Virus record (IMG/VR): IMGVR_UViG_3300046779_000501
Coordinates: 1-62,273 of that record
Reading direction: 5' to 3' (one strand)
Source of the DNA: a virus
Lineage: Duplodnaviria > Caudoviricetes
DNA: 62,273 bases
Shown here in pieces: positions 1-62,273 of the stretch; within the stretch, counting starts at the first letter, position 1; every line of letters starts with the position of its first letter. Under the pieces are notes generated by a model. That model was not told the DNA's origin. It saw only the letters and a list, made by a program, of their open reading frames with translations, and did not search any database. The position numbers and the translations under genes were made by a program.

Positions 1-2
1 CA

Positions 3-788
3 GAATCACAATTAAAAGACATTCTAGATTCATTTATAAGGCAAAGTACTACCTTATATCCATTAGGAGAGATGCGAAATTATGACTTAGAGTTATCTGG
101 TTTGGAGGATGATGCTAAAGATTCACAAACAAAATCAGGTACTAAGAAACAAAAAGATCCTAAAGCAAACGAAAAAGCAGCAGTAAAGAGGAAACTAAAA
201 GATATACGAGCAGCGATAAATAAGATAGAAACAAAAGACGAGTTATCGAAATTTAAATTACTTTTGACAACAGCTCAAGAGTTGGGTATCTTGGATGAAA
301 TTAAAAACAAACAAGGTGTTACTCCCGAGGTGTTTAAAGCTCTGATGGACCAAAAGATTAAACAAGTGGATAACCAAATAACAATAGCACAACTTACTGA
401 ACCTGAAGGAATTGTAACTTTCACATTTATGAACAAGAAAGGAGAACAAAGAACAGGTTTAGTTATGGGTGTAGTTGATGGTACCAAATTGGAAATTAGA
501 GATATTACTGATGAATTAGAGACATCTCCAAGCGATTGGAGCTTTGCTGGTTCAGGAAAAAGTATTATCTTATCAGAGAAGGATGTTAATAAACAAGTTA
601 TTGCTATGAATATCGAATCTAAGATAGAGAAACCTGATGCTAGAACTAAGACAGAATCTAACAACGCACAGGCGACCGCAGCTGAAGATTTTGAAGCAAG
701 CAAGGAAGAGTTAAAAAAACTTGATTTAAACAACCCAAATGCTGCAGATGATGCAGCCAGTGATTTATTTGATAAATGTGATCTTTAA
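3..788 (+). CDS. C-terminal part of a large virion cargo/ejection protein (5' truncated by window edge)
   Basis: Frame is open from position 3 (gaa tca caa tta...) through the ORF-track ATG at 72. Stop overlaps the next ATG (TAATG). Lies directly upstream of the virion RNAP, as in crAss-like cargo gene blocks. Confidence 0.7.
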   Translation, partial: ESQLKDILDSFIRQSTTLYPLGEMRNYDLELSGLEDDAKDSQTKSGTKKQKDPKANEKAAVKRKLKDIRAAINKIETKDELSKFKLLLTTAQELGILDEIKNKQGVTPEVFKALMDQKIKQVDNQITIAQLTEPEGIVTFTFMNKKGEQRTGLVMGVVDGTKLEIRDITDELETSPSDWSFAGSGKSIILSEKDVNKQVIAMNIESKIEKPDARTKTESNNAQATAAEDFEASKEELKKLDLNNPNAADDAASDLFDKCDL

Positions 789-3700
789 TGAATAGTATTA
801 TATGTAATCCTTCTAAGGAATGGAAATTCTCCAAAGAAGATGGGTATAAAGTAGATAAGTTTGTTGTAGCTAGACTATCGCAGAGTTTGAAGTCTGGTCA
901 ACCATTTAATCTACTAGCGTTTATAAATAGCATCTATGATGAAACGCTAAAGAACACTAATGATCCTGATAAGTCATTGACTATTGCACGTCAAGTCACA
1001 AGTTCTATTGACTTAGCTAAACAAGTATTTCCAGAATTAAGGAAAGAGATGTTAGGTAAGGTGGATCCTATACAGTTTGAAACACTTGCTATCAACTTTA
1101 AAGAGTCTTTAGACAGTGTTGCTAACGCACTTAATGATTATAGAAAATCTATTACACCTGACATTGCTTCTAAGTTAGAGTCAGCTACAACTAGTGTATC
1201 TATTCAACCCATGGAGATGGGTCTTTTCTTTCAGCAGCACGTTCCTTCTTCTGCGTTGACCACATCCGGAAACGAGATCGGTTATGATCCAGAGGATGTT
1301 ACTCGTGATCTTAGATGGTACTATGACTTTCTAAAGCATCTTGGTGAGAATAATATATTTGCTAACGAAGATGGTACTATTACCTACCAAGATAAGCAGC
1401 TACAAATAAGATTGGTATACGGAACTCCAGAGAACATACCAGTCTCAATGCTCTACTCTTATGAAAGAGAGAACGCTAGTGCAATAAGTAGAGTAAAGAA
1501 TCAATTGTTTGTTGTATTTACTGATGCAAATGGTAATAACGTATTCTTTAATGAGTCATATAATTTAACTGATGCTTCTCAAGGAAAGCTTATTTATTTT
1601 CCATTAAGAACCTTACCTAAGTATACTGTAGAGAATGGTGTACGTAAGTTTGATCTTAGCACAGTAGAAGGAACAAAGATTCAGACTATTGCAAGTATTG
1701 CAAAGCGTCTTGGTGTTACAGAAGATGTCGTTCGTCAAAGATATATCGATCAGTACAACGAGCTTGCTGCTGTTGTTGAGTATCTTAAAAAGGATAAATC
1801 TAGAAAAGCTCCGTTGAATCTAACAAGAATCAGTAGAGGTTTTATATTTAGATCTAAAAGAGAGAATAACACACCCTTATCTGAGATTACAAATGCTCAA
1901 GAATTTAATCCTATAGTTGTTACTAGTAAGGATGCTAAAGGTGAGATCTTACGTGGATTTAGACCAGCTGGTGTAGAAGAGATTGTTCCTTTTGTAATGA
2001 ATGATTTCCCATTAGACCTTGCAGAAAAGACAGCAGATCTATTGCTTGAGACATTAAAAGATCAGAGCGGTAGAGATATTACTATTATTGATAAAGGTAA
2101 GATCATCAGTAGATATATTAAACTACGTAGTGAGTTTGATATTGATTTTAAGTCTGAGAAGATAACCCTATACGGAAGACCATTGTCTTCAGATAAAGCT
2201 ACAGCACGTAAAGAATTAATTGCATTCTTTACTAGAGCTGTTAAAGGTAAATCTACAACTGACAATTTAGAGATCGAGTTTAAGAACAAGCTTTGGTTTT
2301 CTGAGAAATATAAAGGTGTTTCCTTTATAGATTTCATGATCAGAAAGAACGCAGAAGGTCCATCTATTCTTTATACACAAGAGAGTGATTATATTGATTG
2401 GGTTAAAAGAAACGCATACGTTCCTGCAAAAGTAATCCGTGGTGAGATTCGAGAAGAGAATGGTTACATGGAGTTTGATATTCCTCAAGAAACTAAAATA
2501 GAATCAACACGTGACAGTATTGATAAAGCTTTACAAGAGGAAAGAGATCGTTATAAGAAGTCTCAAGAGTCTGTAACTGAAGCTCAGGTTATAGAAGCTA
2601 CAGAAACAACAATTGATCCTGTATCTGATTATGATGATTTGTTAGATGAGCTTAACAGAACACAACCCGGAGTAGAAGCGCCAGTATCTAAACAAGATAT
2701 AATAGGTGGAAAGAACTGGTATGATAACCAAGTAGTAACTTACAGAAATGAGAAAGGTGAACTTGTTCAAGCTAAACTTTCTGATTTAATTGGTTACAAC
2801 GAAGCATTCAACATCGCAAATGCTAATGGTAAAGTCCGCGCTACATGGAATAGAAATGGTATTACACTATTTAAAGGATCCGACTATACAGATTTGTATC
2901 ACGAAGCATGGCATGGTTTTACACAATGGTTCTTAAATGCAGATCAGAAATTAGAATTGTATAACGATTTAAAGTCTAGAGAAGAGAAAATAAAATTCTA
3001 CAAAGACGGTCGTTGGCAAACTATGAATAGTAAAGACTTAGACTTTACTAAGATAGAACATGTAATCTATGCGGAAGAAGATCTAGCTGAGAAGTTTAGA
3101 AATTACATGCTAGGTAGATACAATCCTAAGTCTGTTAAACAAAAGAGTATATTTAAAAAGATACTTCAATTTATTAAGAGCTTCTTTGGGTTATCTACAG
3201 ATATGACTAAACTAGACGCTAGTCAAAGTCCTATTGAAGTTATGTTTGACAAACTTCGTGTAGGTAATCTATCTGATTATACTTTCTCGGAAAAGAATTT
3301 AAATGCTCAGATTAATAAACTTAATCAGGGTATCACAGCATTACCGGATAGTCCTAGCAATTTAAAGAATTTAAACATAACAGATTCTTTAATGTTGGTG
3401 GATGGTGTTACAGATATAATGTCTCAGATTGTAGATAGTATTAACAAGCGTACTGGTAGTATTAAAGCTACAGCGGCATTGTTCCAACAACCTGCGTTTA
3501 GAGAAAGAGTACTTAATGATGTACGTGCTGAGTTTATAAAAAGAAGAGATGCTTTGCAAGCAGAGTTAAATGAGACTCAGGATAATGTTCGTAAACAAAG
3601 AATTGAAAATATACTACCGTCATTAGACTTTGCTATTAATGAGTTTGGTAACCCATCTAATCCTAAAGCAGGTGGTTTATTAAAGTACTATAATGATAGA

Positions 3701-6700
3701 ACTGGGTTCTTTGATATTAGTTCTAAATCAAAATCTATTGATGAAGATACACCAGTTAATGGTGACTCTACTCAAGAACTTGCAGAACCACAAGATAGAG
3801 AAGGTCTAGCTGCAGGAAGCGGTAATGAGTTTTCTGCAATTGACAGAATGGATGATAGCGTAAGATTCCTTCTTACCACTTTATTTAAACGTGTTCAACC
3901 ATCAGAAGCATCCCCTGAAGGATTTGAATTAAACAAATTAGGATTCAGAACTACACTAACTGCTGAAGAAGCTGCTGGCGTAATCTTCCCAATTGTTTCA
4001 GATTCATTGACAAGAGAAGAGATGTATGATAAACTTGTAAAAGCACAAGCATCTAGATCTACATCTAGTAGTAAATATAGATTCCAATTCTTAGGACAAC
4101 TACTTGCTAAGTTAGGTAACCCTGAGAACATTGAGACATTTACAGAGAACTCAATGTGGGCATCTTTCTTCCACAGTTTTAGATATGATAAACTAAATGG
4201 TCTACAAATTAATATAACCAATGTTGTTAATGATGTACCCACTGGAGAATATTATATTGATGATTATACCGGGGAGGAAGTTGTTGAGACAGAAAGAAAA
4301 CAATCTGTAAGAATTACAACAGGTACGTCTGATTCTGCAGATAAAGAGGTAGGACGTAGACTTAAAAGAAAATTTGAATTAGGTAAGGTTACATCTCCGT
4401 TCATTAAGAGAAATCAGAACAACGAGATGGAATTAGATATTGCAGCAGTGCTATCTAAGTATCCTACACCAGCTGCAGCAAAAGCAGATTCTATTGCGTT
4501 CTTGAAAGATCTTGGAATAGAACTTACTGATACAAAAGAAACAAGACGTATACTAGAGCAAGGGTTTGCAAATATTATTACTAACGTCTTTACCACTATT
4601 AAAGAAAGAGTAGACAATAGAGATAGTGTTGTTAAATCTATTGACGGTAAATCACCTAGTAGTTTATTCTATGGTAGAGCTCGTTTATGGAATGAGATTC
4701 TACAATTAGAAAGTAAGTACGGAGGTACTATTGCTTCTTACATGATCCGTAATGCAAACAATGATTTGCAATCTGAGATGTTTAATCCGAGCGCGGCTGG
4801 TGTAATTATCAACCTTCTAAATAAAGCTACACACTATGATGCTCTTATCAGTGATCCTAGAACAAGTCACTTCTCAATTGAAAGAAATCCTTTCATTAAA
4901 GCTAGTCGATTGTTTAAGGAAATGTTTGGTGAGCATGGTTATAAACAAAAGCGTAAAGCTGCGTCAGGAGAGAACATTGGTTTGAAGTTCTCAACTCTTT
5001 TGGGAACACAGGCGTTGCAAGAAGTTAATGATGCACTACCTGTATTGCTAAGAGGTGTTAAGTCAGCTGAGTCTGATGAGCAGACTGCTATGCTACGTGA
5101 CTTCTTCTTTATGACCTTACTTGGTACTACAGAAGCTTTCCGTCATGCAGATAAGACTAGTGCTTTTGTTGTAGGTCTTGATAATGGTGACTTGTATCAT
5201 TATGTAGAACCTAAAGCATTTTTGTCAGATGCTGGTAAGATGAATAGAAACAGACAGTTGTTGTCTTATCTTGCTGCTGAGATTGAGCGTATTAGAAAAG
5301 TAACTAAGAAGAATGCATCTGGAGAGAATGCTTCTGATATCATTCTATGGGGTAAGAAAACAACCGGTTACAAGACATATGAAACAGAAGGTGCTAAGTT
5401 TGCAATCTTCGATGATATCCTTACTGATAGAGTTAAGGAGAAGTTGTTGAGCATTGATGAGATGCAGGACTATGAAAGCGTAAGAAGCTACTTAGGTCAG
5501 CATCCAGAATTAACTGCTGTTATACAAAATCAGTTTAATGATTACTTTGATAAACTTTCTCGTACTGATTACAATATCATAAAAAGTTTTGGTGTAATTA
5601 AAGCTGATGGATTCTTCAATACAATTAAAGATCGTTTCCCAGAACTAGGTAAACAAAGTAACGAGAAGATATTATCAGCAGCTAGTGAGGCATTTACTAC
5701 AAACATGTTCTTGCACAGACTAGAGATGTCCGTATTATTCTATGGAGATCCTGCTACATTTAATCACGATAAGGATGAGCACATGAAGCGTATTCCTACG
5801 TTCTTTGCTACTGGTAGAATTCCTATTACAGATGATGTAATGGAAAGATTACTTACCAATGATAAGTTTAGAGGAAAGTATGCTGAGTCTGAGTGGTTTA
5901 GATCGTCAGGACTAGCTGTTTCTGGAGGAAGTGTTGAAGGTAAAATATTAAGTACAGCTGTTGTACAAGATCCTATTGATAAATCAGATTACTTAGATCA
6001 GATGCTTAAAGTTGCTGCAGAACAAGGTGTTCCTGAGCGTGACTACAAAGCATACAAGTCTATGGAAAGTGCTGATGGTGAAGCGTGGGTATCATTTGAC
6101 GCATATCGTGCATTGGAGATACGATTGAATAACTGGTCAGATTACAAACAGAACTTATACGAGAAGATTCTTAGAAACGAAAAGGTAGATCCTAGTGAAA
6201 CTCTAAAGGCATTTTTCCCAATTAAGAAGTTTCAATACGCTGGTCCACTAGCATTAGAGAATCTTGCAACAAATGCAATTCACAAGTACTCGGTTATTCC
6301 GTTGATTCCAACATTGATTAAAGGGACTCGTCTCGAGTCACTCCATAATAAGATGGTGTCACAAGGTATAGCGTATACTGTAATGCATTCAGGTTCTAAA
6401 AATACTTCTATCGGAACTGATGGATCTATTGATACATTCTATACAGATAACTACGAACCTCTATGGACGGCAGACGATTATAAGTTTACCAAGAACAGAA
6501 TCTTTGTTGATTACTTGAAAGAGCAGTTGGTTACAAAGGATTACTTTAAAGAAGAAATCAAGTTCCCAACTCAGATGCGTAAATTGATCACTGCTGGTTT
6601 GGATAGTTATGGTGTTCCTATAGATTATAAGTCTAAGGAAACAGGAGAAGCAAGAAAACAAGAATGGGATAACCTTTCAGAGAAAGAAAAAAACAATCTA

Positions 6701-9700
6701 TCACTTAACCACAGATTAAAAGAAGCATATGTATCATCTATGAAAAAGATGATTGATATTGCTGAAACTAAATTAAGATTAGATTTAGGATATAAGGATC
6801 CTAATTCTGTTGATGATGGACAACCTATAGTAGATTTAGAAAAGCTTATTAATTATATTAAGAGCAGTTTAACTGCGCAAGATCTTGATGAGCAATCGGT
6901 CGACTTCTTACAGCTTACATCTAGTGGTGCTCTTAAATATCCAGGTGACTTATCTAGTAATCCTACTAAGATAGCAAAGGTTATTACAGCATTAGTTAAT
7001 AAAAGAATCATTGATCAGATTGTTCCCGGTGAACAGTACATCCAAGCATCTGGTGTAGGATTTGAGAAGTTCTCTAAACCAACTGAAAAAGATCTTGTAA
7101 AATACGGATCTAACGGATTACCATTCTACTATTGGGAAGAGGGTATGGAGAACGTATCCGCAATGAAGATTAAGATTGCTTTACATGGAAACTTTAAACA
7201 CCTATTGAAATTAAAACACAATGACGACAATGTTATTGGTACAATAGAGCGTTTGAATGAGATGGTTAGAGATGAGGAGTGGTTGAATAAAGGAGAACAT
7301 CGTAAGATGATTACTCTAGTAGGTGCTCGTATCCCAACTCAAGGTCCTAACTCTATGGAGTTTATGGAGGTGTTTGAGTTCTTACCAGAAGAAGCTGGTA
7401 ATATCATGGTCTTTCCATTAGAGATTGTAGCTAAGTCAGGTGGTGACTTTGACATCGATAAGATGATTACAATGGTACCATCTATTCAAGTCATCAACAA
7501 TGAGGTGATGATTAGAAAATCAAAAGCTACAACTAAGACATTAGATCAGATTCAGACAGCTCTTGATGAAGCATATGAAACTAGGAAGAAGCTTAATGCT
7601 AAGTATAGAGATCTGTTAGATGAGGAACTAGATAAGATGGAGTTAACTCCAGAACAAAAAGAGTTACGTAATTCATTCTTATCACCATTCTATAAAGCAT
7701 TTGATGCAACAACTAAAGAAGTATCAAGATTAAAGATAGAGTTAGCGTCTTCTAAAATAGATCCATCGGTTCAAGATTGGCAGATTGAAATTCTATACAA
7801 AGACATTGACGATGCGGAGATTGCTGCAGAGACTGCGTATGATAATCTATCTGAGAAAAAGAAAGAAATAGGTAAAGAACTCGGTAAGGAGAAGTTTGAA
7901 AAAGCTTTAGAGTCCATTAACAAGAAAAAAGAATCTGATAAGGGTTACAAAAAAGTATTGTCTACAATTAAGGATTTACTACTAGAGAAAAATACTTATG
8001 ATCCAGAATCTGAAGTTGGTAATGTAATGGATGCTATGAGAGGTATCTTAAGTAGAGCTGATAACTATATCAATCTAACACGTCCTAACTCTACAGCAGT
8101 ATTTACAGAAGATCCTACATTTGAGGATGAAAGTATCTCATCATTCTTAGATCCGGTTAACCGTACTTATAGAAGAGGTACCAATGTGACTAACAAATTA
8201 GTTGGTAAGAAGATGTCACCAACGCGAATCTTTGAAAATGTATATAATACAGTAAAGGCTGCTGCATTGTACAACGGTAAGATGGGTGTTGGTATGTTGG
8301 CAACGGGTAATACTTTCCATGAACTAGCAAGACAATCTAACTTGTTTATGGAACCTTTCAGAACAGAAGAGAAGAAAGGTAAAGAGTATGTTATACCACA
8401 AGTATTATTATTAAATCATAATACTGATAATGTAAATGATCAGAAGGTTATCTCATTAGCTGGTTTAAAAGATTACAATCTAGAGAACTATACAGCGGAT
8501 GTGATTTCTCAGTTAATGAACGGATACTTAGACGTTGCTAAGGATGACTGGGTTTATTCTATCAATGCTATTAAGCAGATGGAAGGTCAATTTGAGTTTA
8601 TGATGTTAGCAGGTGTTCCTGTAAAGACGGCAGCATTGATGTTAGCTCAACCTCTTGTACGTGATTACTTAAGCAAACTTAAAAAGTTTGGTAGTCCGTT
8701 TACATTGTTCTCTCCTGAAGATGGTATTGCAAATAATAATTTTGCTAAGATAGCTGCTATAAAAGATGTGCTTCTTAACAATGATATGGCGGAGAATGTT
8801 TTCCCCAAAAGAAAAGATGGTACTTATCAGAAGTTAATCAATACACCACAGATAATTACTGGCGCATTGAATTATATTGGAGATAGAACGGAGAACTTTA
8901 CAGATGAAGAGTTGATGGATAGATTGAATGTTAGACCTAGAAGTCAAGAGATCAATGAATTTGACAGACAGATCTTTGCACAATTTATAAATCTTACTTA
9001 CATGGCAGATCAGATTACATCTTTAAAGATGGCAATTCGATTTGATACTGTAAAGAACTCTAGTTATTTTGAAGCTTCAAGACAAGCATCAGACTTGTAT
9101 AGAATTCTAGATAAAGCTTTCTCTGAGAAGAGTATTGCTAGATTATTAGGTCAAACTATTGTAGGTTCTTTTATCAAAACTGATTTGATTAGAGAAGCTA
9201 TTCAAAGTGTATTACCATCTAACGGATCTGTTACTGTAAATAAAGCGATCATTAGAGCTCTTAATAACATGGATGATCTAAGTTATGATGAGCAATTACA
9301 GTTTGCTGAGGAGTTTAATAATGATTTGATTCTATATAGATTCCAGAACAAACTTTATAGCACTAATCCTTTTGATACAACCTATAGAGATCAGAGTATA
9401 TTTGAAGAGCAGATTCTTGAAAGAGGTGTGTTCTTTGATCCAAGAACTAATACATTCCATGTAGACAAGCGACAGATCGCAAGAGACTTTGATAGTTATG
9501 CGTTTACAAAAGACACTGAGTTTCAAGCGGGTGTTCCTGCAACAATGTTTATAAGATTTGATCCTACTATAAGAAAAGCAGTTTACTATAAGTTCTTATT
9601 GGAGAGAGAATACTTGAGAGCAACAATGCCTTTTACAGACATTGCAGACAATATGGAGTTCTTACAGTTCCTTACTCAGATTGGTAATAACCAAGATATG

Positions 9701-11062
9701 GAGAAGCGCTACGAGGAGTTCATTAGAAACAAAGCTTTAGAGAATCTATTGGTTGATACTGCATTGTTTGATGCTACTAACAAACAGTACAACATGGTGA
9801 CGTTTGCTGATAAGTTCTTACGAATCATTCAGGATAATCCTCAGTTGGTTACAGACTTCCCCGTTTTAGAAATGATTGGTGTAATGCAGTCTGGAACAAT
9901 GCGCTTCTTGAAATTGAACTCAAAAGTTACTGACGGTACATTGTTGACTGCCTATAAAGATCAGATGGCAAATCTATCAGATCCTAATGTCACTAAGGTT
10001 CCCAATAAACAACTTAATAAATATATCAGTGATGTATTTGCTAAGATGAATTTAGTTGGTTACTTGCAAGCAGGGTCTAATACAAAGTCTGAGATCTATA
10101 TGATGTCTATACTAGACAACACACCTGTTGCTGAGATGATGGCTGAAGACGTTCGCAATAGTGTAAAAGAGTATGAGACTGAAAAAGGTCAAAGATTCTT
10201 AGAAACCTTTGCAGATAAGTTTTCCAATAAGTTTGCAGGTGTTGGTAGAAGAAGATACGTAAACTATACAGACGCTGGTATTGCAATCATCACACCACAA
10301 CTAGAAGCAGGTCCTGTTAGACTAGACAGAAACAAGTATAAGTTTAATAGTACAAATGTTTATGTAGACTTAGAGACCGGAAGTATTGCTAACGTAAAGA
10401 TGTTTGCCGACTCACAATTTGCTGGAGACAATGGATACAAATTAAGTATTGCAACAGCAGAAGATATGATTGCTGCAAATTCAGATAGTACTTATGTATA
10501 TGATGATGAGTTTCCTGAAGCTAGTATGGTTAATGGTGAATTACAGTTCAAACCAGATCCTACAACACCAAAGCAGATGGGTCACTTAGCATTAAGAGCA
10601 GGTCTTGCTACAGAAAATACTTTAGGTATACCTGTTGTAAAACAGAATGGAGAATCTCCAAGAAATGACAGTAAAGCATTTGAAGTATCAGCAATGTTAA
10701 TTGATCAAAAGATTGATAGACTAATTGCACTAAGAGATGCTGGCAAAGAATTAATATTTCCGTCAGATGGTTTAGGTAATAGACTTTTAGGATACTTTAG
10801 AAATAAGAGAGGAGCTTTGGAAAAGAGCGATAGACTTGATACAAACCCTGATTTATACTTATATTTGTCTAAGAGACTTCTAAAAGAGTTCGGTTATAGA
10901 AACCCTATGATGTTAAAAGCAAATATAAACTTCACGACATCTGCATTAGAGGGAGCTTCGAATCCACTAGAAATGATTCAAAAACATTATAAAGAGAACG
11001 ATCTACAACGTATAACAGATGTTGAAGTAATTGATTTTTTAAAAACTTGTAAAGGTATATAA
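788..11062 (+). CDS. Giant virion-packaged RNA polymerase, crAss-like, unsplit, with zincin-like protease domain (3424 aa)
   Basis: Catalytic loop KSGGDFDIDK (DFDIDK at 7445-7462) preceded by RIPTQG, and an ADGEAW motif upstream. Zincin HEAWH at 2900-2914 followed by EEDLAEKF. Matches the phi14:2 gp66/crAss RNAP family. Confidence 0.93.
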   Translation: MNSIICNPSKEWKFSKEDGYKVDKFVVARLSQSLKSGQPFNLLAFINSIYDETLKNTNDPDKSLTIARQVTSSIDLAKQVFPELRKEMLGKVDPIQFETLAINFKESLDSVANALNDYRKSITPDIASKLESATTSVSIQPMEMGLFFQQHVPSSALTTSGNEIGYDPEDVTRDLRWYYDFLKHLGENNIFANEDGTITYQDKQLQIRLVYGTPENIPVSMLYSYERENASAISRVKNQLFVVFTDANGNNVFFNESYNLTDASQGKLIYFPLRTLPKYTVENGVRKFDLSTVEGTKIQTIASIAKRLGVTEDVVRQRYIDQYNELAAVVEYLKKDKSRKAPLNLTRISRGFIFRSKRENNTPLSEITNAQEFNPIVVTSKDAKGEILRGFRPAGVEEIVPFVMNDFPLDLAEKTADLLLETLKDQSGRDITIIDKGKIISRYIKLRSEFDIDFKSEKITLYGRPLSSDKATARKELIAFFTRAVKGKSTTDNLEIEFKNKLWFSEKYKGVSFIDFMIRKNAEGPSILYTQESDYIDWVKRNAYVPAKVIRGEIREENGYMEFDIPQETKIESTRDSIDKALQEERDRYKKSQESVTEAQVIEATETTIDPVSDYDDLLDELNRTQPGVEAPVSKQDIIGGKNWYDNQVVTYRNEKGELVQAKLSDLIGYNEAFNIANANGKVRATWNRNGITLFKGSDYTDLYHEAWHGFTQWFLNADQKLELYNDLKSREEKIKFYKDGRWQTMNSKDLDFTKIEHVIYAEEDLAEKFRNYMLGRYNPKSVKQKSIFKKILQFIKSFFGLSTDMTKLDASQSPIEVMFDKLRVGNLSDYTFSEKNLNAQINKLNQGITALPDSPSNLKNLNITDSLMLVDGVTDIMSQIVDSINKRTGSIKATAALFQQPAFRERVLNDVRAEFIKRRDALQAELNETQDNVRKQRIENILPSLDFAINEFGNPSNPKAGGLLKYYNDRTGFFDISSKSKSIDEDTPVNGDSTQELAEPQDREGLAAGSGNEFSAIDRMDDSVRFLLTTLFKRVQPSEASPEGFELNKLGFRTTLTAEEAAGVIFPIVSDSLTREEMYDKLVKAQASRSTSSSKYRFQFLGQLLAKLGNPENIETFTENSMWASFFHSFRYDKLNGLQINITNVVNDVPTGEYYIDDYTGEEVVETERKQSVRITTGTSDSADKEVGRRLKRKFELGKVTSPFIKRNQNNEMELDIAAVLSKYPTPAAAKADSIAFLKDLGIELTDTKETRRILEQGFANIITNVFTTIKERVDNRDSVVKSIDGKSPSSLFYGRARLWNEILQLESKYGGTIASYMIRNANNDLQSEMFNPSAAGVIINLLNKATHYDALISDPRTSHFSIERNPFIKASRLFKEMFGEHGYKQKRKAASGENIGLKFSTLLGTQALQEVNDALPVLLRGVKSAESDEQTAMLRDFFFMTLLGTTEAFRHADKTSAFVVGLDNGDLYHYVEPKAFLSDAGKMNRNRQLLSYLAAEIERIRKVTKKNASGENASDIILWGKKTTGYKTYETEGAKFAIFDDILTDRVKEKLLSIDEMQDYESVRSYLGQHPELTAVIQNQFNDYFDKLSRTDYNIIKSFGVIKADGFFNTIKDRFPELGKQSNEKILSAASEAFTTNMFLHRLEMSVLFYGDPATFNHDKDEHMKRIPTFFATGRIPITDDVMERLLTNDKFRGKYAESEWFRSSGLAVSGGSVEGKILSTAVVQDPIDKSDYLDQMLKVAAEQGVPERDYKAYKSMESADGEAWVSFDAYRALEIRLNNWSDYKQNLYEKILRNEKVDPSETLKAFFPIKKFQYAGPLALENLATNAIHKYSVIPLIPTLIKGTRLESLHNKMVSQGIAYTVMHSGSKNTSIGTDGSIDTFYTDNYEPLWTADDYKFTKNRIFVDYLKEQLVTKDYFKEEIKFPTQMRKLITAGLDSYGVPIDYKSKETGEARKQEWDNLSEKEKNNLSLNHRLKEAYVSSMKKMIDIAETKLRLDLGYKDPNSVDDGQPIVDLEKLINYIKSSLTAQDLDEQSVDFLQLTSSGALKYPGDLSSNPTKIAKVITALVNKRIIDQIVPGEQYIQASGVGFEKFSKPTEKDLVKYGSNGLPFYYWEEGMENVSAMKIKIALHGNFKHLLKLKHNDDNVIGTIERLNEMVRDEEWLNKGEHRKMITLVGARIPTQGPNSMEFMEVFEFLPEEAGNIMVFPLEIVAKSGGDFDIDKMITMVPSIQVINNEVMIRKSKATTKTLDQIQTALDEAYETRKKLNAKYRDLLDEELDKMELTPEQKELRNSFLSPFYKAFDATTKEVSRLKIELASSKIDPSVQDWQIEILYKDIDDAEIAAETAYDNLSEKKKEIGKELGKEKFEKALESINKKKESDKGYKKVLSTIKDLLLEKNTYDPESEVGNVMDAMRGILSRADNYINLTRPNSTAVFTEDPTFEDESISSFLDPVNRTYRRGTNVTNKLVGKKMSPTRIFENVYNTVKAAALYNGKMGVGMLATGNTFHELARQSNLFMEPFRTEEKKGKEYVIPQVLLLNHNTDNVNDQKVISLAGLKDYNLENYTADVISQLMNGYLDVAKDDWVYSINAIKQMEGQFEFMMLAGVPVKTAALMLAQPLVRDYLSKLKKFGSPFTLFSPEDGIANNNFAKIAAIKDVLLNNDMAENVFPKRKDGTYQKLINTPQIITGALNYIGDRTENFTDEELMDRLNVRPRSQEINEFDRQIFAQFINLTYMADQITSLKMAIRFDTVKNSSYFEASRQASDLYRILDKAFSEKSIARLLGQTIVGSFIKTDLIREAIQSVLPSNGSVTVNKAIIRALNNMDDLSYDEQLQFAEEFNNDLILYRFQNKLYSTNPFDTTYRDQSIFEEQILERGVFFDPRTNTFHVDKRQIARDFDSYAFTKDTEFQAGVPATMFIRFDPTIRKAVYYKFLLEREYLRATMPFTDIADNMEFLQFLTQIGNNQDMEKRYEEFIRNKALENLLVDTALFDATNKQYNMVTFADKFLRIIQDNPQLVTDFPVLEMIGVMQSGTMRFLKLNSKVTDGTLLTAYKDQMANLSDPNVTKVPNKQLNKYISDVFAKMNLVGYLQAGSNTKSEIYMMSILDNTPVAEMMAEDVRNSVKEYETEKGQRFLETFADKFSNKFAGVGRRRYVNYTDAGIAIITPQLEAGPVRLDRNKYKFNSTNVYVDLETGSIANVKMFADSQFAGDNGYKLSIATAEDMIAANSDSTYVYDDEFPEASMVNGELQFKPDPTTPKQMGHLALRAGLATENTLGIPVVKQNGESPRNDSKAFEVSAMLIDQKIDRLIALRDAGKELIFPSDGLGNRLLGYFRNKRGALEKSDRLDTNPDLYLYLSKRLLKEFGYRNPMMLKANINFTTSALEGASNPLEMIQKHYKENDLQRITDVEVIDFLKTCKGI

Positions 11063-11063
11063 A

Positions 11064-14000
11064 ATGAACGCGTGCCCAATTGGTCCAGAATGGAATAGAT
11101 TAGTAAGAGCTGTTGGTGAATTCCAAGCTTATAAAGATTACGTAGAGAGCGGATATCAAGTCCGTACTCCAGAAGCGGTGCGTGAGAAATTAAACATGAC
11201 TTCATACGAACCTAGTGTTCGTATTAATGGTAACCTCTATGAGTCAGAACCTAATCTTACAGATAGACATATAGAAGATATATATCAGAACTATGTCAAT
11301 CTTATGAATCGAGTTCGTGCTGGTAAAGCTGTAGAGTTTGAAACATTTAGAAGTTTGATGTCTGCATACCAGGTAGTTAACTATAAGAACACCTATATAT
11401 TTGGACAATATGATAGAGGAAATGCTGTGTTCATTACAAGGATGAACAGCTCACCTTCTTCTAAAGAACTTTTAGCGGAAGCTATACCTGCAATTGTTCA
11501 GAAAGGTATAGACGTTATATCATTTGTTCCAGAGGACTACGCTAAGAAGTTAGAGAGAAGTGGTTATACTATATCTAAGGTAGGATTTAAATATGACTTC
11601 AAAGGTGAGAAGATGGTTAAGTATGCTGCTGCATCTAGTCCAGAAGTATTCACTAAAATCTTTGGTAAACCTGTAGACAAAATCAACAGTAAAGAGTTAG
11701 AAGAATATAATGAAGCATTAGATTTGAGATACGCAGGTGTGTCTATTGATAGCGCACTCATAGCTCAAGCAGGAAATGATACAGCTAATATTCTTGAGAC
11801 ATACTTGAATCAATTTGGTATAGTCGTTAAGGATATTGAATTAATGCAAAAGAAAGTTGGTATTGATACCATGGGTTTTGCAGACATCCTATCCAAGATT
11901 GCATATATAAAAGACAGGTCAGAACTTCCTGACATTGCTGGTAAGTTTATTGCTTACATGATGCAGCATAATCCTCTAGTTAAAGATATCGCAAGAGACC
12001 TTGCAAAAAATGAAGGATTACTAACAACTAGATGGTTAGAAAGAGAGGGTGGAGAAAGAACTTTAATTGATGATTACGATAGTTTACCTGAAGAAGTAAA
12101 AGACAAGTACTACACAATCATTGGAAAGTTAATTAGCGCTGACTTAAAAAACAAAGTAACTAAAGGTTACAGTAAGTCTATGCTCGGTAAGATTAAAGCA
12201 ATTCTTAAAGAGTTCTTTAACTTACTTAGAAAGGTTGACATCGGAAAGATCAATACTAATATTGGTATTATCACAAATAATATTCTACAACAGAACGAGA
12301 ATTTTATTAAAGCATCTCCTTATAAACCAGGAGCTCCAAAGAAACCAGTTCAAAAGGTATCTCTAGAAGCAGCATTAGCAAAAGATGCATTTGGTAAATC
12401 AATTATCTATAAGCTATCTAACTATGGTTTCATACTTACAGGTAGTACCGCTGTATCTGAACAAGGATTGATATTAAGACCAGACGAGAACCCATTACAT
12501 GATATTGACTGGGTGAGTCCGTTCAATAGAGCAGAGACAGAAGCTAAGTTTAGAGAAGTGTATCCAGATGCTATCAAGGTTCGCGATATTATTGACGTTG
12601 ATTATTTAACTGATACGTTTTTGATTGCTCCCGATGGACATAGTATTAGAAACTATACTCCGGAAGTAGTAACAAACTCTAAAGGACAAGATCGTATTGA
12701 AGTAAGATACTATGAGGTTGTTAATGATAAAGGTGAAGTCGTAGGTACATATAGTAAACCTGAGAGTGATGAGATCGTAGAAGGTGTTGAGGCTAAACTT
12801 ATTGACTTCTTTGTACGAAAAGATAATAAACACGAAAGAGGTGCTTATCAATTTGTTACAGGTGATGGTCAGTTAATCTACTTGAGTAACTGGAAAGATA
12901 CTTTTGCTGCTAAACTAGCATGGGCTCGCTATAAAGATATCTGGGATTACAATAGATTTATACCTAATGAGAATCTACCTTTCATGCGTTCAGTAAGAGA
13001 ATTAGCTGAGGTTGTGCCCGGAGTATCTACAATGCTAGAAGGTGTTGAGATTTCTCAAATGCGTACTGACAATCTAAGAGCGATGTCAAATGTAGAGTCT
13101 ATTGTTAGAGCTCTATCTGCTAAGTTGGGAATACCATACCAGTTTGTAACAAGTGCACAAGCTGCTGAGATGTTTGCATCTGCAGGATTACCATTTACTA
13201 ACCAAGCTGGTTTCTTTATGGGTGGTGTTGTGTATTTGCTTTCTGATAATTTAAATACAGATACAGCTTTCCACGAATTCTCTCACCCATTTATCAGAGC
13301 AATTAGATTTGAGAATGAGAAATTATTTAATAAGCTTTACAATGATCTAACTAAAACAGAGACTGGTAGAAAACTTATTAATGTTGTAGCGAGTTTATAT
13401 CCTGAAATGTCTCAAGATACAGAGGAGTTTAAAGAAGAGGTTCTTGTATTTGCTGTAAGTAGACATGCTTCTGATTTAGTAAAACAAATTACTGAAGAAG
13501 CAACTGATCCAAAGTTTAATGGCATTGTCGATAAGATAATGTATGCTATTAAACAACTACTAAGAAAGTATCTAGGTAAATCTATTAAGGTATCAGAACT
13601 AAATGCTGATACAACTATTGAGGATTTGTCTGCGATGTTGGTCGGTGCTACTGAAATTATTTTTGACAATGAGAACGTTAGTCAAAGTGATGTTATATCT
13701 GAGGAGCGTCGTGGTAGAGAAGAGGTAAATCAATTACTTGGTCTTGGTGCAAAACCTTCAGGAGAGAAAGTATTACAAAATACAATTAATGACATATATA
13801 CAACAGCTATTAATCATGCTAACAAACTTTTGAAGAACAAGAGTTTGAAAGAAATGGCTGAAGTATTACGTTCTGTGTCAGATGAGTCTGACTACAAAAG
13901 AATTGTTTCTGATTTGAATGCTTTCCAAACAGAGCTTACTGGGAGAATAGAAAATATTCGTGACAGTGCGTTGTACGAAAGAAATCGTGCGGAAGCATTG

Positions 14001-17000
14001 ATAAACACACTATATCGATTAGAGAATATGAGTGAGAAGATGGTGCGATATATGGCAGAACTTCTTAAAGAAGAAGCTACACCAGAAATCGTAAGACGTT
14101 TCCACAACTATAATCAGATCGTAAGAGAGTGGGAAAAAGTTATGGCTGATATGAGATCAGCGCTTGCTAGAGAAGGTATCATTAATAATGAACTTACTAC
14201 TTTAGTTTCAAAGATTAATTCTAACCTAGAGACAGCGAATGATTTTGACATTGAGTTGGGTATGCGTGGTTCTGAAGAACTACTTACTAAAACTTTGGAA
14301 CCTTTAGCTGAACAAGTTAGAACTTATTATGAAGGAGTCATAGCAGAATTAGAAAAGAAAGGAGCACCAGACAGAATACTAGCTCGATATAGAGCTGAGT
14401 ATGAAGATGCAAAACTAGATAGAGGTGCTGTAAAGGATTGGTTATCTGGTAAGCGTGGTGACACACATCCTATCAGTGCGTGGTTGGAATCTTTCATGAA
14501 CATTCAGGATCCTATTATCTTCGGTTTAGCTTCTTATATTAATGATAACATTAGTGAAGTATTAGTTAAAGCACAACAGAGACAGAATCAAGTTACTGCT
14601 GAATTGATGACAATGATTCAAGCAGCAGGATTAGACGCTAAGAACTTAGCAGAGTTTAGAGAAGCTGTTTCTTATGTAGAGAAAGAAGGTATCTATAATC
14701 AGAAAGGAGAATATGTTCCTAGAGATAGATATGCATTTATCCATCATCTTAAAGGATGGAGAGATGACATGGGTAGACTTCAGAATGCTATCAAGGAAGC
14801 AGAGAAGAAAGCTGTAGAAACAGGAGACAAAACAGAACTTACTGCTTTGCGATCTGCACTTAAGCAGTATCTAGATGATCATTACTACGACGAGTACGAC
14901 AACCGCGTGCGTGCCGCAGAAAGTTTGTTTACTAAAGATGAGATTGGTAAGAAAGCATACATTGCTCGATGGGATATTATATCTAAGATTAATAACTTAG
15001 ATAGTAGTAGACGTCAAAGAGAAGACTATTTGGATTCTGATTTTATCAATGAGCGTAAAAGCTACTGGGAGGATTACAGAAACTTGTACTCTCTAACTAA
15101 AGCTGACGGCACAAGTAAGGATCCAAATAGCGATGAATATAAAATTGCAGTAAGATTGTTAGAACATAGAGCTGCTACAAAGCAATTCTACGAGCAAGTA
15201 CCTATTAAGGGTATGTTCCAAGGAGCACTTAAGACTTTCGAACAACAACTTATATATAAAGGAATCAATCCCGGTAGTAAAGCTTGGGATGAAGAACGTA
15301 ATCGTTGGATAGAAGAGAACACTGTTGTTAGAGTAACACCTCAGTTCTGGATAGACGTTCAAGATGTTCTACAAAAGATTAGAAATATTAAAGCTAAGCT
15401 ACCTCAAGATACACAAGAGAAGCTAAAGATGGATGAGTTGTTCAAGGAATTGAACGATCAGATGAGCGCTTATAGAGATGACAACGGTCAACCCGATGGT
15501 AGCATCATGTCCGAAAAGAAGAAGAACCGCATCAAAGAACTTGACGAGGAGATTGATAATGCAAGAGACATGTTATCTAAGCTAAGTAACTTAACTCCTG
15601 AAGAGGATAAGTTTATGAAAGACTTTGAAACAGATCTTGCGTTGTTTAGTTTTACACAGAATCAGTTCTATCAAACAGATGATTTTGATTCAATAGATGA
15701 GCAGTTCTTTAAGAACAACCCAGAAAGATACGCAAGATACCAACAACTTGCAGATAAGAAAAAGGACGCGTCGTTATCCGAAATGGATATTGATGATTTG
15801 AATTACTTATACAAACAGTTGAATGCATTAAGAAGTCGTTCAGCAACTACTCAGTACTATGATCAGATTAATAGTTTTATCAAAACTGATCAGAACGGAC
15901 AAGGTATTGATCCAACTTACTTAGAAGAGAAAACCGGATTGAATTACTTTGATAGTTATAATATTGATGTGCTTACAGAAGATGCGGAAGCTCTACAAGA
16001 TTTGTTTGAACAAAGTCCTGAGTTTGAAAAGTGGTTTAAAGCTAATCACATTAAAAAGGAATTCGAATACACATACGGTCCTAATGAAGGTGAAAAGAAA
16101 ATTACTTACAAGAGATCTAGTGCTTGGAGTGTAACTCGTCCTAATGATGAGAAGTACTACGAGAAAACTGACATCTTAGATGAAGCAGGTAATGTTGAGG
16201 AGACTATTAATAGAGTACCTAATCAAACTTATTTTAGAAGAGCGCTTAAGAAAGAGTACAGAACTGAAAGAGTTACTATGAAGGAAGCTCTTGAGATGGG
16301 CGATCTTACAAAAGCTACTGTTGACGAGCAGGGTCGTTGGTTACCACGTCCTGATAGTAAATACAGAAATGATGAGTACTTCCAAATGAAGTCTGTAAAC
16401 AAAGCTAAGTTTGATTTAGTAAATAAATTACTCTTGACTCACTTACAGAACCAAGAAGGACTGAATGTTAATGCTAGACTAGGGGTATTCTTACCGCGTT
16501 ATCGTAAAGATAAATACGAGATGTTTACATCGGGAGAAACAAAAGATCGTTTCCAGTCTATGATTAAGAACTTCAAAGCGTCTTTCCAAAAAGCTGTTGA
16601 TGATTATAGCGAAGGATACAATGCTGAGAATCAAGTTACGTATGTAAGTTTGGATATGTTTGATAAGGAACTTGCTGGTATTCCAATTACAGGTAAGTTT
16701 GACCTAGATCTTAATGAAACATCTGAAGATGTAATCTCCGGATTGTTTAGATATATGTTATCAGCAGAGCGCCAGAAGAAACTTATTGAGATTAACCCTA
16801 ACGTAAGAGCAATTCAAAAGGTTGTAAATAGTGAGGAGGGTAAAGTAAAAGATATGCTTAAAGCAAACAAACGTGATTACTTAACTCAGGGAATTACGAA
16901 CTTTGCTACTAAGAAAGGAAGATCTGTAAGATCGCAAGTCATTAATGCATTTATAGAGCGTGAGTTTGAAGGTAAGCAACTTGCAGGACCTACAGAAAAC

Positions 17001-18398
17001 ATGACTGCTATAAACAAGTCTGCTAATCTTATAATGGGATTATCGTCATATGCATTCTTTGCATTTGATATGCAGTCAGCTTTGAAAAACTCATTCAATG
17101 CTACCTTCCAGTCTATCATATATGCTGCGGGTGGTAAAGGATTAAGTCAAAAGAGTTTAGCGAAAGGTGCGTACTGGGCGCAATTTGCGTCAGCTGCTGT
17201 ATCTTTTGAGATTAATAAGTTTGGTCCAAAGTCTTTGGATGTACAACTTATTGAGATGTTCGATCCTGAAGTAACTCGATTTGATAAAAACGACGGTGAG
17301 AAGTTTGCTGAAAGTTCTACAAGAAGTTTCAAACGAGATGTAGCTAATCTAAAGTGGGTAACTAACTTCAGAGCATGGAGTCAGATGAATGCTACATTGC
17401 AGTTGTTTGGTGGATTGATGCATCACCAGAAGGTAAATCAAACTATCAATGGTGTCACAACAGAGATTCCATATCTAGAAGCTTGGGAGATTAAGAATAA
17501 TCAATTAACTCTTAAGGAAGGTATAGATAAAGAATGGGAAGTTGGTGGTAAAAAGTTCTTACAGATGCGTAATAAAGTTCAAGCTGCTAATAAGAACTTG
17601 AATGGTTCTCTATCAAGAATGGATCAACCTATGGCAAACCGTTACATGGTCTACAGAACAGTCGCTTATATGAAAACATGGTTTACCCGTCAGTTCATGA
17701 GCAGATTTGGATACCGTGGAAACTGGAGAAATCCAAAACATCGTTGGGATATACAGTCAAATGAGATGGTGATGGGTTACTATACTGAAGCTTTAGATGC
17801 TATTGCTAAAGGTATTATATCATTAGGAAAGGACTTTAAGTACATGACACCTGACCAAAAGGTAGCCGTAAGAAAGATGCTAACTGAATTAGCAATCGGT
17901 ATATTAGGTCCTCTTTTGATTAATTTCTTATTTGATTATGACGATGACGATCCAGAAAGATACGAAAAACTTCGTCAGAAGTCAGGAGCGTTACCTCTAT
18001 TAGGTGTTGCTGAAGATCCTCTACATGAGTTTAATGCAACCGGTTGGGCAGAAAATCAAGCATTGCTACTTAGTAAAACTACCATGAATGAGTTAGGAGC
18101 ATTTATTCCGCTACCCGGATTCGGTGCTGACGACTATATCAATATGCTTAAACTGGAATCAGTAGCTGTAAGTAGTACAGTAACCAACTTAGGTAAAGCA
18201 TTCTTTAATCTAGCGGGGTTGCTAACAGGAGACCCGTCTACAGATTATAAACGAGATGTAGGACCTTATGAATGGCAACAAGAGGGTGCACCTAAGATTC
18301 TAAACTTCCTAGCAAAAACGGGTGGTTTGAACGGAAAGCAGATCGAAGGAGCAAACGCATTAAAAAACTTTGAAAGTGCACAAGAACGTTTCAAATAA
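11064..18398 (+). CDS. Giant polyvalent virion cargo/ejection protein with zincin-like and nucleotidyltransferase-like domains (2444 aa)
   Basis: N-terminal MNACP...EW..L start typical of crAss cargo proteins. HEFSH zincin motif at 13272-13286. LTGSTAV...HDIDWV motif at about 12426-12515. Long helical C-terminal region. Confidence 0.75.
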   Translation: MNACPIGPEWNRLVRAVGEFQAYKDYVESGYQVRTPEAVREKLNMTSYEPSVRINGNLYESEPNLTDRHIEDIYQNYVNLMNRVRAGKAVEFETFRSLMSAYQVVNYKNTYIFGQYDRGNAVFITRMNSSPSSKELLAEAIPAIVQKGIDVISFVPEDYAKKLERSGYTISKVGFKYDFKGEKMVKYAAASSPEVFTKIFGKPVDKINSKELEEYNEALDLRYAGVSIDSALIAQAGNDTANILETYLNQFGIVVKDIELMQKKVGIDTMGFADILSKIAYIKDRSELPDIAGKFIAYMMQHNPLVKDIARDLAKNEGLLTTRWLEREGGERTLIDDYDSLPEEVKDKYYTIIGKLISADLKNKVTKGYSKSMLGKIKAILKEFFNLLRKVDIGKINTNIGIITNNILQQNENFIKASPYKPGAPKKPVQKVSLEAALAKDAFGKSIIYKLSNYGFILTGSTAVSEQGLILRPDENPLHDIDWVSPFNRAETEAKFREVYPDAIKVRDIIDVDYLTDTFLIAPDGHSIRNYTPEVVTNSKGQDRIEVRYYEVVNDKGEVVGTYSKPESDEIVEGVEAKLIDFFVRKDNKHERGAYQFVTGDGQLIYLSNWKDTFAAKLAWARYKDIWDYNRFIPNENLPFMRSVRELAEVVPGVSTMLEGVEISQMRTDNLRAMSNVESIVRALSAKLGIPYQFVTSAQAAEMFASAGLPFTNQAGFFMGGVVYLLSDNLNTDTAFHEFSHPFIRAIRFENEKLFNKLYNDLTKTETGRKLINVVASLYPEMSQDTEEFKEEVLVFAVSRHASDLVKQITEEATDPKFNGIVDKIMYAIKQLLRKYLGKSIKVSELNADTTIEDLSAMLVGATEIIFDNENVSQSDVISEERRGREEVNQLLGLGAKPSGEKVLQNTINDIYTTAINHANKLLKNKSLKEMAEVLRSVSDESDYKRIVSDLNAFQTELTGRIENIRDSALYERNRAEALINTLYRLENMSEKMVRYMAELLKEEATPEIVRRFHNYNQIVREWEKVMADMRSALAREGIINNELTTLVSKINSNLETANDFDIELGMRGSEELLTKTLEPLAEQVRTYYEGVIAELEKKGAPDRILARYRAEYEDAKLDRGAVKDWLSGKRGDTHPISAWLESFMNIQDPIIFGLASYINDNISEVLVKAQQRQNQVTAELMTMIQAAGLDAKNLAEFREAVSYVEKEGIYNQKGEYVPRDRYAFIHHLKGWRDDMGRLQNAIKEAEKKAVETGDKTELTALRSALKQYLDDHYYDEYDNRVRAAESLFTKDEIGKKAYIARWDIISKINNLDSSRRQREDYLDSDFINERKSYWEDYRNLYSLTKADGTSKDPNSDEYKIAVRLLEHRAATKQFYEQVPIKGMFQGALKTFEQQLIYKGINPGSKAWDEERNRWIEENTVVRVTPQFWIDVQDVLQKIRNIKAKLPQDTQEKLKMDELFKELNDQMSAYRDDNGQPDGSIMSEKKKNRIKELDEEIDNARDMLSKLSNLTPEEDKFMKDFETDLALFSFTQNQFYQTDDFDSIDEQFFKNNPERYARYQQLADKKKDASLSEMDIDDLNYLYKQLNALRSRSATTQYYDQINSFIKTDQNGQGIDPTYLEEKTGLNYFDSYNIDVLTEDAEALQDLFEQSPEFEKWFKANHIKKEFEYTYGPNEGEKKITYKRSSAWSVTRPNDEKYYEKTDILDEAGNVEETINRVPNQTYFRRALKKEYRTERVTMKEALEMGDLTKATVDEQGRWLPRPDSKYRNDEYFQMKSVNKAKFDLVNKLLLTHLQNQEGLNVNARLGVFLPRYRKDKYEMFTSGETKDRFQSMIKNFKASFQKAVDDYSEGYNAENQVTYVSLDMFDKELAGIPITGKFDLDLNETSEDVISGLFRYMLSAERQKKLIEINPNVRAIQKVVNSEEGKVKDMLKANKRDYLTQGITNFATKKGRSVRSQVINAFIEREFEGKQLAGPTENMTAINKSANLIMGLSSYAFFAFDMQSALKNSFNATFQSIIYAAGGKGLSQKSLAKGAYWAQFASAAVSFEINKFGPKSLDVQLIEMFDPEVTRFDKNDGEKFAESSTRSFKRDVANLKWVTNFRAWSQMNATLQLFGGLMHHQKVNQTINGVTTEIPYLEAWEIKNNQLTLKEGIDKEWEVGGKKFLQMRNKVQAANKNLNGSLSRMDQPMANRYMVYRTVAYMKTWFTRQFMSRFGYRGNWRNPKHRWDIQSNEMVMGYYTEALDAIAKGIISLGKDFKYMTPDQKVAVRKMLTELAIGILGPLLINFLFDYDDDDPERYEKLRQKSGALPLLGVAEDPLHEFNATGWAENQALLLSKTTMNELGAFIPLPGFGADDYINMLKLESVAVSSTVTNLGKAFFNLAGLLTGDPSTDYKRDVGPYEWQQEGAPKILNFLAKTGGLNGKQIEGANALKNFESAQERFK

Positions 18399-18410
18399 GA
18401 AAATTCTTTT

Positions 18411-18423
18411 GTATATTATATAT
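18411..18423 (+). promoter_or_regulatory. Candidate late promoter motif GTATATTATATAT
   Basis: Identical 13-mer at 58940-58952. Both copies lie just upstream of + strand structural/lysis operons. Confidence 0.5.
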
Positions 18424-18446
18424 GTAAACTATTAAAAATAAACACA

Positions 18447-18869
18447 ATGGCATTCATAGACATTTTTAACTACAAAAAGTACTTTGCTAAAAATTCAGAT
18501 GCTCAGGTAGCACGAATTGGGCACGTCAACAAACTTGCAGAAAGAGTCGTATCCTCTGCTGTAGTAACACAGCAAACAGATTTAATAACACCGGTTACTC
18601 TAAATGCATATGCAGGAAGAATAATTATGGCTGCTGATTTTAATGGTTTTGTTGGATTTCTTGATACGACTTTTACGTTTAACAACGATAAGATTAAAAC
18701 AGATTCTATAATTTTGCTAACCTTGTCAGGTGGTACAGCATCAGCTCCATTCACATATACACTTGCTACTAATATTACTGATGGTGCATGTGATTTAGTT
18801 GTAGGACTAGATCCGAACTCAGGAGCTTTAGTTGATCCAGTGGTTCATTTCTTAATTATTAACCCCTAA
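18447..18869 (+). CDS. Putative virion structural protein (beta-rich, 140 aa)
   Basis: Beta-strand-rich T/G/A composition, late-region position, AT-rich leader. Confidence 0.5.
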   Translation: MAFIDIFNYKKYFAKNSDAQVARIGHVNKLAERVVSSAVVTQQTDLITPVTLNAYAGRIIMAADFNGFVGFLDTTFTFNNDKIKTDSIILLTLSGGTASAPFTYTLATNITDGACDLVVGLDPNSGALVDPVVHFLIINP

Positions 18870-19414
18870 TGAAAAAGTACACAGTAGACCAACTTAAAGC
18901 AGAGTTCAAAAAACACGGTTATGATTGGCCTGTGTTTCACTTAGTGGGTATCAGATCTAATGCTAATGCTAAGAATCAGTTTGATGATCTTATTGGTGTA
19001 ATTGAGAAAGATAACATCACTTGGTATACTTGTACTACTAATCCCGGTACTCACTGGTTGCAGAACTTGTTGAACCCAAAAGGTGCTGCTATGTTAGTTC
19101 CTGGTCAATGGGATGACTGTTGGAAAATTGGTCTACATCAAGGTAAGTACGAAGCACTAACACAATGTGCAAATGTTACTGTATATAGAGATGGAGATAA
19201 AGATGATGTAGCTGAAGAATCTAAAGTAACAGAGACTGGTATCTTTGGTATCAACATTCACCGTGCTAATCCTAGTTTAGTATCTAAGCTTATAGATAAA
19301 TGGTCTGCGGGATGTCAAGTACTTAATGATCCAAAACAATTTGCAGAGTTACTAGGTAAGTGTAAGAAGTCAGGATTTAAGAAGTTTACATATACACTTT
19401 TGAAAGAGTTCTAA
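18869..19414 (+). CDS. Putative endolysin, L,D-transpeptidase (YkuD)-like cysteine enzyme
   Basis: GINIH...WSAGCQV matches the His...S-x-G-C YkuD catalytic motif. Directly followed by holin-like and spanin-like genes. Confidence 0.65.
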   Translation: MKKYTVDQLKAEFKKHGYDWPVFHLVGIRSNANAKNQFDDLIGVIEKDNITWYTCTTNPGTHWLQNLLNPKGAAMLVPGQWDDCWKIGLHQGKYEALTQCANVTVYRDGDKDDVAEESKVTETGIFGINIHRANPSLVSKLIDKWSAGCQVLNDPKQFAELLGKCKKSGFKKFTYTLLKEF

Positions 19415-19665
19415 TGAAAGACATGATGAAAAGTATTTTCTCCTCTAAAGGAGAATTATCTTTTAAAAGAATTAGTTCTGGACTAACTCTTATCGTACTA
19501 CTTTCTCTAGCATATATAAACACATATACAGAGCATAAGACTCCAGACTATGTATTTGATTGGTTAGTACTAATAGTAGTAGCTGGTTACGGAGGTACTG
19601 TAGCGGAAGAAATCTTTAAAAAGAAAACCAATGTCACCCCAACAGAAGAAGGAACAACTAATTAA
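19414..19665 (+). CDS. Putative holin (2 TM)
   Basis: 83 aa, two hydrophobic helices, S-x-KR N-terminal motif, charged C-terminus, adjacent to the endolysin. Confidence 0.65.
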   Translation: MKDMMKSIFSSKGELSFKRISSGLTLIVLLSLAYINTYTEHKTPDYVFDWLVLIVVAGYGGTVAEEIFKKKTNVTPTEEGTTN

Positions 19666-19993
19666 AGACATCTTTCTTGTAGTTATTATATGTATAGTAG
19701 CTACAGTATTTGTCTATGAGATGTATAGAACTAGTACTCTAGAGATACACACTAACCAACTGAAAGAAAAGATCTCACTAGATAGTCTTACTCAAGATTC
19801 TCTTGAGATGAAAATCTTACACGACAGTCTAGCACATATGGATAGTCTAAGAGTACTTCATATTAAACACTTAAAAGATCTAGATAATGCAAACAATGAT
19901 CAGCGCAACCAAGACATTGATATTATTAAGCGTGCTTCTAATAAGCAACTTGACAGTCTGTGGTCAATTTACTCCCCAAAGATTAGTAATTAA
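19631..19993 (+). CDS. Putative inner-membrane spanin-like protein
   Basis: N-terminal TM followed by a coiled-coil. Overlaps the next gene within the lysis cassette. Confidence 0.45.
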   Translation: MSPQQKKEQLIKDIFLVVIICIVATVFVYEMYRTSTLEIHTNQLKEKISLDSLTQDSLEMKILHDSLAHMDSLRVLHIKHLKDLDNANNDQRNQDIDIIKRASNKQLDSLWSIYSPKISN

Positions 19994-20348
19994 TGGACAG
20001 TCAGGAGTATTTCTTACTCCTGTAGAAGAACGTGCCGTACTTACTGCACTAGTAGACTTACGTTATTATTCTAAAGGTATCATTCTAAGAGATAGTATAA
20101 TCTTAGATTCTGAAAAAAGGATTGTTGATAAGAATTTAGAGATTAAGTTATTAACATCTAAGTATAATAATTGTATAGGTGATCAAAAAGAACTGGGTAA
20201 AAAGTATAATAGCGTCATAGAAGACTATAATAAGCTTGTTATTGATAATGAAGTGTTAAAAACTAAAAATAATACTATTAAGAATTGGACGTTTGGGTTA
20301 GCTTGTAGTACCTTAATACTAGGTACTTTGCTAATCGTAACAAACTAA
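19887..20348 (+). CDS. Putative spanin-like protein (signal peptide, coiled coil, C-terminal TM)
   Basis: Signal-like N-terminus LILLSVLLISNLTVC-GQ, heptad region, C-terminal hydrophobic helix. Overlaps the previous gene by 107 nt. Confidence 0.45.
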   Translation: MQTMISATKTLILLSVLLISNLTVCGQFTPQRLVINGQSGVFLTPVEERAVLTALVDLRYYSKGIILRDSIILDSEKRIVDKNLEIKLLTSKYNNCIGDQKELGKKYNSVIEDYNKLVIDNEVLKTKNNTIKNWTFGLACSTLILGTLLIVTN

Positions 20349-20503
20349 TGGACAGTAATTTTTATTTTTTAAGAGCACAGATACGTGCTATGAATCCTGA
20401 TTGGACTCAAGAACAAATCAATGAAGAGGTTAAAAAAATCATGGAACAGCACGATGACTGGCATGATAATGAAGATGATGGTTGTTTATATTGCGGATCT
20501 TAA
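20348..20503 (+). CDS. 51-aa micro-protein ending EDDGCLYCGS (not in ORF track)
   Basis: ATG overlaps the upstream stop (TAATG). Translation MDSNFYFLRAQIRAMNPDWTQEQINEEVKKIMEQHDDWHDNEDDGCLYCGS. Confidence 0.7.
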   Translation: MDSNFYFLRAQIRAMNPDWTQEQINEEVKKIMEQHDDWHDNEDDGCLYCGS

Positions 20504-20515
20504 CTATATTAGTAT

Positions 20516-20878
20516 ATGAAGAAAATTAAAAAGTATCAAAAGGGTAGTCAAGTAAAACCTACTACTCGTGATCAACAAGTAGTTAGAAAAAAACTAGATC
20601 CATCTGATCCTGCTCTTAAAGGAGTAGCAACAAAAATATTAAATGATACAACAAGCAGAAGTTTTGAACCAGCAAGAGCTAGTGGTAAACCTTCTATGTC
20701 TTCTTTCGATCCTAAAAGAGCTGGTAGTTCTAATAAACCTGTTAATGATAGAGGATGGGCGGCTCCTGTAAATGGAGATAGAAAAGCAGAAGATCTTTTT
20801 AAAAATCCTTATAAGAAGGGTGGACCTGTAACAGCATTAAATAAAGTACAAGAGATGTATTCTAAGAAAAAGAAGTAA
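20516..20878 (+). CDS. Small basic protein with KYQKG/YKKGG motifs
   Basis: Lys-rich, low complexity. Y-x-KG(G) motifs near both ends. Confidence 0.6.
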   Translation: MKKIKKYQKGSQVKPTTRDQQVVRKKLDPSDPALKGVATKILNDTTSRSFEPARASGKPSMSSFDPKRAGSSNKPVNDRGWAAPVNGDRKAEDLFKNPYKKGGPVTALNKVQEMYSKKKK

Positions 20879-20991
20879 TGGAAAAGAAACCATCATTCAA
20901 ACCCGAGAATAATAAACTTGATGCTATTATCAAGGAAGCTCGTACACAGAAACCTAAACAACCTAAGAATCCAAACCTATGGCGAAAGTAA
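20878..20991 (+). CDS. 37-aa basic micro-protein (not in ORF track)
   Basis: TAATG coupling to the upstream gene. MEKKPSFKPENNKLDAIIKEARTQKPKQPKNPNLWRK. Confidence 0.55.
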   Translation: MEKKPSFKPENNKLDAIIKEARTQKPKQPKNPNLWRK

Positions 20992-21119
20992 ACACCGCGA
21001 AGAATAACTACGCACCCAAGGACGCTAAGAGAAAGCGCCCAGGGGTCGTAGCTAAAAGTAAATCAAGTAAACTAAAAACAAGTAAGAACTATTTGAAACG
21101 TTACCGTGGTCAAGGGTAA
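20979..21119 (+). CDS. 46-aa highly basic micro-protein ending KRYRGQG (not in ORF track)
   Basis: MAKVNTAKNNYAPKDAKRKRPGVVAKSKSSKLKTSKNYLKRYRGQG. The K-x-YRGQG ending is recalled from small phage proteins. Confidence 0.7.
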   Translation: MAKVNTAKNNYAPKDAKRKRPGVVAKSKSSKLKTSKNYLKRYRGQG

Positions 21120-21144
21120 ACTTATAGTCTTACTATATCATCTG

Positions 21145-21173
21145 AAAAGTAAACTTAACAGTTTACTTTTTTT
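21145..21173. terminator. Likely bidirectional terminator at the convergence of late (+) and replication (-) transcription
   Basis: Inverted repeat AAAAGTAAACT (21145-21155) / AGTTTACTTTT (21160-21170) with T-runs on both strands. Confidence 0.55.
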
Positions 21174-21558
21174 GTTCTTGTTCTAGGATAGACTTAATGT
21201 CTGGTTTAGAATAGTTAGGACCTTTGAGTATTTTACCATCCTCTCTCAGGATAGGTAGTCCGTCTTCTCCCAACTTACTCATGTTCGATCTTTGTATCTC
21301 TTCGAATACTTCCACGATCTTGTCTTGCAAACCGTGTTTAAGAATGGTCCCCACAAGTATATATAACTGATCACCGAGAGCATCAGCGATACCCACCAAA
21401 TCATTATCACGACACGCCATAAGGTATTCAAATAGTTCTTCAGCTTGTAAGTCATGTCGTAGTTGGTATTCTTTCTCTTTGATTAAAGTTGGTTCTGATG
21501 CATAGTGTTGTCCGAATACATCATGGAAGTGCTTTACAGCATTGATTATGTCTTGCAT
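21163..21558 (-). CDS. MazG-like / PRA-PH family NTP pyrophosphohydrolase
   Basis: EELFEY...IADALGDQLYILVG...EIQRSNMSKL...REDGKILKGPNY signature. Likely start MQDII at 21558. Confidence 0.85.
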   Translation of the reverse strand: MQDIINAVKHFHDVFGQHYASEPTLIKEKEYQLRHDLQAEELFEYLMACRDNDLVGIADALGDQLYILVGTILKHGLQDKIVEVFEEIQRSNMSKLGEDGLPILREDGKILKGPNYSKPDIKSILEQEQKK

Positions 21559-21559
21559 A

Positions 21560-22090
21560 TTAGTAACTAGAATAATACCACTCATCATAGTTAGGTGGTA
21601 GTTGTTGAAACTTCATTTTATTTAATGGATCATTCGCTTTAGTTAGAGGATTATCAGCAGTTATTCTAGGTAAACCTAGTTGATCCATTCCTCTATGATG
21701 TCCGGGAGTACGTAACTCATCCATCTTCTTTTCAGCTTTTGCTTTAGTTTCTTTAACAGCATCACAAAATCTATTGTGTAGACCATTAGAATCTAACATC
21801 ATAGCTTCTATCAAGATAAGATAGTTGATAGCATCTCCGAACTTCTCACGAATAATATGTTCAGAATACGGTGTGTTAGTACTGATCATATCTTTAATAG
21901 ATTGCAGGTGCTTAATCATGTATTCCCATGCTACCATTTCACGGTTACTATGGAAAGACATTTTAGCACCTTCTTCAAAGTTGTGAAAAACATTTGCTTC
22001 GTTGGCATACTCGCCACCTTTCTTTTTTAATACAGATTCAATAAGTTCTTTGCGCTTATCTACTAGCTGATTGAATTCTATTCTGTTCAT
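21560..22090 (-). CDS. DUF1599-like all-alpha nucleotide-metabolism/modification-associated protein
   Basis: KKGGEYA...NF...KH...GDAINYL pattern, next to the MazG gene. Confidence 0.55.
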   Translation of the reverse strand: MNRIEFNQLVDKRKELIESVLKKKGGEYANEANVFHNFEEGAKMSFHSNREMVAWEYMIKHLQSIKDMISTNTPYSEHIIREKFGDAINYLILIEAMMLDSNGLHNRFCDAVKETKAKAEKKMDELRTPGHHRGMDQLGLPRITADNPLTKANDPLNKMKFQQLPPNYDEWYYSSY

Positions 22091-22105
22091 AACATTAAGT
22101 TAGAA

Positions 22106-22142
22106 CCCAGAGGGGGCATGCAAGAGTCATACCCCCCGGGTC
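22106..22142 (-). terminator. GC-rich hairpin downstream of the DUF932-like gene
   Basis: ccc-aga-ggggg ... cccccc-ggg imperfect inverted repeat in an intergenic gap. Confidence 0.35.
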
Positions 22143-22148
22143 CGTATT

Positions 22149-23222
22149 TTATAGTTCTGGTAAATCTAAGATATCACCATCAAAGTTAAAGAATTCTTCA
22201 GAGTCTGACAAGACATTTTCTACTTTTTCTTGATCTTCATAGAACGCATCAGGTACGGGTGTAGTATCTACAGGTTCTTCTTCAGGTTCAAAGTCAAAAA
22301 TTACAGGTTCATTTACAGGTTCTTTATCAATGTCAAAATCTGAACCTGTATTTTCTACATTATCAAATCCTGGAATCAATAAATCATTAGTCATGTTTAC
22401 AAACAACTCCTCTTCTTCTGCAATAACGTCAAAGATGTTTATTTGATTAGGATCTGTCTCCGGAATATTTACAGGAAATGCTTCTTGTGGAGTTACTGGA
22501 GTACTGAGAATAGTATGTTTCAATTCATCATACACTGTGTCAAAACATCCAATGTGTGATCTGGTATAAAACTTAGGATGACTGTTCTGAATAGAGAACG
22601 CAAGTCCTGCATACACATCCCACAAAGATATCTCTTCAGTATCCTTGAATAACTTATCATAGTAGTATTTACTTGTAGTCAACTGATCTGCTTTAAGATA
22701 ATCATTGATAAATGTCTTACCCATGATCTCACCACACTGATTCTTATTTACAAGTACGGCTTCCATAGATGTCTTACGTCTAAGTAATTCATTATAGAAA
22801 CTATCTGTATGACCAATCTGCTTCTTTACATTATCCACCATCTCTACATCTGCAGTACCAGTGTGCTTACGCATAAAGAAAGCCATATCTGAAGTCATCA
22901 TAACGCCATCGTTGTCCTTAAAGTGCAAACCTACACTACAGTGAAACTTGGTACTCTTATCATATGAGTTAACCCAGGTAAATACTATACCTATATTTGG
23001 ATCTGTACCATATGACATATAGTGGTTACCGACTGTAACCTTTCCATTTGAAGAGAATAACTCTCTATCTACAATTAAACCAGCTGCTGCTAGTTCTGCA
23101 CGAACCGTGTCAAGTACTGACGCGTTCGTAATAACTTTATATCTTCCTCCGTGTTGGGGAATGTGGACGGAGTCACGGAGATAACTCTCCGTGCTCCCAC
23201 CCATTGCTAATTTGAATGGCAT
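22149..23222 (-). CDS. DUF932-like protein with acidic tail
   Basis: NSYDKS...F...G motif, RKHTG, SLWDVY near the domain end, acidic Pro-rich C-terminus. Confidence 0.55.
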   Translation of the reverse strand: MPFKLAMGGSTESYLRDSVHIPQHGGRYKVITNASVLDTVRAELAAAGLIVDRELFSSNGKVTVGNHYMSYGTDPNIGIVFTWVNSYDKSTKFHCSVGLHFKDNDGVMMTSDMAFFMRKHTGTADVEMVDNVKKQIGHTDSFYNELLRRKTSMEAVLVNKNQCGEIMGKTFINDYLKADQLTTSKYYYDKLFKDTEEISLWDVYAGLAFSIQNSHPKFYTRSHIGCFDTVYDELKHTILSTPVTPQEAFPVNIPETDPNQINIFDVIAEEEELFVNMTNDLLIPGFDNVENTGSDFDIDKEPVNEPVIFDFEPEEEPVDTTPVPDAFYEDQEKVENVLSDSEEFFNFDGDILDLPEL

Positions 23223-23223
23223 A

Positions 23224-25215
23224 TTAAAATAAACTTAATTGTGATTGTTCTTTTAACTTGCTGATGTTCTCGATCTCTTTGTAGACTCTTTCTAGATAAT
23301 ACTCGTCATCAATATCATAGTCACCCCAAGGTTTAATCTCGTAAAGATTAAACTCTGTCTGTAACCACTTACCTGCTTCTAAACGAGTTTCTCTACCATC
23401 AGCTTTGTTGACCTTAATTAATTTGCAACCTTTATTAGATACATAATACCGTACTACACCTTGTAGTTCACGATCATGTCTAACTCCTTTTATGAAACAG
23501 GTTTCCATAAAAATCCAGTCACCTTTGCGCTTTACACCTATACAGTAATCAAAGATGTTTCTATTCTGCTGTATGAATATCTCCGGTGCTACATTATGTA
23601 TAAAGAAATAATAGATTGCTTTTGGCACTATCAAAGCAGATTTATTCTTGTGTAGCGGTAAGTCCGAGAACTCGAATCTACCTTTACACTTAGTTGTCTT
23701 TACATAATATTTACCATTATCTTCACGATAGACAAAGTGCGGAGTCTTCTTTTTCATAGACTCATACGTTTCTTTATCTACTTCCTTCTCTTTGAATACA
23801 GCAATATAGTTGTTTACATCACCAATGATCATCTTGTCGTATTGATCATGTTCTAGTTGTAGCTGAGTCATGTCTTCCCACTTCTTGCAGATCTCTAGAT
23901 AGCGATCTTTTGCAGTCTCTGGGATTATCATTTCTAAACCATCGGTATTCTGCATTAGCGGAATGCTTTCAGGAATACCATCAGATAACATCTCATACAA
24001 CATAACCAGACTAAGCTGACCATTGATTGTAATCCTCATAGTAAACTCAGGATCATACAAGAAACTATTCTCGTCATTACTGAGACCATAAGTACTATTT
24101 AGGATAATCTTGTAAACATAGTTCTTTGGATCCTTCTTAGGTATCTTCTTTCTCTCTTCAAAGAACCATTCGTACTGTTCACAGAATTCTTCTTTAGGTA
24201 AATGCGCAGGAGACCATCCATTTCTAATAGCTAGATTAGGATAGAAACTGGTAACGTCTGAAGTCATGATGATCATTCCATCTTTTGCTTCATACACACC
24301 AGCTTTGGTAGCACCATGTACACCACCTAAACCAAAATCTGTTTTGACAGACTTATGGGTGACTGAATATTTAAACCCACCCTTAGTATCATTAGGATTA
24401 ATCTTTAAAGTTTTAAACTTCTCATGGATGTTCTTAAACTCTTTGCGATTAAAACTAATATAATCTAAGAGAATATCTCCTACTACAATAGAATCTCGTT
24501 TAGTTCTCATCTGCTTTAGATCATACTTTCGTATGTTGAGTTTGCTGCTCAAGAAATGCAAGAAGAGTTCTTTAGATATCTTTGGTTCAGAAGCACTGTA
24601 CAGATTAATACCATACTCGTTAGTTAACGCTTTTCTCAGCATGATTTGATCTTTGCTGAGTATCATCACTTGCTTAGTTGCAAGTACATCGTTAATACAG
24701 TAACTTATTATAGTATCTAGCTGTTCTTTTGTGCGAATTACAGTACTGTGCTTGATCGGCATATCGCGAACGTTGTGCCAATCCATAGAGTACTCGATCC
24801 ACTTTAGACTAGATCTTTTTGCAGGATTATCCCAGTGATTCAACCGGAATACATCTAGCTGCTTGATACTTAGTATCCGTTCACCATACTCCGGGAATTC
24901 ACCTTTATTAGAACGGTCTATAGTATCTTGAGCTTTCAGATACAGTACATGCGCAATGGTCTCAGCAGGTTCATCGAGATAGTAATCACCTTCTCTGATA
25001 ATGAACTCAGTAATCTGAGAGTCAAAGTTTATACCGTTAAATGAAATATGCCAAACTTCTTCACTCTTACATTCCTGTAAAAACAAGTACAATTCAGCAT
25101 AATCATTCCGGGATTCATGTACTACAAATATCTTTTTCTCATCAGACTTGTAGTCTATAAATACTGCAACGAAGCAATTAATCAGGGTCTCATAGTCATG
25201 TACCCAGTTGGTCAT
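23224..25215 (-). CDS. polB: DNA polymerase, family B (crAss-type)
   Basis: Exonuclease motifs DYE, FNGINFD, YCINDV. Polymerase motifs SDVTSFYPN, KIILNSTYG, QNTDG. Confidence 0.93.
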   Translation of the reverse strand: MTNWVHDYETLINCFVAVFIDYKSDEKKIFVVHESRNDYAELYLFLQECKSEEVWHISFNGINFDSQITEFIIREGDYYLDEPAETIAHVLYLKAQDTIDRSNKGEFPEYGERILSIKQLDVFRLNHWDNPAKRSSLKWIEYSMDWHNVRDMPIKHSTVIRTKEQLDTIISYCINDVLATKQVMILSKDQIMLRKALTNEYGINLYSASEPKISKELFLHFLSSKLNIRKYDLKQMRTKRDSIVVGDILLDYISFNRKEFKNIHEKFKTLKINPNDTKGGFKYSVTHKSVKTDFGLGGVHGATKAGVYEAKDGMIIMTSDVTSFYPNLAIRNGWSPAHLPKEEFCEQYEWFFEERKKIPKKDPKNYVYKIILNSTYGLSNDENSFLYDPEFTMRITINGQLSLVMLYEMLSDGIPESIPLMQNTDGLEMIIPETAKDRYLEICKKWEDMTQLQLEHDQYDKMIIGDVNNYIAVFKEKEVDKETYESMKKKTPHFVYREDNGKYYVKTTKCKGRFEFSDLPLHKNKSALIVPKAIYYFFIHNVAPEIFIQQNRNIFDYCIGVKRKGDWIFMETCFIKGVRHDRELQGVVRYYVSNKGCKLIKVNKADGRETRLEAGKWLQTEFNLYEIKPWGDYDIDDEYYLERVYKEIENISKLKEQSQLSLF

Positions 25216-25622
25216 TACTCAGCAGATTCTGTTGTTGGAGTAGCTGTAATATACTTTTCGATATCAAAAGTATCAGCATTGAAAGCAAAACGCTTTACAA
25301 AAGCACGAATCTCATCCAACTCCTCAATATAATACTCTTGGAATGTTTCGATAGTACGACGCTCTTCCTTGTATGGTTTACCTTCACGACTTGGTGTCTT
25401 TCTCATTTCGATATCACCGTTAGGATCAATTTTAGGCATCATGTGAAAGATATCTTTTTGGATAGCACCAATGACAGCTAACACTTTCATGTCTGCATCA
25501 AAGATACATTCTACATATGGACACTCTGCGTCCGTTGGGATCATTTTAAATGTCTTACCATTCTTCCAGGTAGACGTGATTAACATCATATTACTCATAA
25601 TTGTTGGTTTTTGAGACGTCAA
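25215..25622 (-). CDS. Hypothetical protein
   Basis: Translationally coupled ORF in the replication operon. Confidence 0.7.
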   Translation of the reverse strand: MTSQKPTIMSNMMLITSTWKNGKTFKMIPTDAECPYVECIFDADMKVLAVIGAIQKDIFHMMPKIDPNGDIEMRKTPSREGKPYKEERRTIETFQEYYIEELDEIRAFVKRFAFNADTFDIEKYITATPTTESAE

Positions 25623-26176
25623 AGATAATCAAATTGAAATTCTTTGACATCGATTTTTAAAGTTTCTTCTTCGATATTAGGTAAATCACATAGCTCACCG
25701 ACTTCCTCTAGTAAACTAACAGGAACATCAAGTAACTTAGCATATGTTTCAAAATAACCTTCTGGATTAAGAAAACTATTAACTAGATCTCTATTACCCG
25801 GGTGATTAGCGAAGAAGTTTAGAATTTTTATTTTAGATGAAGCGTTGATTTTCGAGTAATGACCTTTGAGAAAACATTCCCAAAGATTGCCTTCATCAGA
25901 AAGATCAAAAATGTATGTACACTTTGAATCTTTTAGTTCGTGATAGTCGACAAACTTTGGGTTGTTAATCAGCTTACTCTTTTCAAACTGTCTGAATTCC
26001 ATATCTTCTCGAGTATGGTATAAACAAACAAGTTTCTTATCTTCAGGTTTTATAACTCCTGGTATAGAGATATAACTCTCTATTGGAACAACAGAAGAAC
26101 CTCGCTTCAAACCTAAAACAGGGTACAAGAAGAATCTTGATTTTTGAGCGTACTTGGTATGCAAATATTTTTTCAT
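25619..26176 (-). CDS. Hypothetical protein
   Basis: Coupled ORF, KSRFFLYP...F..G.YSK pattern. Confidence 0.7.
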   Translation of the reverse strand: MKKYLHTKYAQKSRFFLYPVLGLKRGSSVVPIESYISIPGVIKPEDKKLVCLYHTREDMEFRQFEKSKLINNPKFVDYHELKDSKCTYIFDLSDEGNLWECFLKGHYSKINASSKIKILNFFANHPGNRDLVNSFLNPEGYFETYAKLLDVPVSLLEEVGELCDLPNIEEETLKIDVKEFQFDYL

Positions 26177-26182
26177 GTTTGT

Positions 26183-27151
26183 TTACAGTGATATCTTATT
26201 TACAAGATAATCATAAGGTAGACTATAATTCCTACTAGTATAGTGATACTCTGCTTTCATAAGCATCTCATCAAGATTCCAGATCCAGCTATGCAACGTA
26301 GCAGCACAAACAGGAAACGCGAAGACCTGTTGGTACTTATCAATAACTATGAAATTAAATCTGATCTCTGAGAGACCTTTAATGTTTGCCTGTATTAACT
26401 TGTAATAGATAGCAGCTTGCATCCAATACTTGTAGTACTCAACAGATTCTCTAAACTCAGAAATTGTCTTTCCGGTAGTTTTAAAGTCATTGATTGTAAC
26501 AACTTTAGTTTCAGGATCATAAACATAATTGTCTAGTACACCTCTTAAACCGAATGAATACTTAGTCTCAGCTTCTAGTGGCACCTCACTAAAACTATTA
26601 GGAGAACCTAACTGTAGTAAGCTAGTAACTGAGTTGTTACTTAGTATTAATTCAACATACCCTTTGAGTCTATCATAAGTTTCCTGGTCTATAACAGTCT
26701 TGGAACCTTTTGATTTGAGAAACTCATAATAGTTAATATTCTCTGCAGTGAGCATCTTCTCTACACGCTGTTGATCAGTCTTAAGACTTTGGTGTAGATT
26801 GACCTCTCTTAGAATATCAATTATAGTTACCTCATGAGATGACAAAGGTAGCTGTTCAAAACCGCTTTGGCAAGACAGTGCATACACTTTGTCAATAACT
26901 TTACGTGCGTTGTCCCCAGGTAATGTAGCAAGTGATACTACAAACTGGTCATTAAACTTTTCATTCTCAAGTAGTAAACAGTGAAGAGCTCGACCCTCAA
27001 TTAAATGAGAGTCAAGTCTATCTTCACGTTCACCAAGAATATAGTGTTTATAAAAAGTGTTCGGTACGAACATCAGTTTGTTCAAGCTCGTGTAACTGAA
27101 CTTGAACTTCTTGTTGTAGAACTTCTCCTCTGCTTGGAAATCCGTTATCAT
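26183..27151 (-). CDS. PD-(D/E)XK exonuclease (RecE/ExoVIII, Cas4-like)
   Basis: SYTSL, GRALHCLLLE, RGVLD...INDFKTT, YWMQAAIY motifs. Confidence 0.85.
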   Translation of the reverse strand: MITDFQAEEKFYNKKFKFSYTSLNKLMFVPNTFYKHYILGEREDRLDSHLIEGRALHCLLLENEKFNDQFVVSLATLPGDNARKVIDKVYALSCQSGFEQLPLSSHEVTIIDILREVNLHQSLKTDQQRVEKMLTAENINYYEFLKSKGSKTVIDQETYDRLKGYVELILSNNSVTSLLQLGSPNSFSEVPLEAETKYSFGLRGVLDNYVYDPETKVVTINDFKTTGKTISEFRESVEYYKYWMQAAIYYKLIQANIKGLSEIRFNFIVIDKYQQVFAFPVCAATLHSWIWNLDEMLMKAEYHYTSRNYSLPYDYLVNKISL

Positions 27152-28223
27152 TTAGTTTATTATTTATTTTGGTTAATGTTTCCTCAGAGAATTTATATCC
27201 AGTAGATTCAATCATAGTAGTTGATGATGAGAACTCATCAGCACCTAGTTCATACAAAAAATCTACTACTTCAGGTGTTACATCACCTTGTTCAATAGCA
27301 ATGTTGAATACATCTTCGTAGTCAAATCTAAATTGGTATCTCATACGACCTCCTAAGAAACTAATGAGACCTTTGAATGCTACAGTTTTTCTACTAGGAT
27401 GATCCCATACTTTATGACCAAATCTTCTACAGATCTGTGCTAGATATACAGCACTCTTCTTATAGTTACAGTTAGCCATAATGGTCATAGCAACAGTATG
27501 ATTACTAGTATCATCACTCTTAAACATTTGCAGAATTGCTTCAAAAGTATCTTTATCAATTACTGCTTCACCCATCTTATCTAATAGAGCTGACTCATCA
27601 TATACTTTAACACCACCATCATTAAGGAGATTGTTTAAGATAAGGTTTGCTTCAATAGATTCCATAGTTATATAAGTACCTATAAAGTTAAAGTCTACAA
27701 AACTAGCACTCATCCAACTACTACGTACTGACTTATACTTATTATTAATAGATTCTATAGATGCTGTAAAATCTCTGTTATCATCTCTTTTGAAGAAAGA
27801 GTTCTTAAACAATTTTAGATCATCCGGATTCATAAAAGCTTGGTCACCATTAGTATGATCAAAATCATCGAAGATCTTATATGTTTGATTATCAGCTGCA
27901 TCATAACAGTATTTTACATTTGTAAAAATCAAGTCTGCTTTCTCAGGATCTCGGATAACACGAGCGCCAATAGATTCTAGTAATGACTTTAGTTTCTCTC
28001 TAGATATCTCACACTTAGGAGATATATAAATAGTTTTGGCACCGGTTAAATCTACAGTTTTATTTACATGCTCATCATAGAAACTCTTAAAGTATTTAAT
28101 GTTTTGCCAAGCACTGTCTGTGAACTTTACTACTTCTTTCTGAGTACAGTTTAGACTTTCAATAAGACCCATTGAATTTACATTCAGTGACTCTACTATG
28201 TTAATTTGAATTTTGTTGACCAT
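27048..28223 (-). CDS. MoxR-module protein A (BRCT-like N-domain plus shared helical domain)
   Basis: IYISPKCEISREKLKSLLESIGARVIRDPEKADLIF resembles BRCT. Paralogous to 28201-29352. Confidence 0.55.
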   Translation of the reverse strand: MVNKIQINIVESLNVNSMGLIESLNCTQKEVVKFTDSAWQNIKYFKSFYDEHVNKTVDLTGAKTIYISPKCEISREKLKSLLESIGARVIRDPEKADLIFTNVKYCYDAADNQTYKIFDDFDHTNGDQAFMNPDDLKLFKNSFFKRDDNRDFTASIESINNKYKSVRSSWMSASFVDFNFIGTYITMESIEANLILNNLLNDGGVKVYDESALLDKMGEAVIDKDTFEAILQMFKSDDTSNHTVAMTIMANCNYKKSAVYLAQICRRFGHKVWDHPSRKTVAFKGLISFLGGRMRYQFRFDYEDVFNIAIEQGDVTPEVVDFLYELGADEFSSSTTMIESTGYKFSEETLTKINNKLNDNGFPSRGEVLQQEVQVQLHELEQTDVRTEHFL

Positions 28224-29352
28224 AAGATTTAATGAATTCTTCGTAATTATACTTTGGTGTAATCTCTACAGTAACATGAGTTAGATCTAGTTTTCTGCTA
28301 GCACGACCTGCTTCTTCATCAACTATATCATTCATGAGTTTGTAAAAGATATCATGTGTTAGCTGTCCACGTTTTGCAAGATGTGTTAGTATTCCACTAT
28401 CGTCTAGATCTTCTAGATAATTCCAGCTTACTAGTGACTTAAATAGTTTAGCTTCTTTAAGTCTGTTGTTGTCAGAATTATCTATGCGGTAACCATGTTT
28501 CTTAGCTAGTCTCCACACATGATAGATAGAATCTTTAGTGTTACAGTTGAATAGAATCTTAGATGCTGTAAAGTGATCCTCTTTAGAAGGACTACTAAGC
28601 ATCATATCTAAACTATTATACATATCATCATCTAGTACTACTTGATTACCACAAGTCTCAATAAAATGTTCTTGTGATATTACTGGTACTTTCTTAGATA
28701 GAATATTATATACAAGAGTAAGACTTTCTGCATTGAGTGCCCACTGTGTAATAGGATCTTCTATGTTATCAGTATAAGCTGATCTACCGTAGTTAGAAGC
28801 TAATGCTCTCGTAACTAAAATAGTATCATCTTGTTTTAACATGTCATGATAATCTATACCAGTAGCAGGTAATACTCTAAAAGTATTTTTGTTCTTTATA
28901 AAATCTACAAGGGTTTGGTTATATACTACCTTACTAGAATAGTGTTCACCTACAATACATCCATTAGGATACTGATTTCTATTAGTGTCATAGTTTGATG
29001 CCTCTAAAATATTATGTTCAGTACCTAAGATAACAGTAGCTTTTTCTATATTACTAGTTACGGTCATACCAGATGTTTTACAATACTCTTTGATCTTATA
29101 ACTAGGTATCTTAGAGTCTGGTAATAAATAAATCTTATCTCCAGAAACAGGAGTATAAGCATCACCCCCTTTCAGGAGTGATGCTATTTTATTCCTACTT
29201 TCCATAGAGATCTTATACAACTCTGTTACACCAATACCACTAGAGAAATCATCAGGACTAAACATGTAAACATATTTAAAGGATCCTTCTACAAATCTTA
29301 GTTTGCTTGGTAAAGTAGAGTCTTCTAAAATACTACTAATGTTGTTTTGCAT
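28201..29352 (-). CDS. MoxR-module protein B (BRCT-like N-domain plus shared helical domain)
   Basis: IYLLPDSKIPSYKIKEYCKTSGMTVTSNIEKATVIL. Shares M..S....H..A..I..NCN with the neighbouring gene. Confidence 0.55.
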   Translation of the reverse strand: MQNNISSILEDSTLPSKLRFVEGSFKYVYMFSPDDFSSGIGVTELYKISMESRNKIASLLKGGDAYTPVSGDKIYLLPDSKIPSYKIKEYCKTSGMTVTSNIEKATVILGTEHNILEASNYDTNRNQYPNGCIVGEHYSSKVVYNQTLVDFIKNKNTFRVLPATGIDYHDMLKQDDTILVTRALASNYGRSAYTDNIEDPITQWALNAESLTLVYNILSKKVPVISQEHFIETCGNQVVLDDDMYNSLDMMLSSPSKEDHFTASKILFNCNTKDSIYHVWRLAKKHGYRIDNSDNNRLKEAKLFKSLVSWNYLEDLDDSGILTHLAKRGQLTHDIFYKLMNDIVDEEAGRASRKLDLTHVTVEITPKYNYEEFIKSYGQQNSN

Positions 29353-30539
29353 TATTTTACAGTCATTTTGATCACCTCTGGGTTCAACATTAACTTAGAC
29401 CACTTCTGTTTGTTACCATTAAGGATACCCTTAACGATATAATACTTAAGGTCATTGCTGAAGATATCATCAGTAATCAAGTTAGTAACACGGTCAATTA
29501 ATGGTTGAGCTACTGTATTGTTATTACTATAGTGCACTGCATAGTTGATGATACGAGTAGTCATCAAGCTAGCGATATCTGCACGGTAGTTGTTACCTTC
29601 ACCAATACAAGACTTAAGTTGTCCTTTGATGTACTCCCAACTGTTGTTAGTCAATACATCTTTAGGAGTTACCAACTTATCTAACTTGTTGTTAATGAAC
29701 ATAGTAAACATAGTAGCAAACTCACCACCTACAGAACCTTCACCAATCATCTGAATAATAGGAAGACTGTCTTCAAAACTATCTAGACTAGAGATAGAGT
29801 TAAAGAATGTAGTGAAGCTACGAGCATTAGCACGCTTCTCTGTCAACTCAGGATGCAACAACATAAAGTTGATACAACGAGTGTCGATCTCATTCTCTTC
29901 TGCCCATCGCGCCCAACAGTCGATATCAAACTTCAAGTAACTTGTGATGAAACGAGTCTTTTGCGCTTCGTCAAGAGATGTCACCTGATAGTCACCATTA
30001 TCTGGATTACTAGTTAAGATAACAGTCCAACCTTTTGGTAGCTTCCATGAGATATATTCCTGACGGTCAATGATCTCCATAGTAGCTTGCATGAATCTAG
30101 CATCTGCGCGAGTATAGTCGTCAAGAATCAACAAACCATTCTCACCTTTACCTTGAATCCACTCTGGTTGTGCATGCGTCATACGCTTCTCACCAGTAGG
30201 AACATACTTCTGCTGAATATACAATGGCATGATGTTCTCAGGAATCCATTTAGCTACACGCTTACCGTCGTCAGTAGTCTTTGCTACTTCAAATTCCTTA
30301 ATAGGAAAACCTACTAAGTCACCCAACTCCTCGAGCTGACTCAAGGATAATTTTACAAAGTGAAGGTTGTTCTCATTAGCATACTGTAAGATAGTACTTG
30401 TCTTACCGATACCTGCTTCACCTTCGATGTTTACAGCTACAGGAATCTTTCCATTCTCCTGTAAGTACTTGTTATTATTTACAACGTGTGTTACGAATTG
30501 CTTTAACTCATCTGTGTTTAACTGAACTTGCTTTGCCAT
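29352..30539 (-). CDS. MoxR-like AAA+ ATPase
   Basis: Walker A GEAGIGKT, Walker B LLILDDYTRA, sensor TSNP, LDEAQKTRF. Confidence 0.85.
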   Translation of the reverse strand: MAKQVQLNTDELKQFVTHVVNNNKYLQENGKIPVAVNIEGEAGIGKTSTILQYANENNLHFVKLSLSQLEELGDLVGFPIKEFEVAKTTDDGKRVAKWIPENIMPLYIQQKYVPTGEKRMTHAQPEWIQGKGENGLLILDDYTRADARFMQATMEIIDRQEYISWKLPKGWTVILTSNPDNGDYQVTSLDEAQKTRFITSYLKFDIDCWARWAEENEIDTRCINFMLLHPELTEKRANARSFTTFFNSISSLDSFEDSLPIIQMIGEGSVGGEFATMFTMFINNKLDKLVTPKDVLTNNSWEYIKGQLKSCIGEGNNYRADIASLMTTRIINYAVHYSNNNTVAQPLIDRVTNLITDDIFSNDLKYYIVKGILNGNKQKWSKLMLNPEVIKMTVK

Positions 30540-30552
30540 TTTCTTAATTTTT

Positions 30553-31746
30553 TTAATTCAACTTGATTTGTGGTCCAGGAAGACCTTTGTTAATTTCACC
30601 ACGGGTAGAGATTACCCACAACATTTTACCTTTTGGTTTTACATCAGTGCTACACTCACCATCTGTAAGATAGAATAAGCACGTATACTTTCTTTGATTT
30701 TCATTGTAATACTCTAACACAGGATCGAAATCAGTACCACCTCTACCATGAAGAGTTATATCTTCATTAGGTTTGTACTTCTCAATACTGCGAATAGTAG
30801 TATCACATTGTAAGATAGTTACTTCACTACCGGTTTTATGTATGTGATGTATCTCATTAAGGAACTCCTTAACTTCTTTATCACTTACAGAACCACTAGT
30901 ATCGATAGCAACCAACAAGTGTCTCTTGTTTTTAATCTTGAGACCGGGATTCTCTTCGAATCTCTTGTTGTCTTTACGTCTTAGTTTCTTAGTGAATACT
31001 TCTTTAGCACCACCTGCGAATCTTCTGACATAACTACGCCAGTCAAACTTCGGTGGTTCTACATGACGTAGTCTTTCTAAGATACCTTTAAACTCTCCGG
31101 GAATAGTACCCCTAGATTTTTCTACAGAATCTGCAATTTCTTTTAAGATGTGTGCGGTTTGAGACTCAAGTAATTTCTTCTCTGCTTCAGATAGATCTTC
31201 AAAGTCTTTCCAAGTACCATGATCAGGAAGCATAGTACCACTACCATGTTGTTCACCGTCATCCATACCTGCCATATCAGAGATCTTTCCACCAGAACTA
31301 GATTGTTCTTCTTGTTCTTTAGCTTCCATCAAGAGTTTGTAATACTCTCTACAACCTGCTTTAGGTGGTAGATTATATTCAGCAAATGACTCTAGAGTAC
31401 AACCACCTTCAGGTAAATCTTCCGCATCTATGTACTGATTAATCTCAATGTCCATAGCAATGTTTGCTACTTTCTTATTTTGAAATTCATCTTGACACTG
31501 AATGTGGAAGAAACCTATATGCAATAACTCGTGCTTCAATAGACCTCTCTTATGATTATCACTAAGAGAGTTCCAGAAGTCTTCGTTAATAGTAAGTTGG
31601 AAGTTAACACCATTCTTACTTACACCAGCAGTGGGAACACGTTTGTCCCATTGCTTATTCAAACTTAGTAGAAGGAGACCATAGAATGGTTCCTTCAACA
31701 TAAGTTCTTTACTAGTTCTAGCTAGACTGTCATGATTGCTTAACAT
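30553..31746 (-). CDS. DUF2201-type metallopeptidase plus VWA domain protein
   Basis: HELLH zincin, NIAMDIEINQ, MIDAS DTSGS, GRGGTDF, LTDG. Confidence 0.88.
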   Translation of the reverse strand: MLSNHDSLARTSKELMLKEPFYGLLLLSLNKQWDKRVPTAGVSKNGVNFQLTINEDFWNSLSDNHKRGLLKHELLHIGFFHIQCQDEFQNKKVANIAMDIEINQYIDAEDLPEGGCTLESFAEYNLPPKAGCREYYKLLMEAKEQEEQSSSGGKISDMAGMDDGEQHGSGTMLPDHGTWKDFEDLSEAEKKLLESQTAHILKEIADSVEKSRGTIPGEFKGILERLRHVEPPKFDWRSYVRRFAGGAKEVFTKKLRRKDNKRFEENPGLKIKNKRHLLVAIDTSGSVSDKEVKEFLNEIHHIHKTGSEVTILQCDTTIRSIEKYKPNEDITLHGRGGTDFDPVLEYYNENQRKYTCLFYLTDGECSTDVKPKGKMLWVISTRGEINKGLPGPQIKLN

Positions 31747-32215
31747 GCTTTGGAATTAGTTTGAGGTTCATCTCTTCTACGAAGTCAAAACCCCAGGTTA
31801 ATAAATGTTCTTGTAACGACGCAGAAAACTTATCTAGAAAGAACTGCATAGCTGCAGGACTAGTCTTAGTGTTCTTCTTAATAACATTATACATACTGTT
31901 AAAGTTGAGATGTCCTTTCTCATTAGCACAGTCATCTACATAATTCATAATAGATGGACTAAAAGAATTAGGTCTTACAACATCCTGATCATCAGGAGCT
32001 ATTACATCATTCTTAAAAGGATCATGATTACAATTACTTTTACTACAATCTTTTGCAAGCAATAAGATATACGGAAGGTTCTCTTCCAAGTCTACTGCTT
32101 CTATAATACTTACACCGATATATACACTTTCTTTGTCAGGACTTGTTAGCATCCCTAATACTCTTTCATAAGTACTATCTGATAGGATAATACTTTCTTG
32201 AATGTTCTTTGTCAT
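31730..32215 (-). CDS. MoxR-module protein C (stand-alone shared helical domain)
   Basis: LSDSTYERVLGMLTSPDKES aligns with LDDDMYNSLDMMLSSPSKED in protein B. Likely start MTKN at 32215 (TAATG coupling). Confidence 0.55.
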   Translation of the reverse strand: MTKNIQESIILSDSTYERVLGMLTSPDKESVYIGVSIIEAVDLEENLPYILLLAKDCSKSNCNHDPFKNDVIAPDDQDVVRPNSFSPSIMNYVDDCANEKGHLNFNSMYNVIKKNTKTSPAAMQFFLDKFSASLQEHLLTWGFDFVEEMNLKLIPKHVKQS

Positions 32216-32562
32216 TAGTCTTCTATTTTTAATGTTTTGATTCTCCACATTGGGTGTTCATTACGACTGACTGCTTTAACCCATTCTTTTGCACTAGGTA
32301 TATAACCATTGCAATCTTCTTTTACATGTTGTTCACCTACATATCTGGTGTATACAGTTTTACCTGCTGAGTTTACAAAGCTTACTCCGAAGATCTTTTC
32401 AGCTTCAAATATACCTTCACTATGATGACGGAACATTCGGTGGTCACTGTGACCTACCCATGATTTAGTCTCATCAAACCACTCGTGAATATGTTTGTAA
32501 TCTGTTAGTTCACCACCCCACCTTCTAGCGGATGATTTAGCGTGTTCATTCGGATGTGCCAT
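32215..32562 (-). CDS. His-rich conserved protein (DUF6915-like)
   Basis: MAHP..HA.SS.RRWGG...IHEWFD.TK...HR..RHH.EG...EQHV.ED. Family name is from recollection. Confidence 0.65.
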   Translation of the reverse strand: MAHPNEHAKSSARRWGGELTDYKHIHEWFDETKSWVGHSDHRMFRHHSEGIFEAEKIFGVSFVNSAGKTVYTRYVGEQHVKEDCNGYIPSAKEWVKAVSRNEHPMWRIKTLKIED

Positions 32563-32902
32563 AGTCACCTGATGCATTAGCATCTTCTATACTTCTTACA
32601 ACACCATCTACTTTCCAGGTTTTATCTTCAATATTTATTCTTACTGTACCATAACCACCATCATTGTTATACCAATCATAGTCATAGTTATTACTAAGAA
32701 CTTCATAAAGCATTTCTTCTACCTTAGATAGAATGACATCATCTACATCTATAGTATTAGCATCCTCATCTTCACAGTATACATGTTCTATTGAACCGCT
32801 ATCTCCACTACCATCATACTCACCAACAAGTTCGGTTATACCCATGTTCTTAAGGGAGGATACAAATGCTGCTTCCTCTAATTCATCATTAAATGCACTC
32901 AT
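32546..32902 (-). CDS. Acidic conserved protein (DUF6878-like)
   Basis: YDGSGDSG and W.NNDGGYG motifs. Family name is from recollection. Confidence 0.6.
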   Translation of the reverse strand: MSAFNDELEEAAFVSSLKNMGITELVGEYDGSGDSGSIEHVYCEDEDANTIDVDDVILSKVEEMLYEVLSNNYDYDWYNNDGGYGTVRINIEDKTWKVDGVVRSIEDANASGDYGTSE

Positions 32903-32906
32903 AATT

Positions 32907-33329
32907 TTATTTTTTAAGTTTATAAAAACGTCCTAGGATATTACCATTCAGATATAAGTCTGATTCTAGTACACCCTTGACAAACTGATACTTTGTTTCC
33001 ATATAAGTTAACTCTGTCTTAGAGTAACATATCTGCAGGATATCCCTCTTGATAGGAATCTTATCCTTATGTGCTTCTTTTAGCGTAGCATTACTACTGA
33101 AGTAGTTTTCATACGCGAGCTTAGCAACACGCTCATAATTCTTTTTACGCTTGTCTGTTGGCGTATTCTTCTTAGTAAGTTTCTTCTTAGTAACACTATG
33201 AAAGTTCTTCTTACCAATATACGCACAAGACTTTCCATCTATGATAGCTGTCATTTCATATACAAAACCGACAGCACCTTCAGGAATCATTTCAGGTGTA
33301 AATACCTGATTCTTGTAGATCCAACTCAT
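32907..33329 (-). CDS. GIY-YIG-like nuclease
   Basis: GFVY...YIGKK, followed by Y.SS, E..Q and YLNGNI motifs. Confidence 0.7.
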   Translation of the reverse strand: MSWIYKNQVFTPEMIPEGAVGFVYEMTAIIDGKSCAYIGKKNFHSVTKKKLTKKNTPTDKRKKNYERVAKLAYENYFSSNATLKEAHKDKIPIKRDILQICYSKTELTYMETKYQFVKGVLESDLYLNGNILGRFYKLKK

Positions 33330-34300
33330 TTGTTTATTGCTTCTTTTAGTAAAGGATATAATACTTCTCGTGTTTTCTCTAGACCGTGATCTCTTACAGA
33401 ATCTGATAGATCCTTACTTAGTGGTAGTATAACATACGGTATACCATACTGTGCTTCATATTTAGCAGCAGCTTTCTTACCGGCAGTATCATTATCAAAT
33501 AGAATCACGATCTTTTCATACTTAGCTCTATACATTGCAATAGCACCCGCAGAGATGACAGTGTTCTCACTATCTGGTGCAACAAACTCAGCATTAAATC
33601 CAAACTTACTAAGTGACATAATATCTTTCAGCGAACTGCAGATAATAAGATTAGGTTGTTCGAACTTAAGTTGATCTGTACCTTGAATGTAATTCTTTGT
33701 TTTTAGAAACTTATGATCAGCATTAAACGGTTGGTACATCTTATATACGCTACCATCAAGTCTTGTGTACGCATAGATATTAGATCCAGTTATAGAAAGA
33801 CTTTTGATAACATCATCTTGTTCTTTATGCATAGTGTAGTCACCGACAGGAACAACACCATACTTAACAAGCGTTTCAGAGTCAATACCAAACTGAGTCC
33901 AGAACTTAGCATCACCTTTGTTCCAAGAACGTTTTGCAAAATCAACAATCTTATATCTTGCTAATCTTTTAAATGTTCTTATGTCATCAGTTGTACCAAG
34001 CATCAAAAACTCTTTGTAGTCTTTTATAACCTTATTCGCAGCTGCACCAAACTCAAGATCATAGAGTTCCATTACTAACTTTATAGCGGAACCACCATTA
34101 CCAGATGAGAAATCTTTGTAATAGTATTTGCTATCAGCATAGAATATTGAAAAGCTAGCAGTTCTTTCTGTAGGATTAAACAACGATTTAATCTTTACAT
34201 CTTGACCTACAAGTTTTTCATTTAGGTTACAATAGTGCTCAAAGATCCAGTGATCAGGAACATCTATAATACTAGACACTAGATTTTTAGTACTTATCAT
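33326..34300 (-). CDS. DNA primase (Toprim, crAss-type)
   Basis: N-terminal SLF..ERTASF...YKDF, SSLKD, ILFDNDTAG, KDLSD. Confidence 0.85.
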   Translation of the reverse strand: MISTKNLVSSIIDVPDHWIFEHYCNLNEKLVGQDVKIKSLFNPTERTASFSIFYADSKYYYKDFSSGNGGSAIKLVMELYDLEFGAAANKVIKDYKEFLMLGTTDDIRTFKRLARYKIVDFAKRSWNKGDAKFWTQFGIDSETLVKYGVVPVGDYTMHKEQDDVIKSLSITGSNIYAYTRLDGSVYKMYQPFNADHKFLKTKNYIQGTDQLKFEQPNLIICSSLKDIMSLSKFGFNAEFVAPDSENTVISAGAIAMYRAKYEKIVILFDNDTAGKKAAAKYEAQYGIPYVILPLSKDLSDSVRDHGLEKTREVLYPLLKEAINK

Positions 34301-34318
34301 ATGCTAAAGTTTAAAGAT

Positions 34319-34346
34319 AAAAAAGGGGATGTTTCCACCCCCTTTT
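34319..34346 (-). terminator. Rho-independent terminator
   Basis: AAAAGGGG / CCCCTTTT stem followed by a T-run on the - strand. Confidence 0.65.
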
Positions 34347-34363
34347 AGTATCAATTAATTAAA

Positions 34364-35044
34364 TTAGAGTTCAAAGTCACCACTCACAGAAGATGATGTT
34401 GCGACGTTACCAGATCCAAATGAATCTAGATTCTCAACTTTCTTCTTCTTAATGTGTAGGTCTTTGTCAAATGCAATAACATTAGCTGCATTCTCAACAG
34501 ATGCCATATTGTAAACACCGCGTTGATTACGAACCAAGAACAAATCGTGGTTAGTATAACCGTCTTTGTTAGTATACTCTTTACCACCAATGCACATCAT
34601 TACAAACTTATCTTTGAATGGAGCATCTTCGTTGAACTTCTCTACGTATTCTTCAATAGTTTCAAAAACACCATCGTTCTCTTCCATCCACTTGTAAGAA
34701 TTAGTATTTCTAGCAAGAGACTCGAGTGCTTTCAAGATGTCGTTCTGACGATATACTTCGATACCAGTCTTAGTAGTACCATCTTTGTATGCATACTCGT
34801 TAGTCTTAACTTTACCAACTTGACCAAGATGTCTTCCTGCATCAGGATTGTTCTTGTCAATATAGAAACCTTCGAAATTCTCAAGAGGTTCTGTCTCTAC
34901 GTTCATTACTAAGAAAGACGCGCTGGTATCATAGCTTGGTGTTTCCAATTTGATACTGTTGATCTTACATACTACATTACCAGGAGCGATAACTTTCGGC
35001 AATCCTGAACCTTCTGAGGATTTTAAATTTTTGATACTAATCAT
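34364..35044 (-). CDS. Putative single-stranded DNA-binding protein
   Basis: Position between the AAA ATPase and primase, GGKEY...GY motif, low-complexity tail ending GDFEL. Confidence 0.5.
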   Translation of the reverse strand: MISIKNLKSSEGSGLPKVIAPGNVVCKINSIKLETPSYDTSASFLVMNVETEPLENFEGFYIDKNNPDAGRHLGQVGKVKTNEYAYKDGTTKTGIEVYRQNDILKALESLARNTNSYKWMEENDGVFETIEEYVEKFNEDAPFKDKFVMMCIGGKEYTNKDGYTNHDLFLVRNQRGVYNMASVENAANVIAFDKDLHIKKKKVENLDSFGSGNVATSSSVSGDFEL

Positions 35045-35055
35045 TTTTCTACTTT

Positions 35056-35799
35056 TTAATCGATATAAATTTCATTCCAGTTAACTCGTATAGTTCCGTC
35101 TGGTAACATTTCAGACAAAACTATCTCTTTATTACTTAAGTGCGCAGGTCTAGCTCCGCAAGCTACTTCATCAGAGGTCTTAAAACTAATAATGTTTTTC
35201 TTACCTTTACGATACAAGTAACCAATAGAATCAGAGTTTGATGCAGTAATACGTTTAAGTTTACCTGTCAAATCTAAATCTAAAGAGTTAAACTCTGAAC
35301 CATTCTTCTCAAGCATTGTGTCTTTTACGTGACCTACTAAGATTGTACGATCCGCCCAAGACTGGATGTAGTTTACAACTTTAGTAAATGCTTCTCTTAA
35401 GTATGGGTAACCAGCACCATTAGGTAAACTCAATATGTTTCCATACTTAGGTTTACCATCTGTCAACCAGTTTTTACCCATCGGAGTTTTCATATATAAC
35501 TCCTCAGCATAAGGTATACACATCTCTTCTAATGCAGTGATTGTGTCAATAGCTACGTACTTGTAAGGATTACCTGCGTCCTTAATAGCTTTACCGATAT
35601 GCTTGATTTCTTCAACAGACTTTGCTTCAATCTTTAGAGCATCTAGATACTTAGAACCTCCTTCGAGATCTAGTATTAAACAGTTGTCTAACTGTGATAA
35701 CAAAGTTGTTTTACCCGTTTTGGGTTTAGCAAAAATAATCAGGTTCTTCGGACTTGTATTCTCCGCAGGAACCTTTGCTGTAGGTAGTGTGATCTCCAT
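35056..35799 (-). CDS. AAA_24 / Sak4-like P-loop ATPase
   Basis: AKPKTGKTT, ILDLEGG, IDTIT, ILVGH. Confidence 0.8.
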   Translation of the reverse strand: MEITLPTAKVPAENTSPKNLIIFAKPKTGKTTLLSQLDNCLILDLEGGSKYLDALKIEAKSVEEIKHIGKAIKDAGNPYKYVAIDTITALEEMCIPYAEELYMKTPMGKNWLTDGKPKYGNILSLPNGAGYPYLREAFTKVVNYIQSWADRTILVGHVKDTMLEKNGSEFNSLDLDLTGKLKRITASNSDSIGYLYRKGKKNIISFKTSDEVACGARPAHLSNKEIVLSEMLPDGTIRVNWNEIYID

Positions 35800-35810
35800 T
35801 TTTATAATAA

Positions 35811-36344
35811 TTACTTAACTAAATCGTTCAACCAAGACTTGCTACTTACAGGTTTCTTCAATAGAATCGCTGCAAGATCTCTGATAGTCATATCAGAAAT
35901 AGGAGCATCATCCATCAAAGATGAGAACTCTTCGAACTCTGTAATTTCAATACCTGAACGAGTAGCAACAGTTTTAGCGGGTGCTTTAACTTTTACTAAC
36001 TCACTGACAGGAATCAAATATCTCAAAGCAGAATCAGTTGTAGGTGTGGTATCATACTCGTCTTCCCAATGGGGATTAAAGTGCAACTTCCACAATGTAC
36101 GTTCTGAATCTTGTGGTACAAACTCACCAGAGACAAACTCTGTATAGAAATCAGTACCTTTACGCAACTCACTAGGAAAAAGACTAATATGTAATTCGTC
36201 TTTACCTTTTGGTCTGTATGCTAACTTTGGATAAAAATACGCATCAGGAATATTCAATGCTTCGAATACAGGTTGATGTTTTTCTCTTAGCTCAGCAACT
36301 TTTGTCTTAGAATCTACTTTTTCTGTTTTTAAACTTACACTCAT
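35811..36344 (-). CDS. Hypothetical protein
   Basis: Coupled ORF. C-terminal MTIRDLAAI....PVS.K.WLN.L motif. Confidence 0.7.
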   Translation of the reverse strand: MSVSLKTEKVDSKTKVAELREKHQPVFEALNIPDAYFYPKLAYRPKGKDELHISLFPSELRKGTDFYTEFVSGEFVPQDSERTLWKLHFNPHWEDEYDTTPTTDSALRYLIPVSELVKVKAPAKTVATRSGIEITEFEEFSSLMDDAPISDMTIRDLAAILLKKPVSSKSWLNDLVK

Positions 36345-37330
36345 ATTTTAATTCTTTTTTCTTGTTGAGGTGGTGTAGGCATCTCCGAAATACGCATGCG
36401 TTCAAACTCTGCTTTGAAGAAACTCATACGAGCATCACCATTGCGGCATTTCAAGAAGTGCAATACAAGCACCCGGTCGTTTTCTATGATATACTTATCA
36501 GGACCATAGAACCTAATCTTTTGTTTAGCAGGTCTATTAATACCAATAAGTGTATCAGCGTGTTGAAGCAACGCATCTGAACCGAAGATATCAGACTCTA
36601 GTATGTAATTACCATACTTACCGTCTTCATTCCTCTCAGGATTGTCAATACCACGATTCAACTGAGTGAGAATTATGAACGCAATAGGATATCTCCTCTT
36701 GAGTTCTGTAACCATCTCACCAAGATTATACAAAGTATCAAACTTATCCTTCTCAAATGGTGCTTTCTTTAACAGCAAAGAGTGATCTAAGGTAACTACT
36801 GTCTTTGTAAAGTCTACTGTACCGTCCTCGTTCTTAACAGCATGATGATTCATGTAAGCTGTTATAGTTTCTCTTAATTCATTAACGGTCAGTGGTTCTT
36901 CTACAATGTCAATAGGAATCTTAACTCTCTCTTTAGCATGTTCATAGCATACTGCTAGATCTTCATTCGACAACTTTCCATCCGCACTACATAAGTACTT
37001 ATATGATTTACCAAGTACACTAGAAAATTCTCTAATTGCAGAAGTACGAGCTAGCATTTCGAACTGAAATTCTAATACTCTGAACTTCTCATCAGGATTT
37101 AGTCTGAACGATTCACGTACAATCTGATCCTTAATTAGAGTTTTTCCACTACCTGGACGACCACCTATTACAGTCATTGAGTGCCATTCAAGACCATCAG
37201 TAGTCGCATCATTAAACTTTTCCCACGGAGTTTTTAAGCTGCGAATGTGACCATCCATTCTACCTTTGAGGTAAACTAAGGAGTCGACGAATCCTTGCTT
37301 CTGGTCTTTCCAAAGCTTTTTATTCTCCAT
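36341..37330 (-). CDS. dnaB: DnaB-like replicative helicase (C-terminal ATPase domain only)
   Basis: GGRPGSGKT, FQFEM, LDH, LTQLNR, SDIFGSDALLQHAD, LKCRNG. Confidence 0.88.
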   Translation of the reverse strand: MENKKLWKDQKQGFVDSLVYLKGRMDGHIRSLKTPWEKFNDATTDGLEWHSMTVIGGRPGSGKTLIKDQIVRESFRLNPDEKFRVLEFQFEMLARTSAIREFSSVLGKSYKYLCSADGKLSNEDLAVCYEHAKERVKIPIDIVEEPLTVNELRETITAYMNHHAVKNEDGTVDFTKTVVTLDHSLLLKKAPFEKDKFDTLYNLGEMVTELKRRYPIAFIILTQLNRGIDNPERNEDGKYGNYILESDIFGSDALLQHADTLIGINRPAKQKIRFYGPDKYIIENDRVLVLHFLKCRNGDARMSFFKAEFERMRISEMPTPPQQEKRIKI

Positions 37331-37341
37331 ATGTAGTGTGA

Positions 37342-37536
37342 TTATCGTTGCTGATCATCGATCCAGCGATGTACAAATCTATAAAATGTATGTGATAAAA
37401 CCAAGATAAATTCAATAATTAAATACTGAAAGATACTAACATCTATCACAAAATTACTAAGGATCAAGTAGCATATGATCGATAAAATAATCGATGTCAG
37501 TAGCTTAGCTATGATCTTTTCTATTTTTAAACTCAT
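37342..37536 (-). CDS. Small membrane protein
   Basis: Two hydrophobic segments, coupled ORF. Confidence 0.55.
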   Translation of the reverse strand: MSLKIEKIIAKLLTSIILSIICYLILSNFVIDVSIFQYLIIEFILVLSHTFYRFVHRWIDDQQR

Positions 37537-38111
37537 ACTACTCTTTCTGAAAAATGTGGAGAATCATCTTGGTCATCTCCGTTTAATACAATGTCACAAC
37601 AATTTGCTAATTCAGAATCCCAAGACTTATCTGAATTTTGTTTACGTATAAAATATTGAGAGTTACGCATAAACTTGAAATTGTCTTTTTCGAAACTGTC
37701 TACATAGTACACTGTGGCTGCTATAATAGTTTTCCAGTCGTACGTGTAGTTCTTAAAGAACCATTTAAATGCTTCTTCAATGTTTCTTTTGTTTACTCTA
37801 GCTGTTTTACCAGATGGTAACTTACCTTTAGGAAAGATGTTAAGGAATACATCAACATGATCTAGTGCATTACTAGCAGAGGTGTCATTCTTAGTCAAAC
37901 TATCTAAAAGCAAATCACCCTTGCTAGTAATTTTAGAACCTTCCATGTAACCTTCACTAATTAGTCCACGTAATTCTAACTGCGGATTAATATTCTTAGC
38001 TAGATTTTTGTTTTTGATACACCATAGTAAATACAACTGATTCGGTGTAATACTACTAGTTTCTAAAGTTTCAAATAATTGACTGAGTTCCATAGTTGCT
38101 AAATTAATCAA
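37533..38111 (-). CDS. Putative replication initiator / helicase-loader-like protein
   Basis: Winged-helix-like N-terminus and F...FP...I..AT..YV...FMRNSQYFI C-domain, upstream of DnaB. Start may be 38093. Confidence 0.45.
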   Translation of the reverse strand: MINLATMELSQLFETLETSSITPNQLYLLWCIKNKNLAKNINPQLELRGLISEGYMEGSKITSKGDLLLDSLTKNDTSASNALDHVDVFLNIFPKGKLPSGKTARVNKRNIEEAFKWFFKNYTYDWKTIIAATVYYVDSFEKDNFKFMRNSQYFIRKQNSDKSWDSELANCCDIVLNGDDQDDSPHFSERVV

Positions 38112-38583
38112 GGTGGTCTAAATAATCACTATTTGGATGCTTTTTCATCTGTTTGATAAACTCTTTGTAGATCTTACGGTACTCCAGATTGTTGTAAGCT
38201 AGAGCATCTTCAACTACTTGTTTAGAATATCCGACAGTACAACGATCTCTATGGATTGCTTTAGCAATTTGTTCATCGCTGTAACCCATCTGACTAGCAA
38301 AATAACATAGCATCTGACGAGGCACAACTTCTTCACGTCGTCTTGAGTTCTTTCTAGCTAACAAACAATTTGGTTCTACAGTTACGGCAACCTCAACAAG
38401 TTGAGATAAAGACAGCTTAAAGTTCTGAAACACCTCATAGTAAGACAGCTTCTTTCCGTCTAGTGCGTGACTTAGTGCTTTTTCCACGTTTGCTTGAAAC
38501 GTTATCAGCGCTGTGTTCAGGTGCTGGTTCAGTATCATTACTGCTTTCTCCAGTTGTTGTTTCTGCTTCTGTTGCTTGGTCAT
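38104..38583 (-). CDS. DnaA C-terminal (domain IV)-like HTH protein
   Basis: SRRREEVVPRQMLCY...YS...IAKAIHRDRCTV matches the Bac_DnaA_C pattern (RDHTTV-like). Confidence 0.75.
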   Translation of the reverse strand: MTKQQKQKQQLEKAVMILNQHLNTALITFQANVEKALSHALDGKKLSYYEVFQNFKLSLSQLVEVAVTVEPNCLLARKNSRRREEVVPRQMLCYFASQMGYSDEQIAKAIHRDRCTVGYSKQVVEDALAYNNLEYRKIYKEFIKQMKKHPNSDYLDHLD

Positions 38584-38809
38584 ATAATCTTGTGTGTTTA
38601 GATTCTATTGCAAAATGCTCTACCTGATTAAGTTTTCTCCTAAAAGAGTTAACTATATCTTCTATGCCAGTCATTTTAATATCAGCATCGGATAATGCAT
38701 CATGTAAACACTTTCTTTTAAACATTCCTCGATGACTGTTTACAGAGAATTCAACTTCACCATATTTGGTAAGTTGTGCATATACAGTCACTGTTACTTT
38801 TTCTACCAT
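38435..38809 (-). CDS. Hypothetical protein
   Basis: Coupled to the UDG stop. 3' end overlaps the next gene by 149 nt. Confidence 0.5.
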   Translation of the reverse strand: MVEKVTVTVYAQLTKYGEVEFSVNSHRGMFKRKCLHDALSDADIKMTGIEDIVNSFRRKLNQVEHFAIESKHTRLYDQATEAETTTGESSNDTEPAPEHSADNVSSKRGKSTKSRTRRKEAVLL

Positions 38810-39507
38810 TTGATCGTAGGTTTATTTTGTTTCTCTAAAGTATTATTTATCTTATTCCACACATCATCACAATTCCATTCGGATTGCTTCATGTATGCTG
38901 CGCTAGCTGGATGAGATACTATAAATTTATAGTTGCTGTCGGGTACAAAATCAGCAAGTTTTGCTGCTTGTTTACCCATAAACACATAAATTATATTCTG
39001 TTTGTTCCAAACTAGTGCATCTAATAGAGCAACTACAAAAGGAGACCATAGTAGTTGATGACTACCTGGTTTTCCAATAGTTGTAGTAAAAGCAGAATTC
39101 AATAATAATACACCTTGATTGCTCCATCGTGTAAGATCCGGATCCGTTGACACAATACCTGTAGTCTTTTTAATTGACTCTTGTATATATCTCAATGATG
39201 CTTCTGGTTTACCAGTAATACCACATGAAAACGCAACACCATCTGCTACACCTTCTTGTGGATACGGATCTTGACCGATTATAACCACATTTACATTATC
39301 AAAAGGACACACTTCAAAAGCTCTAAATAGATACTTTATCTTGGGTGTGAATCTTTTGTTATCCATTGCTTCTGCTAGTAGAGTATCAAGTATCTTATCC
39401 ATGTCGGAACTCAACACAAAAGTTTTTAGATACTCGGACCAACCAGCGTCTTTCAATTTCACATACAGTTTTTCTTTTACTTCTTGTAAGTTTACGTTTT
39501 CTAACAT
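38803..39507 (-). CDS. ung: Uracil-DNA glycosylase (family 1)
   Basis: GQDPY, GVAFS, QGVLLLN, SHPAS. Confidence 0.92.
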   Translation of the reverse strand: MLENVNLQEVKEKLYVKLKDAGWSEYLKTFVLSSDMDKILDTLLAEAMDNKRFTPKIKYLFRAFEVCPFDNVNVVIIGQDPYPQEGVADGVAFSCGITGKPEASLRYIQESIKKTTGIVSTDPDLTRWSNQGVLLLNSAFTTTIGKPGSHQLLWSPFVVALLDALVWNKQNIIYVFMGKQAAKLADFVPDSNYKFIVSHPASAAYMKQSEWNCDDVWNKINNTLEKQNKPTIKW

Positions 39508-39532
39508 AGATTTGTATAAATTAACTTACGAT

Positions 39533-39850
39533 ATGAGCGAAGAACAAACCAACAAAAAACAGCTTGAAGTATTAAAGAAAGACGCTATGGTAAAGGTAGA
39601 GTTACCTACTGCTTTATACGAACGTCTCAATCAAATAATCTTCGAATTAATTCCTTGTAAAGATCATTCTGAGTTTCTTGGTCTTATTGATATAATCAAT
39701 AAAGGTGAGGAAAACGCAGATGAAAATAGAATTGCTTATCATCTCAAAACTCTGATTCTTACTCAGTTGCAGATTGAAAATGCAGCAAGAGAACAGGGAT
39801 TAACTGAAACTGTTGATGTTGATTTAGATAAGGATCCCGAATTAATATAA
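39533..39850 (+). CDS. Hypothetical protein (isolated + strand gene)
   Basis: Likely start MSEEQ at 39533 fills the gap between two - strand genes. Confidence 0.65.
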   Translation: MSEEQTNKKQLEVLKKDAMVKVELPTALYERLNQIIFELIPCKDHSEFLGLIDIINKGEENADENRIAYHLKTLILTQLQIENAAREQGLTETVDVDLDKDPELI

Positions 39851-40216
39851 CGGGAACCCTATCTTATCGCCAATAGATATACAGGTTTCAATAGCTCTAG
39901 ATAATTCTTCTTTGCTACAATTAGCAAAAGACTTTTGATCATCTCCTTCTATCAAACCTGCTTCTTCTTTTACATACATTTTCATTTCATCTAAAGTATT
40001 ACCACTATACTCAGCTAGTTCTCTGATACACTTATGAAGCTTGCTCAACTGTGCATAGCTTCCGTTATCTTGAACTATCTCATAGGTAATTGTAACTTTA
40101 GATCCTTCAGGTACTTGTTGAAGGAATAAGTCTAACTTAGTCTGTGATATTTTATCAAAACTAAGAGACTTATTTTCCTTCGTCGCTTTTACGCTTACGG
40201 GTAACAGGTTTGCCAT
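39842..40216 (-). CDS. Hypothetical protein (NinB/recombination-accessory-like pattern)
   Basis: S..QL..LH..I..LA...G......K...K and SFA..SKEEL...IE pattern. Confidence 0.5.
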   Translation of the reverse strand: MANLLPVSVKATKENKSLSFDKISQTKLDLFLQQVPEGSKVTITYEIVQDNGSYAQLSKLHKCIRELAEYSGNTLDEMKMYVKEEAGLIEGDDQKSFANCSKEELSRAIETCISIGDKIGFPLY

Positions 40217-40448
40217 TGTATGATGTTCTAGGTTGACCTTTATCTTTTCTTGGTTTTCTCTTAAGTTTAGCTAACGCTTGTCTTAAATGATTAGCTTCAA
40301 GAAAAACATTAGCATACTTATTCATAAGACTATCATAGTCCTCTTCTAGTTCATCAAATCGATCTTCGTAACGATTAGCTCTAATACCAAGAGTAATTGC
40401 TGCTGCGGTAGATACTACTACCATAGCTCCTAAAATAATTGTTGTCAT
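40170..40448 (-). CDS. Membrane-anchored coiled-coil protein with basic tail
   Basis: N-terminal TM, RKPRKDKG motif. Confidence 0.6.
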   Translation of the reverse strand: MTTIILGAMVVVSTAAAITLGIRANRYEDRFDELEEDYDSLMNKYANVFLEANHLRQALAKLKRKPRKDKGQPRTSYNGKPVTRKRKSDEGK

Positions 40449-40768
40449 TTTTTACTGTATTTATTTTGTTTAAAATCCTTTATGATTGCTGTAATCTCAG
40501 GTAGGTCCATTAAAGGAAGTGTACTTACCTCTTCACCAAACTGTGTTATTGCTCTAACAAAGTCTGTCATATCTAGACCAGGTGTCTCCCAAAAAGCATT
40601 GAATAAATGACCGTGTTCTTTAAGGACTGTGTCCACAAAGTTCTTCATAGTCATCTTAGTCTTGTGTTTGTTAAACCACTTAATACTCTCAGTATTATCA
40701 CATGCATGAATGCATACTTCTAAATGCATCATGAGATGCACTACTCTCAGCTTTTCTTCTTCAGTCAT
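40445..40768 (-). CDS. Hypothetical protein
   Basis: Coupled ORF. Confidence 0.6.
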   Translation of the reverse strand: MTEEEKLRVVHLMMHLEVCIHACDNTESIKWFNKHKTKMTMKNFVDTVLKEHGHLFNAFWETPGLDMTDFVRAITQFGEEVSTLPLMDLPEITAIIKDFKQNKYSKK

Positions 40769-40769
40769 A

Positions 40770-40973
40770 CTAGTCTTGTTGTCTTATTTTATCACGTAAT
40801 TCTTCAAATACAATTACAATAAGTGCAAATATAACTATGATTAACATTAGTGGTATCATCCACCATATAGGTAAAGTTATCCACCACCATGACCAATCAA
40901 TAACACCTGAAAGCTTCAGTGTTAGCAGTACTATAAAGACTATAGCACTTAAAGACAAACCGTTATTTTCCAT
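40770..40973 (-). CDS. Small membrane protein (LKL.G.IDWSWWW..P.W family)
   Basis: Common phage TM motif IVLLTLKLSGVIDWSWWWITLPIW. Confidence 0.75.
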   Translation of the reverse strand: MENNGLSLSAIVFIVLLTLKLSGVIDWSWWWITLPIWWMIPLMLIIVIFALIVIVFEELRDKIRQQD

Positions 40974-41208
40974 ATCTTTTTACAAATTTATGCATTTGAT
41001 ACCATTCGTGAAAACTTTTTGTTTCATGACCCTCTTGACTATGAACACCTTCTACAAAACCATTATTCCATGCGTTATGTAAATCATTTTTATCATAGCA
41101 AACGTGTTCTCTAAGCATATCTATCTCAGCATTTTTCATCAATAGCTTTGCATAGAATACAAGAAATAGAGATATGAAACTAACTATTACTATCGCTGTT
41201 ATCAACAT
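40963..41208 (-). CDS. Small membrane-anchored protein
   Basis: N-terminal TM, coupled ORF. Confidence 0.55.
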   Translation of the reverse strand: MLITAIVIVSFISLFLVFYAKLLMKNAEIDMLREHVCYDKNDLHNAWNNGFVEGVHSQEGHETKSFHEWYQMHKFVKRYGK

Positions 41209-41476
41209 CTTTTTGTTTATTAATTATTTTATTAATTTCTGCAAGATGCTCGAGTCTAATAGCTTCAAGCTCTTCTTCTTTTTGTACTTCTTTTACAGAT
41301 TTAAAGAATTCTTGTAGCATCTTGGGGTATATAGGTATACCAGCAGTCATGATGATTCGCTCATCAAGTTCTTTGTTATTACCTTTACCTATACCAATGT
41401 ACCACTTAGTCTCATATCCGTTGTCTACTTTTACAATACCGGTTTTTTCAAACCATATTGAGTCTATTATTTTCAT
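41180..41476 (-). CDS. Hypothetical protein
   Basis: Coupled ORF, WF..GIVKV...K.YIG...D...I...G pattern. Confidence 0.6.
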   Translation of the reverse strand: MKIIDSIWFEKTGIVKVDNGYETKWYIGIGKGNNKELDERIIMTAGIPIYPKMLQEFFKSVKEVQKEEELEAIRLEHLAEINKIINKQKDVDNSDSNS

Positions 41477-42108
41477 AACTTAAAAGCTTTAATTGTGTGT
41501 TCAAAAGGATTACCTTCAATGTTCTTTACTAGATCTAACATCTGTTGTGCTACGTCACGAACTTCAACTTGAGCATGCTCACTGTTGCGTAGTCCTTGGA
41601 AGTGTGCAAAACTTCTCCAGTTAAACATAACATCCATAGTAATCTGAGAGTTAAAAGTCTTAAAGAACCTAGCAGATTCTTTAGCACGCTTACGTCCTAG
41701 TTTAGGAGTAAGTATTTCTAAGAACTTATGGTAATACTCATTAGCCTCATTAGTAAAATCAATTAAGTCTTGTTGCAAAGTCTCATCCCAGTCTTCAGGA
41801 ATATACATCTTATCTTCTTTTAATTCCTTGTATCTAGCAGACTCACCATTAATACTTACACCTATACGGTGTTTCAGTAAATGAATATGTGTTGCTTGAT
41901 CTACAGTAACTAAGAAGTGCAGACTACTCTTCTCAAATGGTGTATGATGTCCTTCTGATGCTAACATATCTAGCAACTTAGGAATGCGGTTAACCTTTTC
42001 TTCTGTTAAATCTCTACTAGTACTAGTCCATGCAGAACTTGCATGCACGGTATCATCACCGTAGTAACCTAGTAATTCTACTTTATTCTTATACATATTG
42101 ACAAACAT
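41473..42108 (-). CDS. thyX: FAD-dependent thymidylate synthase
   Basis: GHHTPFE, HLLKHR..S....SARY, N.RS..HF..LR...HAQ.E.R. Start may be 42096. Confidence 0.92.
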   Translation of the reverse strand: MFVNMYKNKVELLGYYGDDTVHASSAWTSTSRDLTEEKVNRIPKLLDMLASEGHHTPFEKSSLHFLVTVDQATHIHLLKHRIGVSINGESARYKELKEDKMYIPEDWDETLQQDLIDFTNEANEYYHKFLEILTPKLGRKRAKESARFFKTFNSQITMDVMFNWRSFAHFQGLRNSEHAQVEVRDVAQQMLDLVKNIEGNPFEHTIKAFKL

Positions 42109-42394
42109 GATAAATAGTTACATCTTTACTTTGCAAACGTACATGATTAAGTAGAACATATAACCATTCTATTTCATCATAATCTATACGCTTCTTTTCA
42201 CGAGACTTAAACTCATACTTGTAGCCATTACCGTCATTCTCAAGACTAACTAATAGTTCACCTTTAGCATCTTCAGACCATGTGGAACCCATACTTCTCC
42301 ATAGTTGGTATAATGTTCCATTGTCTGTATCAGCTTCTGTGATTACATACTCTACATCTTGTTGTAGAGAATCAATTACATAATAATTTTTCAT
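42089..42394 (-). CDS. Hypothetical protein
   Basis: Coupled ORF. Confidence 0.6.
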   Translation of the reverse strand: MKNYYVIDSLQQDVEYVITEADTDNGTLYQLWRSMGSTWSEDAKGELLVSLENDGNGYKYEFKSREKKRIDYDEIEWLYVLLNHVRLQSKDVTIYHVCQYV

Positions 42395-42603
42395 TTCTTT
42401 TTTCCTTTTACAATATGATTTACTTGCTCATAAATATCTTGAGCTTGTTTACCCCAGTACATTTCACACGAGAACTTATTATTCTCTGTTTTACCTGGTA
42501 TTTCTACAAAGTATGATTGCATCATACCAGCTTGCGAAGTGTATCTATAACACCCATCTTTTATAGGACAATCAGTCCCCTTACATTTTGTTATGTCACT
42601 CAT
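42391..42603 (-). CDS. Small Cys-rich protein
   Basis: MSDITKC....CP....CYRY...C..YW, a pattern seen in phage zinc-binding proteins. Confidence 0.7.
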   Translation of the reverse strand: MSDITKCKGTDCPIKDGCYRYTSQAGMMQSYFVEIPGKTENNKFSCEMYWGKQAQDIYEQVNHIVKGKKK

Positions 42604-42613
42604 AGTTTTAGTT

Positions 42614-43498
42614 TTAAAATATATAACGTATTGTACACCAAGGAATTAATACACCATGTAGTGACTTGAACTCATGTATATACTGTGCTTTTAGTTCACG
42701 TTTATACCGGATATTTTCACCACCATACTGTGATATCTTAGCTTCTTGTAACTCAGGAACCCATAGCAGGTCCTCACCGGGAAGATTATTCTCTACATTA
42801 AAGAGATGTTTCTTCTCATTATGTGTAAGAAAAATAACCTCACACTTCATCTGTTTTTTTGCCGCTGGAGAAACTATCTCATCTATTAACATAAATAAAT
42901 CCCGGTACTCTTCTAACCAACCATCAGTCACTATAACAGGACTAAAGTTTAAATGTACCTCGTAACCATCTATAAGTAACATAGTAATCTGATCAAGTCT
43001 TTGTTGTATACTAGGAGTATTAGGTTCTAGTATACTAGCATACTTCTGTGGCATTAGACTAACACGGAGTCTAACCTTATCATTAAGTAAACCTAGTTGT
43101 TTATTAAATAGATCAGGCATCACATGTTTAGTAGCAAAAGATGCTTTAGCACGGTCATGTTTCTTAAAGAAGTCAAAGATCTCTTTCAGAGGCAATTGTC
43201 TAGCATGTAACCCTATGTCTACATTACAACCAATGTCATACGTAATAAACGTACTATCTGTTTGGTTAGGTTTCTCATCAGTAGCAAACCATGCGTGATG
43301 GTCTATAGCTGTGAGAATGTCATTTACATTTTTATAAAATACTACACCTTCTGTTACGTGTCTCTTACAATAACAGTAACTACAGTTATATCCACACCCA
43401 AATGCAAAACTCGGGGTAATATAATCAGTACTACGTCCAGAAGGTTTAATCTCCATGCTCTGTAAAGAAGCATATTTGATTAGCTTTTCTGTACTCAA
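42614..43498 (-). CDS. Spore photoproduct lyase-like radical SAM enzyme
   Basis: CxxxCxxC in GCGYNCSYCYC, YDIGCNVD, SFATK, RLRVSLMP, GYEVHLNFSPVI, YGG.N.RY. TTG start. Confidence 0.85.
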   Translation of the reverse strand: MSTEKLIKYASLQSMEIKPSGRSTDYITPSFAFGCGYNCSYCYCKRHVTEGVVFYKNVNDILTAIDHHAWFATDEKPNQTDSTFITYDIGCNVDIGLHARQLPLKEIFDFFKKHDRAKASFATKHVMPDLFNKQLGLLNDKVRLRVSLMPQKYASILEPNTPSIQQRLDQITMLLIDGYEVHLNFSPVIVTDGWLEEYRDLFMLIDEIVSPAAKKQMKCEVIFLTHNEKKHLFNVENNLPGEDLLWVPELQEAKISQYGGENIRYKRELKAQYIHEFKSLHGVLIPWCTIRYIF

Positions 43499-43510
43499 CT
43501 AAGTAATGTT

Positions 43511-43720
43511 TTAGTCTTCTGAATCTACTTTCAAATCAAGTATTCTGTCAAAAAGAATATCAGCATATACTTTCATTGCATGATACTGTGCTTCAAGTAA
43601 TTCTTGTTGTCTTTCAGATACAGTAAGAAACCTATCTGACATAATAAAGTCATCTAGTTTAGAGATCTTTTCATCAAGATTAAAATGCTCATCATAGAGC
43701 TTGTTAATTAAATCATTCAT
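43511..43720 (-). CDS. crAss001_48-like small coiled-coil protein
   Basis: L.EKI.KL..FI....F......Q.LL..Q..AM..Y..IL..RI pattern. Confidence 0.7.
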   Translation of the reverse strand: MNDLINKLYDEHFNLDEKISKLDDFIMSDRFLTVSERQQELLEAQYHAMKVYADILFDRILDLKVDSED

Positions 43721-43729
43721 AGTTTTTGT

Positions 43730-43990
43730 TTAATTAAGTATTGAAGACAAGTAAATTCCTAGGTAACTACCTGTAACTGATCCTGCAACATACCCCAGCC
43801 ATTGGTGTACAGCATCTTCACTACGAGCAATTTTCCTAATGACAAAGAATGATAGAGATGCTAACATAAAGTCTGTGATAGCAGCTTCATGGTAGTCAGT
43901 TGCAGCTACTGCTCTAAAATTTATACACAACAAAGAGTAGCTAATAATCTGAATGCAAAACAGCAGTAAGGCTTCTTTAAACTTTTTCAT
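43730..43990 (-). CDS. Small membrane protein (3 TM)
   Basis: Three hydrophobic segments, GY..GS..G motif. Confidence 0.65.
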   Translation of the reverse strand: MKKFKEALLLFCIQIISYSLLCINFRAVAATDYHEAAITDFMLASLSFFVIRKIARSEDAVHQWLGYVAGSVTGSYLGIYLSSILN

Positions 43991-44325
43991 AGCTCAAGGT
44001 TCTCTACTATGTGCTGAACAAGCAACGCATGCATTTCTACTGAATCAACCTCTTTGTACTCAAGGATATCATAAGCAGCTCCTACTATAACTCCTATGAT
44101 TTGTCCTAATGGCGCACCATAATTAATCACAAGAAGGTTTTTTACTCCTTCATCAGTGTGCCACTGTCTAAATCCTACCGTCAACTTTGATAACTTAACA
44201 GCTTCTTCAGGAACTTTACTACTTTGAATAAAATGTTTAATGTCCTCTTCTATTAGTTCAGCAGATTCATTTTTGATAACTCTTAAGTCTTGATGTAAGA
44301 GTTCTAGTGTAATTGTTTTCTTCAT
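43987..44325 (-). CDS. Hypothetical protein
   Basis: Coupled ORF with AT-rich leader. Confidence 0.6.
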   Translation of the reverse strand: MKKTITLELLHQDLRVIKNESAELIEEDIKHFIQSSKVPEEAVKLSKLTVGFRQWHTDEGVKNLLVINYGAPLGQIIGVIVGAAYDILEYKEVDSVEMHALLVQHIVENLEL

Positions 44326-44349
44326 ATGAATTGGTTTTAAAAGTTTAAA

Positions 44350-44580
44350 GGTTGCCTTTTTGAACGACGTCGAGAAGGCTAACTCTATCTCCTATACGAT
44401 GAGAACAGTAATTTGAGCTTGTGTCAGAGGCTTCCTGTGTTTTACGATCCACTCGCGAGCGTGGCTAATAAGTTGCAATACAGAACCCAGTACTATACGT
44501 CACTCCGGGTATGTACACTTACGAAGAGTATTCCTCAACTGGGGATGTTAGGAGCTACCCAACAGTCTATCTGTATTGCG
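44350..44580. ncRNA. Candidate structured non-coding RNA element(s)
   Basis: GC-richer intergenic gap. Closing stem GCAATACAGA (44475-44484) / TCTGTATTGC (44570-44579) encloses hairpins whose G-U pairs favour the - strand. Further hairpins at 44354-44379 and 44449-44464. Confidence 0.5.
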
Positions 44581-44585
44581 GATTA

Positions 44586-44864
44586 TTACCAAACAATAAT
44601 CACCATCTGCTCAGGTACTACGAAATAGAGTTTACCTTCTATCTCTAGTACTTCACAGTTAGTAATACCCATACCAGTGTATACTAAATCACCAACTTTA
44701 ATGCTGGTAACATCAGTTCCTACTGCTGCAACGGGTAATTTGTTTAATGTTTTTACAAACTCAATAGCTGCTGCTTCTTCAGCTTCTGGAGTTAATTCAA
44801 TTAAAGACTTTGGTCTTTCTGGTCTCTCGACTAAGATGCGTTTACCGCGTAGTTCTTTGAACAT
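44586..44864 (-). CDS. groES: GroES-like co-chaperonin (Cpn10)
   Basis: LRGKRILVE, VAAVGTDV..IKVGDLV, IEGKLY.VV.E..VI. Likely start MFKEL at 44864. Confidence 0.8.
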   Translation of the reverse strand: MFKELRGKRILVERPERPKSLIELTPEAEEAAAIEFVKTLNKLPVAAVGTDVTSIKVGDLVYTGMGITNCEVLEIEGKLYFVVPEQMVIIVW

Positions 44865-44880
44865 AATTATTGGTTTTGCA

Positions 44881-44888
44881 CAAATATA
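44881..44888 (-). promoter_or_regulatory. Bacteroidota sigma-type -7 promoter element TATATTTG
   Basis: Matches TAnnTTTG, 16 nt upstream of the GroES start. Confidence 0.55.
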
Positions 44889-44900
44889 CAAACTAATGTA

Positions 44901-45206
44901 CTATAGAACAAGTGCTATTTCTTCTGATACTACAGTTTCTTCTGTGGATTCTGACTCTTCAGCTTCCCGGAATCTCCATGCAGCAAATCTAGGTTCTATA
45001 AACCTATTCCATTTGGTAAGATAAACCATAGGGTTTCTTACTTCTTCAAGTAATACACCGTCTACAATACCATCATTGTCATCAAACTCACGAATAGTGT
45101 ACTTAGCATCTAGTTTTACCCAGTTAGGACAATACTTAGGTTGCCATTCAGCAACTTCAGGTCTCATAGAATCATCTACACATACTACTCTAGTACCAGG
45201 TTTCAT
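44901..45206 (-). CDS. Hypothetical protein (SH3-like VVCVDD...YTIR...RFR family)
   Basis: G.RVVCVD...YTIR...LEE..N...EP.F...RFR pattern. Confidence 0.7.
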   Translation of the reverse strand: MKPGTRVVCVDDSMRPEVAEWQPKYCPNWVKLDAKYTIREFDDNDGIVDGVLLEEVRNPMVYLTKWNRFIEPRFAAWRFREAEESESTEETVVSEEIALVL

Positions 45207-45424
45207 AGCTTTTCTATTTCTTGTTTAACGTCTAAATAAAATGTAGTTGCTTTGTTATTAACTCCATATATATTTTTTTGACTTTTTAATACCTCATCCA
45301 CTGCTATCAATGCACAACATTTTGCTGCATCTAAACAATCTGTCCATCCTAAATCATTAAAAAATAACCTTGTATGTGGAATACATTTATCAATCAACTC
45401 ATCAGCTTTTTCTTTTGGTGTCAT
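45203..45424 (-). CDS. Hypothetical protein (MTPKEKA.EL family)
   Basis: MTPKEKADEL...AK.CALIAVDE...VKQEIEKL, typical of Bacteroidota phages. Confidence 0.75.
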   Translation of the reverse strand: MTPKEKADELIDKCIPHTRLFFNDLGWTDCLDAAKCCALIAVDEVLKSQKNIYGVNNKATTFYLDVKQEIEKL

Positions 45425-45681
45425 AAATGATCATTTAAGTTTTTATACTTTCTAATTAGTTTAAAGGTAGTCTCCATAGTATTCCAGTTAAGATGTGGTT
45501 CTTCACCTGCTTTTACTCCGTAGTATGCTATACAGTAACCATGATTAGCGTTATACCAGTGTTCACGTTTAATCCGGATACCATTAACTTTATCTAGATA
45601 TATCCAAGGAGCATTACCAGAAAGTTCTATTTGTATACCTATCTTCTTAAGACGTTCTACAAACACACTAATCTCATTCAT
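45421..45681 (-). CDS. Hypothetical protein
   Basis: RLKKIGI..EL.GN.PWIYL..VNG, coupled ORF. Confidence 0.7.
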   Translation of the reverse strand: MNEISVFVERLKKIGIQIELSGNAPWIYLDKVNGIRIKREHWYNANHGYCIAYYGVKAGEEPHLNWNTMETTFKLIRKYKNLNDHL

Positions 45682-45895
45682 CTTGACTTCCTATTTTATG
45701 TTCATCTTTAACATTTAAATTATGTAGTACAGCAACATATACTGCGTAAAATAGAGCGCTCGCACCTATAATCCCTAAACCACTAACAAATATCTTAACA
45801 AATATTTCTTGCCAATAATAACACGCAATAAAAACAAATGGAAACACTCCCATAATTAATGACGTAATCAGTGCTGCTTTTAGTTTATTACTCAT
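45674..45895 (-). CDS. Small membrane protein (2 TM)
   Basis: Two hydrophobic helices. Confidence 0.6.
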   Translation of the reverse strand: MSNKLKAALITSLIMGVFPFVFIACYYWQEIFVKIFVSGLGIIGASALFYAVYVAVLHNLNVKDEHKIGSQDE

Positions 45896-46274
45896 CTTTA
45901 CCTCCGTATGTTTCGTTGTAGTATTGTTCTGCCCAATTTTTAGTTTCCTCTAAATTATAAGCATCTCCATCACCCGCTTGGTAAGCAGTTTCAATCTGCT
46001 CACGTTCCATTTGTAGTGCTTGTTCAATTAGTGAACCATGAGTAATTCTCAAATTATTGAATCCTCTGTACTCGCCATTTTTAGTTTCTAATTCTTGAAG
46101 AAACCATTGCAATGCTGTTTGTTTACTCATTGTTACTTCTTTAGGAATCCACTTACCATTATTCTTTATAGCTAACTCTTCACTCCAAATGACTTTAGTT
46201 TCAAATCTATCATCCATTGCTACTAATTTGCCATAAAGATGACTATACATATCAATTGCTGTTTGTTTACTCAT
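45888..46274 (-). CDS. MSKQTA-family protein, apparent fusion of two gene starts
   Basis: MSKQTA occurs twice in frame. C-terminal EQA..ME.EQI..AY...EQYYNETY pattern. Confidence 0.65.
   Translation of the reverse strand: MSKQTAIDMYSHLYGKLVAMDDRFETKVIWSEELAIKNNGKWIPKEVTMSKQTALQWFLQELETKNGEYRGFNNLRITHGSLIEQALQMEREQIETAYQAGDGDAYNLEETKNWAEQYYNETYGGKDE
46113..46274. repeat. 18-bp direct repeat TGCTGTTTGTTTACTCAT (46113-46130, 46257-46274)
   Basis: Exact repeat encoding MSKQTA on the - strand. Confidence 0.85.
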
Positions 46275-46276
46275 AA

Positions 46277-46465
46277 TTAAAAATCTTTAAAGTTGTTTGT
46301 AAATGCTGCTATGTATAGCATAAATCCACCAAGAGCTAATGCAAAAATAAATCCGATTGGATATCGTCCAGTCTGTTGCTCATACCATTGTGTGAAGATC
46401 GGGACTAGCAATGTACTAATCAATGTGCATATAAACATGATGTAAAGTTTTGTTTCTTTTTTCAT
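46277..46465 (-). CDS. Small membrane protein
   Basis: Two TM segments. Confidence 0.6.
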   Translation of the reverse strand: MKKETKLYIMFICTLISTLLVPIFTQWYEQQTGRYPIGFIFALALGGFMLYIAAFTNNFKDF

Positions 46466-47067
46466 AAGTTTAAGTATTTACCCACAAGTTCTTCTTGACC
46501 TTGAGAGTTGGTTGTTGTTTTAGGTACTTCAATTTCTTGATAAGGAACATCTAATTCATCAGTATAGCCTTTATTCATTGTAATAGTCTCACACTCAAAG
46601 TGAGTAGGTCTTGATGGTTGTTGGAGACGTTCAATGATTTCATCATCTGTGAAAAACATATCATCTATACCATCACCTTTGATTTCAGTACCCATTTCTA
46701 TTGCTCTCCTTACATCCTCCTCTGTGTACTTATACTTCTCCTTTGCTTTGTTGTAGCCTATTTGAAATGCTTCTTCTCTCAACTTTATTTCATATTCTGA
46801 CTTTCTAAATTGAGACTTAGCCAACTCCTCAACATCATTTTGTTGACCCCAACTAAATGATGGAAGCAAAGGTACTCCTTCAAGGATAGGTGCATCATCA
46901 GTCAATGGTAAATGTCCAACAACTGTTTTAGCAATAGAACTTTCTCCATATTCAGCACCTCCCGTATGTTTTAGTTGATGTATGTAAGTATCATAGTAAA
47001 CCTTAGTAGGTATCTCATCAGTTAAGATAAGAGCATACTTGTCTGTGTAAACGATTTCTTTTTTCAT
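46462..47067 (-). CDS. Hypothetical protein
   Basis: HLPL..APILEGV.LLP and GYNKAKEKYKYTEED motifs. Confidence 0.7.
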   Translation of the reverse strand: MKKEIVYTDKYALILTDEIPTKVYYDTYIHQLKHTGGAEYGESSIAKTVVGHLPLTDDAPILEGVPLLPSFSWGQQNDVEELAKSQFRKSEYEIKLREEAFQIGYNKAKEKYKYTEEDVRRAIEMGTEIKGDGIDDMFFTDDEIIERLQQPSRPTHFECETITMNKGYTDELDVPYQEIEVPKTTTNSQGQEELVGKYLNL

Positions 47068-47447
47068 ACCAAATCATTTAAGTTAATTGTTTTGACATAA
47101 CCTTTAGTGCAAATGCCTATTGATCTAGCAGATTCTTTAGAAATAAAAGTAGCTGACGTGCTTATGAAACCATCATGTGTGCTATACAAATTCACCCAAG
47201 ATTCAACAACCTCTTCTTCGTATTGGAGTTGAAGATCGTATCCACTATTCACTTCTCTATAATGCAAACCATTCAAGTGCCACTTATTTGTTCTATTCGC
47301 CAATACGCCAACTAAAGGTTCATTGTGTACATTTTCAAAATGTATTATTTGATTTACCTCATCACCACCTCGTGTAACTACCTTATACTTATCACGGTTG
47401 TTGTTGTACTCTTCCCAATTAAATGGGATTGTTTTTGTCTGTTTCAT
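47064..47447 (-). CDS. Hypothetical protein
   Basis: PFN.E...KVVTR.G..V...W...G...DL...WVN.Y pattern. Confidence 0.7.
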   Translation of the reverse strand: MKQTKTIPFNWEEYNNNRDKYKVVTRGGDEVNQIIHFENVHNEPLVGVLANRTNKWHLNGLHYREVNSGYDLQLQYEEEVVESWVNLYSTHDGFISTSATFISKESARSIGICTKGYVKTINLNDLV

Positions 47448-47812
47448 AGTTCTTTAGTTTTTACAATTTCTATTAGCTTTTTCAAGCAAGCTAACTCCGC
47501 TTCTTCGTATGTTTCAAATTCTGTAAACAACCTATTACTATTTAAAGTATCTTTCATGTTATTAATTGTGAAACAATAAAAACCTCCTGTAAAATATTGA
47601 GGAGCTACTACCAAACTATACTTTTCTCTAAAGAAACGGAAGGCTTGTTGGAATAGTGGTGCTGCAATATTTTCAGATACTCCGTTGGTGTATACTCTGC
47701 TTGTCCACAACTCCCTGTTGTCAAAATGACTGAAACATCCATAACAACGCTCGTTAAATCCAAGTTGCTTTAATTCTAAAGCTAACCCATAGGGTACAAA
47801 TTCTTTTTCCAT
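47444..47812 (-). CDS. Hypothetical protein (MEKEFVPY.LA family)
   Basis: EFVPY.LALELK.LGF.E.C...APL.QQAFR.FREK...TYEEAELACL.KLIEI. Confidence 0.75.
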   Translation of the reverse strand: MEKEFVPYGLALELKQLGFNERCYGCFSHFDNRELWTSRVYTNGVSENIAAPLFQQAFRFFREKYSLVVAPQYFTGGFYCFTINNMKDTLNSNRLFTEFETYEEAELACLKKLIEIVKTKEL

Positions 47813-47814
47813 AG

Positions 47815-48108
47815 TTATTCTTCTAATTCTTGTTGAGGTTTAACTACACGGAGACCCCACATAAGATCTATCCATTGCATCTTTCTATGTGCATTGACAG
47901 CAGTAAGTTTAAGCTCTGTTCTAATGTACTCAGAACCCCACTTGAACCAGTCATCACGTTGTTTCTCGGACATGGTATATCTAGACCACCATCCGTCTCC
48001 TTCTTTAAGGATATCTTCAAAGGTTATATCAGGATAACCAGCAATAAGGAACATAGTCTCTATTAGTGTGCGGACTACTTCATCTTCAGATTTCTTTTTG
48101 TTTCTCAT
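47815..48108 (-). CDS. Hypothetical protein
   Basis: ORF with AT-rich leader. Confidence 0.65.
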   Translation of the reverse strand: MRNKKKSEDEVVRTLIETMFLIAGYPDITFEDILKEGDGWWSRYTMSEKQRDDWFKWGSEYIRTELKLTAVNAHRKMQWIDLMWGLRVVKPQQELEE

Positions 48109-48128
48109 AAGATTAGGTATTAAACCAC

Positions 48129-48152
48129 AAAAGGGAGATCACTCTCCCCTTT
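48129..48152 (-). terminator. Rho-independent terminator
   Basis: GGGAGA-tcac-TCTCCC stem with a T-run on the - strand. Confidence 0.55.
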
Positions 48153-48202
48153 GCAGTAACAAAACAAATAACAATCAAAAAACAAGTAACAGACAAATAT
48201 AA

Positions 48203-48490
48203 TCATAATACTTCAACTGTCAAATGTTCTTCGGATAATTTTTTAGCACGCTCAATCATATCTTCTTTGCTACCATGTTTAACAGCACACTTACCTTTGT
48301 AGTGTACAATAGTAGCGCATTGTTCTGCTTGTTGCATACCGTGATCACAGAATGCTACCAAGCACATAATCACGTGCTCAAATGAATTTACATGATCATT
48401 ATACAAGATGATCTTACTTTCTTCATCTTGATTAACTTGTACTTCCTCCGATACTTCTGTTTCAGTAGTCGTCATCGTCATCATAATCAT
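48203..48490 (-). CDS. clpS: ClpS N-end-rule adaptor
   Basis: IILYNDHVNSFEHVI..L...A...A..VHYKGK..V..G. True start is probably a few codons downstream. Confidence 0.88.
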   Translation of the reverse strand: MIMMTMTTTETEVSEEVQVNQDEESKIILYNDHVNSFEHVIMCLVAFCDHGMQQAEQCATIVHYKGKCAVKHGSKEDMIERAKKLSEEHLTVEVL

Positions 48491-48707
48491 AATACTCTTC
48501 TTTAGCGCAGTCTTTGCATAAAGGTTGTACAGAGAGTAACTCTTCTACTCTTTCATCTATACAATCATCAGCACACTCTTCATCCATGAGTACTTGTTCA
48601 TACAAGATATCTCTCAGATCTTCAGCGTCGCAATATCTGCATAGTTTATCAGATTTATTCCAAGGTGCTAATGGATCATTCTCAGATCCAGGAGGTAAAT
48701 TACTCAT
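48462..48707 (-). CDS. Small zinc-finger-like acidic protein
   Basis: MSNLPPG...DP.APWN, two CxxC pairs. Confidence 0.7.
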   Translation of the reverse strand: MSNLPPGSENDPLAPWNKSDKLCRYCDAEDLRDILYEQVLMDEECADDCIDERVEELLSVQPLCKDCAKEEYYDYDDDDDY

Positions 48708-49798
48708 ACTTTCTTTACGTATTTAATTTTTGATTCATCAAAACCATCTAATGCAGTGGTTACCCACGTGTAATCCACAGTATCCTCATAGCACAACACG
48801 TGCACTATTGCTTTCTCTTTAGGATTCAAACGTAACAATCTTCCTATACGCTGTGTACTCTTACGCTCATTACCATACGCATGCATGATAATACCTTGCT
48901 TGAGATCAGGTATGTTAACACCTTCATTCAATTGTAGTACACAGGATAGTTTATTAATGTTACCATCTTTAAAGTCCTGGAGATTAGTTTCAGAGTCTGG
49001 ATTCTTACTATGATAACTGTGTGTACACATACGATCCGCTTGAACTTGTGTATTAGCAAATAGTATGCACTTATCAGATATAGAATTAAACAGATTCTTA
49101 GCGTATTGTTCTTTACTAGGATAGGACATCATTGCTTTCATACGCATAACACGTAGCATGTGTTCTCCTACACCAGGATTACAATTTAGTAGTCTTTCAG
49201 ACCAATAGTTATAATCAGATAACTCACTGGACATGAATGTCTTACCAGTCTTTGTCTTCTTAGACATATTACGTCTAGGATCTAAAGGCAGCAGATGTAC
49301 TACTATACTATAGTCATTTAGTATACCATCCTCGACAGCATTGTCGGTGATATACTCATATACTACAGGACAGAATTTACTAATCATCTTACCTTTCTCA
49401 GAGTTCTTGACTTTCGGTGGTGTACCAGTTAATCCTATAATCTTACCGGTGTACTTATCTAACCAATCTTGATGAGAGTATAATAAGTTATGACACTCAT
49501 CCGCATACACAGTATGATAGTTTAAACTTTGTTTGTTTAAAGATAGATACGTAGTAAAATGAATGTGTGGTAACAAATGCTCAAGATTAAACTTCTTCGC
49601 TTCGTCTTCCCAAGACTTTAATATCGCTAACTTAGGTGCTACAACAAGAAACATACGTCCGGGACGATAAGATCTCTCTATATGTTTTAACCCAATGAGT
49701 GTCTTACCAACACCCATACTCACAGCAACAGTTGCTCTATTATAATCTTGTAGTATTTCAAGTGCTTCTTCTTGCACTTCTTCTTTAGTCTTACTCAT
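48704..49798 (-). CDS. Superfamily 2 helicase
   Basis: MGVGKT, DECH, GLTGTP, LNEGVN, QRIGRLLR. Confidence 0.88.
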   Translation of the reverse strand: MSKTKEEVQEEALEILQDYNRATVAVSMGVGKTLIGLKHIERSYRPGRMFLVVAPKLAILKSWEDEAKKFNLEHLLPHIHFTTYLSLNKQSLNYHTVYADECHNLLYSHQDWLDKYTGKIIGLTGTPPKVKNSEKGKMISKFCPVVYEYITDNAVEDGILNDYSIVVHLLPLDPRRNMSKKTKTGKTFMSSELSDYNYWSERLLNCNPGVGEHMLRVMRMKAMMSYPSKEQYAKNLFNSISDKCILFANTQVQADRMCTHSYHSKNPDSETNLQDFKDGNINKLSCVLQLNEGVNIPDLKQGIIMHAYGNERKSTQRIGRLLRLNPKEKAIVHVLCYEDTVDYTWVTTALDGFDESKIKYVKKV

Positions 49799-50099
49799 AA
49801 CACCATACTTGTTTACATTGTTCTTTATTCATCTTGATTGTTCTACAGTACTGCTGATACTCTTTATTATCACCATACATACGGTAGATATATAGTTCAG
49901 CATACTCGGGTTCTTTAGCAGGAATACCTTCAGGATGATCACTACCAGCAAGATTAATAAGACGTTTGAGTTGATTATGAGAAACAGTACCGCTAATGAA
50001 TGCTGTATGATACATACAATCCTTTACATTATTAAAGTACACACGTACATCAACACCATAACCCCAAGGTTTCATCATTAGATCTTTAAACTTACTCAT
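49791..50099 (-). CDS. Hypothetical protein
   Basis: Coupled ORF. Confidence 0.6.
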   Translation of the reverse strand: MSKFKDLMMKPWGYGVDVRVYFNNVKDCMYHTAFISGTVSHNQLKRLINLAGSDHPEGIPAKEPEYAELYIYRMYGDNKEYQQYCRTIKMNKEQCKQVWCYE

Positions 50100-50344
50100 C
50101 TCTTTTTCTTTTTCTTATTAAGGAATAATGTAGCTGCCATCTTACTATCTAGTTTGAACTTAACAAAGTTACCGGTTGCTTCTTCCCACGGACCAAACTC
50201 ATCATCTTCATTACGTTTAATATCAAATGTATTCATAAAAGATGCAGAGTTATAACCACGGGTTACCTGAACATATTCTATATAATGTCCTTTCCATATA
50301 TCTAGTACTCCAAAGAAGACTTTAGGATGTTTTATCTTTCTCAT
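50096..50344 (-). CDS. Hypothetical protein
   Basis: Coupled ORF. Confidence 0.6.
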   Translation of the reverse strand: MRKIKHPKVFFGVLDIWKGHYIEYVQVTRGYNSASFMNTFDIKRNEDDEFGPWEEATGNFVKFKLDSKMAATLFLNKKKKKR

Positions 50345-50754
50345 TCTTCTCTAGATTTAGATAGTCCTAATGTTTTAGCATCCACATGGTTAACTTCAAT
50401 CCAGCCATGACATAGTCTACATACAGCAAGGAACTCAGTATCATCTAACATTAGATCTCCTGTTCTACCTTTCTTATGATGTATGTCCGTAGCATTGATT
50501 TGACATCCGGGAAGATGTGCTTGACAATAAGGATGGTTCTGTAAGTACTTAGTACGTAGTATAGAATACAAAGCTTCAAGTTTTACTTGTTTAGAAGAAC
50601 GAGGTGACAGAGGTTTCTTAGCAGTTGGTTTAATGCTCTTCTTACCTTTTGTTTGGCTACTCCAGCAAGTTTTACAAAACCTCTGCACACCATCTTTCTT
50701 CCAAATGTATTCTAACTGATTACAACCACTACACAGCTTTTTCTTCGCTTGCAT
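50341..50754 (-). CDS. HNH-like nuclease with N-terminal zinc finger
   Basis: CSGC...CKTC, then C.....C...ATDIHH..GR...LAVCRLCH..I. Confidence 0.75.
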   Translation of the reverse strand: MQAKKKLCSGCNQLEYIWKKDGVQRFCKTCWSSQTKGKKSIKPTAKKPLSPRSSKQVKLEALYSILRTKYLQNHPYCQAHLPGCQINATDIHHKKGRTGDLMLDDTEFLAVCRLCHGWIEVNHVDAKTLGLSKSREE

Positions 50755-50944
50755 GGATTTTTACCTGACTAGTGATTAGTAAAGAGTTCTGACCATACAC
50801 ACGTGCATAACCAGCATCTTCTCCTATCTCTGCTACCATAACATTTGATTGTTTAATCAACGCTGTTAATAGAGATTTCTCAGTATCTGTTTCAGGGGTA
50901 AGAATTAGTTGTGTCTTACCATTCACAATAAATGTTGTTTTCAT
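50729..50944 (-). CDS. Hypothetical protein
   Basis: Coupled ORF, NG..QLILTPE...EK.LL. Confidence 0.6.
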   Translation of the reverse strand: MKTTFIVNGKTQLILTPETDTEKSLLTALIKQSNVMVAEIGEDAGYARVYGQNSLLITSQVKIHASEEKAV

Positions 50945-51255
50945 TCTTCTGACAGTTTTTTAAAAATGTTTTCTACTTTCTCGTAGACCTCCGGTAGAGT
51001 TTCCTCTATCATGTCTACCACTGGTGCTAACTTTTCCTCAATCTGTAGGCACATTTTATAGTGCTCAGATTCCATCATATCATCTAAATCTTCATCATTC
51101 ATAGTCCTGAAGACGGAGATATACCCCATTTCGGGTATCTCCAGTTCTTCATATATACCTTTCTTCTCAACAATGAGATTATAAGTATCAATAGACTTAT
51201 GATTAATTTTATAGATAAATACAATCTCTTCGTTAGTTAGACCGTGCAATTCCAT
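50941..51255 (-). CDS. Hypothetical acidic protein
   Basis: Coupled ORF. Confidence 0.6.
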   Translation of the reverse strand: MELHGLTNEEIVFIYKINHKSIDTYNLIVEKKGIYEELEIPEMGYISVFRTMNDEDLDDMMESEHYKMCLQIEEKLAPVVDMIEETLPEVYEKVENIFKKLSEE

Positions 51256-51722
51256 TATTTGTCAGTTAGTTGATAAAAGTTATTCGGCAAGATCTTTTCG
51301 CTTATGAGTTTGTCAACAACTTGACTTTTACTGATACCCATAGACTTAAAATCTATCTTGCTAATATACTGATCATCTACTTCCTCACCAAACTTTTCAT
51401 TAAGTTCTTTGACGAACGAACTGTGATGGAATACTGTGGATAAAAGAGTTCCTAACCATTGGTTACTCATCTCTTGTTTCCATAGATTTAGTACTTTCTG
51501 TGCTCTTTCGTGCACTTTCTCAATCCTTCTTTTCTTATCCCAATGCATTTTTACAAGCTCATCTTGCGGATATACCGCAAGTCCAAATAGCGCACGCTTG
51601 TACAAAAAGTTTTGATAAGAGTTGAACGGATCCTTCTCAAATTGAATTTTCTTAAAAGAAGTTCCATACTTCTGATAGTGACTCAATTTCCCGTCGTAAA
51701 CGACCTTTTGATACTTGTTCAT
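51255..51722 (-). CDS. Hypothetical protein
   Basis: YQNFLYKRALFGL..Y...ILPNNFY.L conserved-looking pattern. Confidence 0.7.
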   Translation of the reverse strand: MNKYQKVVYDGKLSHYQKYGTSFKKIQFEKDPFNSYQNFLYKRALFGLAVYPQDELVKMHWDKKRRIEKVHERAQKVLNLWKQEMSNQWLGTLLSTVFHHSSFVKELNEKFGEEVDDQYISKIDFKSMGISKSQVVDKLISEKILPNNFYQLTDK

Positions 51723-51747
51723 ATTCTTTGTTTTAAAAATTTACAAT

Positions 51748-51770
51748 AAAAAAGGACTGAAATCAGTCCT
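51748..51770 (-). terminator. Rho-independent terminator
   Basis: AGGACTGA-aa-TCAGTCCT perfect stem followed by TTTTT on the - strand. Confidence 0.7.
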
Positions 51771-52047
51771 CGAAGTTTAAAGAAACGTTGTCATCTAATA
51801 GATCCGGAAACTCATCAGGAAAGAATTCCTCATAGTACGTTTCTATTTCATCAACATTTTCTTCATCTACAACATCTTCTTCAGTAACACCTGAATCTTG
51901 TTTACTAATAGAAGAGTGTTTAAAGGGATTATGAATATGCTCCCCAGCATTGACTGCTATCAAGAATTGCAAGTCTTCTTTAGATAGATTTATAACATCG
52001 TCTACCTCTAACCAAACTACTTTTCCTGTGGGGAGCTGATATAGCAT
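51763..52047 (-). CDS. Hypothetical acidic protein
   Basis: Likely start MLYQLPTGK at 52047, 3 nt after a TAACTTTG promoter element. Confidence 0.7.
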   Translation of the reverse strand: MLYQLPTGKVVWLEVDDVINLSKEDLQFLIAVNAGEHIHNPFKHSSISKQDSGVTEEDVVDEENVDEIETYYEEFFPDEFPDLLDDNVSLNFED

Positions 52048-52050
52048 AAT

Positions 52051-52058
52051 CAAAGTTA
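52051..52058 (-). promoter_or_regulatory. Bacteroidota -7 promoter element TAACTTTG (near-leaderless)
   Basis: Exact TAnnTTTG match immediately before an ATG. Confidence 0.55.
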
Positions 52059-52103
52059 GTGAAATACCAAATAATTGGTACACAGTAACTTAAATAATTT
52101 ACA

Positions 52104-52298
52104 TTATATAGCTAATGCTATGATACTTACTACTAGAGCAGTAACAGATATAAGGTATAAAGCAAGAATATGATTCTTACTAAACTCCCATATTTTAACG
52201 GTATTATCGATTAATTCTACCATATTTTTAGCATTACTTTTCTTGTACGCTTCGAATGTGCCCATATATACGGCACGTTTGTCTTGACTTTCACTCAT
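52104..52298 (-). CDS. Small protein with C-terminal TM
   Basis: Hydrophobic C-terminus, coupled ORF. Confidence 0.55.
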   Translation of the reverse strand: MSESQDKRAVYMGTFEAYKKSNAKNMVELIDNTVKIWEFSKNHILALYLISVTALVVSIIALAI

Positions 52299-52744
52299 AT
52301 TAATTCATCTAAATTAGGACGTACTAGTCCTATGGTTTTTACAACATGGTTCATCTCTATGTTCCAGCTAGAGGTTAGGTTTTCACCAACGGTATTGATA
52401 GCAGGATACTCAACTCTCATAGTCTGTGTATACTTATCTGTAGATTTGACGGTACATCTTACATGATCGTTCTCATCTATGATACCTTGTTCTCTCATAG
52501 CATTCTCATCATATCTATATGAATAGAGATTATCTGTATGGACAATAACACCATCACCTGGTACATAAAGAGACTCATTAAAGACATATCCGTCTAATGA
52601 TTTGAATATAACATCTGTAATAGTACTATTACCAGACATCAATACATCAGCTATTTGTCTTACACACTCAGGTTTAAGATCCTTTAAGTGACTGGATAAC
52701 TTAATGGTAAGATAGTCTTCATCAACTTTTACACTAAACGCCAT
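52295..52744 (-). CDS. Hypothetical protein
   Basis: ORF with AT-rich leader. Confidence 0.65.
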   Translation of the reverse strand: MAFSVKVDEDYLTIKLSSHLKDLKPECVRQIADVLMSGNSTITDVIFKSLDGYVFNESLYVPGDGVIVHTDNLYSYRYDENAMREQGIIDENDHVRCTVKSTDKYTQTMRVEYPAINTVGENLTSSWNIEMNHVVKTIGLVRPNLDELI

Positions 52745-52782
52745 AGTTTTGTTATTTAATTAAATTTTATTACCTTTACTAT

Positions 52783-53790
52783 ATGGCTAGTAAACCAACT
52801 AAGAGAGGAGAGATTGTAACATCCTACCTTTCAAAACACAAAACAACTCCCATTCTTACTCTTGCTAAACTTATTTTCTCTGAGAAATCTGATTACTTTA
52901 AATCTGTAGAAGATGTAAGGGATGTAATTAGATATCATACAGGATTAAAGGGTAACAAGGATAAGAAGAACATAACTAACAAAGAGTTTATTCGTGAGAA
53001 AACCTATAAGTACAATCCTTTTGATGAAATACCTAAGTCTTACAAAGAAGACAGTATAGTACTTACACTAGGTAAATCATCACGTAAGGTAGCAGTCTTA
53101 TCTGACATACACTTTCCATATCATGATGAAGTAGCACTAAAGATTGCAATAGATTACTTAGTTGAATACAAACCAGACACAATAATTCTTAACGGAGATA
53201 TCTTAGACTTCTATGGTCTATCAGCATTTGATAAAGACCCAAGTAAACCTAAGATGCGAGAAGAATTAGAACAGGGTAGATGGTTTATCTCAGCAATGAG
53301 ACAAACCTTTCCTAACGCACTCATATACTATAAGATAGGTAACCATGAAATGCGTCTTGAACGCTGGTTAAAACTTAAAGCACCTGAGTGGTTAGGAAAT
53401 GAGGAGTTTGAGATACCAATTCTACTTAAGTTTGGAGAGAATCGTATCCATCTAGTGGAAAAGTTCACTACAATCAAAGCAGGTAATCTCAATATCATAC
53501 ACGGTCATGAATACAAAGGTGGTGGAACAGTAAATCCAGCACGTAATATGTATCTCAAGACCAAAGCGTCCGTAATATGCGGACACTTCCACAGGAAATC
53601 AGAATTCCTCACAACAGACATAGACGGTGTAGTACATGGATCATGGTCAACAGGATGCTTATGTGAACTAAATGCAGAGTATATGAATACTCATACAGAT
53701 TGGGTTCATGGATTTGCAACAGTTGATGTGAACCAAGACGGCACCTTCTCTGTTAGTAACAAACTAATTAGTAACGGTAAAGTACTATAA
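52783..53790 (+). CDS. Calcineurin-like metallophosphoesterase
   Basis: SDIH, NGDILD, GNHE, HGH, GHFH motifs. TACCTTTA element at 52771-52778 just upstream. Confidence 0.88.
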   Translation: MASKPTKRGEIVTSYLSKHKTTPILTLAKLIFSEKSDYFKSVEDVRDVIRYHTGLKGNKDKKNITNKEFIREKTYKYNPFDEIPKSYKEDSIVLTLGKSSRKVAVLSDIHFPYHDEVALKIAIDYLVEYKPDTIILNGDILDFYGLSAFDKDPSKPKMREELEQGRWFISAMRQTFPNALIYYKIGNHEMRLERWLKLKAPEWLGNEEFEIPILLKFGENRIHLVEKFTTIKAGNLNIIHGHEYKGGGTVNPARNMYLKTKASVICGHFHRKSEFLTTDIDGVVHGSWSTGCLCELNAEYMNTHTDWVHGFATVDVNQDGTFSVSNKLISNGKVL

Positions 53791-53792
53791 CA

Positions 53793-54023
53793 ATGGCAAC
53801 TTACATTAAAGCCGGAATATTTAATCCACCTGGTATAGAAGACGAGGAGGATTATATTCAACCAATGGTATACATAGATGAGGAGAAAATACAAGTACTC
53901 AACGAAGACGATGAGCTTGTAGTTCAATTCACATATGAGGAACTCAGAGGTTTAATGGCGATAATGGCAGCTGAACAAGAGAAACAACATTTGTTTATCA
54001 AAGCGTCAGCAAAGAATAATTAA
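53793..54023 (+). CDS. Hypothetical acidic protein
   Basis: Follows the phosphoesterase after a 2-nt gap. Confidence 0.6.
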   Translation: MATYIKAGIFNPPGIEDEEDYIQPMVYIDEEKIQVLNEDDELVVQFTYEELRGLMAIMAAEQEKQHLFIKASAKNN

Positions 54024-54762
54024 AAGCGATTTCTTCTCCGAGTTTATCGTTATAACTTCTCAGTTCATCTTTAGATAAATTAAAATCAACCTTTAAATCT
54101 AATGCTAAACATCTATTAGATAGTTCAGTATAGAAATAGGAGTGTCTATTTAAGTTACCTGTAATATAACCATTTACTATAGCTTCTGCGGATTTAGCAA
54201 TAGAGAAGAATGGTATAAAACTAGCAAGAAAGTTACCGTCCTTGTTTAACTTTATTAAGAAAGTATGTAACATTTCTGGTGTCATATCGCTGTTCTTTAA
54301 CCAAGGTTTACTCTTAATGAATGCTTTACATAGTTCAACAGGATCTGTAATCTTCTTACTGAGTATCTTACCAAACATAGTAGCAGTCATCAAAGACTTA
54401 ATGGGATAAAAGATAGGTTGTAACCATTCATCACCCGTATAGTCTATTATTTTACCCCACGTATAGTCACTAAATGAATTTGGTACACTCTTATACCAGA
54501 ACTTAAACTTCTTGGTAGTCTTATCATAAGTAAAACCTTCTCTCTGTTTATCTGTTTGAGACCATGCTTTACCATTATTAAACCTGATATTCTTACCTTC
54601 ATTACCTAAACAGAGTTTGTTATCATCTTCATAGATGAAAGAATAACGTGAATTGTAAGAACCCCGATTAGTGTAATATTCTAATCTCTGCCGTTTAGGT
54701 GTGAAGTTAAAGAAATTGTAATGTCTATCTATAGTCTCTTGACCAATAATAATCTCTCTCAT
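53998..54762 (-). CDS. Hypothetical protein
   Basis: 254-aa ORF coupled to the upstream gene. Confidence 0.65.
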   Translation of the reverse strand: MREIIIGQETIDRHYNFFNFTPKRQRLEYYTNRGSYNSRYSFIYEDDNKLCLGNEGKNIRFNNGKAWSQTDKQREGFTYDKTTKKFKFWYKSVPNSFSDYTWGKIIDYTGDEWLQPIFYPIKSLMTATMFGKILSKKITDPVELCKAFIKSKPWLKNSDMTPEMLHTFLIKLNKDGNFLASFIPFFSIAKSAEAIVNGYITGNLNRHSYFYTELSNRCLALDLKVDFNLSKDELRSYNDKLGEEIAFNYSLLTL

Positions 54763-54944
54763 TTAAATTCAATGTTTGTAGGTTCAACATTATTTGGACT
54801 AATAACAACGGTGGTACCAACGGGAGTTCTCTCACTCTCACTATGTATTACTAAACCGTGTATCATATTATTAGTAGTCATAGTAACCACAAATAGATAG
54901 ATCATTCCATCACCCATTGGGTATTTTACTATTATATTATCCAT
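54759..54944 (-). CDS. Small hypothetical protein
   Basis: Coupled at both ends. Confidence 0.6.
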   Translation of the reverse strand: MDNIIVKYPMGDGMIYLFVVTMTTNNMIHGLVIHSESERTPVGTTVVISPNNVEPTNIEFK

Positions 54945-55312
54945 TAGAAGTCTACATTAGGATTAAACTTGGTGATTTCAGGATCTATAACTTCAACAGC
55001 AGATGCGGGTAATTCTACTTTCTCTCTACTAGTATATTGCTCGTTATATGATTTGATAACAATACAATCTAAAATAGTATCTGCATAGTCACCTACTGTA
55101 CCTGACGGTAATACAACAATTACCATTAGATAAACAGGAGTAGGATCACCGGTAGGAAACCATTTCACGGTAGAATAATGATATTTATCTTGCATATCAT
55201 AATACCATTGCTCTTGTGTTTCAATCCATGCAATGTACTCTGCTTCATTTTGTGCTTCAAGAAACGCTTGTTCTTGTAGATACGCACTGTAGTCTTCTTC
55301 TGAATTAAACAT
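54944..55312 (-). CDS. Hypothetical acidic protein
   Basis: ORF with AT-rich leader. Confidence 0.65.
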   Translation of the reverse strand: MFNSEEDYSAYLQEQAFLEAQNEAEYIAWIETQEQWYYDMQDKYHYSTVKWFPTGDPTPVYLMVIVVLPSGTVGDYADTILDCIVIKSYNEQYTSREKVELPASAVEVIDPEITKFNPNVDF

Positions 55313-55379
55313 ATTGTTTATTTTTAATTGGTTAATAAGAATAGTATATTAGGACCCGATGTTACTCGAGTCCCATATA

Positions 55380-55892
55380 TCACGAAAGTTTAGAAAGACT
55401 GTATACTCTCTTTACAATATGACCCATATCACTGTCAATGTTGATAGTATCTTTCTTCTCGATAAGATAACCGGGAAAGTGATTAGTTAGTCTATTGAAG
55501 ATTTCATCTTCATTACTGAACTCCCAATCACCCCATCGCAATGCCATAGAGCATCCAAGTTCTTCTGACGTATGGTTAATACCATCAGTTGACGGGAAAT
55601 AATACGTTTCACAAACACCAAATGACGTAGATGCTATGATATGGAATCTACTTTGACTCAATATTGAATCATTGAAACTCGTATAAGCATCATCATCATC
55701 TTCCAGAGTTTCTGATTCATAAAGTTCCATCCAAGACTCTTCTTCTAACTGATCTTGTTCTAACTGATCTTGTTCGGAATGATACATCTGTTCGTAGACT
55801 TCTTCTACCATATGATTCATTTGAAGAACAACAGAGAATAAATCACTCTCTTGTACCATAGGGTACTTTTCTTTGAATTCTTGTAGTGTCAT
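55380..55892 (-). CDS. Highly acidic hypothetical protein
   Basis: D/E-rich, internal EQDQL-EQDQL duplication. Confidence 0.65.
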   Translation of the reverse strand: MTLQEFKEKYPMVQESDLFSVVLQMNHMVEEVYEQMYHSEQDQLEQDQLEEESWMELYESETLEDDDDAYTSFNDSILSQSRFHIIASTSFGVCETYYFPSTDGINHTSEELGCSMALRWGDWEFSNEDEIFNRLTNHFPGYLIEKKDTINIDSDMGHIVKRVYSLSKLS

Positions 55893-55924
55893 TGCTTTTA
55901 AATGTTAGTTAATGATTTAATGGA

Positions 55925-56050
55925 TTATTTTAATTCTTCATCTAGATAATACATTCTAACAGCTTTAGCTCTTATATCTGCATTATTCCACGAAGGGTGT
56001 AATTCTTTAACTTGTGCTTCATAAGCATCAATCATTTCTTCTTTTGTCAT
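55925..56050 (-). CDS. 41-aa micro-protein (not in ORF track)
   Basis: AT-rich leader. MTKEEMIDAYEAQVKELHPSWNNADIRAKAVRMYYLDEELK. Confidence 0.65.
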   Translation of the reverse strand: MTKEEMIDAYEAQVKELHPSWNNADIRAKAVRMYYLDEELK

Positions 56051-56075
56051 TGTTTAACTTTTAATTGTTTGTATT

Positions 56076-56193
56076 TCAAGTTTGCCCCTCTGCACTCAGA
56101 TGTGTTACGCCAGTGACTAGCTAATACTAGTATATGGATGTTCGTACACATCTGCTCACCCTTGGGAAGTGAGTTGTGGTGCATTAACAATGA
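56076..56193 (-). ncRNA. Candidate twister self-cleaving ribozyme (type P1)
   Basis: - strand reads UUG-U-UAA-UGCA-CC-acaa-CUCAC-UUCCCAAGG-GUGAG-[CAGAUGUGU...ACACAUCUG]-AG-UGCA-GA-GGGG-CAA. This gives the conserved UAA, P2, P4 with a UCCCAAG loop, a T1 pseudoknot to GGGG, and CC/GG for T2. Confidence 0.72.
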
Positions 56194-56282
56194 GAGGACT
56201 GATTACCCTCTCTGTACCGTTTTGCAGGTTGAAGCTCTATTCTCCACACCTAGTCTGTGACTATACAGTGGCTGGTTGTTAA
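56184..56282 (-). ncRNA. Candidate multibranch RNA element 2
   Basis: Closing UUAACAA/UUGUUAA. Internal stems CUGUA/UACAG, UAGUC/GACUA, AGGU/ACCU, GAGAGG/CCUCUC. Confidence 0.4.
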
Positions 56283-56365
56283 CAATGACACATCTGTGAA
56301 TAGCTTTGAATGTGCATTACTGTAAGCCTTGCACTTACTCGGGAGCATGTATTCCTCCATTGTTA
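56280..56365 (-). ncRNA. Candidate four-way-junction RNA element 3
   Basis: 8-bp closing stem UAACAAUG/CAUUGUUA. Arms GGAG/CUCC, GUAAG/CUUAC (loop UGCAAGG), CACAU/AUGUG. Confidence 0.45.
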
Positions 56366-56366
56366 G

Positions 56367-56467
56367 TACTCTCATAAGGTTGCAACCCTTAACATCTTTA
56401 CCATATTCGTCACTGTCTAAAAGACTAACGCGGAAAGAACTATACTACCTGCAATTGGATGAGAGTA
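56367..56467 (-). ncRNA. Candidate tRNA-like element 4
   Basis: Acceptor-like stem UACUCUCA/UGAGAGUA directly stacked on a T-arm-like UAAGG-GUUGCAA-CCUUA. Long central arm in place of an anticodon arm. Confidence 0.45.
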
Positions 56468-56899
56468 TATAAACCACTAATACCTGTTACAAGTATATAG
56501 CAATATGTTGATTTTCCCACGGTCCATACCAAAACCGATAATGATGTGAACACTCTTATATCGTTATACAAGATGCGTGGGAAATCAACGATTCGAAACA
56601 ATCCGGACTACAATGTATTACAAATCACTATTATAGTAGTACTGTATATAGTCCGTATGTTTCAATGTTATTCGCTGTCGATTATGATCTCAACAGTATT
56701 AATGCGGGAAATCTCGATCTTCTGATCAACAAAAGCTCGGAGTAACTCAATAGAATCGGTCTCTAAAAGAACAACTCTCTTAAGCTTACATATAAGGATA
56801 TAAGTAACCATACGTATATACATAGAGTAATGGAGAGAGCACGGTAGATAAGTAAAGTCTTGCTATACTTATATAGAGGTGAACTCAATTACGAATTGT

Positions 56900-56982
56900 G
56901 GTGTGTGTGGTGAGAGTAAGAACTGTGAGAGTGTTTGATTCTCACAGTCCTTAACGTTCTCACTATCAGCACGTTACACACG
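56900..56982. other. Long imperfect hairpin just downstream of the 56984-57508 gene
   Basis: ACTGTGAGA/TCTCACAGT core, extended by GTGAGA/TCTCAC and GTGT/ACAC. Confidence 0.55.
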
Positions 56983-56983
56983 T

Positions 56984-57508
56984 TTAGAACGGTGCGCTTC
57001 CGTCGTTAGCGTTCTCATCGACAGGTTCGTTCTGTGCGACAGGTTCGTTATTAACGGGTGTTGCATCATTCGCAGGTGTCTGCTTCAACGCATTCACGGG
57101 AACTGCCGCTCTACTCGCGAACATGTTAGCGATGATAGACTTACTCGCTACTTCAGCGATTTGTTTCGCCATCTCGCTTCTAACTTCCGCTTCGATACCG
57201 TTCTTACGAGCGATACTGCGTAGCTTGCGTTCTTCGAAGTTAACCACGTAAGCACGTCCTGTCGTAGGACTCACGGTTACTTCGATGTTCACGCCTACGT
57301 GACCTGGATGCATGTACAACGGAAGACCAGTCTCTTCGCAATGTTGCAACTTATATCCTTGCGATGCAAGAAATTGCGAATATGCGTTCAACTCTGTCTG
57401 TGTCGCATCTACGATTCTGTAGACGAACATGTCCATCAACTGACCTTTGCGGTCACCGTTCTTGATTTTCACGGAGAACACTCCGTTTGGTTTTTCTACT
57501 GCTTTCAC
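56984..57508 (-). CDS. Putative early protein with SSB-like tail (ends GSAPF)
   Basis: GTG start overlapping the upstream stop, low-complexity linker, DGSAPF end. Paralog of 57780-58283. Confidence 0.7.
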   Translation of the reverse strand: MKAVEKPNGVFSVKIKNGDRKGQLMDMFVYRIVDATQTELNAYSQFLASQGYKLQHCEETGLPLYMHPGHVGVNIEVTVSPTTGRAYVVNFEERKLRSIARKNGIEAEVRSEMAKQIAEVASKSIIANMFASRAAVPVNALKQTPANDATPVNNEPVAQNEPVDENANDGSAPF

Positions 57509-57687
57509 TGTAGTATAGTATTAAAATGCGTAAGGACGTCACGCTCGTACAATCGACACCTATCGACTGCACCGAAATAGAAATCGTTCCCCAAATAGAA
57601 AAAACCCCGTAGATTACGCACCTGTCGACACGGACGACACCAACGTAATTTGTCGGTAGAATAGTAATCATTCGACATATACGACAT
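57505..57687 (-). CDS. 60-aa putative early protein
   Basis: A-rich leader (acaaaaacaaa-ATG), 4-nt overlap with the downstream start, CxxC. Confidence 0.5.
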   Translation of the reverse strand: MSYMSNDYYSTDKLRWCRPCRQVRNLRGFFYLGNDFYFGAVDRCRLYERDVLTHFNTILQ

Positions 57688-57741
57688 TTTGTTTTTGTCG
57701 TTCTATGTAGATTCGTTCTCCATATAGAGATTGAAAAACAA

Positions 57742-57768
57742 CAGACACTCACGCTAGTGAGTGCCTGT
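57742..57768 (-). terminator. Hairpin downstream of the 57780-58283 gene
   Basis: CACTCAC-gcta-GTGAGTG stem followed on the - strand by TCTGTTGTTTTT. Confidence 0.5.
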
Positions 57769-57779
57769 GTTTTGAGATC

Positions 57780-58283
57780 TTAGAATGGTGCACTACCAGC
57801 ATCAGACTGCTGTTCTTCAATCGGATCTGCTTCAGGAGCAGGTGGTTGAGCAGCAGCAGCAGGAGCGTCAGCGACTGGTGCAGCAGCGACAACCTTTCCT
57901 GCGACGATCTCGCGGATCTCCTGCATCGCCATACGCTCGATGCGGTTTAACCCCGCGTCTGTCGTAGTGAGTGCAGGATACTCTTCTTGCAGACGCTTCT
58001 CGATTTCCCCGCTGCTGATGATAAACCAGCGGGTTAAACCCGTCTTCGGATCGAGCTTGTTGGAGCGATAGCAGTATGCATCTCCGCGATGTCGCTTACT
58101 ATTCCAGCTCCTGATCATTGGAAGACCCGTCGCTGAATCAGGTCTGCTCTTCGGATTGTCGCGGAGAAATACTGCGAGAGCATCTCCTGCTAATCCGTGG
58201 ATAAGGAATGTGTGCGTGACGAAACGCGTTCCGTCGAAGGACTCCCCCTTCGCGGAATTGGAAAACTGTAATTTGTAATACAT
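57780..58283 (-). CDS. Putative early protein with SSB-like tail (ends GSAPF)
   Basis: Ala/Pro linker, DAGSAPF end, TGLP motif shared with 56984-57508. Confidence 0.7.
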   Translation of the reverse strand: MYYKLQFSNSAKGESFDGTRFVTHTFLIHGLAGDALAVFLRDNPKSRPDSATGLPMIRSWNSKRHRGDAYCYRSNKLDPKTGLTRWFIISSGEIEKRLQEEYPALTTTDAGLNRIERMAMQEIREIVAGKVVAAAPVADAPAAAAQPPAPEADPIEEQQSDAGSAPF

Positions 58284-58291
58284 CTAATCTG

Positions 58292-58631
58292 TAAGTCGTA
58301 TTAGTTAGACGCGAAGCGGTACATTAGTAACGCCACGACACGCAGTGGCGTGAAAAAGGTCACACCTTGTACATTACGATTAAGTCGTATTAGTTAGAAT
58401 GCGATAGAATCGCGCGCCTCAATTGTACTTGAGGACGCGCAATCCATTAGGTGCATACACAGCACCCCTACACTTGCTTGCGTGTGAGCACGCTTCGTCG
58501 AACGTAGTAAATACTACACTCTTGTCAGTCATGACACTGTGCTTACCAACACGTTGGTACACTTGATAAATAACTTTGTACATAAACTTTTTTTATTTAA
58601 TTACACCCATCATTCAGTTGTATCAGTTAGA
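58292..58631 (-). repeat. Dispersed 17-18 bp repeat, candidate early promoter (- strand TCTAACTRATACRACT)
   Basis: TAAGTCGTATTAGTTAGA exact at 58292-58309 and 58381-58398. Variant CAGTTGTATCAGTTAGA at 58615-58631. Confidence 0.7.
58419..58583 (-). CDS. 54-aa putative first early gene (not in ORF track)
   Basis: A-rich leader. MYKVIYQVYQRVGKHSVMTDKSVVFTTFDEACSHASKCRGAVYAPNGLRVLKYN. A repeat copy lies about 30 nt upstream. Confidence 0.5.
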   Translation of the reverse strand: MYKVIYQVYQRVGKHSVMTDKSVVFTTFDEACSHASKCRGAVYAPNGLRVLKYN

Positions 58632-58940
58632 AAAGAAGAGGGGGTACCCCGGTAGAGCGACAGCACCCGGGGACGTCGCGCATACGACCCCCTACACTCT
58701 CTCCTACATTAGTAATCTCGTGCCGTAATAACCCCAGGGGTACACGCACAACCAGATGTACCCGGGGGTATAATACTCAGTGGTATAATTATAACTGGTT
58801 ATATAACACCCGTTAAGGTATGATTATGTATGTTATAACGGACATTATACCCTAAAAGGTGTGCTAATGCATATTATATATGACATTATGTAGATAATCC
58901 GAATTATGCTTTTATACTTGTAGATATCTTTGTACTTTCG
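58632..58940. other. Divergent non-coding switch region with GC palindromes (candidate genome terminus/packaging/origin region)
   Basis: GGGGTACCCC palindrome, GGGTACA/TGTACCC hairpin, repeated AYACC-N4-6-GGTRT-like sites, strand switch. Confidence 0.4.
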
Positions 58941-58952
58941 TATATTATATAT
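58940..58952 (+). promoter_or_regulatory. Candidate late promoter motif GTATATTATATAT
   Basis: Identical to 18411-18423, abuts the ATG at 58953. Confidence 0.5.
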
Positions 58953-59402
58953 ATGGCGACTAATAACTATTTTGACATAGCTAGCGGAAAGATTATACCG
59001 ATTCCCACACCAGATAAACAAGTACCTAATGCACCCGGAGTGGTTATCATTGATGCTTATGCGCTTGGTGTAGATGAGTATACGATTTCCCCTACTGAGT
59101 TTACGTCTTATGATATGACGTTTATTGTTGCTGGTGCTGCTTCAATAGGTAAGAGTATTGTTGTTAATCTTCCCGATGTTAGTAATGTGGCACCTCCCCA
59201 AAAGATTACTATAAAGAATATATCACCTGATAATGTGGATCTGTATGCTTCGAGAGTAGATGCAGATACTTATGCGTTAGGTAACTATTTCCAAACTTTA
59301 AATACTCCGAATGTATCCGGAAATAAATCATCTATTAGCTTGATTGCTGATAATCAGTATGATGCACAATGGTACATAACTAACTTGTTTATATATCCAT
59401 AA
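58953..59402 (+). CDS. Putative tail/structural protein (beta-rich)
   Basis: V.LP......ITIKN...S..L......WYI pattern seen in tail-fibre distal domains. Confidence 0.55.
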   Translation: MATNNYFDIASGKIIPIPTPDKQVPNAPGVVIIDAYALGVDEYTISPTEFTSYDMTFIVAGAASIGKSIVVNLPDVSNVAPPQKITIKNISPDNVDLYASRVDADTYALGNYFQTLNTPNVSGNKSSISLIADNQYDAQWYITNLFIYP

Positions 59403-59415
59403 AAAATAAAAAATA

Positions 59416-62151
59416 ATGAACGTACTTCTTAGTTCTTTTCCAGGTGCCAACATGAACGACAAACTTGTTTATGCGGGTGCCAATGCTGTAGCAGGTTCTG
59501 TTATTGACTGTACATCCTATACAGGAACACAAACAATCACTAGAACGATTAGTGTTACTCGAAGCTTAACTTTTATACTTGGTAATGCTAGCTTAGTTGC
59601 AAACTTTGCAGCAGGTGATATTAACTCGCACATCTTTTGGGTGTTAGCAGATAATGTTCGTATTGAAGGTGTTAGCCGCACTAGTAATGCTACAGCAAAC
59701 GGTTATACCCGTTTTACAATGACTAACCAAGCTAGAGGTTACCATGTATTTGTAGGAAATAACACCGCATCAGGTGGTACTACATGGACTACCTATAATA
59801 ACTTCTCAATGGCAAACATTGATTGTCAAGGTATTCAGTCTGTTATTACAAATAGTGGTGGATCACCTGTATACGGAACAACTGGATCAGGAGGTGTATT
59901 TGTATTGAGTGGTAATCCGTCATCTGAGACAAGCACTGTATCTAATGTACGTATTGATAATGTATGGGTATCAGGAACAAGAACCCACGGTATCTTCTTA
60001 TATAATGCTGTAAACTCTAAGTTGACTAACTGTAGAGTAAGTTCTACAGCAGGTCATGGTATCTTCCTGTATAAAGGAAAAGGCAACTCATTAGACACAT
60101 GTTTTGCAACAGGTTGTAACCTTGCTGGTTTCTCTATTAAGGAAAACAACTATACTAGCTTGACTAGTTGTGCATCTGACTCTAATGGTATGGGTTATAT
60201 TCTAGATGAGAGTATGAACTGTACCCTAACTTCTTGTGGTGCCGAGGCAAACGTAATCCGAGTTACCCAACCAAACAACTTGGGTGTAACTATGGCAGCG
60301 TCAACACCATTTACCTTAACTGATATTGGTGCTGAAGCAGCGTTTAGATTTAAAGGAACTAGTTTCTGGTTAAGTTCAGGTTTGAATGTACAAAGTTGTG
60401 AGTCTAATAGTTTGATAAGCTGTTACTCTAAAGATCCTAGTAATGTATTAACAGGAGTATTTACAAGTGAGTACACTGCTCACTTTGGTCTAACAGGATA
60501 CGTTAGAAACTGTAGTATTATCAGTCCTAATACAGCTGGTACTGCTGTAACTAAGTATATCTTTAGATTAGATGAAAGTACGGTGGATGATGCATTTGTA
60601 CCTGGATTCAATACTATTAACTATAGAGCAATAAGTTACGATCCTACCAATCCAACAGAATCTGCTAATGGTTCATTTGCAGCAGTTGCTACAGTACTTG
60701 ATCAGGGTGCTTCAAATATGTTTGAACTAGCTGGTTCAGTAAAGTCATTTAATAATACTTCTCAAACTCTTGTTAAGACAGATGCTTATGCTAATGTAAA
60801 TAGAGAGATAGTCACTGATACTTTAGTTATTCCTACATATACATCACACCCTACTGTTCCTGGTAACTATGCAGGAGGTATGTATTTCAATACTACATTG
60901 AATAAGTTGTATATGTGGAATAATGGTTGGTATGACACATGTTGCAGTACTGTTACTACACCTGCATGTGCGTGGCCGTCTGGTTTCACTTATCCTGGTA
61001 ATCAAAATATTTTAAATCGCCTTGATCTAAAAGTAATTTTTGCTAATAATGTAGCTTATGTAGTAAGTGCAGCTAATTCAACATCAACACCTTATTCAAC
61101 TTTTGGATTACTTGATTTAAGTAATAATGCTTTTTATAATATACAAGAATCTTATGGTATAGATCAATATGAATGGATGTTTGATGTTGGTGAGAATAGT
61201 GCGGGTCAATTATGTACATACGCATTAGGTTATATACCCAATAGTGTTGGTAATCTCGGTGACTATACTACAGGAACACGTATATGGATGCGTAATACTG
61301 TAACTGGACAGGTTTCTTTTTTAGATGAGCCTGGTGATACAGAAATTCCAGGAGCTGTTTTAACTATGGGTGATGTGCGTGTAGCTGCTGATAAATTATG
61401 GGTATTTTTCAGAAGAGCTACTGCAGATAGAGCCTTATCATATATTAAATCTTATAGCTTAGATGATTTAAGTTTAATAGACTTTTACGATATTGAATCT
61501 CAATGGCCACTATCTGGAATGTCACCTAGATGTTATGCATCATATAGAGATAGAATGGTGTACGATGAAGTTAATGAAAACTTTATTTTAGGTGGTGGTG
61601 GTTCTTACCTTAATACATTTGGTCAAATATCTACGTTGTTTACATTTAATATACAAACAGGAACATTATCAGAATTAGATATTGTAAATGCTCCTAGTCT
61701 TATAAACAGAGGTTATCTTACTTTACACATTGCAAACGACATACTTTATATAGGATGCTCAAAAACAGGTAGCATTTATAAAAGAAGTATAACATCAGGT
61801 CCATATGACTATATTGGTAGTGTTTCTGTATTTGATGATATGAATATAACTGGTATACAATCATATACTGTAGGTGCTACAGATTATTTATTTGTTACTA
61901 GTTATACAGGAACGTTTTCAGGTTATCCTATAAATAACAATAGTAATAATACAATGTTATTCCTTTATGATGTTACCAATGATTTATTAGACTCAGCTAG
62001 CCAGATTGTTCCACTTTCCAATTTTTTTTACAAACCAATGGTTGCAATGACTGTTGATGAAACAAACGGTGTTTTATGGTTAAATACTCAAAATGCAGAA
62101 GACGGAACTCCTGCTGCAGGTAGTTTATTAAAAACTTGTTTACCAGCTTAA
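59416..62151 (+). CDS. Tailspike / tail fibre with right-handed beta-helix (pectate lyase-like) domain
   Basis: Repeats such as HGIFLY...NC....GHGIFLY...C.A..C...GF, a MYFNTTLNKLY.W linker, and a beta-propeller-like C-terminal part. Confidence 0.8.
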   Translation: MNVLLSSFPGANMNDKLVYAGANAVAGSVIDCTSYTGTQTITRTISVTRSLTFILGNASLVANFAAGDINSHIFWVLADNVRIEGVSRTSNATANGYTRFTMTNQARGYHVFVGNNTASGGTTWTTYNNFSMANIDCQGIQSVITNSGGSPVYGTTGSGGVFVLSGNPSSETSTVSNVRIDNVWVSGTRTHGIFLYNAVNSKLTNCRVSSTAGHGIFLYKGKGNSLDTCFATGCNLAGFSIKENNYTSLTSCASDSNGMGYILDESMNCTLTSCGAEANVIRVTQPNNLGVTMAASTPFTLTDIGAEAAFRFKGTSFWLSSGLNVQSCESNSLISCYSKDPSNVLTGVFTSEYTAHFGLTGYVRNCSIISPNTAGTAVTKYIFRLDESTVDDAFVPGFNTINYRAISYDPTNPTESANGSFAAVATVLDQGASNMFELAGSVKSFNNTSQTLVKTDAYANVNREIVTDTLVIPTYTSHPTVPGNYAGGMYFNTTLNKLYMWNNGWYDTCCSTVTTPACAWPSGFTYPGNQNILNRLDLKVIFANNVAYVVSAANSTSTPYSTFGLLDLSNNAFYNIQESYGIDQYEWMFDVGENSAGQLCTYALGYIPNSVGNLGDYTTGTRIWMRNTVTGQVSFLDEPGDTEIPGAVLTMGDVRVAADKLWVFFRRATADRALSYIKSYSLDDLSLIDFYDIESQWPLSGMSPRCYASYRDRMVYDEVNENFILGGGGSYLNTFGQISTLFTFNIQTGTLSELDIVNAPSLINRGYLTLHIANDILYIGCSKTGSIYKRSITSGPYDYIGSVSVFDDMNITGIQSYTVGATDYLFVTSYTGTFSGYPINNNSNNTMLFLYDVTNDLLDSASQIVPLSNFFYKPMVAMTVDETNGVLWLNTQNAEDGTPAAGSLLKTCLPA

Positions 62152-62166
62152 TAATATTAAAAGACT

Positions 62167-62273
62167 ATGGTAGTAAAATTAGAAAATATAGGAGCTGGTG
62201 ATTTCCAGTCTCGACTAGCAATAGCAGCAGCAACAGTTTCTAACGGGACTGTTGTTGACTGTACATTTTATAC
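62167..62273 (+). CDS. Start of a second tailspike paralog (3' truncated)
   Basis: MVVKLENIGAGDFQSRLAIAAATVSNGTVVDCTFY aligns with MNVLLSSFPGANMNDKLVYAGANAVAGSVIDCTSY of the previous gene. Confidence 0.65.
   Translation, partial: MVVKLENIGAGDFQSRLAIAAATVSNGTVVDCTFY

Follow-up and report, generated by a model that had tools for sequence, protein, structure and literature searches.

A probable phage variant of the type-P1 twister ribozyme within a large family of twister-shaped RNAs from uncultured freshwater phages

The minus-strand RNA element at positions 56194..56078 of a 62,273-base virus record, which is estimated to be 52% complete and was analysed over its whole length (the window), belongs to a large family of twister-shaped RNAs that lie between genes of uncultured freshwater phages. 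The element is probably a phage variant of the type-P1 twister ribozyme, predicted from its sequence to self-cleave between U56186 and A56185. It reads CUCA-UUGU-U↓AA-UGCAC-C-ACAA-CUCAC-UUCCCAAGG-GUGAG-CAGAUGUGU-(40 nt)-ACACAUCUG-A-GUGCA-GA-GGG-GCAA-ACUU, where the arrow denotes the predicted cut. All of the elements named in the original prediction were located on the minus strand at their expected positions, among them the UAA step (U56186, A56185-A56184), a UGCA (56183-56180) followed by CC (56179-56178), and a second UGCA (56094-56091) followed by GA (56090-56089) and GGGG (56088-56085).

The outermost helix of the element, P1, pairs UUGU (56187..56190) with GCAA (56082..56085). It had been described as 3 bp long; the pairing is indeed present, and its length is 4 bp when U56187-G56085 is counted, UUGU/GCAA including this one G-U. 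The predicted scissile step (56185..56186), positioned by its adjacency to P1 and by the twister rule, is followed by A56184. The 5' strand of P2, UGCAC (5 nt, 56179..56183), pairs with GUGCA (56095-56091) and precedes C56178 and the junction ACAA, which occupies the place of P3 (56174..56178). P4 (56155..56173) comprises CUCAC/GUGAG (56173-56169 with 56159-56155) and the 9-nt loop L4, UUCCCAAGG (56168-56160), from which CCC (56164..56166) pairs with GGG (56088-56086) in the T1 pseudoknot. P5 (56097..56154) displays a 9-bp stem (56154-56146 with 56105-56097) that carries a 40-nt insert (56145-56106). It is followed by A56096, which all 103 copies share, and by GUGCA, the 3' strand of P2 (together 56091..56096), and then by G56090-A56089 and the GGG forming the 3' strand of T1 (56086..56090). 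By analogy with twister as reviewed (PMC5408937), G56090 would be the putative general-base G and A56089 the A of the A-A pair. P2, P4 and P5 form in the minimum-free-energy fold of 56200..56070, with a z-score of -3.83 and none of 200 shuffles as stable. This predicted fold is among the better-supported RNA folds obtainable from sequence alone. Directly 5' of P1, on the same strand, lies a hairpin, GAGAGG-loop-CCUCUC (56192..56212), which was listed by a scan for terminator-like structures and may be P0-like, or may be a 3'-end-protecting or terminator-like element for the upstream cleavage product. The first downstream ORF, of 41 amino acids (55925..56050, minus strand), has its ATG 135 nt past the predicted cut and 31 nt past P1.

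A blastn search in distant mode of positions 55000-57500 against a phage collection returned no match. As relatives of the flanking 170-aa protein were sought and none were found, homologues were looked for through the RNA motif itself. Viral contigs were scanned with a pattern covering the 5' half only, UAAUGCACC, a gap of 8-14 nt and UCCCAAGG, which revealed at least 120 loci, with a gap of 9 or 10 nt in 118 of 124 matches among those listed. The 3' half, UGCAGAGGG, was never part of this search pattern, and an exact copy of it is present within 420 nt downstream in 114 of 125 listed matches, the window included. The remaining 11 comprise five with a one-mismatch UGCAGAGGG, three ended by the locus edge and three with none; L005 and L016, which lack UGCAGAGGG, were rejected as plain chance matches to the 5'-half pattern. 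The length from UAA to GAGGG in the listed matches spans 60-355 nt, with a median of 127.5 nt. This coupling of the two halves bears on the proposal that the element reflects chance resemblance, or is an ordinary intrinsic terminator or attenuator. The upstream hairpin with its U-rich tail does score as terminator-like, and Rfam offers no match; nevertheless, the 5'-half descriptor, which matches once in the window, is expected 0.00 times in shuffled versions of it (100 shuffles), and the compensated pseudoknot described below is no feature of terminators. The proposal was effectively refuted by the coupling of the halves and the covariation, and its probability is close to nil.

A covariance model built from 31 short members identified one copy in the window with 86.2 bits, a score to be expected since the window sequence is among the 31 used to build the model. 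The model matched 50 of 50 host contigs and then again 50 of 50; in the first set, 36 contigs displayed one match and 14 displayed two or three, clustered together. Host records at least 90% complete (n = 7) measure 88-124 kb. In prokaryote data with one genome per species, the family pattern occurred in only seven contigs, all within metagenome-assembled genomes; these fall into five phyla, with three of the seven in Bacteroidota, and were not used to name a host, the evidence being too weak and mis-binning too likely. The closest relative in this region, L020/L149, retains the window's flanks and P1 and carries a wholly different insert. Tandem copies with little or no spacer were observed in L028 (393-739, plus strand), L197 and L199, and in L028 the next UAAUGCACC comes directly after GAGGAA. 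Cutting at both copies of such a tandem would release a unit-length RNA comprising one ribozyme and its insert. In L154 and L193, which are identical in sequence, and in L196, UAAUGCA(C/U), GUGCAGAGGGG and P5 are kept, the CCCAAGG loop is missing, and P4 is tiny-looped or absent. These copies cannot form T1 and may be decayed or belong to another subtype; since they have no L4, part of the family cannot act via the mechanism proposed here.

Pair counts were made on 103 distinct copies aligned to the family model. Overall, 91.7% of cells are paired, compared with 77.4% in shuffles and 28-49% with slid partners, and none of 500 shuffles reaches the observed value. P4 (98.6% of cells paired) has compensatory changes in all five pairs, P5 (94.7%) in nine of ten, P1 (65%) in all five, T1 (99%) in all three and the five-pair P2 (99%) in two of five. 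The P1 closing pair covaries strongly, with UG in 34 copies, UA in 25, CG in 16, AU in 4, GU in 3, GC in 1 and no pairing in 19; by an independent count, the P1 helix averages 2.57 bp in this register and 1.28 with shuffled partners. The P1, P4 and P5 changes support both the twister-like architecture and the predicted position of the cleavage site. T1 had been proposed to join the loop to the bases after GA, and compensation is now seen in each of its three pairs: UUUCCAAGG occurs with GAGGA in L166 (U-A), UUCACAAGG with GAGUG in L167 and L186 (A-U), and UUCCAAAGG with GAUGG in L187 (A-U), so that the three pairs change in one, two and one rows, respectively. The P2 strands are almost invariant; scans of the whole viral collection gave a single real variant at each of positions 15 and 12, with two more G15 copies among further contig copies. 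UGCGU occurs with ACGCA in L188 and L191, a G-C replacing A-U, while L182 presents G15-U113; the 15-113 pair is AU in 99 copies, GC in two and GU in one. The covariation in P2, P4 and T1, whose absence at homologous loci had been named in advance as grounds for rejecting the motif, is therefore present (two of five, five of five and three of three pairs, respectively).

The scissile U and the following A do not vary among 103 distinct copies, partly by ascertainment; G occupies the G56090 column in 99 of 101 copies and A the A56089 column in all 101, and the L4 loop is nearly invariant across the 103 copies. Since the alignment is fitted to the family model, and the patterns that retrieved most copies hold the 5' half constant, independent observations come from changes in the 3' half. 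Helices P1, P2, P4 and P5 and the T1 pseudoknot are real, and the family exists.

The second tertiary contact of twister, T2, presents a different picture. The original prediction had read the CC of the element against the GG of the loop as a compensatory CC/GG form of T2, and in that form the relatives do not bear it out: the first C covaries with the 3' strand of P2 while the loop G stays G. Across 103 copies, the first C and the 3' strand (columns 16-112) form CG in 84, UA in 14, UG in three and other combinations in two, whereas the first C and the loop G (columns 16-38) combine as CG in 83, UG in 16 and UA in one. A scan for copies with a changed first C found 12, all U, and among the 11 U16 copies that include the 3' half, eight have GAAUGCA (U-A) and three have GAGUGCA (U-G). 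P2 therefore has five pairs, the changes in the first C being matched on the 3' strand rather than in the loop. The second C (C17) is conserved in 101 of 103 copies, and the first loop G in all 102 copies with a letter at that position. Variants of the last loop G comprise one real, uncompensated copy (L169) and one chance match, in addition to the ambiguous L191, where U16 occurs with A at the last-loop-G position. Variants of the first loop G number zero in viral contigs; in metagenome contigs, three of 19 matches are real, none of them compensated and one visibly decayed, and the other 16 are chance matches. These three loop-variant scans yielded no covariation for any T2 pair, the loop GG being nearly invariant. 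From the sequence, a single T2-like pair, C56178-G56161, is possible and is the sole candidate left.

In contrast with this near-invariant core, the P5 inserts are hypervariable, 123 of them falling into 105 similarity clusters, with the insert of the window being a singleton; different P4 sequences are in a few cases followed by the same insert type. The inserts are mildly structured, presenting a mean z-score of -1.27 with 26% below -2 relative to mononucleotide shuffles. Such a distribution could be expected if the element acted at the DNA level, with the conserved halves serving as recombination anchors for the exchange of insert cassettes and the RNA fold being secondary. The opposition between core and inserts, the recurrence of insert types behind different P4 sequences and the replacement of the insert between conserved flanks and P1 in L020/L149 all agree with that explanation. 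Nevertheless, the compensatory changes in P4, P5, P1, T1 and P2 imply selection on RNA pairing, which a DNA site does not need, and cassette exchange may add to the main constraint but cannot be it. A primarily DNA-level role is accordingly very unlikely. More speculatively, and with a low probability that is nonetheless above that of a DNA-level role, the family might be a natural modular platform in which a near-invariant twister-type core is always combined with a hypervariable, often structured P5 cargo. Were this so, the first C of L2 could alternate between the fifth P2 pair and the loop G, the latter giving a canonical-style T2, and if the P5 cargo or a bound factor tips that choice, the elements would be natural allosteric twisters, each phage having its own signal for early-transcript cleavage. 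Alternatively within the same platform, the core may excise and display diverse small RNAs.

The letters of the phage family were compared with the canonical twister consensus, the review of the class giving features only. As outlined in the review (PMC5408937), P1, P2 and P4 are essential in twister and P0, P3 and P5 optional, while the scissile U-A step adjoins P1, its A is highly conserved, and a conserved G lies in L1. According to the same account, P2 comprises four pairs and a sheared A-G pair, T1 comprises three pairs and an A-A pair, and T2 involves a conserved L2 G-C and two bulged loop nucleotides between a U-A and an invariant G-C pair; it also reports a suggestion that an altered number of P2 pairs may disturb the active site. 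P0, P3 and P5 occur in 21%, 78% and 1% of twisters, respectively (PMC6154101). The phage element and type-P1 twister (RF03160; PMC5408937, PMC6154101) share the order P1, U↓A-A, P2, junction, P4 with its loop, P5, P2 3' strand, G-A, GGG and P1 3' strand, with stems P1, P2 and P4 in sequence, termini in P1, three Watson-Crick pairs in T1 and an optional P0-like hairpin 5' of P1. The phage loop is readable as U...A with two bulged purines, U-(U)-CCCA-A-GG, and A56184 and G56090 are present, conserved and available for the sheared pair next to P2.

The differences lie both within the core and in its appendages. P2 displays five Watson-Crick pairs of fixed sequence, UGCAC/GUGCA, instead of the four of twister, and L2 has C-C rather than G-C, with the first C pairing locally and not with the loop. 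The phage loop, which ends in G-G, is 9 nt long where that of twister has 8, owing to an additional U; this extra nucleotide, already pointed out in the original prediction, agrees with the nucleotide count in the review (PMC5408937). The loop-closing pair is C-G and variable, in contrast with the invariant G-C of twister. P3, found in 78% of twisters, never occurs in the phage family, while P5, found in 1%, always does, and its inserts give motifs of 60-355 nt. The Rfam twister-P1 model, proposed at the outset as a check on the assignment, produced no match in the window. RF03160, which has a gathering score of 67.2 bits, was absent at E ≤ 10 from the whole record and from 10 homologous loci, including copies with a short P5, and the phage family was without a match to it at any threshold tried; the Rfam twister models matched none of 50 host contigs at E ≤ 1. 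Rfam release 15 at gathering scores gave no match anywhere in the window, and no twister, twister-sister or other ribozyme was detected at E ≤ 10 on 55800-56500. A literature search found no description of the variant, and the supplements of Roth et al. 2014 and Weinberg et al. 2015 might hold such sequences. As T2, the length of P2 and the curated model all set the element apart from twister as described, it is filed as a twister variant and not as a plain member.

Other self-cleaving RNAs provide partial parallels. The T-variants of Schistosoma mansoni (PMC8501958) resemble the phage element in possessing a twister core and a weak or mismatched P1 and in their location at the 5' end of the RNA they serve. 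They differ from it in retaining the canonical core, varying instead in P1 and in the number of A residues at the cut site, and in being hosted by eukaryotic retrotransposons, whereas the phage family is altered within the core (P2, T2 and L4). Twister variants with a relaxed P1 are described there as cleaving in vitro, so the short and weak P1 of the phage element is no strong objection to activity. Twister-sister (RF02681) shares phage-related contexts and a vague likeness to twister in sequence and fold. As reviewed (PMC5408937), it cuts the opposite loop strand and comes without pseudoknot evidence, unlike the phage family with its T1; no RF02681 match was found at E ≤ 10 on 55800-56500 or in homologous loci. 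Hatchet (RF02678) and Pistol (RF02679) have unrelated folds and share the neighbourhoods and strand of the motif, in non-coding stretches between phage genes, where they and the phage motif presumably do the same job, a transcript cut at a fixed site.

Hatchet matches of 81-82 bits (cut-off 51) occur in two of 20 loci, L142 (461-623, plus strand) and L143 (420-554, plus strand), about 0.9-1.05 kb upstream of the motif and on its strand. In L023, a weak Pistol-like match (562-619, minus strand; 25.4 bits against a cut-off of 34.5, E 0.21) precedes the motif by about 140 nt, again on the same strand. The clustering of ribozymes with other ribozymes is, as reviewed, the basis on which new classes have been discovered. 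In L043, only 10 nt separate the motif from the 3' end of a preceding GOLLD RNA (RF02032; 1-391, plus strand; 90 bits, E 5.6e-23). Truncated at its 5' end by the edge of the locus, this RNA does not reach the gathering score; a fuller copy is found within L165. The motif could define the GOLLD 3' end. tRNAs occur on the strand of the motif in L134 (1421-1502, minus strand), L151 (16-571, minus strand), L135, L137, L128 and L130, with the L134 tRNA directly after the motif's 3' end and four tRNA matches about 0.9 kb downstream in L151. The motif is intergenic on the coding strand, no ORF of at least 50 aa spanning it in 26 of 31 loci. A hairpin with a minimum free energy of -5 or lower is found within 38 nt upstream in 64 of 106 copies, mostly ending 1-6 nt before U-1, and the mean minimum free energy of these upstream 38 nt is -6.48, compared with -3.43 in shuffles. 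After the motif, 70 of 106 copies have an ATG-led frame that remains open throughout the rest of the 90-nt flank, and many of these frames start 30-54 nt past GAGGG.

In the window, the G+C content is 34-37% outside a richer patch at 56-60 kb, values in 56000-60000 reaching 0.41-0.43 as compared with 0.33-0.375 elsewhere. Two minus-strand ORFs in this patch, 57780-58283 and 56984-57508, have no PHROG or Pfam match, and a strong terminator-like hairpin lies at 57768-57741 (minus strand). The small ORFs flanking the motif gave nothing in PHROGs and Pfam. Downstream on the same strand, small ORFs are followed by genes for a DNA polymerase, a primase, a DnaB-like helicase, an exonuclease and a clamp-loader-like ATPase. 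The DNA polymerase matches cultured phages only at 37% identity or less, and assignment of a phage family name, including "crAss-like", was not supported by the analysis. Two adjacent giant ORFs on the plus strand, 788-11062 (3424 aa) and 11064-18398 (2444 aa), are without family matches in Pfam and PHROGs, respectively. Just upstream of the motif, a module at 56193-56319 (minus strand) opens with UAAUGCACA, which shares its first nine letters with the motif and gives the motif's opening with one C missing, contains the P5-stem sequence CAGAUGUGU and has ACAGAGAGGG at its end. Four runs yielded RNA-library contigs that match this module at 95-100% and share a boundary at 56318/56319. It was considered as a second copy of the motif and rejected, the family model being blind to it even with filters off and its z-score of -0.29 being no better than that of shuffles. 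A further module of about 35 nt (56358-56398, minus strand), consisting of a GGGUUGCAACCUU hairpin and then GAGAGUAC, recurs in about 20 related loci within approximately 320 nt of motif copies. Overall, the leader resembles a chain of small modules in shuffled order.

Thirteen metatranscriptome runs contain small shares of the region as assembled contigs. In four runs, pieces of relatives cover the separate leader modules and both halves of the motif, and in three of the four examined (X1, X3 and X4) contigs of relatives span the predicted cut site; being assembled, they may derive from DNA. As contigs carry no readable RNA ends, they neither show nor exclude cleavage. An alternative proposal is that the twister-like fold does not cut itself, and is instead a scaffold or protein-binding element presenting the P5 insert or a regulatory structure of the 5'-UTR. 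This proposal, unlikely on balance yet carrying appreciable weight, draws on the contigs that bridge the site, on the departure of P2 length, T2 and L4 from the twister description, on the lack of Rfam twister matches and on the near-invariance of both P2 strands, which suggests sequence-specific recognition; moreover, structure is what the data support and catalysis is predicted from it. It fits poorly with the most conserved positions coinciding with the twister active site (the U↓AA step, GA, T1 and the loop A-A), with a true self-cleaving Hatchet nearby on the same strand and with the occurrence of the motif at sensible places for processing, 10 nt past the GOLLD 3' end in L043 and directly before a tRNA in L134.

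We therefore favour a self-cleaving variant of type-P1 twister, because the two halves are coupled, the helices and T1 covary, the twister active-site positions are near-invariant, and the motif is intergenic and near validated self-cleaving classes on the same strand (Hatchet). Points against self-cleavage are the absence of RF03160 matches, the five-pair P2, the lack of a canonical GC/GC T2 and the 9-nt L4 with its variable closing pair, together with the often unpaired P1, the contigs crossing the site and the copies without L4. In the proposed mechanism, the element would act in cis on a leftward (minus-strand) transcript running from the non-coding leader into the small ORFs and then the DNA-replication genes. 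The RNA would fold into P1, the five-pair P2, P4 with its loop and P5, and T1 would form between the loop CCC and GGG. This fold is predicted to bring G56090 and A56185 to the scissile phosphate, and the RNA would be cut at U56186↓A56185. Cleavage would leave a 2',3'-cyclic phosphate on the upstream product, immediately past the hairpin, while the downstream product would carry a 5'-OH, the compact ribozyme fold, a 31-nt AU-rich linker and the first ORF. From the features described above we infer cleavage itself, how the G and the A act, any T2 contact and any effect on RNA stability or expression.

Should cleavage be confirmed, the twister ribozymes would gain a large subclass carried by phages. 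Its structure indicates where the twister core tolerates rewiring, with one T2 pair apparently swapped for a local pair, a longer P2 and a larger loop, and the rewired core offers a direct test of structural and mechanistic models. The family also illustrates that standard covariance models can overlook an abundant ribozyme family entirely, and its P5 position, which takes inserts of widely varying length and sequence, is of interest for engineering. For the phages themselves, cleavage, if true, would mark a fixed site of early-transcript processing adjacent to tRNAs, GOLLD RNA, Hatchet and small ORFs, and would provide a handle on the role of self-cleaving ribozymes in phages, which reviews describe as unresolved.

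What the first reader, a model, noticed from the sequence alone, without database searches (positions are those of the whole stretch)
56076..56982. Tandem array of structured RNA-like elements ending in a ribozyme: possible self-processing phage small-RNA cassette
Seen: about 0.9 kb without a credible ORF in a genome that is otherwise densely coding, tiled with back-to-back closed elements. These are 56184-56282, 56280-56365, 56367-56467, 56507-56589 (GTTGATTTTCCCAC/GTGGGAAATCAAC), about 56595-56664 (GAAACA/TGTTTC, CGGACTA/TAGTCCG) and 56900-56982. The 10-mer TTAACAATGA is repeated at 56184-56193 and 56279-56288, so two elements share the same 3' end on the - strand. The predicted twister cut lies at the base of element 2's closing stem, and that strand also forms twister P1. 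Inference: an early polycistronic transcript is cut into discrete 85-100 nt RNAs, analogous to tRNA-releasing theta ribozymes but using twister and non-tRNA cargo. Possible roles are decoys for anti-phage nucleases or regulators. This is the best candidate here for an undescribed system.
Basis: partly seen in the sequence, partly recalled or inferred. Interest (0 to 1): 0.85.

Follow-up and report, generated by a model that had tools for sequence, protein, structure and literature searches.

The report
Ribozyme-punctuated RNA modules in a phage
A mostly non-coding stretch in the early region of an aquatic phage carries at least three conserved folded RNA modules, one of them a twister-type self-cutting RNA, which are shuffled like cassettes between related phages and whose purpose is still unknown.

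Summary
On the - strand I find three RNA modules with covariation in relatives:
- A twister-like motif (56194-56081). There are 53 distinct relatives, and P2, P4 and P5 covary. No Rfam twister model detects it.
- "Module A" (56241-56187), a 21-nt invariant box plus a hairpin. In other phages it sits 4-10 nt after tRNAs.
- "Element 3" (56467-56367), a three-way-junction RNA with 100 distinct variants. P1 and P2 covary. It has no Rfam match.

Elements 5 and 6 are hairpins that start 1-3 nt after ORF stop codons. Between them lies a real 47-aa ORF (6 synonymous substitutions to 1 non-synonymous). Element 4 has only one, identical homologue. Elements 1 and 2 as drawn are not units: their fold energies are no better than shuffles, and a mosaic breakpoint lies at 56319/20.

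Modules are swapped between phages whose neighbouring gene product is about 95% identical. In relatives, element 3 is directly followed by a twister-like motif in 4 of 105 contexts, or by an Rfam-confirmed Hatchet in 1 of 105. In 54 of 105 no recognised module follows within 600 nt.

My best reading is one ribozyme cut that separates a structured non-coding RNA from the downstream mRNA. The function of the cargo is unknown, and cleavage itself is untested.

The parts
56081..56194 (-). Twister-like self-cleaving motif, open at P1, with P5 and no P3. Predicted cut between U56186 and A56185. P2: 56183-56180 with 56094-56091. P4: 56173-56169 with 56059-56055. L4 loop: 56168-56060. P5: 56153-56146 with 56105-56098, carrying a 40-nt insert. 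Possible T1: CCC 56166-56164 with GGG 56088-56086. Possible T2: CC 56179-56178 with GG 56061-56060.
   Evidence: CM R1 scores 87.9 bits. Parse of 53 distinct relatives. Pair counts. z = -3.38 on the - strand against -1.49 on the + strand. No Rfam hit.
56187..56241 (-). Module A. A 21-nt near-invariant box AGCUUCAACCUGCNAAACGGU (56236-56216) followed by a 6-bp hairpin (56212-56192, 9-nt loop GUAAUCAGU). It ends 5 nt before the twister cut.
   Evidence: 24 IMG/VR stretches. CM R3 scores 73.6 bits. In the hairpin, 4 of 6 pairs change on both sides. G:C to A:U swap against L095. Flagged as terminator-like.
56242..56319 (-). Module B'. It begins with a degenerate copy of the twister 5' end (UAAUGCACAUUC, 56319-56308) and contains a nested hairpin (56271-56244: CCAC..UAGUC-ACA-GACUA..GUGG).
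   Evidence: 93.7% identical block in L095 that ends at 56319. The inner hairpin covaries across L283 and L284: UAGUC/GACUA, AGGUC/GACCU, GACCC/GGGUC. The fold is not better than shuffles, z = -0.53.
56320..56365 (-). Lineage-specific 46-nt filler with two small hairpins. Relatives have other modules in this slot.
   Evidence: No homology in L095 or L216. z = -1.80.
56367..56467 (-). Element 3, a three-way-junction RNA. P1: 56467-56460 with 56374-56367. Conserved J1/2: UCCAAUUGCAGG. Variable P2 arm. P3 hairpin AAGG-GUUGCAA-CCUU at 56390-56376.
   Evidence: 116 IMG/VR stretches. 100 distinct variants with compensatory P1 changes. CM R2 scores 71.7 bits. Pair counts. P2 covariation in one subfamily.
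56507..56589 (-). Element 4, a long hairpin closed by a 13-14-bp stem. It occupies a module slot that holds other sequence in L216-L218.
   Evidence: z = -3.68. Identical in L215 only. 0 IMG/VR matches to both arms. There is no variation, so no covariation test was possible.
56595..56664 (-). Element 5, a hairpin that starts 3 nt after the stop codon of the 47-aa ORF. A mosaic breakpoint lies at 56594/56595.
   Evidence: z = -3.54. Outer stems are kept in L215-L218, with a U.G to C-G change that only makes sense for - strand RNA. The inner part is not conserved.
56668..56811 (-).
   Evidence: 7 distinct substitutions in L215-L218: 6 synonymous and 1 non-synonymous. The stop codon is kept.
56900..56982 (-). 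Element 6, a long hairpin that starts 1 nt after the stop codon of the 174-aa ORF (56984-57508).
   Evidence: z = -4.81. The central stem is kept in L215-L218 through G:C to G:U and U:A to U:G changes. The outer GUGUGU/ACACAC stem is lost in 3 of 4 relatives.

Best explanation
Read on the - strand, 56983 to 56051 is the intergenic and leader part of an early, hypervariable operon in a roughly 120-kb aquatic phage. It is a mosaic, not a uniform array.

LAYOUT, 5' TO 3'
1. A hairpin just after an ORF stop (element 6).
2. A real 47-aa ORF.
3. A second hairpin just after that ORF's stop (element 5).
4. A lineage-specific hairpin (element 4).
5. A non-coding block of about 390 nt built from independently exchangeable RNA modules: element 3 (a new three-way-junction family), a filler, module B', module A, and a twister-like ribozyme.

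PREDICTED MECHANISM
- The ribozyme is predicted to cut once, between U56186 and A56185.
- The upstream product is a heavily folded non-coding RNA. It ends 6 nt after module A's hairpin with a 2',3'-cyclic phosphate.
- The downstream product is the mRNA for the 41-aa and 170-aa ORFs. It starts with a 5'-OH and keeps the folded ribozyme as its 5' structure.
- I infer that the cut insulates each downstream cassette from whatever lies upstream.
- I also infer that conserved module ends, above all the twister 5' end, serve as recombination joints that shuffle cassettes.

SHOWN: conservation, covariation, strand, mosaicism and the ORF.
INFERRED: actual cleavage, the fate of the products, and any trans-acting role of element 3 or of module B'-A.
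For: TWISTER-LIKE MOTIF
- 53 distinct instances share U|AA-UGCA-CC-J-P4-UUCCCAAGG-P4'-C-P5-GAG-UGCA-GAGGG.
- P4 is 5 bp in all 53, in 8 sequence versions: CUCAC/GUGAG 24, CCUGA/UCAGG 15, UCUAC/GUAGA 9, and five singletons.
- P2 is UGCA/UGCA in 44, UGUA/UACA in 7 and UGUA/UGCA in 2.
- P5 always pairs around inserts of 12-167 nt.
- CM R1 found 84 matches, 72 of them distinct. 88.5% of cells pair; 12 of 16 pairs change on both sides; 0 of 500 shuffles reach this. P2 is 97.0% paired and P5 98.7%.
- The layout fits the twister definition given in PMC6154101 (passages read): P1/P2/P4 with optional P5, a U-A cleavage site, and the L4 loop pairing with L1 and L2.

ELEMENT 3
- 116 IMG/VR stretches.
- Among 100 distinct variants the P1 pairings are UACUCUCA/UGAGAGUA 80, UUCUCUUA/UAAGAGAA 5, AACUCUCA/UGAGAGUU 4, UACUCUUA/UAAGAGUA 2, UAUUCUCA/UGAGAAUA 1 and UUCUCUCA/UGAGAGAA 1.
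- 98.9% of cells pair; 21 cells change on both sides against 3.9 in shuffles.
- In a 10-sequence subfamily, 7 of 30 predicted pairs are compensatory.

MODULE A
- 27 matches, 20 distinct. In the hairpin, 4 of 6 pairs change on both sides.
- It lies 4-10 nt after ARAGORN tRNAs in L275, L281 and L288.

RIBOZYMES BESIDE THE CARGO
- In L192 a Hatchet (1709-1846, 86.7 bits) abuts element 3 (1845-1976).
- A twister-like 5' half lies within 600 nt downstream of element 3 in 45 of 105 distinct contexts, and within 12 nt in 4.

MOSAICISM
- Four metagenome contigs are about 97% identical over 56595-56983, then switch modules exactly at 56594/5.
- L095 matches 56148-56319 and 56363-56517 only.
- RNA-library contigs from two studies run on into unlike sequence at 56318/9.

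STRAND
- All flanking ORFs are on the - strand.
- Wobble-type substitutions fit - strand RNA only.
- The twister-like motif gives z = -3.38 on the - strand and -1.49 on the + strand.
Against: - No Rfam twister model scores the motif. There were 0 hits at gathering on the window and on 14 relatives. There were none at E <= 10 on the window region or on a 79-nt minimal copy. RF03160 and RF02684 hit 0 of 5 records.
- P1 is weak: a mean of 2.2 contiguous bp against 1.5 when permuted, and none at all in 15 of 53.
- The two pseudoknots are complementary but invariant, so they are untested.
- In the CM alignment P4 is mis-registered (58.9% paired). The P4 claim therefore rests on my own parse, which pre-selected canonical loops.
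- No read-level evidence exists. Only contigs were available, and RNA libraries may contain DNA.
- Element 3 has none of my recognised modules within 600 nt downstream in 54 of 105 contexts.
- The modules are sporadic. Among 8 relatives that are at least 90% complete, element 3 occurs in 1 and the twister-like motif in 4.
- The B'-A block does not fold better than shuffles, z = -0.31.
- The retrieval patterns fixed the element-3 core and the module-A box, so their invariance is partly circular.
Confidence: 0.6

Rival explanations
1. One reading: one early transcript is cut at every element boundary into six discrete 85-100-nt RNAs that act as decoys or regulators.
For: Several closed stems abut one another. 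The ribozyme cut falls where predicted. In relatives, element 3 can be bounded directly by a twister-like motif or a Hatchet. L106 carries three twister-like copies within 1.4 kb.
Against: Only one ribozyme is found in the window. Elements 1 and 2 are not units. Elements 5 and 6 sit just after ORF stop codons, and a conserved 47-aa ORF lies between them. Nothing bears on a decoy function.
Confidence: 0.12
2. The modules are cis-acting leader elements for the genes downstream (for example a riboswitch, a processive antitermination RNA, or a stabiliser of the mRNA 5' end), not released small RNAs.
For: In 22 of 104 contexts an ATG ORF of at least 40 aa starts 25-38 nt after element 3. The twister-like motif lies directly upstream of ORFs here and in 8 loci that carry a DUF2828 gene. 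Element 3 has a highly conserved junction with a variable peripheral arm. Module A's hairpin is often followed by a U-rich tract.
Against: The overall share of contexts with an ORF start within 120 nt (34 of 104) is no higher than at random positions (0.36). Downstream neighbours are heterogeneous: ORFs, other modules, ribozymes. Module A also sits between tRNAs, where gene control makes little sense.
Confidence: 0.25
3. The twister-like motif is a folded but non-catalytic RNA, either a relic or a protein-binding structure, and the transcript is processed by host RNases if at all.
For: All Rfam twister models miss it. P1 is weak. Degenerate copies that lack the P2 5' strand exist in relatives.
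Against: The nucleotides that correspond to the twister loops and the cleavage site are strictly conserved across 53 variants, while the helices vary only by compensation. According to PMC6154101 (passages read), P1 is dispensable for cleavage. A different, Rfam-confirmed ribozyme class (Hatchet) occupies equivalent positions in relatives.
Confidence: 0.2
4. The inverted repeats act at the DNA level (operators, recombination sites, an origin or packaging signals) and no RNA structure matters.
For: The + strand folds as well as the - strand for elements 3-6. Element 3 carries a 10-nt palindrome. Mosaic breakpoints coincide with conserved sequences.
Against: Many G.U pairs would be A.C mismatches on the other strand. 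Compensatory changes keep pairing rather than sequence. The asymmetric twister-like architecture and its pseudoknot complementarity have no meaning in DNA.
Confidence: 0.05

Closest known systems
Twister ribozyme (type P1 with the optional P5 stem)
   Same: It has a U-A site followed by a 4-bp P2, a 5-bp P4 capped by a C-rich/AAG loop, and an optional P5. The loop is complementary to both internal-loop strands (possible T1 and T2). The motif lies 5' of the RNA it stays attached to (definition from PMC6154101, passages read).
   Different: It is not detected by RF03160, RF02684 or any other Rfam 15 model. P5 is always present and carries inserts of 12-167 nt, whereas PMC6154101 says P5 occurs in 1% of annotated twisters. 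P1 is weak or absent. As far as I recall, the T2 partners differ from the classic consensus; I did not check this against a seed alignment.
Clusters of self-cleaving ribozymes and uncharacterised RNA structures near phage-type genes in bacteria (the context used to discover twister-sister, pistol and hatchet)
   Same: Different ribozyme classes occupy equivalent places: a twister-like motif here, Hatchet in L096, L124, L165 and L192. Unexplained structured RNAs sit beside them. The review PMC6765202 (section 13 read in full, plus passages) says that the biological role is elusive and that polycistron processing has been proposed.
   Different: Here the setting is the hypervariable early region of roughly 120-kb phages found in aquatic metagenomes. 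The partner modules (element 3, module A) have no Rfam family. I could not see the original 2015 paper or its supplements, so these motifs may be among its unpublished 'did not cleave' candidates.
Theta (minimal HDV-like) ribozymes at the 3' ends of phage tRNAs
   Same: Module A is a short conserved RNA placed 4-10 nt after phage tRNAs and after other folded RNAs. The twister-like motif and Hatchet abut the 3' end of element 3 in some relatives. According to PMC10879173 (passages read), theta ribozymes lie within 5 nt of tRNAs and are proposed to cut off the 3' trailer.
   Different: No HDV-type nested fold could be drawn for module A (my own inspection, no tool result), and no HDV family hit was found. 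In the window the cargo is not a tRNA. PMC10879173 describes theta ribozymes as so far limited to phages of mammalian gut microbiomes.
Rfam freshwater-1 (RF02979) and Ocean-VII (RF03092) RNA motifs
   Same: Module A's hairpin, a G-rich stem with a G-AACCAAG-type loop followed by AUAAAA, resembles the hairpin in both models.
   Different: Scores are 10.8 and 9.0 bits against gathering scores of 72 and 53.5. The 21-nt box of module A is not part of those models. This is a resemblance only.
Ro60-Y RNA ribonucleoproteins
   Same: In 8 relatives, a DUF2828+DUF7788 gene follows element 3 and the twister-like motif directly. By language-model features its nearest named clusters are TROVE/vWA_Ro60 (24 of 30 hits, score 0.92). 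Like a Y RNA, element 3 is closed by pairing of its 5' and 3' ends next to a conserved junction, with a variable far end.
   Different: The gene is absent from the window. It does not co-occur strictly: G012, G017 and G021 have it without element 3 or the twister-like motif, and G038 is the reverse. There is no sequence match to solved Ro60 structures. Binding was not tested.

Membership tests
Twister ribozyme | U-A (N-A) cleavage dinucleotide in the internal loop directly 5' of P2 | tested here: met
   All 53 distinct instances have N|AA before P2. N is U in every instance listed. In the window this is U56186|A56185.
Twister ribozyme | Helices P2 and P4, with optional P3 or P5, supported by covariation | tested here: met
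   P2: 44, 7 and 2 instances of three pair sets. P4: 8 fully paired versions in 53 of 53. P5 always pairs. In the CM alignment P2 is 97.0% and P5 98.7% paired, and 12 of 16 pairs change on both sides. P4 is mis-registered in that alignment.
Twister ribozyme | Double pseudoknot: the L4 loop pairs with L1 (T1) and with L2 (T2) | tested here: inconclusive
   CCC/GGG and GG/CC complementarity sits at the expected places in all 53. These positions are invariant, so no covariation is available. Divergent copies give no consistent compensation.
Twister ribozyme | P1 helix that closes the motif | tested here: inconclusive
   Mean of 2.2 contiguous bp against 1.5 when permuted (0 of 500 permutations as high). 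At least 3 bp in 23 of 53 and none in 15 of 53. According to PMC6154101, P1 is dispensable for cleavage.
Twister ribozyme | Match to the curated Rfam covariance models (twister-P1, -P3, -P5) | tested here: not met
   0 hits at gathering. None at E <= 10. RF03160 and RF02684 hit 0 of 5 records. I therefore call it twister-like and do not file it as an Rfam member.
Twister ribozyme | Site-specific self-cleavage that gives 2',3'-cyclic phosphate and 5'-OH ends | not testable with these tools
   Only assembled contigs of RNA libraries could be laid.
tRNA or tRNA-like cargo | Cloverleaf recognised by ARAGORN or Rfam RF00005 | tested here: not met
   0 tRNAs in the window. Relatives do carry tRNAs elsewhere.
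Theta / HDV-like ribozyme | Nested double-pseudoknot fold with the cleavage site at its own 5' end, next to a tRNA | tested here: not met
   No HDV family hit in the window or in module-A loci. Module A has only 7 nt before its first stem, too few for P1 plus P2 (my own inspection). The tRNA adjacency is met in relatives only.
Hatchet ribozyme | Match to RF02678 | tested here: not met
   None in the window. Present in relatives L096, L124, L165 and L192 at 81-87 bits.
Rfam freshwater-1 / Ocean-VII | Score at or above the gathering threshold | tested here: not met
   10.8 bits against 72, and 9.0 bits against 53.5, on a module-A copy. No hit in the window.
Y RNA (Ro60 partner) | A Ro60/TROVE protein encoded nearby and a Ro-binding stem in the RNA | tested here: not met
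   There is no DUF2828 or TROVE gene in the window and no Y_RNA or YrlA hit. The link is a lead from relatives only.

The most novel reading that the evidence does not exclude
Element 3 and module A (with its partner module B/B') are two undescribed classes of functional phage RNA. Three readings remain open:
- One or both could be new self-cleaving ribozymes. Module A would then be the aquatic-phage counterpart of theta ribozymes, trimming the 3' ends of tRNAs and of other folded RNAs. Modules A and B occur in both orders (A-B after tRNAs, B-A before the twister-like motif), which may be circular permutation.
- Alternatively, element 3 could be a Y-RNA-like partner of the phage DUF2828 (TROVE-like) protein, released with defined ends by twister-like or Hatchet ribozymes.
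- Either way, the ribozymes would act as natural insulators and recombination joints for a shuffling library of early-expressed RNA and protein cassettes.
Probability: 0.2. Interest if true: 0.85.

Novelty: new variant of a known kind. Interest (0 to 1): 0.68.

Why it matters
Why self-cleaving ribozymes cluster with each other and with phage-type genes has been an open question since twister was found; the review PMC6765202 says their roles are 'largely elusive'.

This locus gives a concrete, testable system:
- a divergent twister subfamily that current Rfam models miss;
- two abundant RNA motif families with no Rfam family, found almost only in phage records (1 hit in 185,579 prokaryote species genomes, on a 3.5-kb contig of a metagenome-assembled genome);
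- ribozymes of two classes in interchangeable positions;
- clear cassette shuffling between near-identical phages.

If the cut is real, this is a natural example of ribozyme-based insulation of gene cassettes. It could also explain how phages make defined small RNAs without host RNases. The module A-tRNA link and the DUF2828 (TROVE-like) link each point to a specific experiment.

Tried and rejected
- Rfam at a relaxed threshold on the region gave only chance miRNA and snoRNA hits.
- blastn of 55300-58400 against 50,697 deposited phages found nothing. Pfam and PHROGs on the flanking ORFs gave nothing useful.
- A single-protein search of IMG/VR with the 174-aa neighbour found no relative.
- The closest DNA-polymerase relative (G001, 99% identical) has no match to window 52000-62273, so it could not serve for comparison.
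- Element 4: no second copy of both arms in IMG/VR, so no covariation test was possible.
- My closing-helix test for the element-3 interior was weak: a mean of 4.09 bp against 3.2 in shuffles. RNAalifold on one subfamily was more informative.
- Sequencing runs: 15 RNA-library runs hold small shares of the stretch (at most 0.17 of the sampled words). The four that I laid are contigs only. They give no ends, no strand and no expression level, and may contain DNA. The high contig depth at 56224-56303 in X1 cannot be read as abundance.
- I considered HDV, hammerhead and pistol folds for element 3 and module A by eye and rejected them, because the defining core sequences or strand order are missing. 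This rests on no tool result beyond the Rfam negatives.
- I tested strict linkage of DUF2828 to these RNAs and rejected it.
- The first module-A alignment (A6) used wrong coordinates for + strand loci and was discarded. A7 replaces it.
- My regex for module B failed to classify arrangements. The A-B and B-A orders were read from the printed contexts.
- Literature: searches (the last with the motif strings) found no description of element 3 or module A. The original discovery papers and all supplements were not visible to me and may list them.
Full report
SETTING. The window is an IMG/VR virus record of 62,273 nt, estimated 52% complete. Relatives found through the DNA polymerase (81 of 82 candidate stretches confirmed; the best 80 kept as loci) include genomes of about 113-125 kb with terminal repeats. 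From about 21 kb to 58.6 kb nearly all ORFs lie on the - strand, with a divergent junction near 58.7-58.95 kb. The finding therefore lies about 2 kb into a leftward, presumably early, transcription unit. Runs that hold parts of the stretch carry freshwater, riverine and estuary labels, but the shares are small (at most 0.17 of the sampled words).

CHECK OF THE OBSERVATION. The quoted stems and the duplicated 10-mer are present. On the - strand, elements 3-6 fold better than dinucleotide shuffles (z = -2.95 to -4.81). Elements 1 and 2 do not (z = -1.15 and -0.95). The + strand folds about as well for elements 3-6. Rfam at gathering thresholds finds nothing in the window, ARAGORN finds no tRNA, and a relaxed Rfam search of 55800-57200 returns only four chance miRNA or snoRNA matches.

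The region is not ORF-free. Four metagenome contigs that encode the neighbouring 174-aa protein at 95-96% identity are about 97% identical over 56595-56983. Within 56668-56811 (-), their 7 distinct substitutions are 6 synonymous and 1 non-synonymous, and the stop codon is kept. With roughly one quarter of random changes expected to be synonymous, I estimate 6 or more of 7 as about 1 in 1000 (my own rough figure). I take this as a real 47-aa gene.

Elements 6 and 5 begin 1 and 3 nt after the stop codons of the 174-aa and 47-aa ORFs. Their main stems persist through G:C to G:U, U:A to U:G and U.G to C:G changes, which make sense only for - strand RNA. The outer stem of element 6 and the inner part of element 5 are not conserved. 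I read these as 3' structures of the two ORFs' mRNA, not as separate units.

THE TWISTER-LIKE MOTIF. blastn against relatives showed short, highly conserved patches. A regular-expression harvest over the fetched loci gave 53 distinct instances of one architecture: N|AA, a 4-bp P2, CC, a 3-4-nt joiner, a 5-bp P4 around the loop UUCCCAAGG, C, a P5 of 4-13 bp with a 12-167-nt insert, then GAG, the P2 partner, and GAGGG.
- P4 occurs in eight fully complementary versions: 24, 15, 9 and five singletons.
- P2 switches C:G to U:A in 7 instances and to U.G in 2.
- The window's P5 (AGAUGUGU/ACACAUCU) differs from the common AGUUGUAA/UUACAACU by compensation.

A covariance model built on 34 of the instances (A2, R1) found 84 matches in 100 sources, one of them in the window (56081-56194, 87.9 bits). 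On that alignment 88.5% of cells pair, 12 of 16 pairs change on both sides, and 0 of 500 shuffles reach this. P4 is mis-registered there (58.9% paired), because the joiner length varies, so the P4 statement rests.

The layout fits the description of twister in PMC6154101 (passages read): P1, P2 and P4, with optional P0, P3 and P5 (P5 in 1% of annotated examples); a U-A scissile site; and the L4 loop pairing with L1 and L2 to form T1 and T2. The complementary triplet and doublet are in the right places but never vary, so the pseudoknots are untested. P1 is weak.

Against membership, no Rfam twister model scores any copy, not even the 79-nt minimal ones. I therefore call it twister-like. I think it is probably a divergent twister subfamily, and I put self-cleavage at about 0.75.

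ELEMENT 3. Its two arms are the most conserved part of the region in phages whose DNA polymerase is only 56-60% identical. The 24-nt 3' motif occurs in 116 IMG/VR stretches. A second scan that anchored only on the central 15-mer brought in variants of the closing helix.

Among 100 distinct elements of 52-203 nt (lengths include 2 flanking nt on each side), P1 is UACUCUCA/UGAGAGUA in 80. It shows matched double changes in 13 more, spread over five other versions. The CM alignment gives 98.9% pairing, and 21 cells change on both sides against 3.9 expected.

The interior is replaced wholesale between subfamilies. Within one subfamily of 10 sequences, 7 of 30 predicted pairs are compensatory. The shortest member (49 nt) lacks the interior arm altogether.

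The core is thus P1, a conserved 10-12-nt joining strand, a variable arm, and a small hairpin that presents a self-complementary loop. The hairpin and the junction never vary in my sample. That is partly because I retrieved by them, so nothing can be said about their pairing.

Only 1 hit was found in one genome each of 185,579 prokaryote species, on a 3.5-kb contig of a metagenome-assembled genome. The family therefore looks phage-borne.

MODULE A AND ITS NEIGHBOURS. The stretch directly before the twister cut is conserved at 75-80% in other phages. Its 20-nt box occurs in 24 IMG/VR stretches, on contigs of up to 182 kb. A CM (R3) finds 27 matches, 20 of them distinct. The 6-bp hairpin has 4 pairs with double changes, including G:C to A:U between the window and L095.

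What precedes module A varies:
- tRNAs called by ARAGORN, ending 4-10 nt upstream (L275, L281, L288);
- tRNA-like ends (L278, L282);
- a module B (L098, L274, L280);
- the window's type B' (also L095, L286, L276, L283, L284), whose inner hairpin covaries;
- a type B'' (5 loci).

B lies after A in the tRNA arrays and before A elsewhere, which may be circular permutation. I could not establish a joint fold. The hairpin is often followed by a U-rich tract and was flagged as terminator-like in the window. Its best Rfam resemblances (freshwater-1, Ocean-VII) are far below threshold.

MOSAIC STRUCTURE. L216-L218 keep 56595-56983 but replace element 4 with about 250 nt of other modules. L216 and L217 then carry an identical element 3, a different module after it, and a twister-like motif with a different P5. 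L095 shares 56148-56319 and 56363-56517 at about 93%, but not the 46 nt between them.

The breakpoint at 56319/20 falls on a degenerate copy of the twister 5' end. RNA-library contigs from two studies diverge at 56318/9, and another diverges at 56594. The stem it would close is not conserved. The modules are sporadic among relatives.

RIBOZYMES AND CARGO. Of 105 distinct element-3 contexts with at least 200 nt downstream:
- 45 have a twister-like 5' half within 600 nt on the same strand;
- 4 have it within 12 nt;
- 1 has a Hatchet core directly after, confirmed by Rfam in L192 (86.7 bits), starting where element 3 ends;
- 54 have none of my recognised modules.

Hatchet also lies upstream of element 3 on the same strand in L096, L124 and L165. 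In 22 of 104 contexts an ORF starts 25-38 nt after element 3. However, the overall share with an ORF start within 120 nt (34 of 104) does not exceed a random control of 0.36.

INTERPRETATION. What is shown:
- three conserved, covarying RNA modules on the transcribed strand;
- one with twister architecture;
- cassette-like exchange of modules;
- ribozymes of two classes in equivalent places.

What I infer is a single self-cleavage at 56186|56185. It would release a folded non-coding RNA (element 3 through module A, and possibly more upstream) and leave the ribozyme on the 5' end of the mRNA for the 41-aa and 170-aa ORFs. The effect would be to insulate cassettes from their changing upstream context. 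This agrees with the proposal, reported in PMC6765202 (section 13, read in full), that bacterial twister and hammerhead ribozymes process polycistronic transcripts. The comparison with engineered ribozyme insulators and with T4 promoter/stem-loop cassettes rests on recall only.

The function of element 3 and of B'-A remains open. Cis-regulatory, trans-acting and catalytic roles are all compatible with the data.

A LEAD FROM RELATIVES. In 8 loci the twister-like motif is followed within about 210-370 nt by a 467-aa-type gene with DUF2828 and DUF7788 domains. Its nearest named clusters by language-model features are TROVE/vWA_Ro60 (24 of 30 hits, score 0.92, 160 shared features, which is below the 170 that is typical of true family members). 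It is absent from the window, does not co-occur strictly with the RNAs, and shows no sequence match to solved structures. It suggests, but does not show, a Ro/Y-RNA-like partnership.

LIMITS.
- Retrieval by exact patterns inflates the apparent invariance.
- All relatives are metagenomic.
- No raw reads were available.
- The original ribozyme discovery papers and all supplements were not visible.

Noticed in passing
window 56984-57508 (-) and 57780-58283 (-): Two adjacent early ORFs (174 and 167 aa) both end in an acidic, proline-rich tail that finishes ...GSAPF. DGSAPF is invariant in 9 homologues. Apart from the tail, the two are not detectably similar. The tail recalls the C-terminal tip of bacterial SSB (recalled, not tested). 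G+C here is 0.44-0.48, against about 0.35 elsewhere. There are no Pfam or PHROG hits.
   Followed up: partly
L216:4850-6253; also L109, L151, L148, L084, L134, L154, L257: A DUF2828+DUF7788 gene lies directly downstream of the twister-like motif in 8 relatives. Its nearest named clusters by language-model features are TROVE/vWA_Ro60. In G012, G017 and G021 the same gene is preceded by about 400-470 nt without an ORF of at least 50 aa, and these stretches lack all modules described here.
   Followed up: partly
L096:46-208, L165:258-395, L192:1709-1846, L124:2069-2206: Rfam-confirmed Hatchet ribozymes (81-87 bits) lie on the same strand as the RNA modules in four relatives. In L192 the Hatchet starts where element 3 ends.
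   Followed up: yes
L094, L095, L124, L129, L161, L165, L189, L216-L218: A further recurrent module, AAUAGAAAGG-hairpin-GUAUACCU-hairpin ('module C'), follows element 3 within 12 nt in 6 contexts. It has no Rfam match and is not present in the window.
   Followed up: no
L106:3707-5104; L162, L153, L116, L119, L118: L106 carries three twister-like copies within 1.4 kb. Several relatives hold degenerate copies that keep the 3' half but lack the P2 5' strand.
   Followed up: no
L220:9031-9153: One element-3 variant carries, in its variable arm, a stem-loop that looks like a tRNA T-arm (GUGG-UUCAAAU-CCAC).
   Followed up: no
window 788-11062 (+) and 11064-18398 (+): Two giant ORFs (3424 and 2444 aa) have no Pfam match at E <= 0.001.
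   Followed up: no
window 55925-56050 (-): The 41-aa ORF directly after the twister-like motif is absent in L095. There the homologue of the 170-aa ORF follows the ribozyme directly, so its coding status is uncertain.
   Followed up: no
L281:78-450: A phage contig of about 160 kb encodes a tmRNA (92.5 bits; tag peptide called by ARAGORN) next to a tRNA, module A and module B.
   Followed up: no
G001 (L002's record): A phage with a 99% identical DNA polymerase has no nucleotide match to window 52000-62273. This shows how fast this end of the genome turns over, unless the contig is chimeric or rearranged.
   Followed up: no
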